A stretch of 64,000 nucleotides of DNA, from assembly GCA_965238225.1 (NCBI GenBank), contig OZ250183.1:1536001-1600000 (forward strand), given 5' to 3'. This document shows, piece after piece, positions 1 to 64,000 of this stretch (the stretch's first letter is position 1; every line of letters begins with the position of its first letter). The DNA is from Gammaproteobacteria bacterium (lineage in GTDB: Bacteria; Pseudomonadota; Gammaproteobacteria; Eutrophobiales; Eutrophobiaceae). The notes under the pieces are model-generated. The model had not been told where the DNA came from. It saw nothing but the letters and a program-made list of their open reading frames with translations, and did no database searches. The position numbers were made by a program, and so were the translations under genes.

Positions 1-459
1 CGTAATCTTGGTGGCATTATTATTATTGACTTCATTGACATGAAAAATGCAGAGCATAATCGACAAGTATTACGCACATTTGAAAAACATCTCAATAAAG
101 ATAATTCAAAAATATCTATGAGCGAGTTAACCTCGCTTGGACTAGTACAGCTCACACGAAAACGTACAAGAGAAAGTCTTGAACATACCTTGTGCGAAGA
201 TTGTCCAACCTGCAAAGGTAGAAGTTCAGTTAAAACAGCTGAAACTGTTTGCTACGAAATTTTCCGCGAAATCCTCCGTGAGGTGCGTCAGTTTGATGCT
301 AACAAATTACTTATTATTGCATCACAAAAAATAGTAGATATGTTGCTTGATGAAGAATCAAGCAATGTATCTGAGTTAAAAAAATTTATTGGCAGGCCAA
401 TTTCATTTCAGGTAGAATCTTTGTATATTCAGGAACAATACGATATCATATTACTTTAA
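1..459 (+). CDS. rng: Ribonuclease G, C-terminal part (gene starts before the window)
   Basis: Frame open from base 1: RNLGGIIIIDFIDM...LGLVQLTRKR...CPTCKG, the RNase E/G motifs; precedes yhdP as usual. Confidence 0.95.
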   Translation, partial: RNLGGIIIIDFIDMKNAEHNRQVLRTFEKHLNKDNSKISMSELTSLGLVQLTRKRTRESLEHTLCEDCPTCKGRSSVKTAETVCYEIFREILREVRQFDANKLLIIASQKIVDMLLDEESSNVSELKKFIGRPISFQVESLYIQEQYDIILL

Positions 460-470
460 ATTAGCCTGCG

Positions 471-3400
471 ATGCTTAAAAATATTTTTAAACATTTCTAT
501 CGTTTTTTTCTTTATTCACTTGCCTTTGTTATTCTGATATCTGCGATTCTCATTACAGTGATACGTCTAACTCTTCCTAGAGCTGACAACTATCGCCAGC
601 AAGCTCAGGACTGGATCAGTCAATACATGAATTATCCTGTGGAAATTTCGAAGATTGGCGCCGACTGGGATAGCTGGATTCTGAATTTACACTTGCACAA
701 CGTCAACATCCTATATCCTGTCACAAATGAACAAATCCTGAATATTAAATCAATTCTGATCGGCATAGATATTTTTGAAAGTCTGTATAAAAATGAAATT
801 GTACCCAAATCGATTGTCATCTCTGGTGTTAGTCTTACATTGATACGTCAGCAAGATGGTTCTATTATAACATCAAGATACCTGCATAATGAGCTTACAA
901 ACAAACAGGGGGGGGATAATATACTTGCCAAGTGGTTTCTTGCGCAAAAAAATATCCTAATCAAGGAAACTCAGCTCACATTGCTCGACTTAAACAAAAG
1001 TGATGAACCATTATTATTGCCTGATGTAACTCTGCGCATAGCAAATAATAGCCAGCGTACTCAAATTGAAGGCTTGGCAATTTTGTCAACGCCAAACAAA
1101 AATATCTTAAATTTTTCTCTAGACGTAAGTGGTGATGTTTTAGCATCAAACTGGTCAGGGAAAATGTATCTACAAGGTAAAAATATCAATATTTCTCCGC
1201 TTATGTCAATAATTAAAGATATTGATATTAAAGAGCACGAAGGAACTGCAGATATTAAATTATGGGGCGCATGGAATCAGGCAAAACTTCATAGACTAGA
1301 AGGCTATATTAATCTCAAAAACTTGAAACTAGCAAATGATCAATCTGATATTTATATCAATCAACTATCCGGTAATTTTTTAGCGGTCAGAGGAGCTCGC
1401 GAAGAGCTTGAATTAGTGTTTAATATTGAAGACATGGTAACACCTAATGGGGTATGGTCAGAATCTGTCATTTCTTTAAAGAAAATCTATGATGATGAAC
1501 ATGGTAAATACCGCTATATCGCAAGTGCTAATTATCTGAACCTAGATGATATAGATTATTTCCGGAAGACTGTTTTGAATTTGTCAGATGGGTTTCTGCC
1601 AATAAATATTTCTGGGCTTACAGGTCATATGCGTAACGTCGTAGCCAAGTACAATCCAACTATTGAATCTTCTAAGCAAATATATATGGAATATGAGTTT
1701 TCACAACTGGGCGGGAAAATAAATGATTCGCCTTTTAATATCATGGGGTTAAGTGGGCATATGAAAGGAACGCGGAATCAGGGAAATATACGTTTAGCAT
1801 CAGATGTCTCTAAATTTGAAACAGGAAAATTATTCACTCATCCTTTGATATTCTATGAATTAAATACCGAATTAGATTGGCATTCTCAGAATAAATTTTT
1901 AATTATTAACACATCCTTGTTGGACACTCATACTAAAGATTTTAATATACAACTAAAAGGCGAGCTGAAATTCGAACAAAATAGAAAACTTCCATTTGTT
2001 AATACGTTGATTGAATTGTCTGATATTGAAATCAATAAAATTGCTAAGCACCTGCCGTCAACTATACCAGAAGACATTGCCAGTTGGTTGAATAATTCAC
2101 TTGTTACTGGAAATATTCCATCTGCAAAATTTGTATTCAGAGGCTGGCTGGAAGATTATCCCTTCAAGAAAAATGAAGGAATTTTCAAAGGGCTTGTAAC
2201 CGTCAATCAAGCTACATTGGATTACAATAAAGAATGGCCACCCATAAATAGAATGGATGCTGAGCTGACTGTCAATGGTGACATATTAACTATTGATGCA
2301 AGTTCTGGCGATTTATACGGAACTAAAATCACCAGAATATCTGCTGTCATAGAAGACCTTTCTGCAAAAGACATACAATCGTCAGTTTTTATAGACGGTC
2401 ATATTGGCGGTGATATGAAAGATGGCTTGCTGTTTATCAAAAATAGCCCACTTCATGAAAATAAATCACTAGAAAAACTTCAAACAAACAATATTTTTGG
2501 GGAACTGGATCTGAATCTAAGTTTGGATATCCCATTATCATCTGGCGAAATATTAGTTGATGGCACTATCTTCTTGCATGATGTTTTACTTAAATTAAAA
2601 AAAATGGATATAAAGCTTTCCAAGCTTAATGGATCCATAGATTTCACTCATAACTCAATTTCTGCTGAAGCAATAAAAGCACAATATTTTAAGCATCCTG
2701 TAGAACTTACAATTGAAAATAATTATGACTCATCTATCATTACCACGTTAAGTGGCAGCGCAGATAAACATTTCATTAGCTCTCAATTGATACATTATTT
2801 TCCTTCAATTGAGCATCTGCAATCAGAGATTGAAAAACGCATTTTTGGGTCATGTTTATGGGAGGCATCCATCACTCATGCTAACCCAAATAATGTCGAT
2901 GGTAATTTAAATTCCAGCAAAAAGCTCATCATCAGTTCAGCGCTTGATGGATTATCGATAGATCTTCCGTCACCACTATCTAAATCATTAGATAGCAAAC
3001 CCCTTAAATTATCCATCGATTTTCTAGATAAGAATAGACGGAAAATCAATATCGAATATTCAAATATTTTTGACGGAATCATTGATATCAAAAAAATTAA
3101 TAATGAAAATTATATTACAACTTCCTTGTCTTTCGGAAGTGAGGCTGTCCTTCGTGAGGAAGATAATCAATTTTCTGTGACGGGAAATATTGAACATTTA
3201 ATCATTGACGAATGGTTTGACTTGATTCCTGATAATATAAGCCCTGATGATCTAAGGAAAGAGAAACTAAAACCAAAAGGCAAACCTGTTTCTGTGAATA
3301 TACAAGTTGATTCACTGCAATTCATGAATCAAAATTTCACAGATTTGAATATAAAATTAAACAATAGGGAAACTGATTCTATCTACCACCTAAATATAAA

Positions 3401-4364
3401 CGCTGAAGACATCCGTGGCGATATCTATCTAAACCGTTTTTTTGATAAAAATCCTGTCAATATAAATCTTAAAAAATTAATACTTGCCAAAAATGAAACT
3501 GTAGATACAGGCAAAGAAAAAAAATATAAAATTATTCCTAGCACTATACCTCCGCTTAATGTTGAAATATCAGAACTAATCTACAACAATATGGAATTGG
3601 GACAATTGAAGCTTATTACATCAAAAAGCAACAACGGCCTTTCAGTTGACAACATAAATTTTAATAAGGCAGGTATGGTCATTAATGGTTCAGGTGTCTG
3701 GAATATGATTAATAACGAGCACTACTCAAAATTTAACTTATCGCTCAATGCTAAATCAATGAAAACCATGTTAGAAACATTTAATTATAATATTACAGCA
3801 ATTGAAAAAGGTAAGACGAATCTATCGCTTGATACAAAATGGCAAGGAACACCAGTAGATTTCTCTCTGGATAATCTTAATGGAACTTTGAACATGAAGA
3901 TAAAAGACGGGCAATTTACAGATCTTGATCCATCTGTGGGCAGACTATTTGGGCTATTAAGCCTACAGGCCTTGCCAAAAAGACTTTCTCTTGATTTTGC
4001 TGATCTGTTCAAAAAAGGCTTTGCTTTTGATGATATTGCGGGAGACTTTGATTTAGAAAATGGCAATGCTTACACCGGTAATCTATCTATGACAGGATCA
4101 TCAGCAAATATCGATATCTCAGGCAGGATAGGGCTTGCACACCAAGACTATGATCAGATAGCTACAGTCACACCAAAGATAACAGACAGCTTGCCTGCTG
4201 CCAGCGCCTTATTTGGGCCTGTTGGTATTGGCATTGGCACAGCGATATTCATGATAAGTGAGATGTTTAACTCATTACCAGACAAAATTGACACCTTGCT
4301 ACACAAACAATACAGCATCACTGGTGCGTGGGATGATCCGCAAATAATAGAAATAAAACAATAA
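471..4364 (+). CDS. yhdP: YhdP / AsmA-like phospholipid transport protein
   Basis: 1297 aa; N-terminal TM anchor; C-terminal GRLFGLLSLQALPKRLSLDF...YSITGAWDDP; rng-yhdP synteny. Confidence 0.92.
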   Translation: MLKNIFKHFYRFFLYSLAFVILISAILITVIRLTLPRADNYRQQAQDWISQYMNYPVEISKIGADWDSWILNLHLHNVNILYPVTNEQILNIKSILIGIDIFESLYKNEIVPKSIVISGVSLTLIRQQDGSIITSRYLHNELTNKQGGDNILAKWFLAQKNILIKETQLTLLDLNKSDEPLLLPDVTLRIANNSQRTQIEGLAILSTPNKNILNFSLDVSGDVLASNWSGKMYLQGKNINISPLMSIIKDIDIKEHEGTADIKLWGAWNQAKLHRLEGYINLKNLKLANDQSDIYINQLSGNFLAVRGAREELELVFNIEDMVTPNGVWSESVISLKKIYDDEHGKYRYIASANYLNLDDIDYFRKTVLNLSDGFLPINISGLTGHMRNVVAKYNPTIESSKQIYMEYEFSQLGGKINDSPFNIMGLSGHMKGTRNQGNIRLASDVSKFETGKLFTHPLIFYELNTELDWHSQNKFLIINTSLLDTHTKDFNIQLKGELKFEQNRKLPFVNTLIELSDIEINKIAKHLPSTIPEDIASWLNNSLVTGNIPSAKFVFRGWLEDYPFKKNEGIFKGLVTVNQATLDYNKEWPPINRMDAELTVNGDILTIDASSGDLYGTKITRISAVIEDLSAKDIQSSVFIDGHIGGDMKDGLLFIKNSPLHENKSLEKLQTNNIFGELDLNLSLDIPLSSGEILVDGTIFLHDVLLKLKKMDIKLSKLNGSIDFTHNSISAEAIKAQYFKHPVELTIENNYDSSIITTLSGSADKHFISSQLIHYFPSIEHLQSEIEKRIFGSCLWEASITHANPNNVDGNLNSSKKLIISSALDGLSIDLPSPLSKSLDSKPLKLSIDFLDKNRRKINIEYSNIFDGIIDIKKINNENYITTSLSFGSEAVLREEDNQFSVTGNIEHLIIDEWFDLIPDNISPDDLRKEKLKPKGKPVSVNIQVDSLQFMNQNFTDLNIKLNNRETDSIYHLNINAEDIRGDIYLNRFFDKNPVNINLKKLILAKNETVDTGKEKKYKIIPSTIPPLNVEISELIYNNMELGQLKLITSKSNNGLSVDNINFNKAGMVINGSGVWNMINNEHYSKFNLSLNAKSMKTMLETFNYNITAIEKGKTNLSLDTKWQGTPVDFSLDNLNGTLNMKIKDGQFTDLDPSVGRLFGLLSLQALPKRLSLDFADLFKKGFAFDDIAGDFDLENGNAYTGNLSMTGSSANIDISGRIGLAHQDYDQIATVTPKITDSLPAASALFGPVGIGIGTAIFMISEMFNSLPDKIDTLLHKQYSITGAWDDPQIIEIKQ

Positions 4365-4416
4365 AATACAGAGGCGGTTAATTTCTAACCAGAAAAGTCT
4401 AACCAGGAAAGATTGT

Positions 4417-4827
4417 TCAAGGGTAAGCAAAAACAAAGAAAATCATCATCATTACAGCAGAAACTGTAAGCCCCACCCCAAATTCAATAACCAAGATACC
4501 CAAACGCTGACCGCTGACCGGATCTGATGCTAAAACACTGTAATCAAGGAAATTACCTCCTAATATTAGCGCTGCAACACCTACAGCGATGTAAAGCAAT
4601 AATCCCAGAGCAGAGATAACATGTAATAAATTAAAAGAAAAAGCATTTAGAGCATTTTCAACCCCAAAGATGAGACTATACAAAATAAATGCTGATGCAA
4701 AAATTACTCCAGCCTGAAACCCCCCGCCTGGTCCATAATCTCCGTGAAATTGAACATAAAATGCAAAGATTAAAATCAAGGGAATCAATATTTTTGCAAC
4801 AACTCTCAGTATCAAATGGTGTTCCAT
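4417..4827 (-). CDS. mnhB: Multisubunit Na+/H+ antiporter subunit B
   Basis: HGDYGPGGGFQAG motif, hydrophobic. Confidence 0.9.
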   Translation of the reverse strand: MEHHLILRVVAKILIPLILIFAFYVQFHGDYGPGGGFQAGVIFASAFILYSLIFGVENALNAFSFNLLHVISALGLLLYIAVGVAALILGGNFLDYSVLASDPVSGQRLGILVIEFGVGLTVSAVMMMIFFVFAYP

Positions 4828-4842
4828 ATTATGTACTACCCC

Positions 4843-5385
4843 TTATGGTTCTTTTTTATATGACTTGATACGATTTCTAAGCCCTCGACCTAACAACATC
4901 AAAACGGCTATGCCTGCTGTAAAAATAACGGTCACCTCTCCCATCGTATCATAGCCTCGGTAGCTGGCTAGAATTGACGTTACCATATTTGGAATGCCAA
5001 TCTCCACAGGAGATTGATTAATATAACGATCAGATAAATATTGATGTACAGGTGCCGAACTGTCACCAAATTTTGGAATATCTGAAATTCCGAACATCAA
5101 GACAACCCCTGTTAGTATTACAACAAAAAATGCGGGAAGAGAGATTTTGCTGCCTGAGTCTCCATGGCTATTTGTCAAAGTAATGGTATTGAAAAACAGT
5201 AAGGTCGCCATACCTCCGCCGACAACAGCCTCAGTAAATGCAACATCAACAGCATCCATACTTACGTACAAGCCAGCAGCAAGCAGGCTGAACATTCCGG
5301 TCAATATGGCAGCTGCAAATAAACTGTCTAGGCGGACAATGGCTATCCCCAATACAACCAAAAGGGCAAGCAATGAAATATTCAC
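4843..5385 (-). CDS. DUF4040 / MnhB-related Na+/H+ antiporter subunit (MrpA C-terminal-like)
   Basis: DAVDVAFTEAVVGGG and PNMVTSILASYRGYDTMGE motifs; start uncertain. Confidence 0.85.
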   Translation of the reverse strand: MNISLLALLVVLGIAIVRLDSLFAAAILTGMFSLLAAGLYVSMDAVDVAFTEAVVGGGMATLLFFNTITLTNSHGDSGSKISLPAFFVVILTGVVLMFGISDIPKFGDSSAPVHQYLSDRYINQSPVEIGIPNMVTSILASYRGYDTMGEVTVIFTAGIAVLMLLGRGLRNRIKSYKKEP

Positions 5386-5399
5386 AAATGCTTCGATGT

Positions 5400-5717
5400 C
5401 TAGTCGTCTCCTGAATAATCTAATAATGGTTTAACTTTGCCATGAAGCGCAGCCTTGGCTATGGCATGGGTCGCTGTGGGAGAAGTGAACATAATAAATA
5501 TCACAATTAAAAATAGTTTCACCGCGACAATGCTCAAACCCGCCTGCAACATAAGTCCAAACATAATGAGAATACATCCAAGTGTATCTACAACACTGAC
5601 TGCATGTAACCGTGTAAAAAAATCAGGGAAACGTACAAGACCAATGGTTCCGATAATTAAAAAAATAGTGCCAGCCATTAAGCTTAGCCAACTAAAAAAA
5701 TTAACTAAAGCGATCAT
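5400..5717 (-). CDS. mnhG: Na+/H+ antiporter subunit G
   Basis: GLVRFPDFFTRLHA...DTLG, SPTATHAIAKAA. Confidence 0.92.
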   Translation of the reverse strand: MIALVNFFSWLSLMAGTIFLIIGTIGLVRFPDFFTRLHAVSVVDTLGCILIMFGLMLQAGLSIVAVKLFLIVIFIMFTSPTATHAIAKAALHGKVKPLLDYSGDD

Positions 5718-6001
5718 AGCTCACTATCCTGCTTACCAAAAGATCCTCTGCCCATGCTCCCATACTCAAAGAGTTTAAACGCGGCGATTGTAATAATGAA
5801 ATTTATTAATGCATATGCCAATGCAATATCAAGAAATCCTGGACGTTCAGTCAAAAAACCGAATATCGCAATAAACAAAACAGTGATTGTTCCGAATGTG
5901 TTAACTGCCAATATTCGATCGTAAATGGTTGGCCCCAGTAAGGCTCTGCCTAATACAATCAGCATAGCAACTAAAATCGCAATAGTGGTTACAATAAACA
6001 T
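5714..6001 (-). CDS. mnhF: Na+/H+ antiporter subunit F
   Basis: GPTIYDRILAVN...LDIALAYALINF. Confidence 0.92.
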   Translation of the reverse strand: MFIVTTIAILVAMLIVLGRALLGPTIYDRILAVNTFGTITVLFIAIFGFLTERPGFLDIALAYALINFIITIAAFKLFEYGSMGRGSFGKQDSEL

Positions 6002-6004
6002 GTC

Positions 6005-6502
6005 TTATTCCTCCGTCCTGCTTACAAGCGCAGCGACTTTGTCGCTCATAGAGTTTTGCAATAACGACGTTGCCGCATCTTTGGTAATTGCATGGACTGT
6101 AGTAATGTCGCCATCGACACCAATGGCGACCGTCCCGGGTGTTAGCGTAATCGAATTGGCAAGTATTGCACGCGCCAGATCTGACGGCTGGTTACTGCGT
6201 AAGGAAATTATGGCAGGACTAATTGGCATAGCAGGATTAAGTATCAAACGGCAGACATAGATATTTGAAACAAATATCTCCTTCACAAACCAAGCCAAAT
6301 AAATAAGCAGCGCCCTTACATTTAGATACAATGGATAGCTTTCGTGATCGATTATATCCATGCGTAATGTAAGCCATATAACCAGTACCACAGAAAAAAA
6401 TCCCAACGACATGAGTAGCGGAGTATAATGGTTCGAGAGCAATATCCATAAAATAATAAGCAATATCCCCAAACTAACGGCATGTATATTTTTATTCTGC
6501 AT
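6005..6502 (-). CDS. mnhE: Na+/H+ antiporter subunit E
   Basis: LANSITLTPGT motif; likely start ATG 6502 (the ORF track extends to 6580). Confidence 0.9.
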   Translation of the reverse strand: MQNKNIHAVSLGILLIILWILLSNHYTPLLMSLGFFSVVLVIWLTLRMDIIDHESYPLYLNVRALLIYLAWFVKEIFVSNIYVCRLILNPAMPISPAIISLRSNQPSDLARAILANSITLTPGTVAIGVDGDITTVHAITKDAATSLLQNSMSDKVAALVSRTEE

Positions 6503-6639
6503 TTTTTCAATTTTAATTAACTTTAAAGTAGTCGGAATTATAACTGCATTATACAAAAATGCTCCATAATCAATATTCAATAATTTTTATTAATCATATT
6601 TTTTACTGACTATGTATTGGAAGTTCGCGCATGTCTGCA

Positions 6640-6900
6640 GCAGAAAACTGCAAAATAGAGCCAAAATTGTTTTCTGCCTGAAGAAATACAGGTAATTACG
6701 ATTATACCCAGTAAGCCACTCGCCACATGAAAAAGGACAAATATCTAATTGATACTATAAGATTGAGATCATGAAAAAAGCAATCTTAAGCAAAATAAAG
6801 CCGGTGCATAGTCCAATGGTGACTCAGTATGTAAATGGCTTACTTTGGTATGATTGCCTTTCTAAGAAAAATGAACCACTGGATCTGCGCAATCATTTTT
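6640..6900 (+). pseudogene. nudJ: Probable decayed NudJ-like NUDIX hydrolase remnant
   Basis: Broken frames give ETAK*SQNCFLPEEI-G-Y and HSPMVTQYV...PLDL, resembling NudJ RETLEET..F.PE...GIY and RSPLV...PLDL; sits directly upstream of mnmA, the usual nudJ position. Confidence 0.4.
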
Positions 6901-6937
6901 ACCGGAAGGACATGCTACGTCCTAATAATAAATAATC

Positions 6938-8023
6938 GTGTCTAAAGGAAAAATTGTTGTTGCTGTCTCCGGTGGAGTTGATTCTTCTGTTACTGCCCTA
7001 CTCCTCAAAGAACAAGGCTATGACATCGAAGGACTGTTCATGAAGAATTGGGATGAAAAATTACCAGGCGGCGAATGCATTTGGGAAGCTGATGTTGAAG
7101 ATGCCATGCAATGCTGTGAGAAACTTGGTATTCCCATGAATACAGTCGATCTTACCAACGATTATTGGGATAAAGTATTTAGTAACTTTCTGGAAGAATT
7201 GAGATGTGGCCGAACGCCTAATCCTGATGTCCTTTGCAATCAGGATATCAAGTTCAGCACATTTTTAACACATGCCGTCCACTTAGGCGCCGAAAAGATT
7301 GCCACCGGGCATTATGCACGCATCACGAAGGTAAATGGCCACTTTCAATTAAAAAAAGGACTGGATAACAATAAAGACCAAAGTTATTTCTTATGTCGGC
7401 TTAAGCAGAAACAATTGAGTCTTAGCCTATTTCCTATCGGTGAATTTGAAAAACATGAAGTACGAGAACGCGCAAAAAAAGCAGGGTTTAAAACATATAA
7501 CAAAAAAGACAGCACTGGTATCTGTTTTGTTGGAGAACGCCCTTTCAAGACATTCCTCTCACGTTATATCCCCAAACAAACAGGTCAAATACAGATACCT
7601 AATGGCAAGGTCATTGGGCAGCACAACGGTGTTTTCTACTACACACTGGGGCAACGACAAGGACTCGGTATTGGCGGTGTACAAGGCGCAAACGACGCAC
7701 CTTGGTATATCTATAAAAAGGATATTGATAACAATATTCTATTTGTCGTGCAAGGCCATGACCATGAACTACTCTACAGTCACAAATTAACTGCAATAGA
7801 CATCAATTGGGTCAGTGGTTTTGTGCCCAATATGCCATTAAAATGCGTTGCCAAGATACGTTACCGCCAGGCTGACCAGCCTTGTACGATAACGCATATT
7901 GAAAATGACAGCTATTTAGTCACTTTCAAAGATGCTCAATTTGCAGTGACACCAGGGCAATTTGTGGTGTTTTACGATGTGGATACCTGCCTAGGAGGAG
8001 GCATCATAGATAATGCTGATTAA
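6938..8023 (+). CDS. mnmA: tRNA-specific 2-thiouridylase
   Basis: SGGVDSS, TPNPDVLCN, ATGHYA, KDQSYFL, DSTGICF. Confidence 0.97.
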   Translation: MSKGKIVVAVSGGVDSSVTALLLKEQGYDIEGLFMKNWDEKLPGGECIWEADVEDAMQCCEKLGIPMNTVDLTNDYWDKVFSNFLEELRCGRTPNPDVLCNQDIKFSTFLTHAVHLGAEKIATGHYARITKVNGHFQLKKGLDNNKDQSYFLCRLKQKQLSLSLFPIGEFEKHEVRERAKKAGFKTYNKKDSTGICFVGERPFKTFLSRYIPKQTGQIQIPNGKVIGQHNGVFYYTLGQRQGLGIGGVQGANDAPWYIYKKDIDNNILFVVQGHDHELLYSHKLTAIDINWVSGFVPNMPLKCVAKIRYRQADQPCTITHIENDSYLVTFKDAQFAVTPGQFVVFYDVDTCLGGGIIDNAD

Positions 8024-8286
8024 AAACTATTAAATAACGTTATTTTCTTCTAAATATCGTTAATTTATTTTTATTGTTGTTAATTGCTGGCATAATCATC
8101 TAAGCTCTGTTTTTGTATATTTTACAGCACAATCTAAGCATTTCTTGTACAATCCCCAGTTCATGTTTTAAACAAGACCCTCAGCAAACTAGGTCGAAAA
8201 TATCAGAATTTTTGCTCTAGGCTTTAAAATGGCTAGGATATTCAAGAATAATCACATTATCTATTAAGGCTAGGAGATAACAAACA

Positions 8287-10902
8287 ATGCTTGAAGCATA
8301 CCGTAAACATGTAGCCCAAAGAGCCGCAGAAGGTCTTGTGCCAAAACCGCTTAATGAGGAACAAACAGCTGCTTTAGTCAAGCTTTTGAAAAAACCTCCT
8401 GCTGGAGAAGAAAAATTTCTCATAGATCTTATCACCAATCGTGTGCCTGCAGGTGTCGATCAAGCTGCTTATGTTAAAGCCGGGTTTCTAGCTGCCATAA
8501 GCCGCGGCGAGGCAGAATCTCCACTTATTAACAAAGTAAAAGCAATAGAACTCTTAGGCACCATGTTGGGTGGTTATAACATCGACCCCATGATTGATGC
8601 GCTCAACAACGAAGCCCTCGCACCGACAGCAGTCAATGCCCTGTCACATACCTTGTTGATGTTTGACGCATTCTACGATGTTAAGGAAAAAATGGATGCA
8701 GGGAACCAATACGCCAGACAAATTATAGAATCCTGGGCGAAAGGCGAATGGTTTGCCGACAAGCCTGAGTTAGCCAAAAAGATTACTGTAACTGTATTTA
8801 AAGTTACCGGCGAAACCAATACTGATGATCTATCTCCTGCGCCGGATGCTTGGTCACGTCCTGATATCCCGTTGCACGCACAAGCTATGCTAAAGATGAA
8901 ACGTGACAACATAAAACCTGACAAGCTGGGCAATATTGGTCCAATTAAACAAATAGAGGCATTAAAAGAAAAAGGTCATCCGCTTGCTTATGTCGGTGAT
9001 GTTGTAGGTACTGGCTCGTCACGTAAGTCAGCAACCAATTCAGTTTTATGGCATATGGGAAATGACATTCCCTTTATTCCGAACAAACGTAGTGGTAGCT
9101 ATTGTCTCGGCAGTAAGATTGCGCCAATATTTTTTAATACCATGGAAGACTCAGGCGCACTGCCCATAGAGTGTGATGTCACAAAAATGAACATGGGAGA
9201 TATCATTGATATCTATCCCTATGAAGGTATCATCAAAAGCAATGCTCAGGACGAAATACTCTGTGAGTTTTCACTTAAGACTAATGTTTTAGTGGACGAA
9301 TTCCGAGCGGGAGGTCGTATCCCTCTAATTGTCGGGCGCGGACTGACGGCACGTGCGCGTACAACATTGTCAATGGGCGAAACCGATCTATTTCGCAAAC
9401 CTACACCAGTAAAAGGCTTAAAGAAAGGCTTTACTCTGGCTCAGAAAATTGTCGGCAAAGCCTGTGGTGTGGAAGGTATTCATCCTGGCACCTATTGTGA
9501 ACCTAGGATGACAACTGTTGGCTCACAAGATACCACAGGGCTAATGACACGAGACGAACTAAAAGACCTTGCCTGCCTTGGTTTTTCCGCTGACCTAACG
9601 ATGCAGTCTTTCTGTCATACGGCGGCCTACCCAAAACCAATCGATGAAATAACACATCGCACGCTGCCTGATTTTATCATAACTCGTGGCGGCGTTTCCT
9701 TGCGCCCGGGCGATGGGATTATTCATTCTTGGCTCAACCGTATGTTATTGCCCGATACCGTCGGTACTGGCGGCGATTCACATACGCGCTTTCCAATTGG
9801 TATTTCATTTCCGGCAGGTTCAGGTCTGGTGGCCTTTGCCGCTGCAACTGGCATCATGCCACTGGACATGCCAGAATCCGTCTTGGTACGTTTCAAAGGT
9901 GAATTACAGCCCGGCATTACCTTGCGCGATCTGGTCAATGCCATACCATTAGCAGCAATCAAAAGGAATCTGCTTACTCTTGAAAAAAAGGGCAAGGTTA
10001 ACGTGTTTTCTGGACGCATTCTTGAGATTGAAGGTCTGCCTCACCTAAAAATTGAACAAGCATTCGAACTGTCCGATGCATCTGCTGAACGTTCTGCAAC
10101 AGGTTGTACCATTAAACTAGATAAGCAACCCATCATTGAATATCTAAATTCTAATATCACCATGTTACGCTGGATGATCACCAATGGTTATGAGAACTCA
10201 CGCACACTAGAACGCCGGGCACTGGCCATGGAAGAATGGATCAAGAATCCACAGCTAATGGAAGCAGACGAAAATGCTGAATATGCTGAAATTATTGATA
10301 TTGATATATCAGAGATCAAAGAGCCGATTCTTGCATGTCCTAACGATCCAGATGATGTTAAAACATTGGCTGACATCGCTGGTGTGAAAATTGACGAAGT
10401 CTTCCTTGGCTCATGTATGACCAACATTGGTCACTTTCGTGCCGCAGGCAAACTACTTGAACAGTATGGGGGGAAAATACCTACTAGGCTATGGGTTGCG
10501 CCCCCGACCAAGATGGACGAAAAACAACTGATCAACGAGGGTTATTACGACATCTATAACGCTGCAGGTGCCAGAACTGAGATACCTGGTTGCTCTTTAT
10601 GTATGGGCAACCAAGCGCGTGTTGAAGCACAATCGACAGTAGTTTCAACTTCAACACGTAATTTCCCGAATCGTCTGGGGGATGGTGCCAACGTTTATTT
10701 ATCTTCAGCAGAGATCGCTGCCGTGGTTTCAATCCTCGGTAAGATTCCAACTTATGAAGAATACATGAAGTTTGTCGATAAAATTAATCCAATGGCCGAT
10801 GATATCTATCGTTACCTGAATTTCGATCAAGTTGATGATTACCAGGAAGCGGCTTCCAAGGCAGCAAGCAAGCTTGCCGAAATCCCAGTGAAAGTAGCCT
10901 GA
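8287..10902 (+). CDS. acnB: Aconitate hydratase B
   Basis: MLEAYRKHV..., [38 protein letters not shown]. Confidence 0.98.
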
Positions 10903-11076
10903 CACAAGGCAGCTGATAAGCAGCGCTACAAATTTAGTTAAGTGCAGCTTTTGATAACACAAGGATAATAATCGCAAGATTAATATGGAATAATTGCAAC
11001 TAATTTAAAAAATAGCTTATGCATTTTTTTAGCATGAATAAATAAGATTTTAGAGCATGTTTTGAGTTAAAAAACG

Positions 11077-11739
11077 ATGCAGAGAATCCTAGAACCCGAG
11101 CTCATGAATAATAAAGCGCAGGTGCTGGCTTACACCGAGGCTGACTTTAACGAACCTCATGATATGTTTATTCAAGCATTTAAAGATACCTTTCCAGAAA
11201 ACAAAATGAATGTTCATGTACTCGATATGGGCTGTGGGTCTGCTGACATTAGCATTCGTTTTGCTATAGCATACCCAAATTATAAAATAGATGGCTTAGA
11301 TGGCGCGCCCAAGATGCTGGCGCAAGGGAAGCTTGCCATTCAAAAAGCACAGTTGCAAAATAGAATACGTCTATTAGAAGGACTGTTGCCTGGCGCAGAT
11401 TTACCTCGTGATAACTATGATATAATTATTAGTAATAGTTTGTTACATCATCTGCACAATCCAGATGTCTTATGGAAAAGTATTAAGCAATTTGGTGTCT
11501 CCGGCAGCCAAATATTTATTATGGATCTGATGCGTCCTGAGACTGAAAAGATTGCTAAGACGTTTGTAGATTTATATGCAAATCATGAGCCACAAGTTTT
11601 GCAGGAGGATTTCTATAATTCTCTGTGTGCCGCATTTTTACCTGACGAAATTAAATCACAATTGGCTCTTGAAGGCTTGTCACATTTTGCAGTGGAAGTA
11701 TGCTCTGATCGGCATGTGCTCGTATTTGGAACACTATAA
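11077..11739 (+). CDS. Class I SAM-dependent methyltransferase
   Basis: VLDMGCGSAD, SNSLLHH motifs. Confidence 0.88.
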   Translation: MQRILEPELMNNKAQVLAYTEADFNEPHDMFIQAFKDTFPENKMNVHVLDMGCGSADISIRFAIAYPNYKIDGLDGAPKMLAQGKLAIQKAQLQNRIRLLEGLLPGADLPRDNYDIIISNSLLHHLHNPDVLWKSIKQFGVSGSQIFIMDLMRPETEKIAKTFVDLYANHEPQVLQEDFYNSLCAAFLPDEIKSQLALEGLSHFAVEVCSDRHVLVFGTL

Positions 11740-11944
11740 AATACAAGCAATTTCTGTGCTATTCATGTAATATATACACGATAATTGGTATCTTAATTTA
11801 GCTGGCAGACGGTCTCGTTGATCTTGGTTATTTTAATATAATATTTCAAATAACATTCATTGGCGCAGGCTACAGCCTAAGCAATGAAATAACCACCGCC
11901 GCTTTCGTAAAGTTAAACAGTCCAGATATTGACGAGGAATAAAA

Positions 11945-13354
11945 ATGTCTAAAGAAAATGTAATGAAACTTATCAAAGACCATGAAATTAAGTTTGTTGA
12001 CCTGCGTTTTACCGACACGAAAGGCAAAGAACAACATGTCACCATCCCCACTTCTATTGTGGATGCTGATTTTTTTAATGACGGCAAGATGTTTGATGGG
12101 TCATCAATTGCCGGCTGGAAAGGCATTAACGAGTCTGACATGGTATTGATGCCTGAAGCAGAGACCGCGGTCATAGATCCTTTCTATGATGATGCAACGG
12201 TCAATATTCGTTGCGATGTTCTTGAACCTACAACAATGCAAGGTTACGAGCGTGATCCTCGCTCTTTGGCTAAGCGTGCAGAAACCTATCTACAATCTAC
12301 AGGTATCGCTGACACCGCGTACTTTGGTCCAGAACCAGAATTTTTTGTCTTTGACGATGTTCGTTGGTCAGACAATGTAAATAGTGCTTTCTATGAAGTT
12401 GATTCAGACGAAGGTTGTTGGAATAACGATACCATTACTGAAGGTCAGAATATTGGTCACCGTCCTAGCGTGAAAGGTGGTTATTTTCCTGTTCCTCCTG
12501 TTGATTCGCAACAGAATATACGCTCAGAGATGTGTACCATTTTAGAAGAAATGGGTGTGCCGGTTGAAGTGCATCACCACGAAGTAGCTACTGCTGGTCA
12601 GGCTGAAATCGGTACTCGATTTGATACATTATTAAAGCGTGCTGACAAGAATATGACACTGAAATATGTTGTACACAATGTTGCCCATGCCTATGGCAAG
12701 ACAGCAACTTTCATGCCTAAGCCACTGGTCGGTGACAATGGTAACGGTATGCACGTGCACCAATCACTGTTTAAAGACGGCAAAAATCTATTTGCAGGGG
12801 ATCAATATGGCGGTCTGTCTGAAACAGCTTTGCATTATATTGGTGGAATTTTTAAACATGCGCGCGCAATTAACGCCTTCTCAAATGCCAGCACTAATAG
12901 TTATAAACGTTTAGTTCCAGGCTTTGAAGCTCCAACATTACTGGCCTATTCGGCGCGGAACCGATCAGCCTCTATTCGCATCCCCTGGGACGCAAACCCT
13001 AAGGCTCGTAGAATTGAAGTGCGTTTCCCGGATTCATGTGGCAATCCTTATTTTACCTTTTCAGCATTAATAATGGCAGGTCTTGATGGCATCCAGAATA
13101 AGCTTGATCCTGGTCAAGCAATGGAACAGGATCTTTACAATCTAACCAGAGAAGAAGAAAGAAATATTCCAACTGTCGCACCTTCTTTAGATATAGCCTT
13201 GGATGCGCTGGATAATGATCGTGAATTTCTGACAGCAGGCGGTGTTTTTACGGACAATATGATTGATGGCTACATTGAATTAAAGATGGAAGAGGTCAGT
13301 CGTCTGCGCATGGCTACACATCCAGTGGAATTTGACCAGTATTACAGTTTATAA
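11945..13354 (+). CDS. glnA: Glutamine synthetase type I
   Basis: [24 protein letters not shown]; adenylylation-site region QDLYNL. Confidence 0.98.
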
Positions 13355-13556
13355 AATACGGCTTATTAGTATTCGATGGGAATCCACTGACTGGGATTTT
13401 GAGCAGGAAAACCCCAGCAATAAAGCTTATGCGATAACCCTATGAGTCGATCTTATGTCATACAGGGCAAATAACCCGGAAAAATAATATAGAACTTTTC
13501 GGGTTTTCATCACTCAAATCTATTGAGGCGATGAATAATACGGGCTATATTGAATC

Positions 13557-14135
13557 ATGAGAATCTTCTTTTTAATTATGACATTGATTTTAGCAGCGGA
13601 GGTCTTTGCTGATGTATACCGTACGGTTGACAAAAATGGGAATGCCATCTTCACTGACAAAAATTCCCCGGATGCTGAAAAAATCAAGATGCAGAAGACT
13701 ACTACTACGATTGACTCATTAGATTTGCCAGATCTTTCATTAATTGAAGGAAATGCAATTGAAAGAGGTGAAAGGAATGGGTCTTCTATAAAGGAACTGG
13801 CTCAGGCAAGCTATGCAAAACTAGAGATTACCAATCCTAAAAATGACCAAGTATTTACGAACATAGACAATATGACTGTTAGTGTTGTAGCTCAACCACA
13901 ATTGAATACCGCAAATGGTGATCATTTCATTCTGAATATAAATGGCAAAAAAATGACTACCTCAAACTCGCCTTCTTTTGGTTTGACTGACATTACTAGA
14001 GGTACGCATGAGATAGAGGTGTATATCGCCAATAAAAATGGTGAATCTCTGGTTCGCTCTGCACCTGTCTCATTTACTGTGAAACGCCACACTATCTTAT
14101 TGCCAAAAAAGCCATCTACACCCTCCACAAACTAA
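13557..14135 (+). CDS. DUF4124-domain secreted protein
   Basis: Signal peptide followed by VYRTVDKNGNAIFTD; this family commonly follows glnA. Confidence 0.8.
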   Translation: MRIFFLIMTLILAAEVFADVYRTVDKNGNAIFTDKNSPDAEKIKMQKTTTTIDSLDLPDLSLIEGNAIERGERNGSSIKELAQASYAKLEITNPKNDQVFTNIDNMTVSVVAQPQLNTANGDHFILNINGKKMTTSNSPSFGLTDITRGTHEIEVYIANKNGESLVRSAPVSFTVKRHTILLPKKPSTPSTN

Positions 14136-14185
14136 TACATCAAATAACACGCTTTATTTTTTCTCAGGATCATTTTTTTACAGAG

Positions 14186-15547
14186 TCATTCCTTTTTAGG
14201 ACGCTTCCAGTCAGACAAAGATTTTTGCTGTGTACGGCTTATTGCCAGTTCATTCTCAGAAACATCTTTTGTGATTGTTGTTCCCGCAGCAATCGTTGCT
14301 CCTGAGCTAATTGTAACAGGCGCGACTAACTGAACATTAGAGCCAACAAAAACATTATCGCCAATAATTGTCTTATGCTTATTAACACCATCATAATTAC
14401 AGGTAATCACACCAGCGCCAACGTTGGTATCTGTTCCGATATCACTATCACCAATATAACTTAGATGATTAATTTTGGAGCCATTGCCGACGACGGATTT
14501 TTTAATCTCAACAAAATTTCCTACATGTACGTTTTCATTCAATACTGTTTCAGGTCTAATTCTGGCAAAAGGGCCAACACGACAAGATTTGCCAATCACA
14601 GCATTTTCTATCACAGAGTTTGGTAAAATCTCTACGTCATCATCAATGATAGTATTCTTTATAATGCAATTTGCACCAATGCGCACACCTCTGCAAATTT
14701 TTAACTGGCCTTCCAATATAACGTTAATGTCAATATAACAATCAGAATCAATCTCTAAATTACCTCTGAGATCAAAGCGTTGTGGATCCATAATGGTGAT
14801 GCCTTTTCTCATTAATTGATGCGCCTGTATTAATTGATAATAGCGTTCTAGTTCTGACAATTGCATATGATTATTTACACCTCTACTCTCAACCTCAGAA
14901 TATGGCTGCACAGAATTTATTTTTATCCCATCATTAACTGCTATCTTAATAATATCGGTTAGATAAAATTCATTCTGTGCATTGTTGTCTTCAAGTTTGT
15001 CTACACATTTTTTTAGCACCTTACCATTAACCACCATCATCCCGGTATTTATTTCACGAATCTTCTTTTCATTATCTGACGTATCCCGCTCTTCAGCAAT
15101 TCTGGATATATCATTATTTTTATTTCGTATGATACGGCCGTAGCCGTATGGGTCATCTGCAAAGGAAGTTAAAAGAGAAAAATTTGTTTCTTCTGCAGCA
15201 CGAACAAGATTGCTTAGGGTTTCCTTCGTAATCAGTGGAACATCACCATACAGCACCAACACAAGATCCTTATCTGGTATATTGGGTAATGCCTGTCTAA
15301 CAGCATGGCCTGTACCTAACTGCTCTTTTTGCTCAACCCAGTCAACCGACAAATGGGAAAGTTTGTTTTTGATTTGTTCTTCGCCATGTCCACAGACAAT
15401 ATAGATGCCGCGCGACTCCATCATAGAAGCAGTATGATGAACATGCTCAAGAAGTGTTGTACCTGCGAGATCGTGCAAAACTTTTGGTTTGTCGGAAAAC
15501 ATCCGACTGCCTTGCCCTGCTGCTAGAATGATAATGCTTAATGACAT
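14186..15547 (-). CDS. glmU: Bifunctional UDP-GlcNAc pyrophosphorylase / GlcN-1-P acetyltransferase
   Basis: LAAGQGSRM, QLGTGHA, hexapeptide repeats, TCNYDG. Confidence 0.97.
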   Translation of the reverse strand: MSLSIIILAAGQGSRMFSDKPKVLHDLAGTTLLEHVHHTASMMESRGIYIVCGHGEEQIKNKLSHLSVDWVEQKEQLGTGHAVRQALPNIPDKDLVLVLYGDVPLITKETLSNLVRAAEETNFSLLTSFADDPYGYGRIIRNKNNDISRIAEERDTSDNEKKIREINTGMMVVNGKVLKKCVDKLEDNNAQNEFYLTDIIKIAVNDGIKINSVQPYSEVESRGVNNHMQLSELERYYQLIQAHQLMRKGITIMDPQRFDLRGNLEIDSDCYIDINVILEGQLKICRGVRIGANCIIKNTIIDDDVEILPNSVIENAVIGKSCRVGPFARIRPETVLNENVHVGNFVEIKKSVVGNGSKINHLSYIGDSDIGTDTNVGAGVITCNYDGVNKHKTIIGDNVFVGSNVQLVAPVTISSGATIAAGTTITKDVSENELAISRTQQKSLSDWKRPKKE

Positions 15548-15656
15548 AGATGAGACTTAAGTCTATTGGATAGCTGCTAAAAATTAAAATATCATGCCAA
15601 TTTCATTAACTAATTTCGTTAATTAGCATGATGGCGTAACGATTAAGGATTATATC

Positions 15657-16085
15657 TTAGGAACGACCTGAGCGATTTTGTAACTTTTGCAGTGCTTCAT
15701 ATTTCGCCCTAGCTTCAATCATCTGCTGTTGTATACGTTCGTAATCAACATCATCGCTACAATCATTAAATGCATGCTCCGCATCTTCTTTTGCCTTTAA
15801 GACTGCAGATTCATCCATATCCTCCGTCCTTGAGGCACTGTCAGATAAAATGGTTACTACATGTGGCTGTATTTCAAGCAATCCGCCAGACACGAAAAAT
15901 GATTCTTCTTTATTCTCAGGTAATTGTAATCGAACCAAGCCAGGCTTTAAGGTTGTTATCAAGGGGGTATGTCTGGGGGCAATACCCAGCTCACCCATCT
16001 TCCCTGGAACAAACGCCATCTCGACTAAACCAGAATAAAGCTCTGTCTCAGCACTTACAATGTCGACATGAATGGTTGCAGCCAA
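15657..16085 (-). CDS. atpC: ATP synthase epsilon subunit
   Basis: GELGIAPRHTPL; operon position. Confidence 0.96.
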   Translation of the reverse strand: MAATIHVDIVSAETELYSGLVEMAFVPGKMGELGIAPRHTPLITTLKPGLVRLQLPENKEESFFVSGGLLEIQPHVVTILSDSASRTEDMDESAVLKAKEDAEHAFNDCSDDVDYERIQQQMIEARAKYEALQKLQNRSGRS

Positions 16086-16155
16086 TTAATTGTCCCTCAA
16101 ATGTTTTTGGTCATTAAATATCTACACATAAAATATGTATAGGTCAGAAGATAGA

Positions 16156-17595
<1,440 letters not shown>

Positions 17596-17614
17596 TTAAT
17601 AAAATATGTTTAAT

Positions 17615-18478
17615 TTAAACTGCCGCCGCACCACTGACAATTTCAGATAATTCCTGAGTAATTGCTGCCTGTCGCGCCTTATTATATACAAGCTGCAAAT
17701 CATCAATCAGCGTACTTGCGTTATCAGAGGCACTTTTCATAGCGATCATACGCGCGGCCTGTTCGCAAGAAATATTTTCAATCACTCCCTGATATACTAA
17801 TGACTCTATAAATCGAGTTAGTAGATGATCAAGAATTTCCTTTGAGTTTGGTTCATAGATATAGTCCCAGTGATGCTTCAACTCATCTTCATCACTTTCC
17901 TTAACCGGAAGAAGCTGTTCAATTGTTGGCTCTTGCGTCATTGAATTAATAAATGTATTGGAAACCAAATGCACCTGGTCAATTTTTTCATCATTAAAAG
18001 AATCCAACATGATCTTCACTGTGCCTATCAAATCGTCAACCGACGGCTTATCTCCAATATGTGTTGATTGACCAACAATAGATCCGCCAACGCGAGTAAA
18101 AAAACCAACTGCCTTAGTGCCAATTAAACACATATCAATGCCTATGCCCTTGTCACTCCATTCCTTCATGCGATTTATTGTTTCACGAAACAAATTTGAA
18201 TTCAGACCGCCACAAAGACCGCGATCACTAGAAACAACAATTATGCCAACACGTTTAACCTTGTCACGTTTGTCTAGGTAAGAATGCTTATATTCCGAAC
18301 TGGCATTGCCCAGATGCGCAATAATATTACGAATCTTGTCAGCGTATGGTCTGGCTGCTCTCATTCGTTCCTGAGCTTTGCGCATCTTACTGGCAGCGAC
18401 CATTTCCATCGCCTTGGTAATCTTTTGCGTATTTTTTATGCTGGCAATTTTGGTTCTTACTTCTTTTGCAGAAGCCAT
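17615..18478 (-). CDS. atpG: ATP synthase gamma subunit
   Basis: [26 protein letters not shown]. Confidence 0.98.
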
Positions 18479-18562
18479 CTATCTACGTCTCATCATTTGA
18501 TTCACTTAACTTAAGTAATCTGGATCTAATTAATTTCATTGTCGGCTCAAAAAATACTGAAA

Positions 18563-20104
18563 TTACCATGTATTATCTTTCTTGAAATTTTCGATACCGT
18601 CCTTGAGTGCTGCTTCAATCTCATCATTGTATTCACCTTGCTCATTAATCTGCTTCATCATATCCGCACGATCACTATGTAAAAAGGTATGTAATGCATC
18701 TTCAAAGATACTGATCTTTTCAAGCTTAATATCATCCATAAAACCATATTCAACTGCGTACAAACTAACAGCCATTTCAGCGATACTTAATGGGGAATAT
18801 TGACGTTGTTTCATCAATTCCATCACACGCTGGCCACGCTCTAACTGCGCGCGTGTCGCATCATCAAGATCCGATGCGAACTGAGCGAAAGCTGCCAATT
18901 CACGATACTGAGCAAGGGCTAGACGAATACCACCACCCAACTTCTTAATAATCTTGGTTTGTGCTGCACCCCCCACGCGAGACACTGACAGACCTGCGTT
19001 AATCGCAGGACGAAAACCGGCGTTAAACAAGTCAGTTTCCAGAAAAATCTGGCCATCGGTGATAGATATGACGTTGGTGGGCACGAATGCAGATACGTCA
19101 CCTGCTTGCGTTTCAATAATGGGTAAAGCTGTTAGTGAGCCAGTTTGGCCTGTGACCTTACCGTTTGTAATCTTCTCAATGTGCTGTACGCTGACACGTG
19201 ATGCACGTTCCAATAGACGCGAATGCAAATAGAACACATCGCCAGGATAGGCTTCGCGACCAGGCGGGCGTTTCAGTAATAATGAAATTTGGCGATAGGC
19301 CCAAGCTTGCTTGGTCAAATCATCATAAATAATCAGTGCGTCTTCACCAAGATCACGGAAATATTCGCCCATGGTACAACCGGAATAAGGCGCAATGTAT
19401 TGCAATGCTGCTGAATCAGATGCACTTGCTGAAACTACAATAGTATGTTCCAACGCACCATGCTCTTCTAGTTTGCGAATTACCGCTGCAACCGAAGAAG
19501 CTTTTTGGCCAATTGCAACATAGACACATTTAACGCCTGTGCCTTTCTGGTTAATGATGGTGTCTACCGCGACAGCCGTTTTACCTGTTTGGCGATCACC
19601 AATAATTAACTCACGTTGGCCACGACCAATTGGCACCATGGAGTCAATTGACTTAAGCCCGGTTTGTACAGGCTGGTCAACAGACTTTCTGGCAATAACC
19701 CCAGGGGCAATCTTTTCAATCGGGGAAGTTTCAGAGCAGGCTATCTCACCTTTGCCATCAATCGGGTTACCCAGCGCATCAACAACACGACCAAGTAATT
19801 CTCTGCCAACAGGAACTTCAAGAATACGTTGTGTACATTTTGCTGTATCGCCTTCAGAGATATGCTCATATGCACCCATGATAACGACACCGACTGAGTC
19901 GCGCTCAAGGTTTAACGCCAAGCCGTAGGTATTGCCATGAAGTTCTATCATTTCGCCCTGCATGGCATCGCTTAAGCCATGAATAGTTGCAATCCCATCT
20001 TTCAAACTAACCACTGTACCTTCGGTGCGGGCTTCGGTTTCAAGGTCTAGACCTTGAATTTTTTTCTTAATCAGATCACTTATTTCTGCTGCGCTGATGG
20101 CCAT
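18563..20104 (-). CDS. atpA: ATP synthase alpha subunit
   Basis: [28 protein letters not shown]. Confidence 0.99.
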
Positions 20105-20245
20105 GCCTTATTCCTCATCTGCCATTAAATTTCCACTATTAAATTTCGTATGTATCAATATTCTATGCACCATTTTCTAAAAAAATTATTTACAGCACTA
20201 AATTACACTACAAATCATTTCATTGCTGCTATATTCGTTAACTAC

Positions 20246-20782
20246 TTAATTGCGCATCTGCATTTTTAATGCCTGTAAACGACCTTTTATAGAAGCATTA
20301 ATTACTTCGTCACCTGTCCGAATTACCACACCGCCTATCAATGAATCATCGGTATCGTGGGTGATGTCTACTTTTCTCTTCAGGCGTTTTGCCATTACCT
20401 CTGATATATTTTCCTGCTGCTTTGCTGTTAGTTCATAAGCTGAGGTCACGGCAACTTTAATCACGCCTTCAGCTTCTGCTCGTAGTTCTTCATACAGTAT
20501 TTTTATTTCAGGAATAAGCGCCAAACGTCCAGCTTGTGCAAGCACCTTGACTAGATTATTACCTGTTTCACTAAGCGCCTCACCACATACACTCAAGATA
20601 AGGTGAGATAATGTCTCAGCATCCAGTTTTGGATTTTTCAGTACTGCTTGCAGTTTAGCATCAGCCACAACTGTATTCAGCAGCCCTAACATTAAAGACC
20701 ACTCGGCTAACTTGTTTTCTTCGCACGCCGTCGCAAATACTGCTCGAACATAAGGCCTAGCCTGCGTTGTTTTTTCCTGCAT
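20246..20782 (-). CDS. atpH: ATP synthase delta subunit
   Basis: ARPY..., SLIGGVVIRTGD. Confidence 0.95.
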   Translation of the reverse strand: MQEKTTQARPYVRAVFATACEENKLAEWSLMLGLLNTVVADAKLQAVLKNPKLDAETLSHLILSVCGEALSETGNNLVKVLAQAGRLALIPEIKILYEELRAEAEGVIKVAVTSAYELTAKQQENISEVMAKRLKRKVDITHDTDDSLIGGVVIRTGDEVINASIKGRLQALKMQMRN

Positions 20783-20819
20783 TTTTCTATTTTTTCAGAA
20801 GCTCGTTCATGTTATCGAC

Positions 20820-21290
20820 TTACAGACTGGCTCTGATTTTATCAAGCACTTCATTATGCGCATTCTTATCAACTTCTCTCATTAAGATTTGCTCAGCTCC
20901 GGCAATTGCCAAAGCAGATACTTCAGAGCGTAATGTCTCTTTCGCCGCCTGACGTTCCTGTTCAATCTCAACTCTTGCCGCATGCAAAATACGCTCACCT
21001 TCGTCGCGCGCATCATCTTTGGCTGCATCGACAATCTCATCATGACGTTTTTGTGCTTGATTAATAAATTCCATGGATTTTTCTTTTCCTTCACGCAAGA
21101 TTTCAGCTGATTTTTGCTCTGCAAGCAAAAGCTCATGATGACCCTTTTCTGCTTCAGCGAGACCGTCTGCAATCCTCTTCGTACGTTTATTCAGCGCATC
21201 CATAATAGGCGGCCACACATACTTCATAGTAAAAATTACAAACAGGAAGAATGACAATGATTGTGCGAGCAATGTGACAGTGATATTCAT
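20820..21290 (-). CDS. atpF: ATP synthase F0 subunit b
   Basis: MKYVWPP followed by coiled coil. Confidence 0.96.
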   Translation of the reverse strand: MNITVTLLAQSLSFFLFVIFTMKYVWPPIMDALNKRTKRIADGLAEAEKGHHELLLAEQKSAEILREGKEKSMEFINQAQKRHDEIVDAAKDDARDEGERILHAARVEIEQERQAAKETLRSEVSALAIAGAEQILMREVDKNAHNEVLDKIRASL

Positions 21291-21337
21291 GCTTTACACC
21301 TCTCCATAATCCAGTTCTCTTAAGTTTGAACTGGCAG

Positions 21338-21604
<267 letters not shown>

Positions 21605-21641
21605 TTAAAAATATACTTAAACTTAATTCCCGACCAAATAT

Positions 21642-22517
<876 letters not shown>

Positions 22518-22543
22518 TTATCCCAAGTATCATTGAATTTGTT

Positions 22544-22978
22544 CTAGTTGTTATTAAATAGTATAATCAATCCAGTCAAATTTATAACCAGTATTAGTAT
22601 ATACGCAGCAAAAAACGAAACCGCGTGCAATGGTTTTATTACTGCAAAACAGATCGCAAACATTGCTATTGCTAATAAAAATTTCTGCACCTCACTAATA
22701 TAAAAACAACTCAATATCGACTGCGGCGTCTGCTGCTTAACACGCTTTGGGGCGCTTCTCGTCAAGATATTTCTGGCGAAATAAACATTCGGCAAAATGC
22801 ACACTGCGCTGCCTAATAAAATAGAATACGCAATAACCAAGCCACAGAATGTATATGACGCAAGTGCAACAACAACTGTAACGATTAGCTCAATACAAAC
22901 CAATCTACAGAAGATGGCTCTATTTTTTGTTATTTTTGTATTACAGTTCAAACTACTGCTTCTTTGAATATTTAGCAA
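22544..22978 (-). CDS. atpI: ATP synthase protein I
   Basis: Hydrophobic; GSAVCILPN..FA and FY.SE..KF motifs; first gene of the operon; start uncertain. Confidence 0.85.
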   Translation of the reverse strand: MLNIQRSSSLNCNTKITKNRAIFCRLVCIELIVTVVVALASYTFCGLVIAYSILLGSAVCILPNVYFARNILTRSAPKRVKQQTPQSILSCFYISEVQKFLLAIAMFAICFAVIKPLHAVSFFAAYILILVINLTGLIILFNNN

Positions 22979-23188
22979 ACAGTAATGCCAGCCTTCAAAA
23001 GCACCGTATTTTCGTTTACAATACCCTTAATCGTTTGCTGCATCCTTAAAAATCTGTCATTGCAATTAATTTATTCTTAAAAATAACGTGTCTGCCACGC
23101 ATCCTTAAATATGTAGAACGTAACTTATAATACCATTAGTAGTGTGATAATCTTTAGATTGAGTTTATAAATATGAGAATGCTAGACA

Positions 23189-25294
23189 ATGTTATTGACA
23201 TCCATACGTGAAAAAAATACAACCTTTATCTTCCTTAGCATACAGTGCATCATAATTGCCTTCATATTGATCTTCTTAATAAGACACGACGACCAATCAG
23301 CACAAACTCATCAACAAGAGATGAGGCTTCTTGAACTGGATGATCGAATAGAGTACTTAGATGAAGTATTGACCATGTCTGCCAGTATGTTTGCTGCAAC
23401 AAAAAAAGATAAATGGAAACAACGTTATTTCCAATATGCTGAACAGCTGGATGCTGTTATTACAGAAACCGTTCAACTCACACCCGAGATTTATTCTCAG
23501 TATATTGGAACGACCAAAACAGCCAACGACGCACTTACCAGTATGGAAAAAGAGATATTCAGCTCTGCGGGCAATGGTGATAAGGCGCTTGAGATACTAG
23601 ACGGTGATGCTTATACTAAGCATAAGCGACTCTACCGTTTTGGAATTATTGAGCTACGAAGTAACATCATTGATAAAGTGAGCCATAATCAAGCCCAGCT
23701 TAGGCAACGAATGCTGTACACTACTGGTGCGACTATGTTTATTCTGTTAGCACTATCACTAATATATGCGCAGATAATAAGTTCACGCTGGAGAAAATAT
23801 CATGAGAAGCATACGGCAGAATTACATGAAAGCGAACATAAGCTGACAATAAGTAAGAATGATGCCGAAGCTGCGAACAACGCTAAAAGCCAGTTTCTGG
23901 CCTCCATGAGTCATGAACTACGCACACCTTTGAATGCCATCATTGGTTTCACCCATATCCTACGGAAAAGTAACAAGCTGAATAAGGAAGAACATAGCGA
24001 GTATATCAATATCATTCATAAAAGTGGTGAACACCTACTGGCTCTCATCAACGATATCATCAATGTCGCCAAGATTGAATCCAATAAGGTCACCCTAGAA
24101 TATAGAGATATTAATTTATGCAATTTCTTAGATGATATCATCTCTATGATGGGGGTGCGCGCCCAAGAGAAAGCAATACTGCTAAACTCAGTTTACGCCG
24201 ACAGCCTGCCAGAATTCATCCATATTGATTCCATGAAACTACGGCAAATCATCATCAACCTGATTAGCAATTCCATCAAGTTCACCGACAGCGGTACAGT
24301 CACCCTCAAGGTTAATTATGATACACAAGGTCACAAGATGCAGAATACACTCCATGTTGAGGTACATGACACGGGCGTTGGCATCAGTCCTGAAGACCAA
24401 GCAACACTCTTCCAGCCCTTTGTACAAACAGCAACAGGTCGTGCAAATGCTTCTGGTGCCGGTCTTGGCTTGTCCATCTCACAGCACTTTGCGCAAATGA
24501 TGGGCGGTGAAATCCAGATTGACTCGAAGCTAGGACAAGGCAGTGTCTTCAAGTTCTCCATCTTAGTAGACGCTGCTGCCGATGATGGCGACCTAGGCGA
24601 AACGATGCCAGAACGTCAGGTAAGACGCATCGTTACAGGACAGAATATACCAACAGTACTGGTGATTGATGATATAGAATACAGCCGCTTATTAGTTGCT
24701 GAACACATGCAGAGGGTCGGCTTCATTGTACACACTGCCAAAAATGGCCAAGAAAGCTTGAAACTATTCAAAGAAATCCAGCCCGATCTCATCATCATGG
24801 ATATCATCATGCCTGTTATGGACGGTAGAACTGCAGCCAAGCAAATACGCCTGATGAAAAACGGTGACAAAACCAAGATGATTGCACTAACTACCAGTGT
24901 ACTTAAAGAGGATCGTGATGTCATCTTGGCATGTGGCTTTGACGACATCACCTTTAAACCGTTACGGATAGATGCACTTTTTGCGTTGATTGGGCAAATG
25001 CTTGATATTAAGTTTACCTACCACGATGAACATTTGGAAAAACCCAAACTCATAGACTCATCTGCCACAAGGGAAATAATAAAGAAGAAGTTTACAGATG
25101 ATCAGGTTGCTGCCTTAGATGACAATTGGGTGATTGAGTTTAAACAAAAAGCCATCGAAGGAGATGTAGATGCGCTCCATGCTTTGCTTAACGATTTGCC
25201 TGATAAAAACGATCCAATCAAACAACAACTGACCCAAGTTATTAATGAGTATCAGTTTGAGATGATTGAAGAAATACTTACAACTGATACTTAA
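23189..25294 (+). CDS. Membrane hybrid sensor histidine kinase (periplasmic sensor-HisKA-HATPase-REC)
   Basis: Two TMs, FLASMSHELRTPLNAI, N/G1/G2 boxes, REC VIDD...MDIIMPVMDG. Confidence 0.93.
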   Translation: MLLTSIREKNTTFIFLSIQCIIIAFILIFLIRHDDQSAQTHQQEMRLLELDDRIEYLDEVLTMSASMFAATKKDKWKQRYFQYAEQLDAVITETVQLTPEIYSQYIGTTKTANDALTSMEKEIFSSAGNGDKALEILDGDAYTKHKRLYRFGIIELRSNIIDKVSHNQAQLRQRMLYTTGATMFILLALSLIYAQIISSRWRKYHEKHTAELHESEHKLTISKNDAEAANNAKSQFLASMSHELRTPLNAIIGFTHILRKSNKLNKEEHSEYINIIHKSGEHLLALINDIINVAKIESNKVTLEYRDINLCNFLDDIISMMGVRAQEKAILLNSVYADSLPEFIHIDSMKLRQIIINLISNSIKFTDSGTVTLKVNYDTQGHKMQNTLHVEVHDTGVGISPEDQATLFQPFVQTATGRANASGAGLGLSISQHFAQMMGGEIQIDSKLGQGSVFKFSILVDAAADDGDLGETMPERQVRRIVTGQNIPTVLVIDDIEYSRLLVAEHMQRVGFIVHTAKNGQESLKLFKEIQPDLIIMDIIMPVMDGRTAAKQIRLMKNGDKTKMIALTTSVLKEDRDVILACGFDDITFKPLRIDALFALIGQMLDIKFTYHDEHLEKPKLIDSSATREIIKKKFTDDQVAALDDNWVIEFKQKAIEGDVDALHALLNDLPDKNDPIKQQLTQVINEYQFEMIEEILTTDT

Positions 25295-25342
25295 AAGTTA
25301 TATTATTGAGTTTGGTAGAGAAATAGATAAAGGCGCACGTGC

Positions 25343-27538
25343 ATGACACATACTGACGCAAAGATATATAAAGACAATTTATATCTTAAAGATAAGGATA
25401 TACTGATCGTTGATGATCATGCAGACAATCTAAAACTGATTCATTCGTTACTACTTAAAAGTGGTGCCAACATTCGTATGGCTAATAGTGGCAAAATGGC
25501 ACTACAGTCGGTTATATCCAAACAACCCGACCTCATCTTGCTTGATATCACTATGCCAAACATGGACGGCTTCGAGGTGTGTAAACAACTCAAAGCAGAT
25601 GGATTAACTGTAGATATACCCGTCATCTACCTTAGTGCATTGAAAGAAGAAATGGATATCGTGCGCGGCTTTGAAACTGGCGCTGTTGATTTTGTAAGCA
25701 AACCTTTTAACCCGTCAATACTACTTGCCCGTGTAACAGCCCATCTAAGAATTAGCAGTTTACAAAGAGATCTCTATCAATTAAATGAGAAATTGCAAGT
25801 TCGGGTAGAAGAACGAACGAAAAAAATAATAGAGACTAATACTGAACTGACAAAAAGTGAATCTCGACTTAAATACGCTCTATTAGCCTCCAATGAAGGT
25901 ATATGGGACTGGGACTTGCATGAAGATGTCATTTATTACAATAGCACTTTTTTCACTATGCTCGGTTATGATGCATTTGAATTTCCACATAAAACTGATT
26001 CATGGTTTTCTTTAATCCACCCAGATGACTATCAAACATGTCGGGAACATATTGACCTTTGTTTAGATAATAATGCATCTAAATTTAAAATAAAATACCG
26101 CATGCGCAAGAATAATGATGAGTATTGTTGGGTATCGTCTAAAGGGATGATTGTTGAAAGAAATTCATCTAACCTACCGATGAGAATAACAGGTACGCAC
26201 ACAGATATCGACAAGGAAGTAAATACACAGGAAAAACTGCGCCAGTTAGCAAGTTATGATCCTCTAACAAAACTCACCAACCGTTCCCTGTTCCTTGACA
26301 TAGTCAAACAGGCTGTTTCTCGATCCCAACGAAATAATAGTCGTCATGCTGTTTTATTTATGGACTTGGATCGTTTTAAAAAAATTAATGATTCTCTAGG
26401 GCATACTGTTGGAGATCAGTTATTAATCGAGGTCAGTAACATTTTATCAAATACGCTCCGTGATAGCGATATCATCTCCAGATTCGGCGGCGATGAATTT
26501 ACCATCCTGTTGCAGGATATCTCGAACATCCGTCAAATCACAGAAACTGCCACACGTATTCTACATGAATTAAGTAAGCCAATTAATCTTCAGAATCACC
26601 AAGTGGTTGCCTCAACCAGTATCGGTATTGCACTTTGTCCTGACAATGGTACGCGATCGACTGATCTATTAAAGAACGCTGATACTGCCATGTACCATGC
26701 CAAAAATAACGGCGGCAATAATTACTGGTTTTTTAATGAAGAAATGAACCAAGCTGCGCATGATAGCCTAAATATGGAAGAATCATTAAGAAACGCAATC
26801 AAACATAAAGAAATTACCCTGCATTACCAACCGCAGGTAGATGCAAATACAGGCAAGATTGTCAGCATGGAGGCATTATGCCGTTGGTTCCAGCGGGATG
26901 GGGGATCGATTTCCCCGGAAAAATTTATTCCTGTCGCCGAGGAAACCGGACTTATCCTGCCAATAGGAGATATTATTTTTGATCAGGCTTGTGGGAGCGC
27001 AAAACATTGGTTAAATGATAATTTAATGCCCAAAAAAATCTCTATAAACATTTCAGCATCTCAGTTTAAGAAAAAAGATTTACTTGACATTGTATTGCGT
27101 AACCTCAATACACATAAATTGCGTCCAGAGTACCTAGAACTTGAAATAACTGAAGCCATAATAATGGACTCCACGGAAGATTCCATTAATACCATGAAAA
27201 AATTTAAAGACCATGGCATAACTTTGGCAATTGACGATTTTGGTACAGGCTATTCTTCCCTTAGTTACCTAAGAGAATTTCCTATCGACACATTAAAAAT
27301 AGACATGTCTTTCGTTAAAAATATGCAACACTCTGATGTAGATAGAAGTATTGTACAAACGATCATTGACTTGGCACATAACCTAAAGTTTCAGGTGGTT
27401 GCTGAAGGTGTTGAAACACAAGAGCAATCACGAGAACTGGCTGATATGGGTTGTGATATTTTTCAAGGTTATTTGTTTAGTAAGCCAGTTGCTAAAAATG
27501 AAATGAAGAAATTATTAAAAAAAGAAGTACTTCACTAA
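25343..27538 (+). CDS. Response-regulator diguanylate cyclase/phosphodiesterase (REC-PAS-GGDEF-EAL)
   Basis: REC LLDITMP, PAS IHPDD, intact GGDEF, EAL and DDFGTGYSS. Confidence 0.95.
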   Translation: MTHTDAKIYKDNLYLKDKDILIVDDHADNLKLIHSLLLKSGANIRMANSGKMALQSVISKQPDLILLDITMPNMDGFEVCKQLKADGLTVDIPVIYLSALKEEMDIVRGFETGAVDFVSKPFNPSILLARVTAHLRISSLQRDLYQLNEKLQVRVEERTKKIIETNTELTKSESRLKYALLASNEGIWDWDLHEDVIYYNSTFFTMLGYDAFEFPHKTDSWFSLIHPDDYQTCREHIDLCLDNNASKFKIKYRMRKNNDEYCWVSSKGMIVERNSSNLPMRITGTHTDIDKEVNTQEKLRQLASYDPLTKLTNRSLFLDIVKQAVSRSQRNNSRHAVLFMDLDRFKKINDSLGHTVGDQLLIEVSNILSNTLRDSDIISRFGGDEFTILLQDISNIRQITETATRILHELSKPINLQNHQVVASTSIGIALCPDNGTRSTDLLKNADTAMYHAKNNGGNNYWFFNEEMNQAAHDSLNMEESLRNAIKHKEITLHYQPQVDANTGKIVSMEALCRWFQRDGGSISPEKFIPVAEETGLILPIGDIIFDQACGSAKHWLNDNLMPKKISINISASQFKKKDLLDIVLRNLNTHKLRPEYLELEITEAIIMDSTEDSINTMKKFKDHGITLAIDDFGTGYSSLSYLREFPIDTLKIDMSFVKNMQHSDVDRSIVQTIIDLAHNLKFQVVAEGVETQEQSRELADMGCDIFQGYLFSKPVAKNEMKKLLKKEVLH

Positions 27539-27609
27539 TATTTAATTAACACTGGAAAAGTTTAAATACTTACAAACCCTTAAATATTTACAATCACCAA
27601 GGATCGCTT

Positions 27610-28488
27610 TCATTTTATCCTGCTTAAAATCCCGTCTAATTCATCCAGTGAATTATAGCTTATCTCTAACGTGCCCTTGCCACTCTTGCCATGCTTGACG
27701 GTCACCGCCGCCCCCAAGCGATCAGATAAATCTTCTTGCAATCTTTTCAGGTTTGGATCCAGTTTTGATGGGGTGGAAAGTTTTTTACTGTCTCTTGATA
27801 TCCAATTTTTGCCTTTCAGCCTCTTCACTAGCTGTTCCGTTGCCCTAACAGACAAACCTTGACTTACAACTTTGCCTGCGACTTCTGCCTGCTTAGTGAT
27901 ATCCAAAGCCAAAATCGCCCGACCATGACCCATCTCAATCTTTTTAGATTCTAGGAATTGTTGCACATCCACATGGAGATCCATTAATCGAAGTAGATTG
28001 GATACTGATGATCGCGACCTACCAACTGCTTTGGCGACAGCATCATGAGTCATTTCAAATTCCCGTAATAAGCGAGAGAGCGCGCGCGCTTCGTCCACTG
28101 GATTTAGGTCTTCACGCTGAATATTTTCAACCAGAGCCAAACACATCGCGGTCTCGTCCGGGGCATCTTTAATAATTACAGGGATTTCATGCAAGCCTGC
28201 TAATTGTGTGGCTCGCCAACGGCGTTCCCCAGCAATGATTTCGTAGGTATCAACGCCCGCTGATGGTCGAACAATGATAGGCTGGATTACACCCTGATTT
28301 TTTATTGAGTTGGCCAGTTCTTCAAGTGCCTTGGAATCCATTTTCATGCGCGGTTGATATTGGCCACAGACAACCTTATCCACGGGCAATGTCTGTAATT
28401 TTGCATGTAGATTTGATGCAACACTTTCGGTATCACCTCTTGGATACAGTAACGCATCCAACCCCCTTCCAAGACCTCTTTTTTTCAT
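27610..28488 (-). CDS. parB: Chromosome partitioning protein ParB
   Basis: RGLGRGLDAL, GERRWRA, ENIQREDL. Confidence 0.97.
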   Translation of the reverse strand: MKKRGLGRGLDALLYPRGDTESVASNLHAKLQTLPVDKVVCGQYQPRMKMDSKALEELANSIKNQGVIQPIIVRPSAGVDTYEIIAGERRWRATQLAGLHEIPVIIKDAPDETAMCLALVENIQREDLNPVDEARALSRLLREFEMTHDAVAKAVGRSRSSVSNLLRLMDLHVDVQQFLESKKIEMGHGRAILALDITKQAEVAGKVVSQGLSVRATEQLVKRLKGKNWISRDSKKLSTPSKLDPNLKRLQEDLSDRLGAAVTVKHGKSGKGTLEISYNSLDELDGILSRIK

Positions 28489-28525
28489 CTGGCCAATAAT
28501 TCCTTAGTAGAACAGATAAAAACCG

Positions 28526-29299
28526 TCAGGCAGAAACGTTCTCACGTCTAAGCATTTCACCTGCCAGTGCAAGATATGCCAAAGAACCGCGTGAAGCTTT
28601 ATCGTATTTTATAACTGGTAAGCCATGGCTCGGTGCCTCAGCCAGCCTGACATTTCTGGGAATGATGGTGCGATAAACCTTCTCACCAAAATGCTCTAAT
28701 AATTGAGCAGATACCTGAAAAGCTAAATTATTCCGTGGGTCATACATGGTACGCAATAGGCCTTCAATCTTGAGTTCAGGGTTCAAATATTTACGGATCT
28801 TTTCAATACTGCCAAGCAGAGCCGATAAACCCTCAAGCGCATAATATTCACACTGCATAGGAATAATTACTGAGGTTGCGGCTACCAATGCATTGACTGT
28901 CAACATGTTTAAAGAAGGCGGGCAATCTATAAATATAAAGTCATAGTTCTCTTTAATCTCATTAAGGGCATTTTGTAATCGTATTTCTCTGGCCAATTCA
29001 TCAAGCAACCCTACCTCTGCTCCAGTTAAATCAGCATTCGCCGGCAGTAAATCGTAACCCCCCTCGTCAGATTTCGTCAGTACATCATTAATGGTTTTCT
29101 CGCCCATCAAGACATCGTATGAAGAAAGCTCAATATCCATCTTATTCACGCCACTGCCCATAGTAGCATTCCCCTGCGGATCCAAATCTACAAGCAGCAC
29201 GCGGCGGGCGGTAGCAGCCAATGATGCAGCAATATTGACACTGGTCGTGGTTTTACCAACACCACCTTTCTGATTTGCTATGGCTATGATCTTGGTCAT
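28526..29299 (-). CDS. parA: Chromosome partitioning ATPase ParA/Soj
   Basis: NQKGGVGKTT, DLDPQGN, RNVRLAEAPSHG. Confidence 0.97.
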   Translation of the reverse strand: MTKIIAIANQKGGVGKTTTSVNIAASLAATARRVLLVDLDPQGNATMGSGVNKMDIELSSYDVLMGEKTINDVLTKSDEGGYDLLPANADLTGAEVGLLDELAREIRLQNALNEIKENYDFIFIDCPPSLNMLTVNALVAATSVIIPMQCEYYALEGLSALLGSIEKIRKYLNPELKIEGLLRTMYDPRNNLAFQVSAQLLEHFGEKVYRTIIPRNVRLAEAPSHGLPVIKYDKASRGSLAYLALAGEMLRRENVSA

Positions 29300-29433
29300 G
29301 ACTGTTTATTATCTTTACCTACCGTATCTCGTACAATTAGTCTTTATTATTGATGTAGAATTTGATGGAGTATTATGGCACAGCCAGTGCAAAAGTACCG
29401 CCACAAGTTTATCCGTATTTAAGTGCTTCTCAA

Positions 29434-30066
29434 TCAACTCTTGGGCATGATCTGCACTAGGTTTCTCGTCCCCGTAACGCCCGGGATAGATAATGAGGTG
29501 ACTTTTGTAACAACATCTTTAGCAATTAAATCTGCGAGTTCGTTTTCTAAAACAGAACCTTTCATTGCCAACAAACAACCTCCCGGCTCAAGCAGATGAT
29601 GGCTGCAAGCATAAAAACCAGCTAATGAAGTAAAGGCGCGTGAAACAATCGTAGAAAAACATTGTTCTGTTTGATATTTCTCAATACGTGAATAAATAAT
29701 TTTTACATTTTTTAAATTTAATGTGATGACTGCCTGTTGCACAAACCGTGTTTTCTTATTGTTTCCATCCAGCAAAAACCAATGCGTATCAGGCATAGCC
29801 AGCGCCAAAATAATACCAGGCAACCCAGCGCCCGTACCAACATCTAGGCAAACCCCTTTTTGGATAAAAGGCAAAATAGAGAGGCTATCCATGACATGAT
29901 AGGCAAGCATCTTTTGTGGATCGCGAATGGCTGTTAGATTATAGGCCAAGCTCCACTGAGTCAGTAAATCTATATAAGAGAGGTACGCCTGTAAAGGCAG
30001 TCGAGCAGCCGACAAGCCCATGTCTTTAAGCCCTTGTTGAAGCTGAACCAATAAGGTATCAGACAT
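29434..30066 (-). CDS. rsmG: 16S rRNA m7G527 methyltransferase (GidB)
   Basis: NLTAIR, DVGTGAGLPG, SRAF. Confidence 0.96.
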   Translation of the reverse strand: MSDTLLVQLQQGLKDMGLSAARLPLQAYLSYIDLLTQWSLAYNLTAIRDPQKMLAYHVMDSLSILPFIQKGVCLDVGTGAGLPGIILALAMPDTHWFLLDGNNKKTRFVQQAVITLNLKNVKIIYSRIEKYQTEQCFSTIVSRAFTSLAGFYACSHHLLEPGGCLLAMKGSVLENELADLIAKDVVTKVTSLSIPGVTGTRNLVQIMPKS

Positions 30067-30167
30067 TACAGCAGTACATTTTTTATCTAAGACCAGCTTT
30101 CAATAAAATATCTTGAAACTTGCGTAGTTCTTTGTTTTAAAAAAACTGGCATACAGTACATCTTCTA

Positions 30168-32063
30168 TTAAGCGCTTTCCTTGAACTGAAACTGACTCTT
30201 TTTGAGATAAATACGAAGTAATGAAATAGCTGCTGGCGTCATCCCGGGGATGCGCGAGGCATGACCAAGACTATGGGGTTTATACTGACTCAATTTTTGT
30301 ATCACTTCGTTAGAGAGACCATGCACCTTTGCAAAATCAATATTACGAGGAAGCGTCGCTTCCTCGTAACTCAAATTACGCGCAATCTCATTTTCTTGGC
30401 GAGAGAGATAACCATCGTATTTAGCCTGAATCTCGATTTGTTGGATGACAGTATCAGAAATTTCACTGCTATCAAAGTCAGTTAATGTCACTAGATTTTT
30501 ATAGTCTACTTCCGGACGACTCAATAATTGCATCAGACTATATTCTCTTTGTAGTGGCTGACCGAGTACACGGATAGCCTCTTCTGCTGTTGTGGTTTCT
30601 GGTTTTAACCATGTTTTTTCAAGACGCTGTTGCCACTTAATAATCGCCTCACGCTTGTCAGAAAACTTCTGCCAGCGCAGAGAGTCAATTAAACCATGCC
30701 GACGACCAATCTCGGTTAAACGTAAATCTGCATTGTCTTCACGTAACAATAACCGATATTCGGCTCGACTGGTGAACATTCGATAAGGCTCGCTGGTGCC
30801 GCGTGTGATGAGATCATCAATCAGTACGCCGATATAGGCCTGATCACGTCGTGGGCTCCAAGGTGACTTACCCTGCGCCAACAATCCGGCATTCATGCCC
30901 GCTATGAGGCCTTGTACCGCAGCTTCTTCGTAGCCTGTCGTACCATTAATTTGCCCAGCAAAAAAGAGACCAGATAAATGTTTGGTCTCTAGCCACGGAT
31001 GCAAATCTCTGGGGTCAAAAAAATCATATTCGATGGCATAACCCGGTCGCGTAATATGCGCATTCTCAAACCCCTTGATAGAACGCACCATTTCATACTG
31101 CACGTCAAAAGGTAAACTGGTAGAGATGCCATTGGGATAAACTTCGTCCGTGTTCAAACCTTCTGGTTCGATAAATATTTGATGTGATGTTTTATCAATA
31201 AAACGTACTACCTTATCTTCAACAGAAGGACAATAACGTGGTCCTGTACCTGCAATATTGCCATTGAACATGGGTGAACGATCCAACCCCTGACGAATAA
31301 TCTCATGGGTCTTCTCATTGGTATGGGTAATATGACACGATACCTGTTTTGGATGTTCAGAAGCCGCACCTATGTAAGAAAACACAGGCACAGGGCTGTC
31401 GCTAACTTGTTCCTTTAATTTTCTGTAATCAATGGTTTTACCATCGATTCTCGGTGGCGTACCTGTTTTTAATCGTGCGACTCGAAAAGGCATCTCCCGT
31501 AAACGATTTGCCAGCGCATTTGCTGGGGGATCTCCAGCTCGACCTCCAGAAGACTGTCCAGTACCCACATGGATTTTGCCTGCCAGAAAAGTTCCTACTG
31601 TCAAAACGGTGTTCTTTGCCCAAAACTGCAGACCCGATTGCGTCACCACACCAACAACGCAATCACCTTTAATAATCAAATCATCAACGGCCTCTTGAAA
31701 AATCAACAGATTTTCCTGAGATTCTAGAAATGTCCGGACGACCTCGCGATACAGGGCACGATCAATTTGTGCCCTTGTTGCCCTGACCGCAGGACCCTTG
31801 CTGGCATTGAGTATGCGGTATTGAATACCGCTTTTATCTGCGGCATGAGCCATCAAACCGCCCAGCGCATCGATCTCTTTGACCAAATGCCCTTTACCAA
31901 TCCCACCAATCGCTGGATTACAAGACATCTGTCCCAAAGTATCAATACTATGAGTCAATAATAAGGTACTTGCGCCCATGCGGGCAGATGCCAAAGCGGC
32001 TTCGGTACCTGCATGACCGCCACCGACAACGAGACTATCAAATATCTTGGAGTTATAAGCCAT
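30168..32063 (-). CDS. mnmG: tRNA uridine-5-carboxymethylaminomethyl modification enzyme (GidA)
   Basis: [38 protein letters not shown]. Confidence 0.98.
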
Positions 32064-32305
32064 AAGGTGTGCGTATTGTAACGACAGATGCTCAATATGT
32101 AATCCTATTTAAAATCAAGTCGCCATTTTTTGATTTTGCTCTTGCTTTGTTGGTCTTTTGTTCTGATAATTTGGCTTGTTTTTTGGTTTTGATAATAAAA
32201 TCCCTTTTATTGCCTTAGTGATTATTTAATTAGTTTTAACACTTTCTATCATATATTCTACTTTTCTCTATTTGCAAAAATATTTTTCATTACTTTCTTT
32301 CATTA

Positions 32306-32566
32306 ATTTTAAATAATTTCAAGTGTTCTTTTAAACTGTGCTGCATCCTAAGATTCTCTAGATCATTGTTTTAGCATTGTTTTAAACCTTTAGTCTCGTT
32401 TTAGTTACAATAAAGTTCCAAGTTCCTAAAAAATTAAAGGGGGGCTGTCCTAAATAAGCGGGTTATAGTTACCTTAAGACATTGTTTTAATTGCTTGTAT
32501 GTGACAGCCCTTAAATTACTTTTTTTATTCTGACGAAGGAGGACGCTGCCATACACGAATATAGTC
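32306..32566. repeat. Direct repeat copy A: last ~14 codons of the giant gene plus ~220 bp of 3' flank
   Basis: Aligns by eye with 40875-41134 (attttaaataatttcaagtg...ggttatagttaccttaag...ggaggacgctgccatacacgaatatagtc), with small indels. Confidence 0.92.
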
Positions 32567-35500
32567 CCATTTACTGTTGACCTCGTTGATGAGAGAATCA
32601 TTGCTATACTTGGCAGTGCTGGCAATAATGTTCATCGGGCTGTCATAAACACCCGTAGTATACTCCGACATATTGTAAGTCACGCCAATGTGCTCGCCGT
32701 CGTGAAAAGCCTTTAGGTGCTCTCCAGTCCATTCTACCGCATAAACATGGTAATTCTCTGCAATGTTTGACAGCGCTCCATTCACCGCTAATAGACCTGA
32801 AGTCTTCGCATACCCTGCAGCGTATTCTGTCTCTCCAGGAGGTACAGGCCATACATGGTGCCTGTACGTCGCTACTTCGTGAGGTTGATTAAAGGGCAGA
32901 CCGATCTCCGCAATATCAATCTCATTCCAATAAGATTTGCCATCATAATTACCATTAGCCGACAGCCAGAACGCTGTCGTTGTAAAACTGTTAGTATTGG
33001 CCGCTTTAAGTCTTGCTTCAACGTAACCACACTCAATTTTACCAAGACTGCGCATCGCCGAGGCTTTATTGATGGTGAAAAATCTAGGATTTCCACCTTC
33101 AAAACCGGGGTTTTTCACATAATTGGTCGTACCGCCCACAGGGGTCACGGAGAAATCATCAAATCGGACAATAGATCCGGGATCTACCTCAACTTCCATA
33201 GCAATTGTTAATTCACCGTTAGTAACAACAACATTGTCAATCCTATATTCAATAAAGGATGTCGAATTGTGAATGGTTTTCGTTATCTCATTGTTGTCAT
33301 CAAGGGTTACTGTTACTTCTGCAGATGTTACATGGCCTCCTCCAGCCCATGCCCAGAAACTCACATTATATGTGCCGTTGGGGACTTCAACTTTCTGGCT
33401 AAAACGATTATGACTATAGTATTCTTCTGCGTAATGACCAAACAAGAAACTACCCTGACCTGTATGGTGGTATAGAGTCGTCGCCCGGGTGGAAGGCGGC
33501 TGCGAACCGTCAAATCCTGAAATACCTATTCCATTGAGTTCGAGATCAGCAATATGTCTCGTCCAGCCAAAAGATGAGGCACGGGCGTAAATGATATGTT
33601 TCTCGTATGCGGCTCTGCTTGTCAGGACACCGTCACCAACACTCAAATAATAACTGGGATCGTATGGAATGCTGGGCTCTTTTAGAATATGCCGAATATT
33701 TTGTGTCCATTTTGTTGTATCTAGGGCATCGCCATCAAATTCATCACTAAAGCTCGGCTTATATACCCAAGTCCCACTCGGACCGTTAACGCCGTCTAAA
33801 TTATAGGGCGTTGGGTCTTCTGCTTGGACGTTACCTTCCGTGCTAGAAGCTTCACTAGCACAAACGCCTTGACGATTCTCCACTTGTATCCTGCCAGATG
33901 ATGATGTGGGTTCGGCAATAATTTCATTGCCTGCTAAGTCCGTGGCTTGACTTAAGGTAAATACTTGTGTGTCAACACTATCGGCCACTGTCCAGAAATA
34001 GTGATATACGTTTGGACTGACTCTTGTCATATTAACTGTAATGATCTGTGCACCAACACCTGAGAGTCGTACAGGTTGTACAGCAGGGCTTTGTGCCATG
34101 TCCTCACTAAACTCGGCACGGATTCTATATGTATTCCTTGGGTATAATTTAGTCTCAGGATCATCGCTCATGGGCGGGTTAGCATCAGCATCGTATAAGT
34201 AATAAGAGAGCTCGGCTGTGGGTCGTATGGTCTCTTTGGCTACTGTAATGGTGCCACCAGATGTGGGTGTGCCAATCACTTCATTACCTGCTAAGTTTAT
34301 GCCGTCGCTTAGTGTGAATGTTTGTTCGCCAAGACCTGTGCCCACTGTCCAGTCATAGGTGTAGGTTCTTGCACTCACTCTTGTCATGCCGTTTATGTCA
34401 ATGTTATTGGCACCTGTGCCTGAGATTTGTACAGCAGGGCTTTGTGCCATGTCCTTATCGAAGGTGGCAGTGACCCGTACTTCATCCCCTGCTTGTACTT
34501 GATCCGCAAGAGCATCGTCATTTATGTGATAATAATGGAGGCTGGCTGTGGGAGGAGATAAGGTCACGTAAATGCTGGTAGATGTAGGTGTTATTACATT
34601 GCCTGATAAGTCTGTACCTTGGCTTAGTGTAAATATTTGTGTGCCATCACCTGTGCCTACTGTCCAAAAATAGTAATAGGTTGTTGCATTGAATTTTGTC
34701 ATATTGGTGGCAGCAATGGGATTTACACCAATACCTGTGATTTGCATGGGAGGACTATCTGTCATGTCCTCACTGAATTTAGCATGGACAATTATCTCAT
34801 CTCCTTCTTCTACTTGGGTGACAACGACACTAGTGTCATTAATGGTTTTAAGATATCCGATTGTAGCAGTGGGTGCTGTGTTGTCTACGGTAATAGTGGT
34901 AGATGTAGGTTCTATTACATTGCCTACTAAGTCTGTACCTTGGCTTAGTGTGAATGTTTGTGTGCCATCACCTGTGCCTGGTATCCATCTATAGGTGTAG
35001 GTTGTTGCATTGAATCTTGTCATGTTGGTGGCAGCAATGGGATTTACGCCAGTACCTGTAATTTGCATGGCAGGCGTATCTGCTATGTCCTCACTGAATT
35101 TAGCATGGACGATGACGGTATCCCCTGCTTTTACTGCAGGTATACGATAATTAGCTCCTATACGATAACTCATGCCGTTTACTCTTAGCCAAGAACGGAC
35201 ATCGGCTGTAGGGGCTGTGGTATCTTTTATGGTAAGTTCGTTTGTTGTAGTGTCTGCACTGGCGTTGCCCGCTGCATCAGTGACTGTTGCAGTGATGTCG
35301 TAAGTGCCATCAACAAGTGTATTGGCTGTAAAGTGCCATGTGCCATCCGTAGCAACAATAGGTGTATAGGTTTCACCATTTAAGGCAACAGAGAGTGTCT
35401 CACCTGTAAGAAGTGAGTTACCTATACCTATTGTGCCTGTGATTTGTGGTATTGAGTCGTTGCTGGTTAGTGTATTGACTGTGGGGGTAGTAGCAGGGGC

Positions 35501-38329
35501 TGTGTTGTCTACGGTAATGGTGGTAGATGTAGGTTCTATTACATTGCCTGCTAAGTCTGTACCTTGGCTTAGTGTAAATGTTTGTGTGCCATCACCTGTG
35601 CCTGGTATCCATCTATAGGTGTAGGTTGTTGCATTGAATCTTGTCATGTTGGTGGCAGCAATGGGATTTACGCCAGTACCTGTAATTTGCATGGCAGGCG
35701 TATCTGCTATGTCCTCACTGCATTTAGCATGGACGATGACGGTATCCCCTGCTTTTACTGCAGGTATACGATAATTAGCTCCTATACGATAACTAATGCC
35801 GTTTACTCTTAGCCAAGAACGGACATCGGCTGTGGGGGCTGTGGTATCTTTTATGGTAAGTTCGTTTGATGTAGTATCTGTGCTTACATTGCCTGTTGTG
35901 TCTGTGACTGTTACAAGGATGTTGTAAGTGCCATCAGCAAGTGCATTAGCATTACTTACTGTAAAAGACCATGTGCCATCCGTAGCAACAGTGGGTGTAT
36001 AGGTTTCACCATTTAAGGCAACAGAGAGTGTCTCACCTGTAAGAAGTGCGTTACCTGTGCCTGTTGTGCCTGTGATGACAGGTATGCTGTTGTTGCTAGT
36101 TTGTGCATTAACCGTGGGTGTCGCAGGGGCTGTGTTGTCTACGGTAATTGCAGCAGATGTAGGTTCTATTACATTGCCTGCTAAGTCTGTACCTTGGCTT
36201 AGTGTAAATGTTTGTGTGCCATCACCTGTGCCTACTGTCCATCTATGGATGTAGGTTGTTGCATTAATTTTTGTCATGTTGGTGGCAGCAATGGGATTTA
36301 CGCCAGTACCTGTAATTTGCATGGCAGGCGTATCTGCTATGTCCTCACTGAATTTAGCATGGACGATGACGGTATCCCCTGCTTTTACTGCAGGTATACG
36401 ATAATTAGCTCCTATACGATAACTAATGCCGTTTACTCTTAGCCAAGAACGGACATCGGCTGTGGGGGCTGTGTTGTCTACTACTACTGTTGTAATGTTA
36501 GTGGTGGTACCAGCATAGGCATTACCTGCAACATCTCTAAAGACTGTTGCTGGGATGGTGATTTCATAGCTTGTACCTGAAAGTAAGTCGTCTGTTGGGT
36601 TAAGGGTGATAGTAGAAGTACCTTCGCCTGTTACCTGTGTGCTTGTTACAGGAATATTTATAGCAGTACCACCTTGAGGTGTTAGGGTAATATTGCCTGT
36701 GCCTATGGTAATTTCTTCATTAAAGGTCAGCACAATATTACTGTCTAATGGAACATTAGTTGCATTATTTGCAGGTGTAAAGGATGTTAATGTCGGAGCT
36801 GTGTTGTCTACGGTAATAGTGGTAGATGTAGGTTCTATTACATTGCCTACTAAGTCTGTACCTTGGCTTAGTGTGAATGTTTGTGTGCCATCACCTGTGC
36901 CTGGTATCCATCTATAGGTGTAGGTTGTTGCATTGAATCTTGTCATGTTGGTGGCAGCAATGGGATTTACGCCAGTACCTGTAATTTGCATGGCAGGCGT
37001 ATCTGCTATGTCCTCACTGAATTTAGCATGGACGATGACGGTATCCCCTGCTTTTACTGCAGGTATACGATAATTAGCTCCTATACGATAACTAATGCCG
37101 TTTACTCTTAGCCAAGAACGGACATCGGCTGTGGGGGCTGTGTTGTCTACTACTACTGTTGTAATGTTAGTGGTGGTACCAGCATAGGCATTACCTGCAA
37201 CATCTCTAAAGACTGTTGCTGGGATGGTGATTTCATAGCTTGTACCTGAAAGTAAGTCGTCTGTTGGGTTAAGGGTGATGGTAGAAGTACCTTCGCCTGT
37301 TACCTGTGTGCTTGTTACAGGAATATTTATAGCAGTACCACCTTGAGGTGCTAGGGTAATATTGCCTGTGCCTATGGTAATTTCTTCATTAAAGGTCAGC
37401 ACAATATTACTGTCTAATAGAACATTAGTTGCATTATTTGCAGGTGTAAAGGATGTTAATGTCGGAGCTGTGTTGTCTACGGTAATAGTGGTAGATGCAG
37501 TGTCTGTGCTTACATTGCCTGCTAAGTCTGTACCTTGGCTTAGTGTAAATGTTTGTGTGCCATCACCTGTGCCTACTGTCCATCTATAGGTGTAGGTTGT
37601 TGCATTGAATCTTGTCATGTTGGTGGCAGCAATGGGATTTACGCCAGTACCTGTAATTTGCATGGCAGGCGTATCTGCTATGTCCTCACTGAATCTAGCA
37701 TGGACGATGACGGCATCCCCTGCTTTTACTGCAGGTATACGATAATTAGCTCCTATACGATAACTAATGCCGTTTACTCTTAGCCAAGAACGGACATCGG
37801 CTGTGGGGGCTGTGGTATCTATGGTAAGTTCGTTTGATGTAGTATCTGTGCTTACATTGCCTGCTGTGTCTGTGGCTGTTGCAACGACTTCGTAGGTTCC
37901 GCTGGTAAGTGTATTAGCATTACTTACTGTAAAAGACCATGTGCCATCTGTTACAACAGTGGGTGTGTAGGTTGTGCCATCTAACGCTACAGAAAAGGTT
38001 TCGCTTAAGCTAAGTGCTGTGCTTGTGCCTATTGTGCCTGTGATTTCAGGCGTTGTGTCATTGCTGGTTTGTGTATTAACCGTGGGGGTAACAGGGGCTG
38101 TGTTGTCTACGGTAATAGTGGTAGATGTAGGTTCTATTACATTGCCTACTAAGTCTGTGCCTTGGCTTAGTGTGAATGTTTGTGTGCCATCGCCTGTGCC
38201 TACTGTCCATCTATAGGTGTAGGTTGTTGCATTGAATCTTGTCATGTTGGTGGCAGCAATGGGATTTACGCCAGTACCTGTAATTTGCATGGCAGGCGTA
38301 TCTGCTATGTCCTCACTGAAGGTTAGCAT
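32525..38329 (-). CDS. Giant Ig-like repeat surface protein, C-terminal part, ending in a GH16 glycoside hydrolase domain with an inserted CBM
   Basis: Thr-rich DNTAPT-linked Ig repeats; GH16 motifs FSDEFDG, GYVEARLK, AFWL, EIDIAE, YHVYAVEW, DYIRVWQ; continues 38494-40683 across frameshifts. Confidence 0.88.
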   Translation of the reverse strand: MLTFSEDIADTPAMQITGTGVNPIAATNMTRFNATTYTYRWTVGTGDGTQTFTLSQGTDLVGNVIEPTSTTITVDNTAPVTPTVNTQTSNDTTPEITGTIGTSTALSLSETFSVALDGTTYTPTVVTDGTWSFTVSNANTLTSGTYEVVATATDTAGNVSTDTTSNELTIDTTAPTADVRSWLRVNGISYRIGANYRIPAVKAGDAVIVHARFSEDIADTPAMQITGTGVNPIAATNMTRFNATTYTYRWTVGTGDGTQTFTLSQGTDLAGNVSTDTASTTITVDNTAPTLTSFTPANNATNVLLDSNIVLTFNEEITIGTGNITLAPQGGTAINIPVTSTQVTGEGTSTITLNPTDDLLSGTSYEITIPATVFRDVAGNAYAGTTTNITTVVVDNTAPTADVRSWLRVNGISYRIGANYRIPAVKAGDTVIVHAKFSEDIADTPAMQITGTGVNPIAATNMTRFNATTYTYRWIPGTGDGTQTFTLSQGTDLVGNVIEPTSTTITVDNTAPTLTSFTPANNATNVPLDSNIVLTFNEEITIGTGNITLTPQGGTAINIPVTSTQVTGEGTSTITLNPTDDLLSGTSYEITIPATVFRDVAGNAYAGTTTNITTVVVDNTAPTADVRSWLRVNGISYRIGANYRIPAVKAGDTVIVHAKFSEDIADTPAMQITGTGVNPIAATNMTKINATTYIHRWTVGTGDGTQTFTLSQGTDLAGNVIEPTSAAITVDNTAPATPTVNAQTSNNSIPVITGTTGTGNALLTGETLSVALNGETYTPTVATDGTWSFTVSNANALADGTYNILVTVTDTTGNVSTDTTSNELTIKDTTAPTADVRSWLRVNGISYRIGANYRIPAVKAGDTVIVHAKCSEDIADTPAMQITGTGVNPIAATNMTRFNATTYTYRWIPGTGDGTQTFTLSQGTDLAGNVIEPTSTTITVDNTAPATTPTVNTLTSNDSIPQITGTIGIGNSLLTGETLSVALNGETYTPIVATDGTWHFTANTLVDGTYDITATVTDAAGNASADTTTNELTIKDTTAPTADVRSWLRVNGMSYRIGANYRIPAVKAGDTVIVHAKFSEDIADTPAMQITGTGVNPIAATNMTRFNATTYTYRWIPGTGDGTQTFTLSQGTDLVGNVIEPTSTTITVDNTAPTATIGYLKTINDTSVVVTQVEEGDEIIVHAKFSEDMTDSPPMQITGIGVNPIAATNMTKFNATTYYYFWTVGTGDGTQIFTLSQGTDLSGNVITPTSTSIYVTLSPPTASLHYYHINDDALADQVQAGDEVRVTATFDKDMAQSPAVQISGTGANNIDINGMTRVSARTYTYDWTVGTGLGEQTFTLSDGINLAGNEVIGTPTSGGTITVAKETIRPTAELSYYLYDADANPPMSDDPETKLYPRNTYRIRAEFSEDMAQSPAVQPVRLSGVGAQIITVNMTRVSPNVYHYFWTVADSVDTQVFTLSQATDLAGNEIIAEPTSSSGRIQVENRQGVCASEASSTEGNVQAEDPTPYNLDGVNGPSGTWVYKPSFSDEFDGDALDTTKWTQNIRHILKEPSIPYDPSYYLSVGDGVLTSRAAYEKHIIYARASSFGWTRHIADLELNGIGISGFDGSQPPSTRATTLYHHTGQGSFLFGHYAEEYYSHNRFSQKVEVPNGTYNVSFWAWAGGGHVTSAEVTVTLDDNNEITKTIHNSTSFIEYRIDNVVVTNGELTIAMEVEVDPGSIVRFDDFSVTPVGGTTNYVKNPGFEGGNPRFFTINKASAMRSLGKIECGYVEARLKAANTNSFTTTAFWLSANGNYDGKSYWNEIDIAEIGLPFNQPHEVATYRHHVWPVPPGETEYAAGYAKTSGLLAVNGALSNIAENYHVYAVEWTGEHLKAFHDGEHIGVTYNMSEYTTGVYDSPMNIIASTAKYSNDSLINEVNSKWDYIRVWQRPPSSE

Positions 38330-40600
38330 GGACGATGACGGTATCCCCTGCTTTTACTGCAGGTATACGATAATTAGCTCCTATACGATAACTAATGCCG
38401 TTTACTCTTAGCCAAGAACGGACATCGGTAGGGGCTGTGTTGTCTACGGTAAGTTCGTTTGATGTAGTATCTGTGCTTACATTGCCTGCTGTGTCAGTGA
38501 CTGTTGCAATGACTTCGTAGTTCAGTAAGTGTATTAGCATTACTTACTGTAAAAGACCATGTGCCATCTGTAGCAACAGTAGGTGTATAGGTTGTGCCAT
38601 CTAACGCTACAGAAAAGGTTTCGCTTAAGCTAAGTGCTGTGCCTGTGCCTATTGTGCCTGTGATTTGTGGTGTTGTGTCATTGCTGGTTTGTGTATTGAT
38701 TGTAGGGGTAGCAGGGGCTGTGTTGTCTACGGTAATGGCAGTAGATGTAGATGCCATTACATTGCCTGCTAAGTCTGTGCCTTGGCTTAGTGTAAATGTT
38801 TGTGTGCCATCGCCTGTGCCTACTGTCAATCTATAGGTGTAGATTGTTGCATTGAATTTTGTCATGTTGGTGGCAGCAATGGGATTTACGCCAGTACCTG
38901 TAATTTGCATGGCAGGCGTATCTGCTATGGGTTCGCTGAATCTAGCATGGACGATGACGGCATCCCCTGCTTTTACTGCAGGTATACGATAATTAGCTCC
39001 TATACGATAACTCATGCCGTTTACTCTTAGCCAAGAACGGACATCGACAGTAGGGGCTGTGTTGTCTACGGTAAGCTCGTTTGATGTAGTGTCTGTACTG
39101 ACATTGCCTGCTGTGTCTGTGATTGTTGCAGTGACGTTATAGGTGCCACCAGTAAGTGCATTAGCATTACTTACTGTAAAAGACCATGTGCCATCTGTAG
39201 CAACAGTAGGTGTGTAGGTTTCACCATTTAAGGTAATAGAGAGTGTCTCACCTGTAAGAAGTGAGTTACCTGTGCCTGTTGTGCCTGTGATGACAGGGGT
39301 TGTGTCATTGCTGGTTAGTGTATTAATCGTGGGTGTAGTAACAGGGGCTGTGCCTATCACTGTAATGGTGTTAGACGTGGTTTCGACAGTGTCCGTGCCT
39401 TGGTGGGTTAAAGTAAATGTTTGTATGCCAACAGCACCATCGTTGATTGTCCATGAATAGTAATAGAGCTCTCCGAGACTATCACTAGAGTATCTCATCA
39501 TACTGGTTGCAGGAAAGCTATGTGCGCCAGTACCTGTGATTTCTATACTAGGACTATCTGCCCATACTATTCCTCCAAGGTCTGTGGCAATGACAAATGC
39601 AGTATTCCCTGCTTCTACTTGAGTAACAGGCTGACCATTCATCAAATAAATGAGTGTAGCTTCGGGTGCTGTGGTATCTGTTGTTATGGTTGTAATGCTT
39701 ATACTGATACCAGCATAAGCATTACCTGCGCTGTCTGTGAAAGCTGTGTTGGGGGCAGTAATGCTATAGCTGGTATTTGCCAACAGAATATTTGTTGGAT
39801 CAATGGTAATTTTATTAGTACCTTCTCCTGTTACCTGTGTGCTTGTTATAGGAATATTTATAGCAGTACCACCTTGAGGTGCTAGGGTGATATTGCCTGT
39901 GCCTATGGTAATTTCTTCATTAAAGGTCAGCACAATATTACTGTCTAATGGAACATTAGTTGCATTATTTGCAGGTGTAAAGGATGTTAATGTCGGAGCT
40001 GTGTTGTCTACGGTAAGTTCGTTTGATGTAGTGTCTGTGCTGACATTGCCTGTTGCATTAGTGAATGTTGCAGTGATGTTGTAAGTGCCATCAGCAAGTG
40101 TATTGGCTGTAAAAGACCATGTGCCATCTGTAGCAACAGTAGGTGTATAGGTTGTACCATTTAAGGTAATAGAGAGTGTCTCACCTGTAAGAAGTGCGCT
40201 ACCTGTGCCTGTTGTGCCTGTGATGACAGGGGTTGGGTCATTGCTGGTTTGTGTATTAATCGTGGGTGTAGTAACAGGGGTTATGCCTATCACTGTAATG
40301 GTGTTAGACGTGGTTTCGACAGTGTCCGTGCCTTGGTGGGTTAAAGTAAATGTTTGTATGCCAATAGCACCATCGTTGATGATCCATGAATAGTAATAGA
40401 TCTCTCCGAGACTATCACTAGAGTATCTCGTCATACTGGTTGCAGGAAAGCTATGTGCGCCAGTACCTGTGATTTCTATGCTAGGATTATCTGCCCATAC
40501 TATTCCTCCAAGGTCTGTGGCGATGATAAATACATTATTCCCTGCTTCTACTTGAGTAACAGTCCGACCATTCATCAAATAAATGAGTGTAGCTTCGGGT
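34900..40600. repeat. Intragenic near-identical Ig-domain repeats (about 7 copies of the VRSWLRVNG module, 3 SbsA-like LTSFTPANNATNV modules, several TSND.TP.ITGT modules, 2 APEATLIYLMNG modules)
   Basis: Repeated DNA blocks are visible directly, e.g. a 669-bp tandem unit at ~36450 and ~37119. Confidence 0.93.
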
Positions 40601-40683
40601 GCTGCCTGTGCTACCTGTGCAGAAAATCCTGCAAGGAGAAAGACCAGTGTGAGACGTTTTAGTAGATTAGCTTTGCCTAACAT
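38494..40683 (-). CDS. Giant Ig-like repeat surface protein, N-terminal part with Sec signal peptide (same gene as 32525-38329; frameshifts at ~38520 and ~38320)
   Basis: MLGKANLLKRLTLVFLLAGFSAQVAQA signal peptide, same repeat modules; bridged by ORF 38313-38540 in a third frame. Confidence 0.87.
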   Translation of the reverse strand: MLGKANLLKRLTLVFLLAGFSAQVAQAAPEATLIYLMNGRTVTQVEAGNNVFIIATDLGGIVWADNPSIEITGTGAHSFPATSMTRYSSDSLGEIYYYSWIINDGAIGIQTFTLTHQGTDTVETTSNTITVIGITPVTTPTINTQTSNDPTPVITGTTGTGSALLTGETLSITLNGTTYTPTVATDGTWSFTANTLADGTYNITATFTNATGNVSTDTTSNELTVDNTAPTLTSFTPANNATNVPLDSNIVLTFNEEITIGTGNITLAPQGGTAINIPITSTQVTGEGTNKITIDPTNILLANTSYSITAPNTAFTDSAGNAYAGISISITTITTDTTAPEATLIYLMNGQPVTQVEAGNTAFVIATDLGGIVWADSPSIEITGTGAHSFPATSMMRYSSDSLGELYYYSWTINDGAVGIQTFTLTHQGTDTVETTSNTITVIGTAPVTTPTINTLTSNDTTPVITGTTGTGNSLLTGETLSITLNGETYTPTVATDGTWSFTVSNANALTGGTYNVTATITDTAGNVSTDTTSNELTVDNTAPTVDVRSWLRVNGMSYRIGANYRIPAVKAGDAVIVHARFSEPIADTPAMQITGTGVNPIAATNMTKFNATIYTYRLTVGTGDGTQTFTLSQGTDLAGNVMASTSTAITVDNTAPATPTINTQTSNDTTPQITGTIGTGTALSLSETFSVALDGTTYTPTVATDGTWSFTVSNANTLTELRSHCNSH

Positions 40684-40718
40684 AACTTTAATATTCCGTC
40701 ATCTGTTTGCGTTATATT

Positions 40719-40787
40719 TACACCTAAATTTATACCACTTATATCTAACTTAGATTAATTACACCTTAACTTAGATTAATTACACCT
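40719..40787 (-). promoter_or_regulatory. Phased TACACCT boxes, including a perfect 21-bp tandem repeat, upstream of the giant gene
   Basis: taacttagattaattacacct x2 at 40746-40787; TAYAYCT at 40719, 40740, 40760, 40781. Confidence 0.45.
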
Positions 40788-40874
40788 GATGATTCTATAC
40801 CCATCTGCTGCATACTCATCTGCTGGTTGATTGCCAATTACTTGTTAGTATTGGCCAATCCTTAACTGGCATAG

Positions 40875-41134
40875 ATTTTAAATAATTTCAAGTGCCTTTT
40901 TAAACTGTGCTGCATCCTACAAAAATTCTTTTAGCTTGTTTTAAACCCTTAGTCTCGTTTTGGTTACAATAAGTTCCTAAAAGATAAAGAGGGCTACCCC
41001 AGATAAGTAGGTTATAGTTACCTTAAGGCATTGTTTTAACTGTTTTAATTAGTTTAATTGCTTATTATGTGACAGCCCTTGAATGACTTTATTTATTCTG
41101 ACCAAGGAGGACGCTGCCATACACGAATATAGTC
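40875..41134. repeat. Direct repeat copy B (paralog of 32306-32566)
   Basis: Same sequence blocks as copy A, about 8.57 kb away. Confidence 0.92.
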
Positions 41135-41280
41135 AAATTCAGCTGTGGTGGAAAAATTCTTCCAGTTCTCCGTATAATCTCTAACCATAGCTCGCGCCTC
41201 AGCATCGAAGATAATATTTTAATGGATATATAAAATTAGCACTTTCACTGTTATTAGGGTATTGCACTACATCCTTCTGG
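41093..41280 (-). pseudogene. Relic 3' end of a paralogous GH16-tipped gene
   Basis: With one frameshift reads ...FIYPL/NIIFDAEARAMVRDYTENWKNFSTTAEFDYIRVWQRPPWSE*, versus ...SPMNIIAST...KWDYIRVWQRPPSSE* in the giant gene. Confidence 0.8.
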
Positions 41281-41586
41281 GGGATCTGTATTGTGTTGCT
41301 AATTGATTCGATAGGGCTGTGAATATCATTGATATTGGCAGTCTGTAAAGTAACAGGCGAGATTAAGACATCAAGATGGCGGTCACGCATTCGGTAACTT
41401 CATTAAGTTAACACATCAAAATTTACCAGACTCAAAATATTTAAACAGACGAAATTTATTTTAAATTACAAGGCAAAAAATTTACTCTCGGCATTTCAAT
41501 TTTGCCTTTAATTATGCAGGGCGTTACAATTCGGGATACTGTAATTTTTATTAGACTTATGCCTAACCAATACAGGAGCAGATGCA

Positions 41587-43653
41587 TTGAAAAGAGTTTG
41601 CCTGTTTAGCGTCACAATCTTATCTTTAATTATCCAACCTTGTTTCGCATACATGGGCGCGGCCAAAGATGCTTTGGCGCGTGAAGATTATGTCGGCGCT
41701 GCTGCTTTATTTCAAAAACTTGCCGAGCAGGGAGATAAAAAAGCGCAAGCTCATTTAGGTTATATGTACTACGTTGGTGAGGGCGTAGCACAGGATTATG
41801 CTGAGGCCATTAAGTGGTACAAGAAGGCAGTAATTCTTGGCGATAGAGATTCTCAATATAATCTCGCTGTTGCCTACGCATTTGGTCAAGGTATTGAACA
41901 AGACTACCAAGAAGCCCTGCAGTGGTATCGACGTGCTGCAGAACAAGGTCATAAGGTCGCGCAATATAGTTTGGGTATCTCGTACGCCTACGGCGAAGGG
42001 ACGACTCAAAATCAGCAATTAGCAGCAGAATGGTTTAAAAAATCAGCAGATCAGGGGTATGTTACGGCTCAAAACGCATTGAATAGTATCGAAAGAGCTA
42101 TGACGGATGCAAACAAGCCTGCGCTCATTCCCGATCCTGAAATAGACATCCTCAAAATAGACGATCTGCCAAAAAAAGGTTTTTTTGGCAGATTATTTGG
42201 CAAAAAAGATGAGGCAAATTCAAACTTAGAACCCAGTGATGAAGCTTACAAACAACCTGTCAGCGAGCATACAGAAGTGGCTGCCTCCACTGCTGCGGAA
42301 CAAAAACTGGAGCCTGACCCTGTTGAAATAGAGACACAGTTATCAGGAGAACCTAACATTGCAGATAAACCTCTGCAAACGACACAAACAGCGGTTCATA
42401 GTCAAACAGAGAAAAAAGGCTTCTTATCTTGGTTATTTTCCAGTAAAAAAATATTTGACGGTGAAGAATCGAATGCAGAAGACAATATGGAGGAAGATAC
42501 TGCCACAGACATCGTTGAAATTGATACTTCCACAGAACCTACGGTTATCGCAAAATTAGAAGAACCTGAACAATCCGAACAAAGCAGACAATCTTCAGCG
42601 CGTGCGCAAAGTAATGTTGATGATTCTATGAGTGAGCTTATGGGCAATTCTATGGAATTTTCTATGAATAATGCTACGAAAGATTTCATGGAAGATGAAT
42701 CTGGAGAAATATTTGCAGAGCCTATTGACCTTGTCTTAGATGCGAAAAATACAGACGACATCCTAAACCTACGGTCACTTGCAGCCAAGGGAAACTCAAC
42801 CGCTCAATTGCGGCTTGCTATCTTGTGTCATCAAGGCAAGGATGTGCAACAAGATAATACACAGGCCTTCCTCTGGTATCGCCGTGCAGCAGAACAAGGG
42901 CTTGCCGACGCACAATACAATCTTGGTAATATGTATTTGTTGGGCGAAGGTATTGAACAAGATGATTTCAAGGCGCAGCAGTGGTATAAAAAAGCAGCCG
43001 CACAAGGTCATCAAAATGCACAACATAATCTGGACAGCCTGCAACACACTATCACGACAAAGACAGAACAAGATGATGAGATAACAGAAGAACAAACTGA
43101 AAAGAAAATGGGATTCTTTAGTAGATTATTCGGACGAGATGAGCCTGATGAGGAACAATTTTTCGAACTTGATAACGCTATTGAAGAGACTGATAAATTT
43201 GACACTCATGATCCAGAAGCTATTCATCATTCACCAGAAAATCTCTATGCAAGAGGTCTTGCCTTTGAACTTGGTGAAGAAGTTTTGCAAAATTACAAAA
43301 CTGCCTTTAAATTTTTCAAGCAAGCAGCAGATTTAAATCATGCGCCGGCACAATACAAACTAGGTGTTGCCTATGCTTATGGTCAGGGTACTGAAAAAGA
43401 TCCTGCCAGCGCTCTCGCCCAGTATAAAAAATCAGCAGATCAAGGTCACGCTTTAGCACAAAGAGCACTCGCTACACTTTATATGAATGGTGAAGGCGTA
43501 GAACAAAACAAGCCGCTTGCTCTAGCTTGGTATGATATTTTGGTCAATAGCGGTAATGTCATGGATATTTACAAACGTGATACTTTAAAAGAAAAACTGA
43601 CAGCGGCTGAAATTAACGAAGCAAATATATTGAAACAGGGAATCGCGAACTAA
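41587..43653 (+). CDS. Secreted Sel1-repeat (TPR-like) protein with acidic linkers
   Basis: Signal peptide; AQYNLG.MY..GEG..QD...A..WY.KAA.QG repeats in three clusters. Confidence 0.9.
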   Translation: MKRVCLFSVTILSLIIQPCFAYMGAAKDALAREDYVGAAALFQKLAEQGDKKAQAHLGYMYYVGEGVAQDYAEAIKWYKKAVILGDRDSQYNLAVAYAFGQGIEQDYQEALQWYRRAAEQGHKVAQYSLGISYAYGEGTTQNQQLAAEWFKKSADQGYVTAQNALNSIERAMTDANKPALIPDPEIDILKIDDLPKKGFFGRLFGKKDEANSNLEPSDEAYKQPVSEHTEVAASTAAEQKLEPDPVEIETQLSGEPNIADKPLQTTQTAVHSQTEKKGFLSWLFSSKKIFDGEESNAEDNMEEDTATDIVEIDTSTEPTVIAKLEEPEQSEQSRQSSARAQSNVDDSMSELMGNSMEFSMNNATKDFMEDESGEIFAEPIDLVLDAKNTDDILNLRSLAAKGNSTAQLRLAILCHQGKDVQQDNTQAFLWYRRAAEQGLADAQYNLGNMYLLGEGIEQDDFKAQQWYKKAAAQGHQNAQHNLDSLQHTITTKTEQDDEITEEQTEKKMGFFSRLFGRDEPDEEQFFELDNAIEETDKFDTHDPEAIHHSPENLYARGLAFELGEEVLQNYKTAFKFFKQAADLNHAPAQYKLGVAYAYGQGTEKDPASALAQYKKSADQGHALAQRALATLYMNGEGVEQNKPLALAWYDILVNSGNVMDIYKRDTLKEKLTAAEINEANILKQGIAN

Positions 43654-43779
43654 TCACAGTAAATATATTAAAATTATAGCGCAAGACATTTCTGCACACT
43701 GAACAACCACGTTACAGTCCATCCGTGCTACGGATTATGAAGCGTAACTATAATACGACAATCATCAAGAAGAAATATA

Positions 43780-44043
43780 ATGAGTGAAAACGAAACAAAT
43801 AAAAACAATATGGAAAAAGGGTTTTTTAGTAAACTTTCAAATGGAGATTTTGGCTTAGCAAAAACTTACTGGTTATACAATGTATTAGTTGGTACTGTTT
43901 TTAACATTTTAATGAAACTCATTATATCAATTGAGTTTTTCATAATTGCGCTTGTAGCTTATATTGCATATTCAATACCTGTATTGATAGGGCTTTGGCA
44001 ATCTGCGAATAAATACAAAGGGAAAAAGTTATTACCAAAATAA
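43780..44043 (+). CDS. Small membrane protein, probable integron gene cassette, possibly C-terminally truncated
   Basis: GDFGLAKTYWLY...IGLWQSANKYKG; followed by an attC-like site. Confidence 0.65.
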   Translation: MSENETNKNNMEKGFFSKLSNGDFGLAKTYWLYNVLVGTVFNILMKLIISIEFFIIALVAYIAYSIPVLIGLWQSANKYKGKKLLPK

Positions 44044-44092
44044 AAGATAAATCTTTGTTAGGATTGTTAATTACACTTATTATTGGCATATG

Positions 44093-44149
44093 ACATAATA
44101 ATTCATTCCAGCCGACCGCTTACGTGGCGTCTGAATGGTGACGTTATAT
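44093..44149 (+). mobile_element. Degenerate integron attC site (59-be)
   Basis: ACATAAT(R'')-aat-TCATTCCAG(L'')-ccgaccgcttacgtggcgt-CTGAATG(L')-gtgac-GTTATAT(R'), 57 bp; R'' has AAT instead of AAC. Confidence 0.65.
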
Positions 44150-44250
44150 GCTTATCCTTACGCTTTTCTATTCTTCTTAATAGAAGGCTTTGGATAAATA
44201 ATATGAAAAAATAAGAACCTTAATTTTGATCATAATACCACCAATACCTG

Positions 44251-44940
44251 ATGAAAATAAAAATTGTATTTATAAGCCTGATCGCTCTTTTTATATTTAT
44301 CTTTTTTTATTTCGGACTGCATCAATACGCTAATCTGGATACCTTAAAAACACAACAAAACGCCCTTGCCGAATACAAGGATACTCACCCTTTAACCGCA
44401 GCACTAATATTCTTCGTTGCCTACGTTGCCATTACAGGATTATCTCTGCCGGGTGCTGTAATTATGACGCTAGCAGGTGGCGTAGTATTTGGCTTACTCG
44501 TGGGTGTGTTGTTGGCTTCGTTCGCATCTACCATAGGCGCAACACTTGCCTTTTTAACTTCACGCTTTCTATTGCGAGATTCGTTACAAAAGAAATTTGC
44601 AAAACGATTGCATGTTATTAATCAAGGTATAAAGAAAGACGGTGCATTTTATTTATTCACCTTACGTTTAGTGCCTGTATTTCCTTTTTTTATTGTCAAT
44701 TTAGTTATGGGTCTAACCCAAATAAAAACATTGACGTTTTTTCTTATCAGCCAACTAGGTATGCTGGCCGGTACCATTATTTATGTTTTTGCAGGGACAC
44801 AGCTTGCGAAAATCAACAGCTTGAAAGATATTTTTTCCGTAGAATTAATTTTGTCTTTTACGCTACTTGGTCTTTTTCCATTGATTGTGAAAAAAATAAT
44901 TGATTTTATTCAGTCACGACTGACAAATAAAAGAACATAA
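44251..44940 (+). CDS. TVP38/TMEM64 (DedA/SNARE-associated) membrane protein
   Basis: SLPGAVIMTLAGG, LRLVPVFPFFIVN. Confidence 0.92.
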   Translation: MKIKIVFISLIALFIFIFFYFGLHQYANLDTLKTQQNALAEYKDTHPLTAALIFFVAYVAITGLSLPGAVIMTLAGGVVFGLLVGVLLASFASTIGATLAFLTSRFLLRDSLQKKFAKRLHVINQGIKKDGAFYLFTLRLVPVFPFFIVNLVMGLTQIKTLTFFLISQLGMLAGTIIYVFAGTQLAKINSLKDIFSVELILSFTLLGLFPLIVKKIIDFIQSRLTNKRT

Positions 44941-44952
44941 ACTCATTCATTA

Positions 44953-46413
44953 ATGAATAAGAATTATAAAAAACCAAAAAAATTTGATCGCAATCTGCTT
45001 GTATTAGGGGCTGGTGCTGCGGGACTCGTCACTGCCTATATCGCCGCAGCAGTCAAAGCTAAAGTTACCCTGATTGAAAAAAATAAGATGGGTGGAGATT
45101 GTTTGTACACAGGCTGTGTCCCATCAAAAGCCTTAATACGCTCAGCAAAATTTCTTGCTCATGCTCGCCGCGCCAAAGAATTTGGATTTAAATCTGCTGA
45201 TATTGATTTTGACTTTGCCGATGTTATGGAGCGTGTTCAACGTATCATAAAAACTATTGAGCCACATGATTCGATTGAGCGTTACTTAAAACTTGGAGTT
45301 GAATGTATTACAGGTACAGCAAAAATTACCTCGCCATGGACAATCGAGGTCAATGGAAAAACTTTAACAACACGAAATATTGTCATCGCAGCAGGAGCTC
45401 GTCCGTCCGTCCCTGCCATCCTAGGCATTGAAGATATGGCTTATCACACTTCTGATACGCTATGGGAATTAAGAAAATTACCTAAAAGACTTGTAGTCCT
45501 CGGCGGCGGTCCGATTGGCTGTGAACTAACACAATGTTTTGCACGTTTTGGCAGTCATGTGTCACAAATTGAAATGTTGCCTAGATTATTAATTCGTGAA
45601 GACACTGAGATTTCTGAATTAGTCATGCAGCGCTTTAAAAAAGAAGGTGTTTCTGTCCTAACAAATCACAAGGCTAAAAAATTCCTGATTGAACAGAGGG
45701 AAAAAGTTTTAATTTGTGAGTATCAAGGTAAGGATGTTCGTCTTGTTTTTGATGAATTATTAGTTGCAGTCGGTCGTACAGCTAATACCACAGGCTATGG
45801 GTTGGAAGATTTAGGCATACCGACAACGAGTACAAAAACAATCGAAACAAACGAATTTCTACAAACCTCATATCCTAATATTTTTGCATGCGGGGATGTC
45901 ACAGGACCTTTCCAATTTACACATACAGCGGCACATCAGGCATGGTATACAGTAGTTAATTCTCTGTTTGGTGACTTTAAAAAATTTAAAGTAGATTACT
46001 CAGTCATTCCATGGGCTACTTTTACTGATCCTGAAGTTGCACGTGTTGGCATAAATGAAATAGAAGCAAAAATAAGTAATATTCCTTACGAAGTCACTAC
46101 TTATGAAATAGATGATCTTGATCGTGCTATCGCTGATGAAGAAGCACATGGGCTAATCAAAGTGCTCACAGTACCAAGAAAGGATAAAATACTGGGCGTT
46201 ACTATCGCCTGTGAACATGCGGGCGATTTAATTGCCGAGTATGTCAGTGCCATGCGCAATAACATCGGGCTTAACAAAATACTGGATACCATACATATCT
46301 ACCCTACTCTTGCCGAGGCAAACAAGTATGTTGCAGGTAGCTGGAAGAAGGCGCATGCGCCAGAACAATTGCTTAAGTGGGTAGAAAAATTTCATACATG
46401 GAGGAGAAGTTAA
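44953..46413 (+). CDS. Pyridine nucleotide-disulfide oxidoreductase (dihydrolipoamide dehydrogenase / mercuric reductase-like)
   Basis: GAGAAG, GGDCLYTGCVPSK, GGGPIG, HIYPTLAE; lacks the MerA C-terminal Cys pair. Confidence 0.92.
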   Translation: MNKNYKKPKKFDRNLLVLGAGAAGLVTAYIAAAVKAKVTLIEKNKMGGDCLYTGCVPSKALIRSAKFLAHARRAKEFGFKSADIDFDFADVMERVQRIIKTIEPHDSIERYLKLGVECITGTAKITSPWTIEVNGKTLTTRNIVIAAGARPSVPAILGIEDMAYHTSDTLWELRKLPKRLVVLGGGPIGCELTQCFARFGSHVSQIEMLPRLLIREDTEISELVMQRFKKEGVSVLTNHKAKKFLIEQREKVLICEYQGKDVRLVFDELLVAVGRTANTTGYGLEDLGIPTTSTKTIETNEFLQTSYPNIFACGDVTGPFQFTHTAAHQAWYTVVNSLFGDFKKFKVDYSVIPWATFTDPEVARVGINEIEAKISNIPYEVTTYEIDDLDRAIADEEAHGLIKVLTVPRKDKILGVTIACEHAGDLIAEYVSAMRNNIGLNKILDTIHIYPTLAEANKYVAGSWKKAHAPEQLLKWVEKFHTWRRS

Positions 46414-46549
46414 GCAGCACGAGATTTTTGCGCACGCGGCGTGCTTAGATTATAATAATGTTTATGAGCTTATTTGATTTTTATCAAAAAAAAGGATTGG
46501 GGGAAAATTATTTATTCCTAGAGCTACTCTAGCTACTCTTTTAGGAACA

Positions 46550-46873
46550 TTGCCCGACGACATGTTTGTTTATGGTTATTTGTATGGATACATTGACTTT
46601 TGTTTTTATAATTCAAAATGGAATAACCTTGAAGGCGACCCATGGATGGCAGGTATGATTATAATATTTAAAAAATTTTATGGTGAAAAAGGTCTAAAAA
46701 TTTTAGCAAATTCCTCAAAATTTAGGGACACTAATAAAGAATTTATGGCAGCTGCTAATTTTGGTGTAAAGCAAGCAGAAGATTGTCTTATAGATAAAAA
46801 AAATCCCGTTGGACTTTGTGCTTATTTAATTGATGAGGAAGAACTTTTAACTAAATCTGGTTACAAATTTTAA
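46550..46873 (+). CDS. Hypothetical protein, AT-rich, probably 5'-truncated
   Basis: 107-aa ORF, TTG start, closely coupled to the next ORF. Confidence 0.5.
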   Translation: MPDDMFVYGYLYGYIDFCFYNSKWNNLEGDPWMAGMIIIFKKFYGEKGLKILANSSKFRDTNKEFMAAANFGVKQAEDCLIDKKNPVGLCAYLIDEEELLTKSGYKF

Positions 46874-46876
46874 GAA

Positions 46877-47179
46877 GTGAACAAAAACTCATTAACATTA
46901 TTTCTTTTAATGCCAGCTGTATTATTAATAATCGCACCTTTAATTTCTTTCCCATACAGCTTTTATACACTACTTCGTCTTATAGTTAGTGTTACAGCAG
47001 GTTTTATAATTTATCATAGTTATAAAGTGGCAGAGGAAGTTAATGAAATTTCAATTATATTTGCTTTAATTTTAATTTTGTATAATCCAATTGTTCCTGT
47101 GCATCTAAGTAGGGAAATTTGGATGCCAATAAATTTTATTACTTCAGGAATGTATATTTATGGCTTCTTTAAAAATTAA
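46877..47179 (+). CDS. Small membrane protein (DUF6804-like)
   Basis: PYSFYTLLRLIV...LYNPIVPVHLSREIW motif. Confidence 0.7.
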   Translation: MNKNSLTLFLLMPAVLLIIAPLISFPYSFYTLLRLIVSVTAGFIIYHSYKVAEEVNEISIIFALILILYNPIVPVHLSREIWMPINFITSGMYIYGFFKN

Positions 47180-47298
47180 AAAACAAAAAGAGAGCATGTA
47201 GATGCGATTGTCTTGTTAATAATGAGGATGAAAGCCACAGCAACCGAAGCATAAGTCGCCCATTGCATTAAATTCTCGTTTTCGTTTTTACCAGTCAT
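47176..47298 (-). pseudogene. fieF: 5' remnant of a FieF-type cation diffusion facilitator
   Basis: MTGKNENENLMQWATYASVAVAFILIINKTIA resembles the FieF N-terminus (L+RLAT.ASVAVA..LI..K..A); similarity stops at the AT-rich insert. Confidence 0.6.
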
Positions 47299-47647
47299 TA
47301 ATAATGTTAATATTTCAAATTAAAGTTGGGCAAGAAATTGACTGGGAAATTAAAGTATATTTTTTGCCTTTTTTGCTTAAAACTATTTTTTGATTATTGT
47401 GACTCGCTCTCGTCATATTATATTATAGTGACAATGGTACATAGCCATTAAAAAAATAACTAAAAGCGTGCGAATGTAGTAACTTAAATATATTAATTAT
47501 GGATAAATTTAACGAAGATTTATCAGGCGGTTTGTTAAGCGCTGAGACCGTATCTCATTGGCATACATCTCATCATGACAGAAACATTTATCGCAAGAAA
47601 GCACAGTGCTTATACAGCAAGGTCATGCAAAGATCAGGCAATGTAAA

Positions 47648-48436
47648 ATGAGCTGGTGGGGGAAATTAATCGGCGGTTATCTTGGTTTTGCTCTTGGGGG
47701 TCCAATCGGTGCTGTGCTTGGTGCTGCTTTGGGTCACAATTTCGATGAAGCCAGTCAAAACACTCAATCAATTGGTCAGCAAAATCGCTCTCAGGCAGCA
47801 TTTTTTGCCGCAACATTCTCTGTTATGGGTCATATCTGCAAGGCAGATGGTCAGGTCACAGAAGATGAAATTAGTACAGCCAAAATGGTTATGGCACAAA
47901 TGTCATTATCGCCTGCGCAAAAAGATGCCGCTATCGCACTATTTAATGAAGGCAAAAAGGATAATTTTCCTCTTGCAGATATTTTACAACAATTAAAATC
48001 TGAACTTGGTTTATCAAAAAATGTTAAAAGGGTATTTATTGAGATTCAATGTGCTGCTGCATGCGCAGATGGTATTTTGCATCCAGCAGAGCAAAAACTG
48101 TTAGAAGAAATCTGCCGCTTCATACGCTTTTCTGAATATGAATTAAATAGCATCCTTGCTGCAATTTTAGCTGGAGCACAACAGCAAAGCTCAAGCCAAG
48201 GCGGGCGCTTTGGCAACATGCAGTTACAACATGCCTACACCATCTTGAATATTGATCCAAATGCCCATGACCGTGAAGTAAAGCGCGCTTACCGAAAGCT
48301 CATCAGCCAACACCATCCAGACAAGCTCATCGCTAAAGGTCTGCCGGAAGAAATGATGAAAATTACCACACAAAAAACGCAGGAAATCAGGGCTGCTTAC
48401 GAATGCATTATGCATGCAAGAAAGCTCGAGAAGTAA
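47648..48436 (+). CDS. djlA: Co-chaperone DjlA
   Basis: MSWWGKLIGG TM, TerB-like domain, C-terminal J domain HHPDKL; ATG 47648. Confidence 0.95.
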   Translation: MSWWGKLIGGYLGFALGGPIGAVLGAALGHNFDEASQNTQSIGQQNRSQAAFFAATFSVMGHICKADGQVTEDEISTAKMVMAQMSLSPAQKDAAIALFNEGKKDNFPLADILQQLKSELGLSKNVKRVFIEIQCAAACADGILHPAEQKLLEEICRFIRFSEYELNSILAAILAGAQQQSSSQGGRFGNMQLQHAYTILNIDPNAHDREVKRAYRKLISQHHPDKLIAKGLPEEMMKITTQKTQEIRAAYECIMHARKLEK

Positions 48437-48598
48437 CTATACCATAGCCATCCGCAGCCAAATGTTGGCTTAATACTGAAAAGAAACATTCGGCTTTCAG
48501 TATATCTGTGGGGCGGTCTCTAATATATCGGATAAAGCTAGCGAACGCCTGTACCAAATACCTGTATCAAACAGTTTATTCTCTTAACTTTTGGGCTT

Positions 48599-49018
48599 TT
48601 ATTTTCTACCCCGAATGAACACGGTTACAAGACCGACTACAGCTGCACTACCAATTATAGCACCAGGTATTGGGTAACCCAAGACAGCAACAGTAGCGCC
48701 GCTAATTATTGCTACTACCCCTATTATAAGGGCGAAAATCTGCCCTACACTAGCCTCCTTATATCCACTAAGAACATTAAGTTTTTCCATCTCATGTCTA
48801 AGTTTTTCCATCTCATGTCTATGCGTTGCTTCATTTTCCGCCATTGAAATAATGCGGTCAGCAGCGCCTGGGGTTGCCTTATTGTATTGTTCAAGAATTA
48901 CAGGATGGGGTATTGGTCCTTGGAAGGTTTCAGTTACAATTTGTTGAGGTTTTTTTAGCGATTGCTCAGCTTGTTTTTGCATGCCTTGCTTATTACGTTG
49001 CCCCTTCCCCTTGCTCAC
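48599..49018 (-). CDS. DUF2335 membrane protein
   Basis: FQGPIPHP..L..Y....PGAADRI..MAE.E..HRH followed by two TMs; GTG start with GGAGG RBS. Confidence 0.85.
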   Translation of the reverse strand: MSKGKGQRNKQGMQKQAEQSLKKPQQIVTETFQGPIPHPVILEQYNKATPGAADRIISMAENEATHRHEMEKLRHEMEKLNVLSGYKEASVGQIFALIIGVVAIISGATVAVLGYPIPGAIIGSAAVVGLVTVFIRGRK

Positions 49019-49214
49019 GCTCGTATTCCTCCGTAGCACTCCTTATGTCGTTGCCTACCTGTAACCAATCACCATACAGTGCTTCGGCATCAGAACGTAG
49101 CGCCTCAGCATCAGAACGCGTTAGAAATTGCTCTTTTATTCTTGATCCTGTATCAGGCCATATTTCCAAAACAGAGGACGCACCACGCATCCAATTTATA
49201 ATTCTTCCACCCAT
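48993..49214 (-). CDS. Small hypothetical protein, partner of DUF2335
   Basis: G..SVL...P...SDAEAL..DW..VGNDIRSA pattern; overlaps the DUF2335 start; start uncertain. Confidence 0.65.
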   Translation of the reverse strand: MGGRIINWMRGASSVLEIWPDTGSRIKEQFLTRSDAEALRSDAEALYGDWLQVGNDIRSATEEYEREQGEGAT

Positions 49215-49358
49215 TCTGCGAAGTCTAATGTCAATAAACACAACCGTCAATATTAATTGACTGTTCCAACAATTTGGTACCCTGATATTACAATCTGTAG
49301 GACAATCGCTAATACACGGGATAAAGTCAGCGAGCACCTGTGTTAAGACCAAGAGCGG

Positions 49359-49431
49359 TGCCGAAGAGAGGATTCGAACCTCCGACCTACTATTTACGAA
49401 ACAGTTGCTCTACCAACTGAGCTACTTCGGC
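49359..49431 (-). tRNA. tRNA-Thr (anticodon CGT)
   Basis: GCCGAAGTAGCTCAGTTGGTAGAGCAACTGTTTCGTAAATAGTAGGTCGGAGGTTCGAATCCTCTCTTCGGCA folds as a cloverleaf; followed by CCG rather than CCA. Confidence 0.96.
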
Positions 49432-49475
49432 ATTTGCTTTAAAAAACGCTGCAAGTGTATACCCAAACGGCTTAT

Positions 49476-49922
49476 TTATGATTGGCTCTTTACTCGAATG
49501 ACAACATCAACACCTGTTTGTATTGTATTTTTTGGCAAGTTATGAATTTCCTTAACAAACATCTCTGTATCATCAATATCCCGAAGCAAACCGGTATCTT
49601 CATTATAAAAATGATGATGTTTCTCGGTATTTGAGTCATAGAAAATATATCTGGAATCTACGACCACTTGATTAGCCAACCCCTTGTCCACAAACAAATT
49701 TAAAGTGTTGTAAACGGTAGCTTTGGAGACTAATTCACTTTTTGTATTTACTCGTTTAAATACCTGTTCTGCGGATAAATGTTGAGGTTTTGTTAGTAAC
49801 GCTGTAGCGATACCAATCCGTTGTGAGGTAAGTACGATTTCGTGCCTTTCCAAAGCTGCCACAATCTGCTCACTATGAATATTACGTTTTAAATCAAACT
49901 TCATAATCGGTAGTATATCCAA
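49476..49922 (-). CDS. Fur-family transcriptional regulator (Irr-like)
   Basis: TSQR..I, HLSAE, SKATVYNTL, HHHFYNEDTG. Confidence 0.9.
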   Translation of the reverse strand: MDILPIMKFDLKRNIHSEQIVAALERHEIVLTSQRIGIATALLTKPQHLSAEQVFKRVNTKSELVSKATVYNTLNLFVDKGLANQVVVDSRYIFYDSNTEKHHHFYNEDTGLLRDIDDTEMFVKEIHNLPKNTIQTGVDVVIRVKSQS

Positions 49923-49929
49923 AGTTCAT

Positions 49930-50967
49930 TCAATCTGCACTAAAGATCATATCAGCAATCTTTCTAGCGCAAACTGGTGCCTGTAGAATGCCTTTCCTGA
50001 AATGTCCTGCATTGATGTAAATATTTTCATAGCCTTCAAACTTGCTTAGATAGGGTATTCCATTGCCCGTAGCAGGGCGCAATCCAGCCCATTGTTTGAT
50101 AAATTTGGCAGCAGAAATATCCGGCCAAAGCGCAAAAGCCCAGTCCATCAAATCATTTCTTGCAGACTGTGTTATATCTTTACTAAAACCGACATCTTCC
50201 ATTGTGCTGCCAATTAACACGTGACCATCCTTTCTGGGGATAAAATAATGCGCGCCATCCAATATCATCGATTTAAGCTGCTGCTTAGGAAATTTCACAC
50301 AAAGCATTTGCCCCAAAACAGGTTTTATCTTTATATCATCATTTATCGGACGTGATATTTTTTCGCTCCAGGCACCAGCGGAAATAATAAACAAGCTGGC
50401 GCAATGTTTTCCATTCCCAGTGATTATAGCATCACATCTACCCTTATTGAGTTCCAGCCCGGTAATTGCTGTATCTTCAAAAATACTTACATCAAGCTTT
50501 ACGAGGCTAGCGCGCAACGCCTTTAATAGTCTTGAAACCCTAATCTGTGCAATCTCAGGAAAAAATATCGATTTGTCAGGGATGCGCATGTGCACTGGAT
50601 ATTCTTTGTGATGTTCAGAATACGAAAATTTAGTTTTATCGGCCCATGTTTTTGCATGCCCAAGGTCTGCTTCATCAATCATCAATAGTCCAGATCTGTA
50701 AAATTCTGGGTCAACCCCCGTCTCATCTTTCAATGCTTTTGTATAGTCTTCATAGCATGCCTTACCTTCGCTTGATAACTTTGCTGAATCTGAATGCTCA
50801 AACCATGGTCGCATGGAGGATAAAATCCCTCCAGCCGCAAAACTTGCTTGCTTACCTAATCGGCCTTTGTCAAATAAGGAAACAGCAAGACCTCGCATAG
50901 CGAGTTCCCTAGCTGTAGCCATACCAACAATACCCCCTCCAACAATGATGCAGTCTTTCTTGTGCAT
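49930..50967 (-). CDS. thiO: Glycine oxidase ThiO / DAO-family FAD oxidoreductase
   Basis: GGGIVG, ASFAAGGILS, WAGLRP, GHFRKG; commonly divergent from the fimT/fimU operon. Confidence 0.85.
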   Translation of the reverse strand: MHKKDCIIVGGGIVGMATARELAMRGLAVSLFDKGRLGKQASFAAGGILSSMRPWFEHSDSAKLSSEGKACYEDYTKALKDETGVDPEFYRSGLLMIDEADLGHAKTWADKTKFSYSEHHKEYPVHMRIPDKSIFFPEIAQIRVSRLLKALRASLVKLDVSIFEDTAITGLELNKGRCDAIITGNGKHCASLFIISAGAWSEKISRPINDDIKIKPVLGQMLCVKFPKQQLKSMILDGAHYFIPRKDGHVLIGSTMEDVGFSKDITQSARNDLMDWAFALWPDISAAKFIKQWAGLRPATGNGIPYLSKFEGYENIYINAGHFRKGILQAPVCARKIADMIFSAD

Positions 50968-51024
50968 TTAAGATAATATTTCACAAAATTCCATAACTAA
51001 AGCATAAAACATACCTCGAAATCT

Positions 51025-51087
51025 GACATTTATCGAAATTATTTACCGTTTTATTGACCGTTCATTGGAATTAAAATACCGTTTATC
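51025..51087 (+). promoter_or_regulatory. AlgR/LytTR-like direct-repeat boxes upstream of the minor pilin operon
   Basis: ACCGTTttat 51045, ACCGTTcatt 51057, ACCGTTtatc 51078 (last two 21 bp apart); resembles AlgR consensus ACCGTTCGTC. Confidence 0.6.
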
Positions 51088-51180
51088 AGATAATAAGGTG
51101 GAAAATATTGATTTTTTTGCTATAAAAGGCTCTGCTGTAAACGTGCAGTCATGCTAACAAAATATATTTAAATTAATAAA

Positions 51181-51684
51181 ATGCGCAGACACAAAAACAA
51201 TAATTTGCAATCTGGTTTTACTCTTCTTGAGTTGATGACTGTTATTGTTGTGGCAGGAATTTTGTTTGCTATAGGCTTGCCTCAGTTTGAGGGTTATATT
51301 AACTCTAGCCGCCTTACCGCACAGTCAAACTCTTTGCTTACCTCCTTACACTTTGCGCGCAATGAGGCTATCACTAGAGGGCATAGCGTAAACGTATTGT
51401 CACTAAATGGTAGTAATATCTGGACAAACGGTTGGCAGGTGCGGCTGGATGTAGATAATCAGGGTGATATTGATGTGGAAGATATTGCGATCCGCACCTA
51501 TGAACCCATTCAAAACTCCACACTTATTGGTGATGCAAGCAGAGTGACCTATAAAGCAACGGGTTTTGCCAAGACAACAGTTAAGATTACCCTACGACCC
51601 AATAATTGCCGCTCTGGTACGCAACAATCTGTAATCCGTGTAAGATTATCTGGCCTTGCCATAGCTAAAAGAGAAAGCTGTTAG
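51181..51684 (+). CDS. fimT: Type IV minor pilin FimT/FimU (GspH-like)
   Basis: G|FTLLE prepilin site, ARNEAITRG. Confidence 0.88.
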   Translation: MRRHKNNNLQSGFTLLELMTVIVVAGILFAIGLPQFEGYINSSRLTAQSNSLLTSLHFARNEAITRGHSVNVLSLNGSNIWTNGWQVRLDVDNQGDIDVEDIAIRTYEPIQNSTLIGDASRVTYKATGFAKTTVKITLRPNNCRSGTQQSVIRVRLSGLAIAKRESC

Positions 51685-51702
51685 AATGCTTAAGGAATAT
51701 TC

Positions 51703-52197
51703 ATGCGTAAAAAAACTACTATCCATAAAGCAAAACACATAAGGGAAACAAAAAACCCAAGCAAGAACCTGAGTGGCTTCACCTTGCTTGAAGCGCTCAT
51801 TGCGCTTTTGGTCTTATCAATCGGGCTGCTCGGGCTTGCTGCATTACAAGCCAATGCGCTCAAGTTAAATCACGGTGCTTATAACCGCACGCAGGCAACC
51901 TTTCTAGTCCAGGACATGATGGACAGATTGCGTGCTAACCGTATAGCTGCGCAAGAAGGAAGATGTAATGTTGGTATGGGCGATCAAATCACCGGAGGAG
52001 GATTGTGCCAAGCAGATGTTAATGACTGGCAAGTGTCTTTCGTTAGAAATTTTCTGCCAGAGGGTGAAGGAAAGATTGACTGTGCCACGGAGACAGAGGT
52101 CTGCACCATCGAAGTGCAATGGGATATAAGTCGCGAAGGCGGCTCTGTTATTGACGGTTCTAATATTGCGAATTTTGAAATTACCGCTTTTCTTTAA
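51703..52197 (+). CDS. pilV: Type IV minor pilin PilV
   Basis: G|FTLLEALIAL, RTQATFL..DMMDRLRAN. Confidence 0.92.
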   Translation: MRKKTTIHKAKHIRETKNPSKNLSGFTLLEALIALLVLSIGLLGLAALQANALKLNHGAYNRTQATFLVQDMMDRLRANRIAAQEGRCNVGMGDQITGGGLCQADVNDWQVSFVRNFLPEGEGKIDCATETEVCTIEVQWDISREGGSVIDGSNIANFEITAFL

Positions 52198-52253
52198 CAA
52201 CTATATTTTTCCTGAATTACTGTTTTTTAAACTATTTATGAAACGGAAGATAT

Positions 52254-53297
52254 ATGGCATATTTAAATAACCCAAGACAACAGGGGTTTTCGTTGATTGA
52301 GGTCATGATTGCGGTAGTCATTGGTATAGCGCTGCTTGGCGGTGCTGTCAATATATTTATCAGTAATAATAATGTATATCGCTTAGAAACGCAGTTATCG
52401 CGCATGCAGGAAACCGGGCGTTTCTTGATCGATACTATCGCAAAAGAAATTCGTATGGCAGGATTTATTGGCTGTGGTCATCGTCAGCTTATCGAGCCTA
52501 ATACCTTAGTCGCCGATCCGCCCTTTGCTATTGAGGACGAAAATTCTATTAGAGGTTTTGAATTCGAAGGAACGACATGGAATCCTGCCTTGCCAGATTT
52601 TATTACAGCAAGCAGTGACATTAATGCCACTGTATTACCGTATACTGATGTTATCGCTATACAGCGAGGCGATACTTGTTCGGCGACATTAGCTAATGAT
52701 TTGCTTACATTTGGTGACGAGGTAGAGCTAATAAGTAATGATTGTAATTTTCAAGAAAACCAGATAGTCATTATTACTGATTGTGCAGACACTGCAGACG
52801 TCTTTATGATCAACAATGATCCGAGCGGCAACAGCTTGGCGCATGCGGAAGCGTTGAGCAAGAAGTACAGATCCAATGATGGATCGCAAGTACTCAAGTA
52901 TTTGACTAATGTTTTCTATATTGAAGAAAACACAAACAGGGAGCCGTCTGCTTGGCTGGCCTCATGGGATCCAGCCGCTGCCGCCAGAGGGGAATCAGAT
53001 GCCAGAGGGGACTACATGATATTCGAGCTCGCTGATGGTGTTGAGCGTATGCATATCCTGTATGGCATTGACACCAATGATGATCAATATGTCGATGAAT
53101 ATGTGACGGCAAACAATGTAACAGATTGGGGCACAGTCTCGAGTGCGAGAGTTAACGTGTTGGTGCGCAGTGATAATAACATCACCTTAGAGGCGCGCCC
53201 TTTCCAGTTCGACGGCGAGGATGTCAACACTGATAATGACACAAGACTACGCCTCGCATTTTCTGCTACAGTCACTTTGCGTAACCGACTGCCCTAA
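52254..53297 (+). CDS. pilW: Type IV minor pilin PilW
   Basis: G|FSLIE, RMQETGRF, GVERMHILYGID, TVTLRN. Confidence 0.92.
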   Translation: MAYLNNPRQQGFSLIEVMIAVVIGIALLGGAVNIFISNNNVYRLETQLSRMQETGRFLIDTIAKEIRMAGFIGCGHRQLIEPNTLVADPPFAIEDENSIRGFEFEGTTWNPALPDFITASSDINATVLPYTDVIAIQRGDTCSATLANDLLTFGDEVELISNDCNFQENQIVIITDCADTADVFMINNDPSGNSLAHAEALSKKYRSNDGSQVLKYLTNVFYIEENTNREPSAWLASWDPAAAARGESDARGDYMIFELADGVERMHILYGIDTNDDQYVDEYVTANNVTDWGTVSSARVNVLVRSDNNITLEARPFQFDGEDVNTDNDTRLRLAFSATVTLRNRLP

Positions 53298-53309
53298 GGA
53301 GGCTCAACT

Positions 53310-53885
53310 ATGGCAAATTTTTCCACTGCTTATTATTCAGGCACTCCAAAGCATCGGGGCGCGGTCTTAATCGTCAGCCTAATGATGCTCGTCATCATGA
53401 CCATCCTAGGCATTAATGCCGTGCTTACAACAACCTTGCAAGAAAAAATGACCGGTAATCTACGCAATAAACATATGTCTTTTCAGGCAACTGAGGCAGC
53501 ATTGCGTACTGGCGAAAAAATGGCGTTAACACTCACCCGTGCCCAGATATTCGATGATGATGGGGGGGCAGATGGTATGTATACGCGACAAAATTTTACT
53601 GTTAGAGAACTTCTAGATATTACATCTTCAGACGAGCTCAGCTGGCAAGATGGTAGTGATGGTAGTGCTCAATTAGCACCGCCAACGCTTTTCAAAGAAC
53701 CACAATACATTGTCGAAAATTATGGTGAATCACCGCGTAACAAGAGCTGCATGAGAAACGCTGCCAAGCAGTCTTGCGGTAATCCCAGTTGTTGCCTAGC
53801 TAGAGTTTATCGTATTACCGCGAGAGGATTCGGGATTAATAATATAGGTGGAACTGTGTTGCAATCAACAGTCAGAGAACAATAA
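53310..53885 (+). CDS. pilX: Type IV minor pilin PilX
   Basis: G|AVLIVSL (no Glu5), FQATEAALRTGE, YRITARG. Confidence 0.92.
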   Translation: MANFSTAYYSGTPKHRGAVLIVSLMMLVIMTILGINAVLTTTLQEKMTGNLRNKHMSFQATEAALRTGEKMALTLTRAQIFDDDGGADGMYTRQNFTVRELLDITSSDELSWQDGSDGSAQLAPPTLFKEPQYIVENYGESPRNKSCMRNAAKQSCGNPSCCLARVYRITARGFGINNIGGTVLQSTVREQ

Positions 53886-54082
53886 TTCAATGCTCTTACA
53901 TGTGAAATTTATACGTGCGAAGTAAAATGAACTAAAACTAACAACTCAATTATTTTTTGTAGTTGAGCCCAATTAATGTCATGCCTGACATACAGTCAGA
54001 GACTTAGTCTAGATACACTAAAATCAACCACTATTGTAAATTTAATGATATAATTATATCCGAGGGTAAAGATTTAAGATTA

Positions 54083-54538
54083 ATGAGAACTAATATAAGA
54101 TCAAACAGTGGATTTAGCTTGATAGAATTGTTGACAGTCGTTGCTGTTATTGGCATTTTATCTGCTATTGCTGTCCCTGCATATAATGGTTATATGGTTG
54201 ACACTAGAAGAGCGCAGGCGCAGGGTCTCTTGCTTGAGGCGGCTGCATTCGTGGAACGATATTATACTGAAACAGGAACATACGCGGGTGCCACCTTACC
54301 GTTCACACAACACCCTAAAGTGGGGGATGCTATATATCGCTTTGCCTTTTTTACGCAAGAAGCGAATGTCTTTAAAATAAGGGCATTGCCCCAAGACGCT
54401 CAAAAAGATGCGGATACGAAATGTGGCATACTAGGGGTGACAAGCGCGGGAGGTAAGTGCATCGCTAATGGGCACCAATGCAGCGATAGCACTGCTGCTT
54501 GGGTTAGAGCTAAAATGGCTAAGTCTGGATGCTGGTAG
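54083..54538 (+). CDS. pilE: Type IV minor pilin PilE
   Basis: G|FSLIEL, IAVPAY, RRAQAQ..L, ERYY, terminal CW. Confidence 0.92.
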   Translation: MRTNIRSNSGFSLIELLTVVAVIGILSAIAVPAYNGYMVDTRRAQAQGLLLEAAAFVERYYTETGTYAGATLPFTQHPKVGDAIYRFAFFTQEANVFKIRALPQDAQKDADTKCGILGVTSAGGKCIANGHQCSDSTAAWVRAKMAKSGCW

Positions 54539-54589
54539 GTCTGGATGCTTGGGGTATCAAAGATTAATACAAAAAAATTCTGTGTAATT

Positions 54590-54666
54590 AAAAATACAGG
54601 ACAAATATCTTATCCATATTGCCTTTTCTTATCCATATTGCCTTTAATGTTTGATAAGGAAGTGAT
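54590..54666. repeat. Short direct repeat, left of the pilY1 pair (paralog of 63176-63245)
   Basis: caaatatctta..tc.a.a.tgcctttaatgttt(g)ataagg..gtgat present at both sites. Confidence 0.7.
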
Positions 54667-54913
54667 GTTGAATCAGAAGTAATATTGAATCAGGGAAATA
54701 CTTGAAGGCACTATTTTAACAATCACCCGATCATCATCTTAACCTATTGCTTGGTCTATATCTTGTGGTCTATAGCGCATACTGATACTGCGATAGTTTT
54801 CATTTTCACACAAAACACCCAGTACGCAGCTTTTGCTGTTAAGTTTATCTATACAAAATGTTATAAAACTTCAGACAGCGCACAAAATCTACGCCCAACT
54901 ATGCTCAAAGCCT

Positions 54914-54944
54914 ACCGTTTATCGAAATTAAAATACCATTTATC
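54914..54944 (+). promoter_or_regulatory. AlgR/LytTR-like box pair upstream of pilY1 copy 1
   Basis: ACCGTTTATC 54914 and ACCATTTATC 54935, 21 bp apart; context aattaaaatacc.tttatcagataa shared with 51069-51094. Confidence 0.65.
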
Positions 54945-55112
54945 AGATAAAGAGTGAAAACATTAATATCTTTGATACAAGCAGTTCTGTAAATAAACCA
55001 ATTATGATCTTAACTATGCTAAACATTGTGTTTGAAACTTAAGGGTCTAATACTTTAAAAAGGTTGGATGCTTAACTTAAAAGATTAATACTTAAATTAA
55101 AGAGGCAGTATT

Positions 55113-58100
55113 ATGAATACAATCAAAAAACTCATATTCAAAAAACTCATGACTAAAACCATAACTAAAAAGCCTATAAGCTGCTTTATAAGCGCAATGC
55201 TTGTTTGCTTGGTCGGCGCAAGCCAGGCAAGCTATGCTGAAAGCCTAAACTTGGCGACCACTACACCATTAGCTATCTCTGTGTCGCCTATACAACATAA
55301 TGTCTTTCTGGCGCTGGATGATTCCGGCAGTATGGGATTTCTGAAAGTGCTAACGACTGAAGCAGAAGTCTATACGCAAGAAGGGTTAAGCTACAGGCAG
55401 AAGGAGGAGGATAGTTTTAGTCAGCTCTTAGAAAAAAATGACCCTACAGGTACAGAGGAGATTAAGAGTATTGTTGCAACAGACACATCCTCTGACAGAT
55501 CTGACCCGCAACTGCTTGCACGTTGTGTCGGATATAATATTGTGGCTTATGACCCAAATGTTATCTACACCCCTTGGGCTGGTTATACAAATGCACCGCC
55601 AACTGCTGCACCAACAAATAATCCCGGAGACAATAGCACAGTAGATTTAACAGAAACCAAAATTGATTACGTCAGTCTAGGGTATATACCCTGGGAGGAT
55701 GATAACGGAAATGGTAAATTTGATGCAGGAGAATGTGCTGACGAGAAAATTGAAAATAGAGGTTACACACAGGCAGAGATTGACAGTTTATCTTTCTTCG
55801 AACAGATTGATATTAAAAGTCCAGAGACTTGGCCAGTGGATATTGACACAAGCAAATATGTTGAGCTTAATGACATGACCGCAGAACAAAAGCAAAATTA
55901 CGCCAACTGGTTTTCCTATCACAGAAAACCACTGCACGTCATGAAACATACCATGTCTCATGTTATCAATGACTCTAGCGCCCGCATGGGCTTGGCGACC
56001 TTGCATAATAATGAAAATGCTGGCACGCCTGTCTCCGATATGACCGTACAAGCTAATAGAGCAGCCTTGCTGGAAGCATTGTTTAAAATTACAGCTGATG
56101 GCCCCACACCTTTACGGGCTTTGATGCGTCGTGCAGGTAGGTACTTTGACCAAGCAGACGATAATAGTGACCATGGAGATCTAGGCTTTACCGACGCAAG
56201 TCCCATTAACTCCCAAGCAAAAGGAGGTGAATGCCAGAAAAATTTTGTCGTAGCGTTTACTGATGGTCTGTATAATGGGGAATATTCAGACACGACCAAT
56301 AGTGATGGGGATAACTCAAGCGATTATGATGGCGGTCCGCATGCGGACTCTCATACTTCCACGTTGGCAGATATTGTCATGTACTACTACGAAACTGACT
56401 TATCTACAACACTGGATAATGAAGTTACAACCAGCACCTACACCGACCCGAGTACCAATATTACCTATACAGATGACAACCCGCAGCAGCATTTGAATAC
56501 TTATATAGTGACATTTGGCATAGGTGAGTCCGAAATAACCTTGCCCATCGACCATCTCAAAACAACCTCCCCGCCCGCAGGCGGATGGCCAAACCCGGGT
56601 TCTTCAAATACCAAAGACATATTAGCTGATCTGCAGCATGCAGCCTTTAATGGCCGCGGTTTGTCGTTTTTTTCTGGTAATCCGCAACAGCTTACTGAGG
56701 CCTTTGAGACCACGCTCACCTCCATTGAACAGCGTGGCAATCTTAGCAGTACTGCTGTTGCCATCAATAGTGGCAACCTGAATGTACGATCACATGCTTA
56801 TACGGCACTCTATAGTTCAGCTGATTGGACGGGTAAGCTTTCTGCCTATGCCTTTGATGAAAATAGTGATGTGATAGATACGGCGGTATGGGAAGCCTCA
56901 GAACAGCTCCCAGTGCATACTAACCGTAAGATATTTACCATGACCAACGACACATCAACAGGGGTAGAGTTTAAGCCCAATGCGGATACAACAGCTGATA
57001 CCAGCACAGTAGAGACTGCCATTGGCACCTTGAATGTAGGCGGCACAGACTATACAGCTGCAGATATCATCAATTACATCCGCGGTGATAAGAGCCTAGA
57101 AACAAGCCCTGGGCTGCGTGTACGCACGAGTCTCTTAGGAGATATAATCAACGCTTCACCAATATCACAAAGCACAGAAAACTTTGCTAATGGTTATTTA
57201 TCTGGGACTGAAGGTTCAAGCTACAGTAATTTTGTAGCGACAAAATACGCCACCTTTGGCAATAAGAATGTTATCTATGTTGGCAGTAACGACGGTATGC
57301 TGCATGCCTTTGAAGATGATTCCATTTCTGCATCTGCAAATGGCGAAGAGCTATTTGCCTATGTGCCAAGTTCTGTGCACGGTAAACTAAAACACCTTGC
57401 TGACCCTAACTATAACCATAGATTTTATGTCAACGGCGGTATCTCTATTGCCGATGTCTATATCAACGACGCATGGAAAACCATACTGGTTGCTACGCTC
57501 GGCGAAGGGGGCAGAACCATCTTTGCACTGGACATAAGTAATCCCTTTTCATTTGAGGCAAACGATGTCTTATGGGAATACAGTTATGATGATGATGCCT
57601 TGGCAAACAGAACTAATGCTGATGAGCTTGGCTTTGTCTTGCATAAACCGCAGATTGCCCGACTCAATAATGGCCAATGGGGGGTGATTTTTGGTAATGG
57701 TTATAATAGCCAATCTGGGCAATCAAAGACCTTTATCCTGAATGCTGCAACAGGAAATGAAATCGCAGTACTGGACTCCGAGTTTGGCGATACGGCTACT
57801 GTAGAAGAATTAAATGGCATGGCCATGCCATTTCTAGCTGATGATGATAGCAACATTACTGTTGATACCCTCTACGCAGGAGACCTGCAAGGCAATCTGT
57901 GGAAATTTGATATATCCAGTGATGATAAAACAGCGTGGCAGTCTGCATTTTCTACAGGAGGAAGCCCAGCACCCTTGTTCGTTGCCTATGATGGTGATAG
58001 CACTACAGCAAAAAGGCAGCCGATCACTACGAGGCCTACAGTTGCGGTAAACAAGAAAAATGAAAATATGATCTTGTTTGGTACTGGCAAATTTATTGAA

Positions 58101-58733
58101 ATCAACGATGCCAATGCGCCGACATCTCCAGACACTTATCAACTACAGACTTTTTATGGGATTATCGATAAAGGCGCTCAGGTAGACAGTCGAAATACAA
58201 CGAATGACCTGCAACAACAAACCATCACCTATCAGGATACAGGCTCAGGTGTGCGTACGGTTTCTAAAGAAACTGTCACTGGTGCTGAGACAGGTTGGTA
58301 TCTGGACTTACGCAATCCTAATCTTGAAACTGGTGTTAATGGCGGTGAGCGTGTTATCGCTAATTCTATACTGGTGGGAGATAGTATTGTCATGAGTACC
58401 TTTATCAACGCAGGCAGAATACCATGCGACCTTAGCAGTAGCAGCAATGATGGATATATTATGGTCGTCAGTGCGCTAAACGGTGCCAGCTCTGAAAGGG
58501 CTGTATTTGATAATGATGATGATGGTATCATTGATGGTGAAGATCTGCTTGATAGTGGCGATGCAGTGACAGGCATCAAAGGTGGTGGGCTGGGTGGATT
58601 ATCAATAGCAAGCGACGGGGATGGCGACAGTCGCCTGGTTCATAACTGTGATGGTGAAATATGCAGCGATAAGTTTAGCGACCCTGCTGGATTCCTCTCT
58701 GGCGGCCGCCAATCTTGGTGGCAGGTACAGTAA
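55113..58733 (+). CDS. pilY1: Type IV pilus tip adhesin PilY1/PilC, copy 1
   Basis: Signal peptide, vWA DDSGSM...FTDG, NYANWFSYHR, beta-propeller LGDIIN, GSNDGMLHAF, YAGDLQGNLWKFD, terminal GRQSW. Confidence 0.93.
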   Translation: MNTIKKLIFKKLMTKTITKKPISCFISAMLVCLVGASQASYAESLNLATTTPLAISVSPIQHNVFLALDDSGSMGFLKVLTTEAEVYTQEGLSYRQKEEDSFSQLLEKNDPTGTEEIKSIVATDTSSDRSDPQLLARCVGYNIVAYDPNVIYTPWAGYTNAPPTAAPTNNPGDNSTVDLTETKIDYVSLGYIPWEDDNGNGKFDAGECADEKIENRGYTQAEIDSLSFFEQIDIKSPETWPVDIDTSKYVELNDMTAEQKQNYANWFSYHRKPLHVMKHTMSHVINDSSARMGLATLHNNENAGTPVSDMTVQANRAALLEALFKITADGPTPLRALMRRAGRYFDQADDNSDHGDLGFTDASPINSQAKGGECQKNFVVAFTDGLYNGEYSDTTNSDGDNSSDYDGGPHADSHTSTLADIVMYYYETDLSTTLDNEVTTSTYTDPSTNITYTDDNPQQHLNTYIVTFGIGESEITLPIDHLKTTSPPAGGWPNPGSSNTKDILADLQHAAFNGRGLSFFSGNPQQLTEAFETTLTSIEQRGNLSSTAVAINSGNLNVRSHAYTALYSSADWTGKLSAYAFDENSDVIDTAVWEASEQLPVHTNRKIFTMTNDTSTGVEFKPNADTTADTSTVETAIGTLNVGGTDYTAADIINYIRGDKSLETSPGLRVRTSLLGDIINASPISQSTENFANGYLSGTEGSSYSNFVATKYATFGNKNVIYVGSNDGMLHAFEDDSISASANGEELFAYVPSSVHGKLKHLADPNYNHRFYVNGGISIADVYINDAWKTILVATLGEGGRTIFALDISNPFSFEANDVLWEYSYDDDALANRTNADELGFVLHKPQIARLNNGQWGVIFGNGYNSQSGQSKTFILNAATGNEIAVLDSEFGDTATVEELNGMAMPFLADDDSNITVDTLYAGDLQGNLWKFDISSDDKTAWQSAFSTGGSPAPLFVAYDGDSTTAKRQPITTRPTVAVNKKNENMILFGTGKFIEINDANAPTSPDTYQLQTFYGIIDKGAQVDSRNTTNDLQQQTITYQDTGSGVRTVSKETVTGAETGWYLDLRNPNLETGVNGGERVIANSILVGDSIVMSTFINAGRIPCDLSSSSNDGYIMVVSALNGASSERAVFDNDDDGIIDGEDLLDSGDAVTGIKGGGLGGLSIASDGDGDSRLVHNCDGEICSDKFSDPAGFLSGGRQSWWQVQ

Positions 58734-58786
58734 AGTTAGCCACTGCTACACACTTCAATGGTATAATTGCCTTCACGAAGGATTAA

Positions 58787-59094
58787 GATAAAAGCCAGTA
58801 TAAAATCACCAATATAAAATCAAGCGAAGGCACTCTCACAGTGCAAGCACAGATATATTTCATAGAAACAAAATATACATACGCTATCACCTTAACTTAT
58901 GTGGCTTAAGCACACGGGGCTAGCTTGAACATAGGGTGAGTTAAGTACATTTTAACTGACTTGGGGCTTAGACCAAAATATGCAAATCCGAATGCTTGGT
59001 AGAAATAGGTCTTATATAAATAAAAAGATAGAAATAAATCGAGTGTTGCAGGTAAGAAATGTGTGTTATGTTAAAGTTAGTAAAAAATTAAGGG
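58787..59094. repeat. pilY1 downstream repeat, copy 1 (paralog of ~62890-63172)
   Basis: aaaagccagtataaaatcaccaatataaaatcaagcgaaggcactctcacagtgc...gttaaagttagtaaaaaa present after both pilY1 genes. Confidence 0.92.
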
Positions 59095-59149
59095 TTAAGT
59101 TAAATTAAAGGGTAATTAAAAGCTTAATACTTTTAAAAAGAGGCAGTTT

Positions 59150-62100
59150 ATGGATATAATCAAAAAACTCATATTTAAAAAACTCATGACTAAAACCATA
59201 ACTAAAACCATAACTAAAAAGCCTATAAGCTGCTTTATAAGCGCAATGCTTGTTTGCTTGGTCGGCGCAAGCCAGGCAAGCTATGCTGAAAGCCTAAACT
59301 TGGCGACCACCACGCCATTGGCTATCTCTGTGCCACAAGGGGTACAATCCAATATCTTGCTGGCGCTGGATGATTCTGCCAGTATGAAAACCACGCACAT
59401 CAATCAGCCTAAGAAATTTGATTACATGTTTGAGGGATGGTATTACAAGATAAGGGATCACTTGAGCAGTCAAACCGATACCATTGAGGAACGACTCCTA
59501 GAGAAAAAAATAGTTGATTGGGATGACCTACAGATTGCTGTTGATATGAGTAGTACAAGATCTGACCCAATCCTATTTAGACGTTGTGTCGGATTTAATC
59601 CTCTGGCTTATGACCCAAATGTTATCTACGCCCCTTGGGCTGGTTATACAAATGCATCAATAACTGCTGCACCAAAAAATGACCCAGAGGACACTACCAC
59701 AAGAATAGATTTAACAGAAACAAAGACGGGATACTACGGGCATGGATATATACCATGGGATGATAAAGACGGTGATGGTAAATTTTCTCATGACCAAGAT
59801 GTGCAACTAGACCATGGTACAGGAGAATGCGCTCATGGGAGAAAGGAGCTTGCTGCTTATCCCCAAGAGTACTGGCCAGTGACTGTTGATGACAGCAAGT
59901 ATGTTGAGTTTAATGACATGACCGCAGAACAAAAGCAAAATTACGCCAACTGGTTTTCCTATCACAGAAAACCACTGCACGCCATGAAACATACCGTATC
60001 TCATGTTATCGCTAACTCTAACGCCCGCATGGGCTTGGCGACCATGAATGATAATGCAGCTGATGTCGGCACGCCTGTCTCTAATATGGCCGTAAAGGCT
60101 AATAAAGATGCCTTGCTGGCAGCGTTGTTTAAGATTACAGCTGAGGCGTCAACGCCTACACGAAACTTTATGAATACTGTAGGTCAGTACTTTGACCAAG
60201 CAGGCAATAATAGTGACCACGACACGCTGGGCTTTAGCGACGCAAGTCCCATTAACTCCCAAGCAGAAGGGGGCGAATGCCAGAAGAATTTTGCCGTGCT
60301 ATTTACTGATGGTGCTTACAATGGAACCTATTTAGACGAATGGAACGATTATGATGGGGACAACTCAAGCGATTATGATGGTGGTCCGCATGCGGGCTTG
60401 CATACTTCCACGTTGGCGGATATTGCCATGCGCTACTACGAGACTGACTTATCTACAACACTGGATAATGAAGTTACAACCAGCACCTACACCGACCCGA
60501 GTACCAATATTACCTATACAGATGACAACCCGCAGCAGCATTTGAATACTTATATAGTGACATTTGGCGTAGGTGGGGCCGAAATAACCTTGCCCATCGA
60601 CCATCTCAAAACAACCTCCCCGCCCGCAGGTGGATGGCCATTACCGTCTCTTGCTTCTGACATCAGAATTGACATGCAGCATGCAGCCTTTAATGGCCGC
60701 GGTTTGTCATTTTTTTCTAGTACTCCGCAACAGCTTACTGAGGCCTTCGAGGCCACGTTCACCTCCATTGAACAGCGTGGCAATCTTAGCAGTACTGCTG
60801 TTGCCATCAATAGTGGCAACCTGAATGTACGATCACATGCTTATACGGCACTCTATAGTTCAGCTGATTGGACGGGTAAGCTTTCTGCCTATGCCTTTGA
60901 TGAAAATAGTGATGTGATAGATACGGCGGTATGGGAAGCCTCAGAACAGCTCCCAGTGCATACTAACCGTAAGATATTTACCATGACCAACGACACATCA
61001 ACAGGGGTAGAGTTTAAGCCCAATGCGGATACAACAGCTGATACCAGCACAGTAGAGACTGCCATTGGCACCTTGAATGTAGGCGGCACAGACTATACAG
61101 CTGCAGATATCATCAATTACATCCGCGGTGATAAGAGCCTAGAAACAAGCCCTGGGCTGCGTGTACGCACGAGTCTCTTAGGAGATATAATCAACGCTTC
61201 ACCAATATCACAAAGCACAGAAAACTTTGCTAATGGTTATTTATCTGGGACTGAAGGTTCAAGCTACAGTAATTTTGTAGCGACAAAATACGCCACCTTT
61301 GGCAATAAGAATGTTATCTATGTTGGCAGTAACGACGGTATGCTGCATGCCTTTGAAGATGATTCCATTTCTGCATCTGCAAATGGCGAAGAGCTATTTG
61401 CCTATGTGCCAAGTTCTGTGCACGGTAAACTAAAACACCTTGCTGACCCTAACTATAACCATAGATTTTATGTCAACGGCGGTATCTCTATTGCCGATGT
61501 CTATATCAACGACGCATGGAAAACCATACTGGTTGCTACGCTCGGCGAAGGGGGCAGAACCATCTTTGCACTGGACATAAGTAATCCCTTTTCATTTGAG
61601 GCAAACGATGTCTTATGGGAATACAGTTATGATGATGATGCCTTGGCAAACAGAACTAATGCTGATGAGCTTGGCTTTGTCTTGCATAAACCGCAGATTG
61701 CCCGACTCAATAATGGCCAATGGGGGGTGATTTTTGGTAATGGTTATAATAGCCAATCTGGGCAATCAAAGACCTTTATCCTGAATGCTGCAACAGGAAA
61801 TGAAATCGCAGTACTGGACTCCGAGTTTGGCGATACGGCTACTGTAGAAGAATTAAATGGCATGGCCATGCCATTTCTAGCTGATGATGATAGCAACATT
61901 ACTGTTGATACCCTCTACGCAGGAGACCTGCAAGGCAATCTGTGGAAATTTGATATATCCAGTGATGATAAAACAGCGTGGCAGTCTGCATTTTCTACAG
62001 GAGGAAGCCCAGCACCCTTGTTCGTTGCCTATGATGGTGATAGCACTACAGCAAAAAGGCAGCCGATCACTACGAGGCCTACAGTTGCGGTAAACAAGAA

Positions 62101-62806
62101 AAATGAAAATATGATCTTGTTTGGTACTGGCAAATTTATTGAAATCAACGATGCCAATGCACCGACATATCCAGACACTTATCAACTACAGACTTTTTAT
62201 GGGATTATCGATAAAGGTGCTCAGGTAGACAGTCGAAATACAACGAATGACCTGCAACAACAAACCATCACCTATCAGGATACAGGCTCAGGTGTGCGTA
62301 CGGTTTCTAAAGAAACTGTCACTGGTGCTGAGACAGGTTGGTATCTGGACTTACGCAATCCTAATCTTGAAACTGGTGTTAATGGCGGTGAGCGTGTTAT
62401 CGCTAATTCTATGCTAAATAAGGGTAAGATTATTATACCTACTTTTTCCAACACAGTTATAGGTGATTCATGTTTAATAACTAAGATAACTAGCGGATAT
62501 ATTACGGTCGTCAGTGCGCTAAACGGTGCCAGCTCTGAAAAGGCTGTATTTGATACTAATGATGATGGTATTGTTGAGAGTCAAGATTTAATCGATACCG
62601 ATGGTGATGGCATTGGAGACAGTGTAGCAGCAGGCATCGGGGCAGGCATCGGGGCAGGGCAGGCAACACTTGTTGACAGTGATAATGACAGTAATAGTAG
62701 GCTGCTTTCTATTTGCGGTGATACACTATGCAGCGAGCTAATTAACACCGGTGCTACTGCAGACAACCTCTCTGGCGGTCGTCAATCTTGGCATCAAGTA
62801 GAATAA
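59150..62806 (+). CDS. pilY1: Type IV pilus tip adhesin PilY1/PilC, copy 2
   Basis: Same architecture as copy 1; vWA DDSASM; 60759-62412 nearly identical to 56716-58369. Confidence 0.93.
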   Translation: MDIIKKLIFKKLMTKTITKTITKKPISCFISAMLVCLVGASQASYAESLNLATTTPLAISVPQGVQSNILLALDDSASMKTTHINQPKKFDYMFEGWYYKIRDHLSSQTDTIEERLLEKKIVDWDDLQIAVDMSSTRSDPILFRRCVGFNPLAYDPNVIYAPWAGYTNASITAAPKNDPEDTTTRIDLTETKTGYYGHGYIPWDDKDGDGKFSHDQDVQLDHGTGECAHGRKELAAYPQEYWPVTVDDSKYVEFNDMTAEQKQNYANWFSYHRKPLHAMKHTVSHVIANSNARMGLATMNDNAADVGTPVSNMAVKANKDALLAALFKITAEASTPTRNFMNTVGQYFDQAGNNSDHDTLGFSDASPINSQAEGGECQKNFAVLFTDGAYNGTYLDEWNDYDGDNSSDYDGGPHAGLHTSTLADIAMRYYETDLSTTLDNEVTTSTYTDPSTNITYTDDNPQQHLNTYIVTFGVGGAEITLPIDHLKTTSPPAGGWPLPSLASDIRIDMQHAAFNGRGLSFFSSTPQQLTEAFEATFTSIEQRGNLSSTAVAINSGNLNVRSHAYTALYSSADWTGKLSAYAFDENSDVIDTAVWEASEQLPVHTNRKIFTMTNDTSTGVEFKPNADTTADTSTVETAIGTLNVGGTDYTAADIINYIRGDKSLETSPGLRVRTSLLGDIINASPISQSTENFANGYLSGTEGSSYSNFVATKYATFGNKNVIYVGSNDGMLHAFEDDSISASANGEELFAYVPSSVHGKLKHLADPNYNHRFYVNGGISIADVYINDAWKTILVATLGEGGRTIFALDISNPFSFEANDVLWEYSYDDDALANRTNADELGFVLHKPQIARLNNGQWGVIFGNGYNSQSGQSKTFILNAATGNEIAVLDSEFGDTATVEELNGMAMPFLADDDSNITVDTLYAGDLQGNLWKFDISSDDKTAWQSAFSTGGSPAPLFVAYDGDSTTAKRQPITTRPTVAVNKKNENMILFGTGKFIEINDANAPTYPDTYQLQTFYGIIDKGAQVDSRNTTNDLQQQTITYQDTGSGVRTVSKETVTGAETGWYLDLRNPNLETGVNGGERVIANSMLNKGKIIIPTFSNTVIGDSCLITKITSGYITVVSALNGASSEKAVFDTNDDGIVESQDLIDTDGDGIGDSVAAGIGAGIGAGQATLVDSDNDSNSRLLSICGDTLCSELINTGATADNLSGGRQSWHQVE

Positions 62807-62889
62807 AACTTAAGACCACACAATCGCTCTGCCATAGGCTTAATGATGTGATTACCCCCTCCTTATGAAGGTCTGGTGAAGGATAGGAT

Positions 62890-63172
62890 AATAAAAAGCC
62901 AGTATAAAATCACCAATATAAAATCAAGCGAAGGCACTCTCACAGTGCAAGCACAGATATTTCATAGAAACAAAATATACTACGCTACCACCTTACTATG
63001 TGGCTTAAGCATAGAGGAGTTAAGTACGTCTTAGCGGACTTGGGCTTAGACCACAATATGAAAATCCAAATGCTTGGTAGAAATAGATATTATATAAATA
63101 ATAAAGTATAGAAATAAATCGAGTGTTGCAGGTAAGAAATGTGTGTATGTTAAAGTTAGTAAAAAAATAAGG
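62890..63172. repeat. pilY1 downstream repeat, copy 2
   Basis: Paralog of 58787-59094 with small deletions. Confidence 0.92.
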
Positions 63173-63175
63173 CAA

Positions 63176-63245
63176 TTAAATGCAGGGAAATATCTTAGGC
63201 AAATATCTTAATCTACACTGCCTTTAATGTTTATAAGGGGGTGAT
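63176..63245. repeat. Short direct repeat, right of the pilY1 pair
   Basis: Paralog of 54590-54666. Confidence 0.7.
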
Positions 63246-63265
63246 TTCTTGTAATATTTCTTTGA

Positions 63266-63739
63266 TTAATTACACCATTTTTCGATTTTTTCTTGAGCAT
63301 CTTTAATTCTACGCTGTCTTTCTTCTTCTGTAGCACGAGTCACATTACCTTCTGCATCAACGGATCTAATACGCGCAGCGTTATTAATATTCTCGTACTT
63401 AGCCTTTGCTTTTTCACAATTTTCCTTCTTCAACTCAAGGAATTTTTCTTGCTTCATTCGTTTTTTATTTTTTTTCTCTCTATCCTTAAGAAATTCTTGT
63501 TGTTGTTGCTGCTGCTGTTCAAAGAACTTGATAGCCTCACTGGTATCAATATTAACTGAAGCAGGTAATTTGACATCCTCTGTTTCAGAACCATCTGTAG
63601 GTTCTAGCTGTGTGTATTGGATAATACCGCTATCATCAATCCATTTATATAACTTAGCATGCGATACGGGAAGAATTCCCAATAAAAAAATAAAGCTAAA
63701 TATCACTACGCATTTATTTAAGGATTTATTTTTTTGCAT
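63266..63739 (-). CDS. DUF4124-domain secreted protein
   Basis: Signal peptide, LYKWIDDSGIIQYTQ, coiled coil with two Cys. Confidence 0.85.
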   Translation of the reverse strand: MQKNKSLNKCVVIFSFIFLLGILPVSHAKLYKWIDDSGIIQYTQLEPTDGSETEDVKLPASVNIDTSEAIKFFEQQQQQQQEFLKDREKKNKKRMKQEKFLELKKENCEKAKAKYENINNAARIRSVDAEGNVTRATEEERQRRIKDAQEKIEKWCN

Positions 63740-64000
63740 AACAAGATTCGCCTGAGTTTAAAAACTCTTCTCTAGATAAACATATAACTTAAAGAGGCTG
63801 TATTGTAGCCTATTGATGTCAAATAGGTCTATATTTTAAGAAAAAACTAATCTTCTTCAAGAAAATACTTCAAGCAAATAAATAATCAATACTTTATTGA
63901 AGATGCTGCAAAAAGTACTTTAGCCTGCAAATTTTAAAGAATTGATAATATCCAGAAAATTAGCTTCAAGTGTAGTTTTTCGAGTGATCTATATTTATGC

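Follow-up and report, generated by a model that had tools for sequence, protein, structure and literature searches.

A frameshifted Ig-repeat gene with a GH16 tip and a GH16 remnant at its upstream repeat: the probable remains of a tandem gene pair

Background

In Helicobacter pylori, the paralogous outer-membrane adhesins babA and babB exchange segments between loci by intragenomic gene conversion. Alternative C-terminal fragments are known from the rhs locus of Salmonella Typhimurium LT2: an orphan rhs-CT is located downstream, retains 522 bp of the conserved body on its 5' side with 95 % identity, codes for an active, complete toxin together with an immunity gene, and gave rise to detected recombinants (PMC3967940). 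In the pilE/pilS gene conversion of Neisseria, conserved segments are interspersed in several to many silent cassettes, and a 3' Sma/Cla repeat of 66 bp and a G4 motif that is required are present (PMC4023411). Gene conversion in families of Ig-repeat autotransporters was also looked up in the literature, with nothing relevant among the titles listed. A preliminary description of the locus studied here, located in a 64-kb stretch of DNA (the window), had proposed that direct repeats around a giant Ig-repeat gene permit the exchange of glycan tips by homologous recombination.

Results and discussion

Anatomy of the giant gene

The following features, in window coordinates, are needed for the description of the locus.

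30168..32063, minus strand: mnmG (gidA), followed by rsmG, parA, parB and the atp operon
32306..32566, minus strand: repeat copy D, the last 13 codons and stop of the giant gene plus ~210-220 nt of 3' flank
32525..40683, minus strand: giant gene in three reading-frame pieces
32525..33829, minus strand: tip A, a GH16 domain with a CBM-like insert, EIDIAE present
33830..40600, minus strand: stalk of alternating Ig-like domains Big_5, Big_13 and Big_3_3
38313..38540, minus strand: middle piece of the giant gene, its edges a 5-nt deletion (~38524) and a 1-nt insertion (~38322)
40875..41134, minus strand: repeat copy U, the last 13 codons and stop of the GH16-B remnant plus flank
41093..41252, minus strand: GH16-B remnant, the C-terminal end of a second GH16, ~50 codons long and shifted in frame by 1 nt at 41219
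41587..43653, plus strand: divergent gene for a Sel1-repeat protein, bordering the remnant side

The giant gene is read as a first piece of 729 aa with a signal-peptide-like start (40683->38494), a second of 75 aa (38540->38313) and a third of 1934 aa (38329->32525). Its indels were called relative to the neighbouring intact repeat unit; besides the two at the edges of the middle piece (-5, +1), an in-frame 3-nt deletion was present at ~38428, and none of the three was located within a homopolymer. Near-identical Ig repeats had been noted earlier and were recovered as seven stalk units of ~620-670 nt with 96-100 % identity over a 300-nt core; three tip-proximal units had diverged to 64-72 %. 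Tandem Repeats Finder yielded no rows, its longest period of 500 nt being shorter than the stalk units of 620-670 nt.

Tip A was assigned to PF00722 with 44.4 bits (cut-off 22), and its insert matched CBM_4_9 with 19.8 bits, which is under the cut-off of that family. The catalytic stretch of GH16 enzymes is E-x-D-x-x-E; EIDIAE of tip A aligned with EIDILE, EIDVAE, ELDIAE and EIDFAE in relatives. Fifty-eight solved GH16 chains were matched, the best by sequence profile being beta-porphyranases and kappa-carrageenases (E 1e-19 to 1e-14). An AlphaFold2 model calculated from a 3-sequence alignment had a mean pLDDT of 38.5, too low to be of use for judging the beta-jelly-roll fold. The autotransporter beta-domain PF03797 was missing from both large pieces of the giant gene, with GH16 present instead, thus the product should not be exportable by the autotransporter route. 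With an enzyme in the place of the autotransporter barrel, the export route of such a protein becomes a concrete question.

Repeat copies and the GH16-B remnant

The distal end of copy D lies 243 nt upstream of mnmG, and copy U lies immediately ahead of the leader and the start codon of the giant gene. A search of the genome with 32300-32600 as query returned the query itself (1568306-1568566) and copy U (1576875-1577134, equivalent to window positions 40875-41134; 78 % identity with gaps, E 3.0e-61), with a spacing between D and U of 8549-8569 nt (8.57 kb). These coordinates agree exactly with those reported before, the shared coding part being 13 codons and the stop instead of ~14 codons. 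Within this coding tail 41 of 42 nt were the same (98 %), followed by 9 of the 12 nt 3' of the stop and by a flank core, starting from AAGGGCTGTCAC, with 164 of 187 aligned nt identical (87.7 %) plus 39 gap columns and five indels. The longest identical run was 31 nt. Beyond the flank core identity fell to 47 % over 190 nt, so these parts are not homologous. The high similarity first ascribed to boundary and flank together holds for the tail, while the flanks are alike (88 %) without being near-identical; allowing for purifying selection, the tail identity is not significantly above that of the flank, the probability of zero synonymous changes in 13 codons being estimated at ~0.2.

That the upstream copy runs into a different GH16 ending could be substantiated. 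The frame 41218->41111 reads NIIFDAEAR...DYIRVWQR, and 22 of 36 residues were the same as in the C-terminus of the metagenomic GH16 protein P0003 (PF00722 at 53.1 bits), with an E value of 2.5e-12 computed against the 1.1-kb stretch. In the other frame, 41252->41220, 8 of 12 residues agreed with the preceding 12 residues of P0003; the PL/N join represents the slip by one nucleotide (+1) at 41219. By these two matches the remnant retains recognisable GH16 C-terminal strands. The 40-aa piece alone matched no Pfam family. The remnant was closer to P0003 than to the resident tip A, to which it aligned only over the last 16 residues. Its tail QRPPWSE resembled the tails of tip A, P0156 and P0009, and differed from the tail of P0003, KKKADCE. 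The catalytic EIDIAE region was absent, as was an Ig-repeat arm on the 5' side. No GH16 similarity was found beyond ~41252 on the upstream side, and the sequence upstream of 41135 had no similarity to the stalk or elsewhere in the genome; homology was confined to the 3' side. A GH16 search of the rest of the genome gave only the 13-residue match of the remnant.

Third flank copy and the stalk family

In the preliminary description, a genome with only copies D and U had been considered as one outcome of a blastn search with the repeat, and further copies, each behind a different GH16 tip, as the other. The genome contains a third copy, P, at 1419028-1419198 (E 3.5e-40, flank only), which follows the relic of an autotransporter beta-domain. 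Copy P is located 150 kb away in the spacer between the tandem paralogs P1 and P2. The flank cores of U and P were identical in 206 of 206 positions, which points to copying, and the identity extends into a longer block.

39049..41084, minus strand: block shared with genome positions 1417213-1419236, 96.1 % identity over 2053 columns

This block spans the spacer, the leader and the first 1.6 kb of paralog P2. In all three copies the flank core starts 12-20 nt past a gene end: that of tip A, of the B relic and of the beta-domain relic of P1.

By its stalk, the giant gene is a member of a family of type Va autotransporters with Ig repeats that is specific to the lineage and comprises ~10 genes at five sites, two of which are tandem arrays. 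Judged from stop-to-stop ORFs, over half of these ~10 genes are split or truncated. A paralog in L093 contained PF03797 (104.4 bits) together with Big_5 and Big_13. The flank and the stalk were found neither in 60 genomes of the taxonomic family nor in 10 other species of the genus, and tip A was found neither in these 10 species nor in 30 relatives. The region upstream of mnmG differed in every relative examined (n=5). A scan of one genome per species with the tip returned 152 distant GH16 proteins, the best with 30-35 % identity over half of the domain, and searching for long proteins that carry the tip in fused form gave two results, the protein of the window itself and an unrelated one.

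Metagenomic relatives and the borders of the tip

In the GH16 clade, five or more different tips with 42-60 % identity were obtained, of which four shared the QRPPxSE tail. A stand-alone GH16 of the clade, P0007, had a signal peptide, a T9SS sorting tail and the same CBM-like insert. In JGI metagenome contigs, a scan for the flank pattern gave 0 matches and a protein scan one unrelated high-GC GH16; viral contigs gave one irrelevant match. The ORFs from ENA are fragments starting inside a domain, and the placement of P0003 with P0008 and of P0156 with P0157 on shared contigs was judged only from equal contig sizes (18373 and 8839 nt). The ENA relative had a mosaic identity: P0157 was identical to the end of the stalk in 203 of 245 residues, with 38 of 40 (95 %) in the last full block, whereas P0156 shared 193 of 378 residues with tip A, ranging from 30 to 62 % across the tip, with 12 of 40 at both tip edges, and 14 of 18 in the tail. 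Such a profile on the protein level could also arise if selection had driven the tip to diverge rapidly, in the absence of any exchange.

The tip borders have probably served as end points of past recombination. This is supported by the tail (98 %) and flank (88 %) shared between tips A and B, whose bodies were unalignable as DNA, by a remnant with a P0003-like body and a tail like that of the resident tip, and by the abrupt change in the ENA relative from 38/40 to 12/40 and back to 14/18. The suggestion of tip exchange by homologous recombination is supported for past events at the borders; a working system at this locus is not supported, given a dead orphan, diverged repeats and a frameshifted gene.

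Origin of the locus

The locus probably represents what decay has left of two giant Ig-repeat genes in tandem, shuffled in the past and with nothing switched at present. A former tandem array, already suspected in the preliminary description, would be the simplest reading because two other sites of the family are arrays and copy U is identical to the spacer between P1 and P2. Copy D is without another family gene after it, so that an array of three genes is not indicated. Most family members are taken as type Va autotransporters, of which one branch would have swapped the C-terminal beta-barrel for a GH16 domain with the CBM-like insert. Two such genes with differing tips would once have been arranged head to tail, B upstream and A downstream, and the 260-bp direct repeat would represent their common gene end of 13 codons and the inter-gene spacer. 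Recombination or gene conversion among array members may have kept end and spacer alike, with tip bodies that were anciently different modules, and the same process may recently have copied the spacer, the leader and 1.6 kb of the 5' end between the giant gene and P2, over a distance of 150 kb. Gene B would later have been deleted except for 160 nt and gene A broken by two frameshifts. The gene anatomy, the flank copies, three in number, the remnant, both frameshifts and the mosaic identity were observed directly. We infer this order of events, the former existence of a full-length gene B and the action of recombination, not selection, on the conserved block from the present arrangement of the sequence.

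A Campbell-type insertion appears unlikely as the origin of the same arrangement. Incoming, possibly circular DNA with leader, stalk, tip A and tail/flank would have entered a resident stand-alone GH16-B gene beside mnmG, a single crossover duplicating the 260-bp homology around an 8.3-kb insert, with a truncation of GH16-B afterwards. Direct repeats of exactly the common homology do bracket the whole gene, stand-alone enzymes of the clade exist (P0007), the stalk was not found in the 10 genus species and the 60 genomes nor the tip in these 10 species and the 30 relatives, which gives both the look of acquired DNA, and the region upstream of mnmG is variable in all relatives examined. On present data such an insertion and a decayed array look the same; against the insertion, the flank of U runs unbroken into the 2 kb common with the array of P1 and P2, in which it separates two genes as a true spacer, and the 12 % divergence between D and U demands an old event or partners that had already diverged.

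Selection on a functional non-coding flank, a terminator with a promoter or a small RNA, could have kept the element alike at three places and would make the repeats uninformative on recombination; we regard this as improbable. The same promoter-like site was present at the same spot in both window copies, exactly at the end of the homology.

32306..32335, minus strand: TTTAAA and TAAAAT separated by 18 nt, a promoter-like site that faces mnmG from the far end of copy D (consensus match only)
40875..40904, minus strand: TTTAAA and TAAAAT, likewise 18 nt apart, at the far end of copy U (consensus match only)

In copy D, a GGGCUGUC/GACAGCCC stem was also present, with a U-rich run behind it, and the core begins 12-20 nt past three different gene ends. 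Against a conserved function, Rfam had no matches at E<=1, folding energies showed no advantage over those of shuffled sequences (z 0.03 and 0.68), a scan detected 0 terminator-like sites, and the element was not found in the 60 genomes of the family. The five indels that separate D from U are more in line with drift than with constraint, and the complete identity of U and P suggests copying.

Very improbable is a tip swap that still works, with the orphan as silent donor and with Ig repeats as 5' arm and tail plus flank as 3' arm still exchanging tips or altering the copy number. It would draw on the direct repeats and the near-identical Ig units, on the five or more tips of the clade, four with one tail, and on the abrupt tip borders towards the ENA relative. 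The orphan, however, consists of ~50 codons with a frame slip, without the catalytic region or an Ig arm, and is located upstream, where a crossover of D with U removes the whole gene and does not swap the tip. The recipient is frameshifted (-5, +1). Copies D and U differ at 87.7 % identity, with five indels and a longest shared run of 31 nt, as opposed to 206/206 for U and P; frequent exchange would have homogenised D and U. The third flank copy stands behind a beta-domain relic in place of a GH16. The flank pattern was not seen in the JGI metagenome contigs.

Mobile or switching parts were sought in the window. None of its 41 ORFs >=140 aa matched a recombinase, transposase or invertase family, as had been stated for recombinases before, and the window ORFs of this size other than those of the giant gene all matched complete families. 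Between 30000 and 44000 no inverted repeats >=30 nt occurred, and the four-run G3+ pattern of a G4 motif had 0 matches on both strands of the 64-kb window. The lack of a recombinase and of a G4 motif also speaks against a working swap. In a search for over-represented, DNA-uptake-like words, the top words were coding repeats of an RTX-like GNDTLYG motif. A ComP-type pilin gives a hint of natural transformation, which would be in favour of a working swap.

Contigs of the stretch occurred in only two runs, both from one sample, and a third one labelled as the same species had next to none of its words. The comparison with read data covered 29400-33900, the D side. Independent contigs from the two runs matched 29400-33829 with 0-1 differences and broke at the repeat edges; one contig with 80 % likeness represents the U or P copy mapping onto D. 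Variant junctions were not seen on the D side in the assembled contigs of the one sample, contigs in which rare variants are dropped. A candidate joint, 31723->32596, was set aside, having 30 letters on one side and a single low-depth contig. A misjoined assembly of a repeat-rich locus as cause of orphan and frameshifts is highly improbable: the gene is packed with 96-100 % identical units, a second locus matches U almost exactly over 2 kb and the Logan contigs end at repeat edges, but the genome was obtained as one contig of 1.72 Mb with a completeness rating of 100 %, the independent contigs of two runs agree with it on the D side, D and U are too unlike (78 % with gaps) to be confused, and the relic is divergent with a closest relative of its own.

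Comparison with known systems

A parallel in arrangement is the orphan rhs-CT or cdiA-CT: an alternative C-terminal fragment without start and export signals of its own neighbours a long gene whose body is conserved, and fusion is proposed via homologous recombination at common sequence. Compared with LT2, the orphan of the window is located upstream (41093-41252 versus a start at 40683, minus strand), has no 5' arm, consists of ~50 frameshifted codons and shares homology on the 3' side only; no recombinant was seen on the D side in the contigs of one sample, and the tips are glycoside hydrolases, not toxins, without an immunity gene. With pilE/pilS the locus has in common a partial silent copy before the expressed gene; the conserved tail and spacer at the 3' end beside the variable part, with the flank in three copies and the tail in two, might be a counterpart of the 3' element there. 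In contrast to pilE/pilS, there is one dead relic, tips A and B lack internal shared segments and no G4 motif occurs in 64 kb.

The babA/babB adhesins resemble the stalk family in having paralogs with shared ends at several loci and chimeras without a dedicated recombinase, comparable to the 2-kb block with 96 % identity to P2. They differ in that here whole C-terminal domains of unrelated function, translocator barrel and GH16, would have been exchanged, and in that giant tandem-repeat proteins are concerned, the majority of whose copies are in decay. Type Va autotransporters with Ig-like passengers (PF03797, Big_5, Big_13) have exactly the architecture of the paralogs, and the window gene shares signal peptide and stalk with these paralogs; unlike them, it has no beta-domain and carries GH16 in the place of the barrel. 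Among GH16 enzymes, the porphyranase/kappa-carrageenase group gave the best profile matches and has the EIDIAE-type stretch conserved, yet identity to any solved enzyme is low, and tip A is fused to a 1,500-residue Ig stalk and ends in the QRPPxSE tail. P0007 has the same CBM-like insert as tip A, but stands alone and is T9SS-sorted. Mobile elements flanked by att sites differ from the locus, which has no recombinase or transposase among 41 ORFs and no inverted repeats >=30 nt in 30000-44000.

As a relic alone, the locus would be a well-resolved case of surface-protein paralogs built and dismantled by recombination in a shrinking genome, helpful for annotation and unsurprising. A wider reading is tentative, and we consider it rather doubtful: the Ig-stalk proteins of intact relatives might carry polymorphic GH16 tips that are swapped between array members or strains by homologous recombination, the final Ig domain serving as 5' arm and the tail together with the ~210-nt spacer as 3' arm, and the window would be a burnt-out example with a displaced tip relic. 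Were tips exchangeable in such relatives, a natural series of variant GH16 domains on one scaffold would be available for the study of substrate specificity, and the exchange of C-termini in the manner of cassettes, as known from toxins and from the receptor-binding proteins of phages, would extend to stalk-borne carbohydrate-active enzymes, as a glycan-targeting counterpart of Rhs/CDI or of the tip exchange in phage tail fibres.

Repeat copies at the giant gene

The window (G000:C1:1536001-1600000) lies within a single contig of 1,722,049 nt. Its positions 32300-32600, at the end of the giant Ig-repeat gene, were compared with the own genome. Besides the self match (copy D), the search returned a copy at 40875-41134 (copy U; 78% identity with gaps, E 3.0e-61), confirming the direct repeat that the preliminary description had placed at the gene end and upstream of the gene. 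Further copies behind other GH16 tips would have supported the proposed tip exchange; the only one found, copy P at genome positions 1419028-1419198 outside the window (79%, E 3.5e-40), stands behind a barrel relic. D and U are spaced by 8549-8569 nt. In a block comparison, they were identical in 41 of 42 nt over the final 13 codons and the stop, in 9 of the first 12 nt past it, and in 164 of 187 aligned nt (87.7%; 39 gap columns in five indels) of the flank core, which begins at AAGGGCTGTCAC; the longest run without mismatch was 31 nt. The 190 nt beyond the core had an identity of 47%, thus the copies are unrelated there. The repeat is genuine, with a similarity far above chance. The high similarity claimed for 3' boundary and flank holds for the coding tail, but the non-coding part is only similar, not near-identical.

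The giant gene is encoded in three frame pieces:

40683->38494, minus strand, reading frame, giant gene frame piece 1
38540->38313, minus strand, reading frame, giant gene frame piece 2
38329->32525, minus strand, reading frame, giant gene frame piece 3

An alignment to the adjacent intact repeat unit shows a 5-nt deletion and a 1-nt insertion at the breaks, accompanied by an in-frame 3-nt deletion; none of the three lies in a homopolymer. Pfam domains Big_5, Big_13 and Big_3_3 extend along the stalk, and the C-terminus is a GH16 domain (PF00722, 44.4 bits for this tip, A, alone at a cut-off of 22) with a CBM_4_9-like insert scoring under the Pfam cut-off. The catalytic stretch EIDIAE of tip A is kept in aligned relatives; the nearest solved enzymes in the profile search were beta-porphyranases and kappa-carrageenases. 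A sample of 60 genomes from the taxonomic family yielded neither stalk nor flank, the stalk was also not found in the 10 other species of the genus, and a search of 30 relatives did not return tip A.

Upstream, the minus strand from 41218 to 41111 translates to NIIFDAEAR...DYIRVWQR. This product matched 22 of 36 residues of the C-terminus of P0003 (E 2.5e-12 against the 1.1-kb stretch searched), a metagenomic GH16 protein of 391 aa with 39% identity to tip A over 92% of the tip query. Beyond a frame slip of 1 nt at 41219, eleven codons in a different frame (41252->41220) agreed with 8 of the preceding 12 residues of P0003. The alignment to tip A was limited to the last 16 residues. Taken together, these matches identify the stretch as the genuine remnant of another GH16 terminus (B), distinct from tip A, as the preliminary description had suspected from the sequence. 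The relic spans ~50 codons, is frameshifted and lacks the catalytic part; upstream of ~41252 no similarity to P0003, the stalk or anything else in the genome was detected.

Spacer and paralog family

The locus sequence revealed by BLAST four more family sites in the own genome (1030-1038k, 1044-1046k, 1104-1113k and 1404-1429k), about 10 family genes counting the window gene. One paralog (in locus L093) presents an Autotransporter beta-domain (PF03797, 104.4 bits) after Big_5 and Big_13. The family members are therefore type Va autotransporters whose passengers are Ig-like, and the window gene has GH16 in the place of the barrel. Over half of the family genes are split or truncated, as judged from stop-to-stop ORFs. 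The tandem paralogs P1 and P2 (L094, G000:C1:1414057-1429361, outside the window) have a premature stop in common, behind which the final 54 nt of the sequence coding for the beta-domain persist as a relic. Both end ..NNCKSFAGRYDT, the relic lies ~55 nt further on, and P1 is in three frame pieces. An internal deletion common to two tandem genes means either a duplication of genes already dead or a spread of the deletion through conversion. A further member outside the window, at G000:C1:1103000-1113495, has the same signal peptide, five frame pieces and a beta-domain end. Three family sites (1.03-1.11 Mb) are located just past the cumulative GC-skew maximum near 1.02 Mb (minimum near 0.28 Mb; genomic GC 40.1%).

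Copy P sits between P1 and P2, its core starting ~18 nt past the P1 beta-domain relic, while P2 retains the usual flank of barrel-type genes on its 3' side. The core is thus a spacer between the genes of tandem arrays, and the ends that it adjoins are of three kinds (tip A, relic B and the barrel relic). Beginning at the core, U and P were identical in 206 of 206 positions, and the similarity runs on through the leader into the gene (window 39049-41084 and genome 1417213-1419236; 2053 columns, 96.1%), with 98% identity in the first 440 residues. Spacer, leader and gene start were copied, not long ago, between loci 150 kb apart. A promoter-like TTTAAA-18-TAAAAT, a consensus match only, marks the distal edge of D and U, directed at mnmG in D and at the giant gene in U. 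The site upstream of mnmG seems to collect large secreted-looking genes: among genus relatives, G005 has an unrelated ORF of 1400 aa (L011:3900-8102), G001 an RTX-like GGxGxD repeat ORF (L012:2-583), and G004, a third species, small genes only.

Elsewhere in the window, tandem PilY1-type genes (55113-58733 and 59150-62806; 1206 and 1218 aa) follow a minor-pilin cluster (GspH-like, PilW, PilX), and a minor pilin at 54083-54538 matches ComP_DUS, the DNA-uptake-sequence receptor family. Among 10- and 12-mers, those most over-represented genome-wide are no uptake signal; they stem from repeats in coding sequence with an RTX-like GNDTLYG motif, which reach 243 copies. Small ORFs matching MbhD/MbhE and MnhE antiporter subunits (4843-5385 and 6005-6580, with a gap between) could be left over from a larger Mrp-type operon.

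Probable past exchange at the tip borders

Similarity between tips A and B is nil in DNA and low in protein, next to a tail of 98% and a flank of 88% identity; this adjacency of deep and shallow divergence points to a 3' block that was exchanged or converted later. The body of B is P0003-like, yet its tail QRPPWSE resembles QRPPSSE of A, unlike KKKADCE of P0003. A profile search covering 1.84 billion representatives yielded a small clade of this GH16 type (P0003, P0007, P0008, P0009), in which P0007 represents a stand-alone enzyme and carries a T9SS sorting tail; P0156 belongs to the 90% cluster of P0008. The at least five stalk-type tips, A and B included, have pairwise identities of 42-60%; four carry the QRPPxSE tail, and in all the stretch immediately before the tail is the most variable. 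P0157, obtained with the tip-proximal stalk as query, was identical to the stalk end in 203 of 245 residues (last full block 38/40), whereas P0156 and tip A agreed in 193 of 378 (start 12/40, middle 52-62%, near the end 12/40, tail 14/18). P0157 and P0156 are each recorded on an 8,839-nt contig, P0003 and P0008 each on one of 18,373 nt. Should contigs of equal length be one and the same, a relative would join a conserved stalk to a diverged tip, and a relative would have both a B-like tip and an A-like one within 18 kb. All these ORFs, from ENA metagenome contigs, are fragments that start within the domain, so frame breaks are present in their contigs. For P0003 and P0156 the start coincides with a Leu of tip A, and P0157 and P0008 lose the frame at the end, thus the giant genes of the relatives are also frame-broken or the assemblies error-prone. 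That intact relatives have Ig stalks whose GH16 tips can be exchanged is a tentative proposal.

The locus is best read, with moderate probability, as a decayed array of two genes, in which the gene end and spacer common to both preserve the trace of earlier homologous exchange. A Campbell-type insertion as origin of the pair D and U is improbable. Selection for the spacer is more doubtful still, as the flank contains no Rfam family, unusual fold or terminator-like site. A tip exchange by homologous recombination had been proposed; the mosaic identities speak for such events in the past, but a working system in this genome is very unlikely. The orphan lies upstream, so a crossover of D and U would delete the giant gene instead of exchanging its tip; it has neither 5' arm nor catalytic part, and the recipient gene is itself broken. 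D and U have diverged while U and P are identical, hence D and U have not been exchanging. No G4 motif was present, and none of the 41 window ORFs of >=140 aa matched a recombinase, in agreement with the preliminary description. Among public runs, only two, both of one sample, contain window DNA, as contigs, in which no variant junctions were seen on the D side, although contigs can miss rare variants. An assembly artefact is very unlikely; on the D side, the contigs of both runs show 0-1 differences from the assembly.

Comparison with known systems

In Salmonella LT2, the rhs orphan lies downstream, retains an arm of 522 bp with 95% identity to the body and encodes a complete toxin with an immunity gene; recombinants were detected (PMC3967940). 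The window locus shares neither this position nor the arm, complete toxin or immunity gene, and no recombinant was seen on the D side in the contigs. In Neisseria, silent pilS cassettes lie upstream of pilE; conversion is enhanced by a 3'-terminal Sma/Cla repeat of 66 bp and requires a G4 motif (PMC4023411). The window locus has a conserved 3' block, but a single dead relic and no G4 motif. Intragenomic gene conversion between paralogs occurs in adhesin families such as babA/babB. The behaviour demonstrated here, a 2-kb block copied between paralogous loci, is ordinary intragenomic gene conversion and resembles that of babA/babB-type families.
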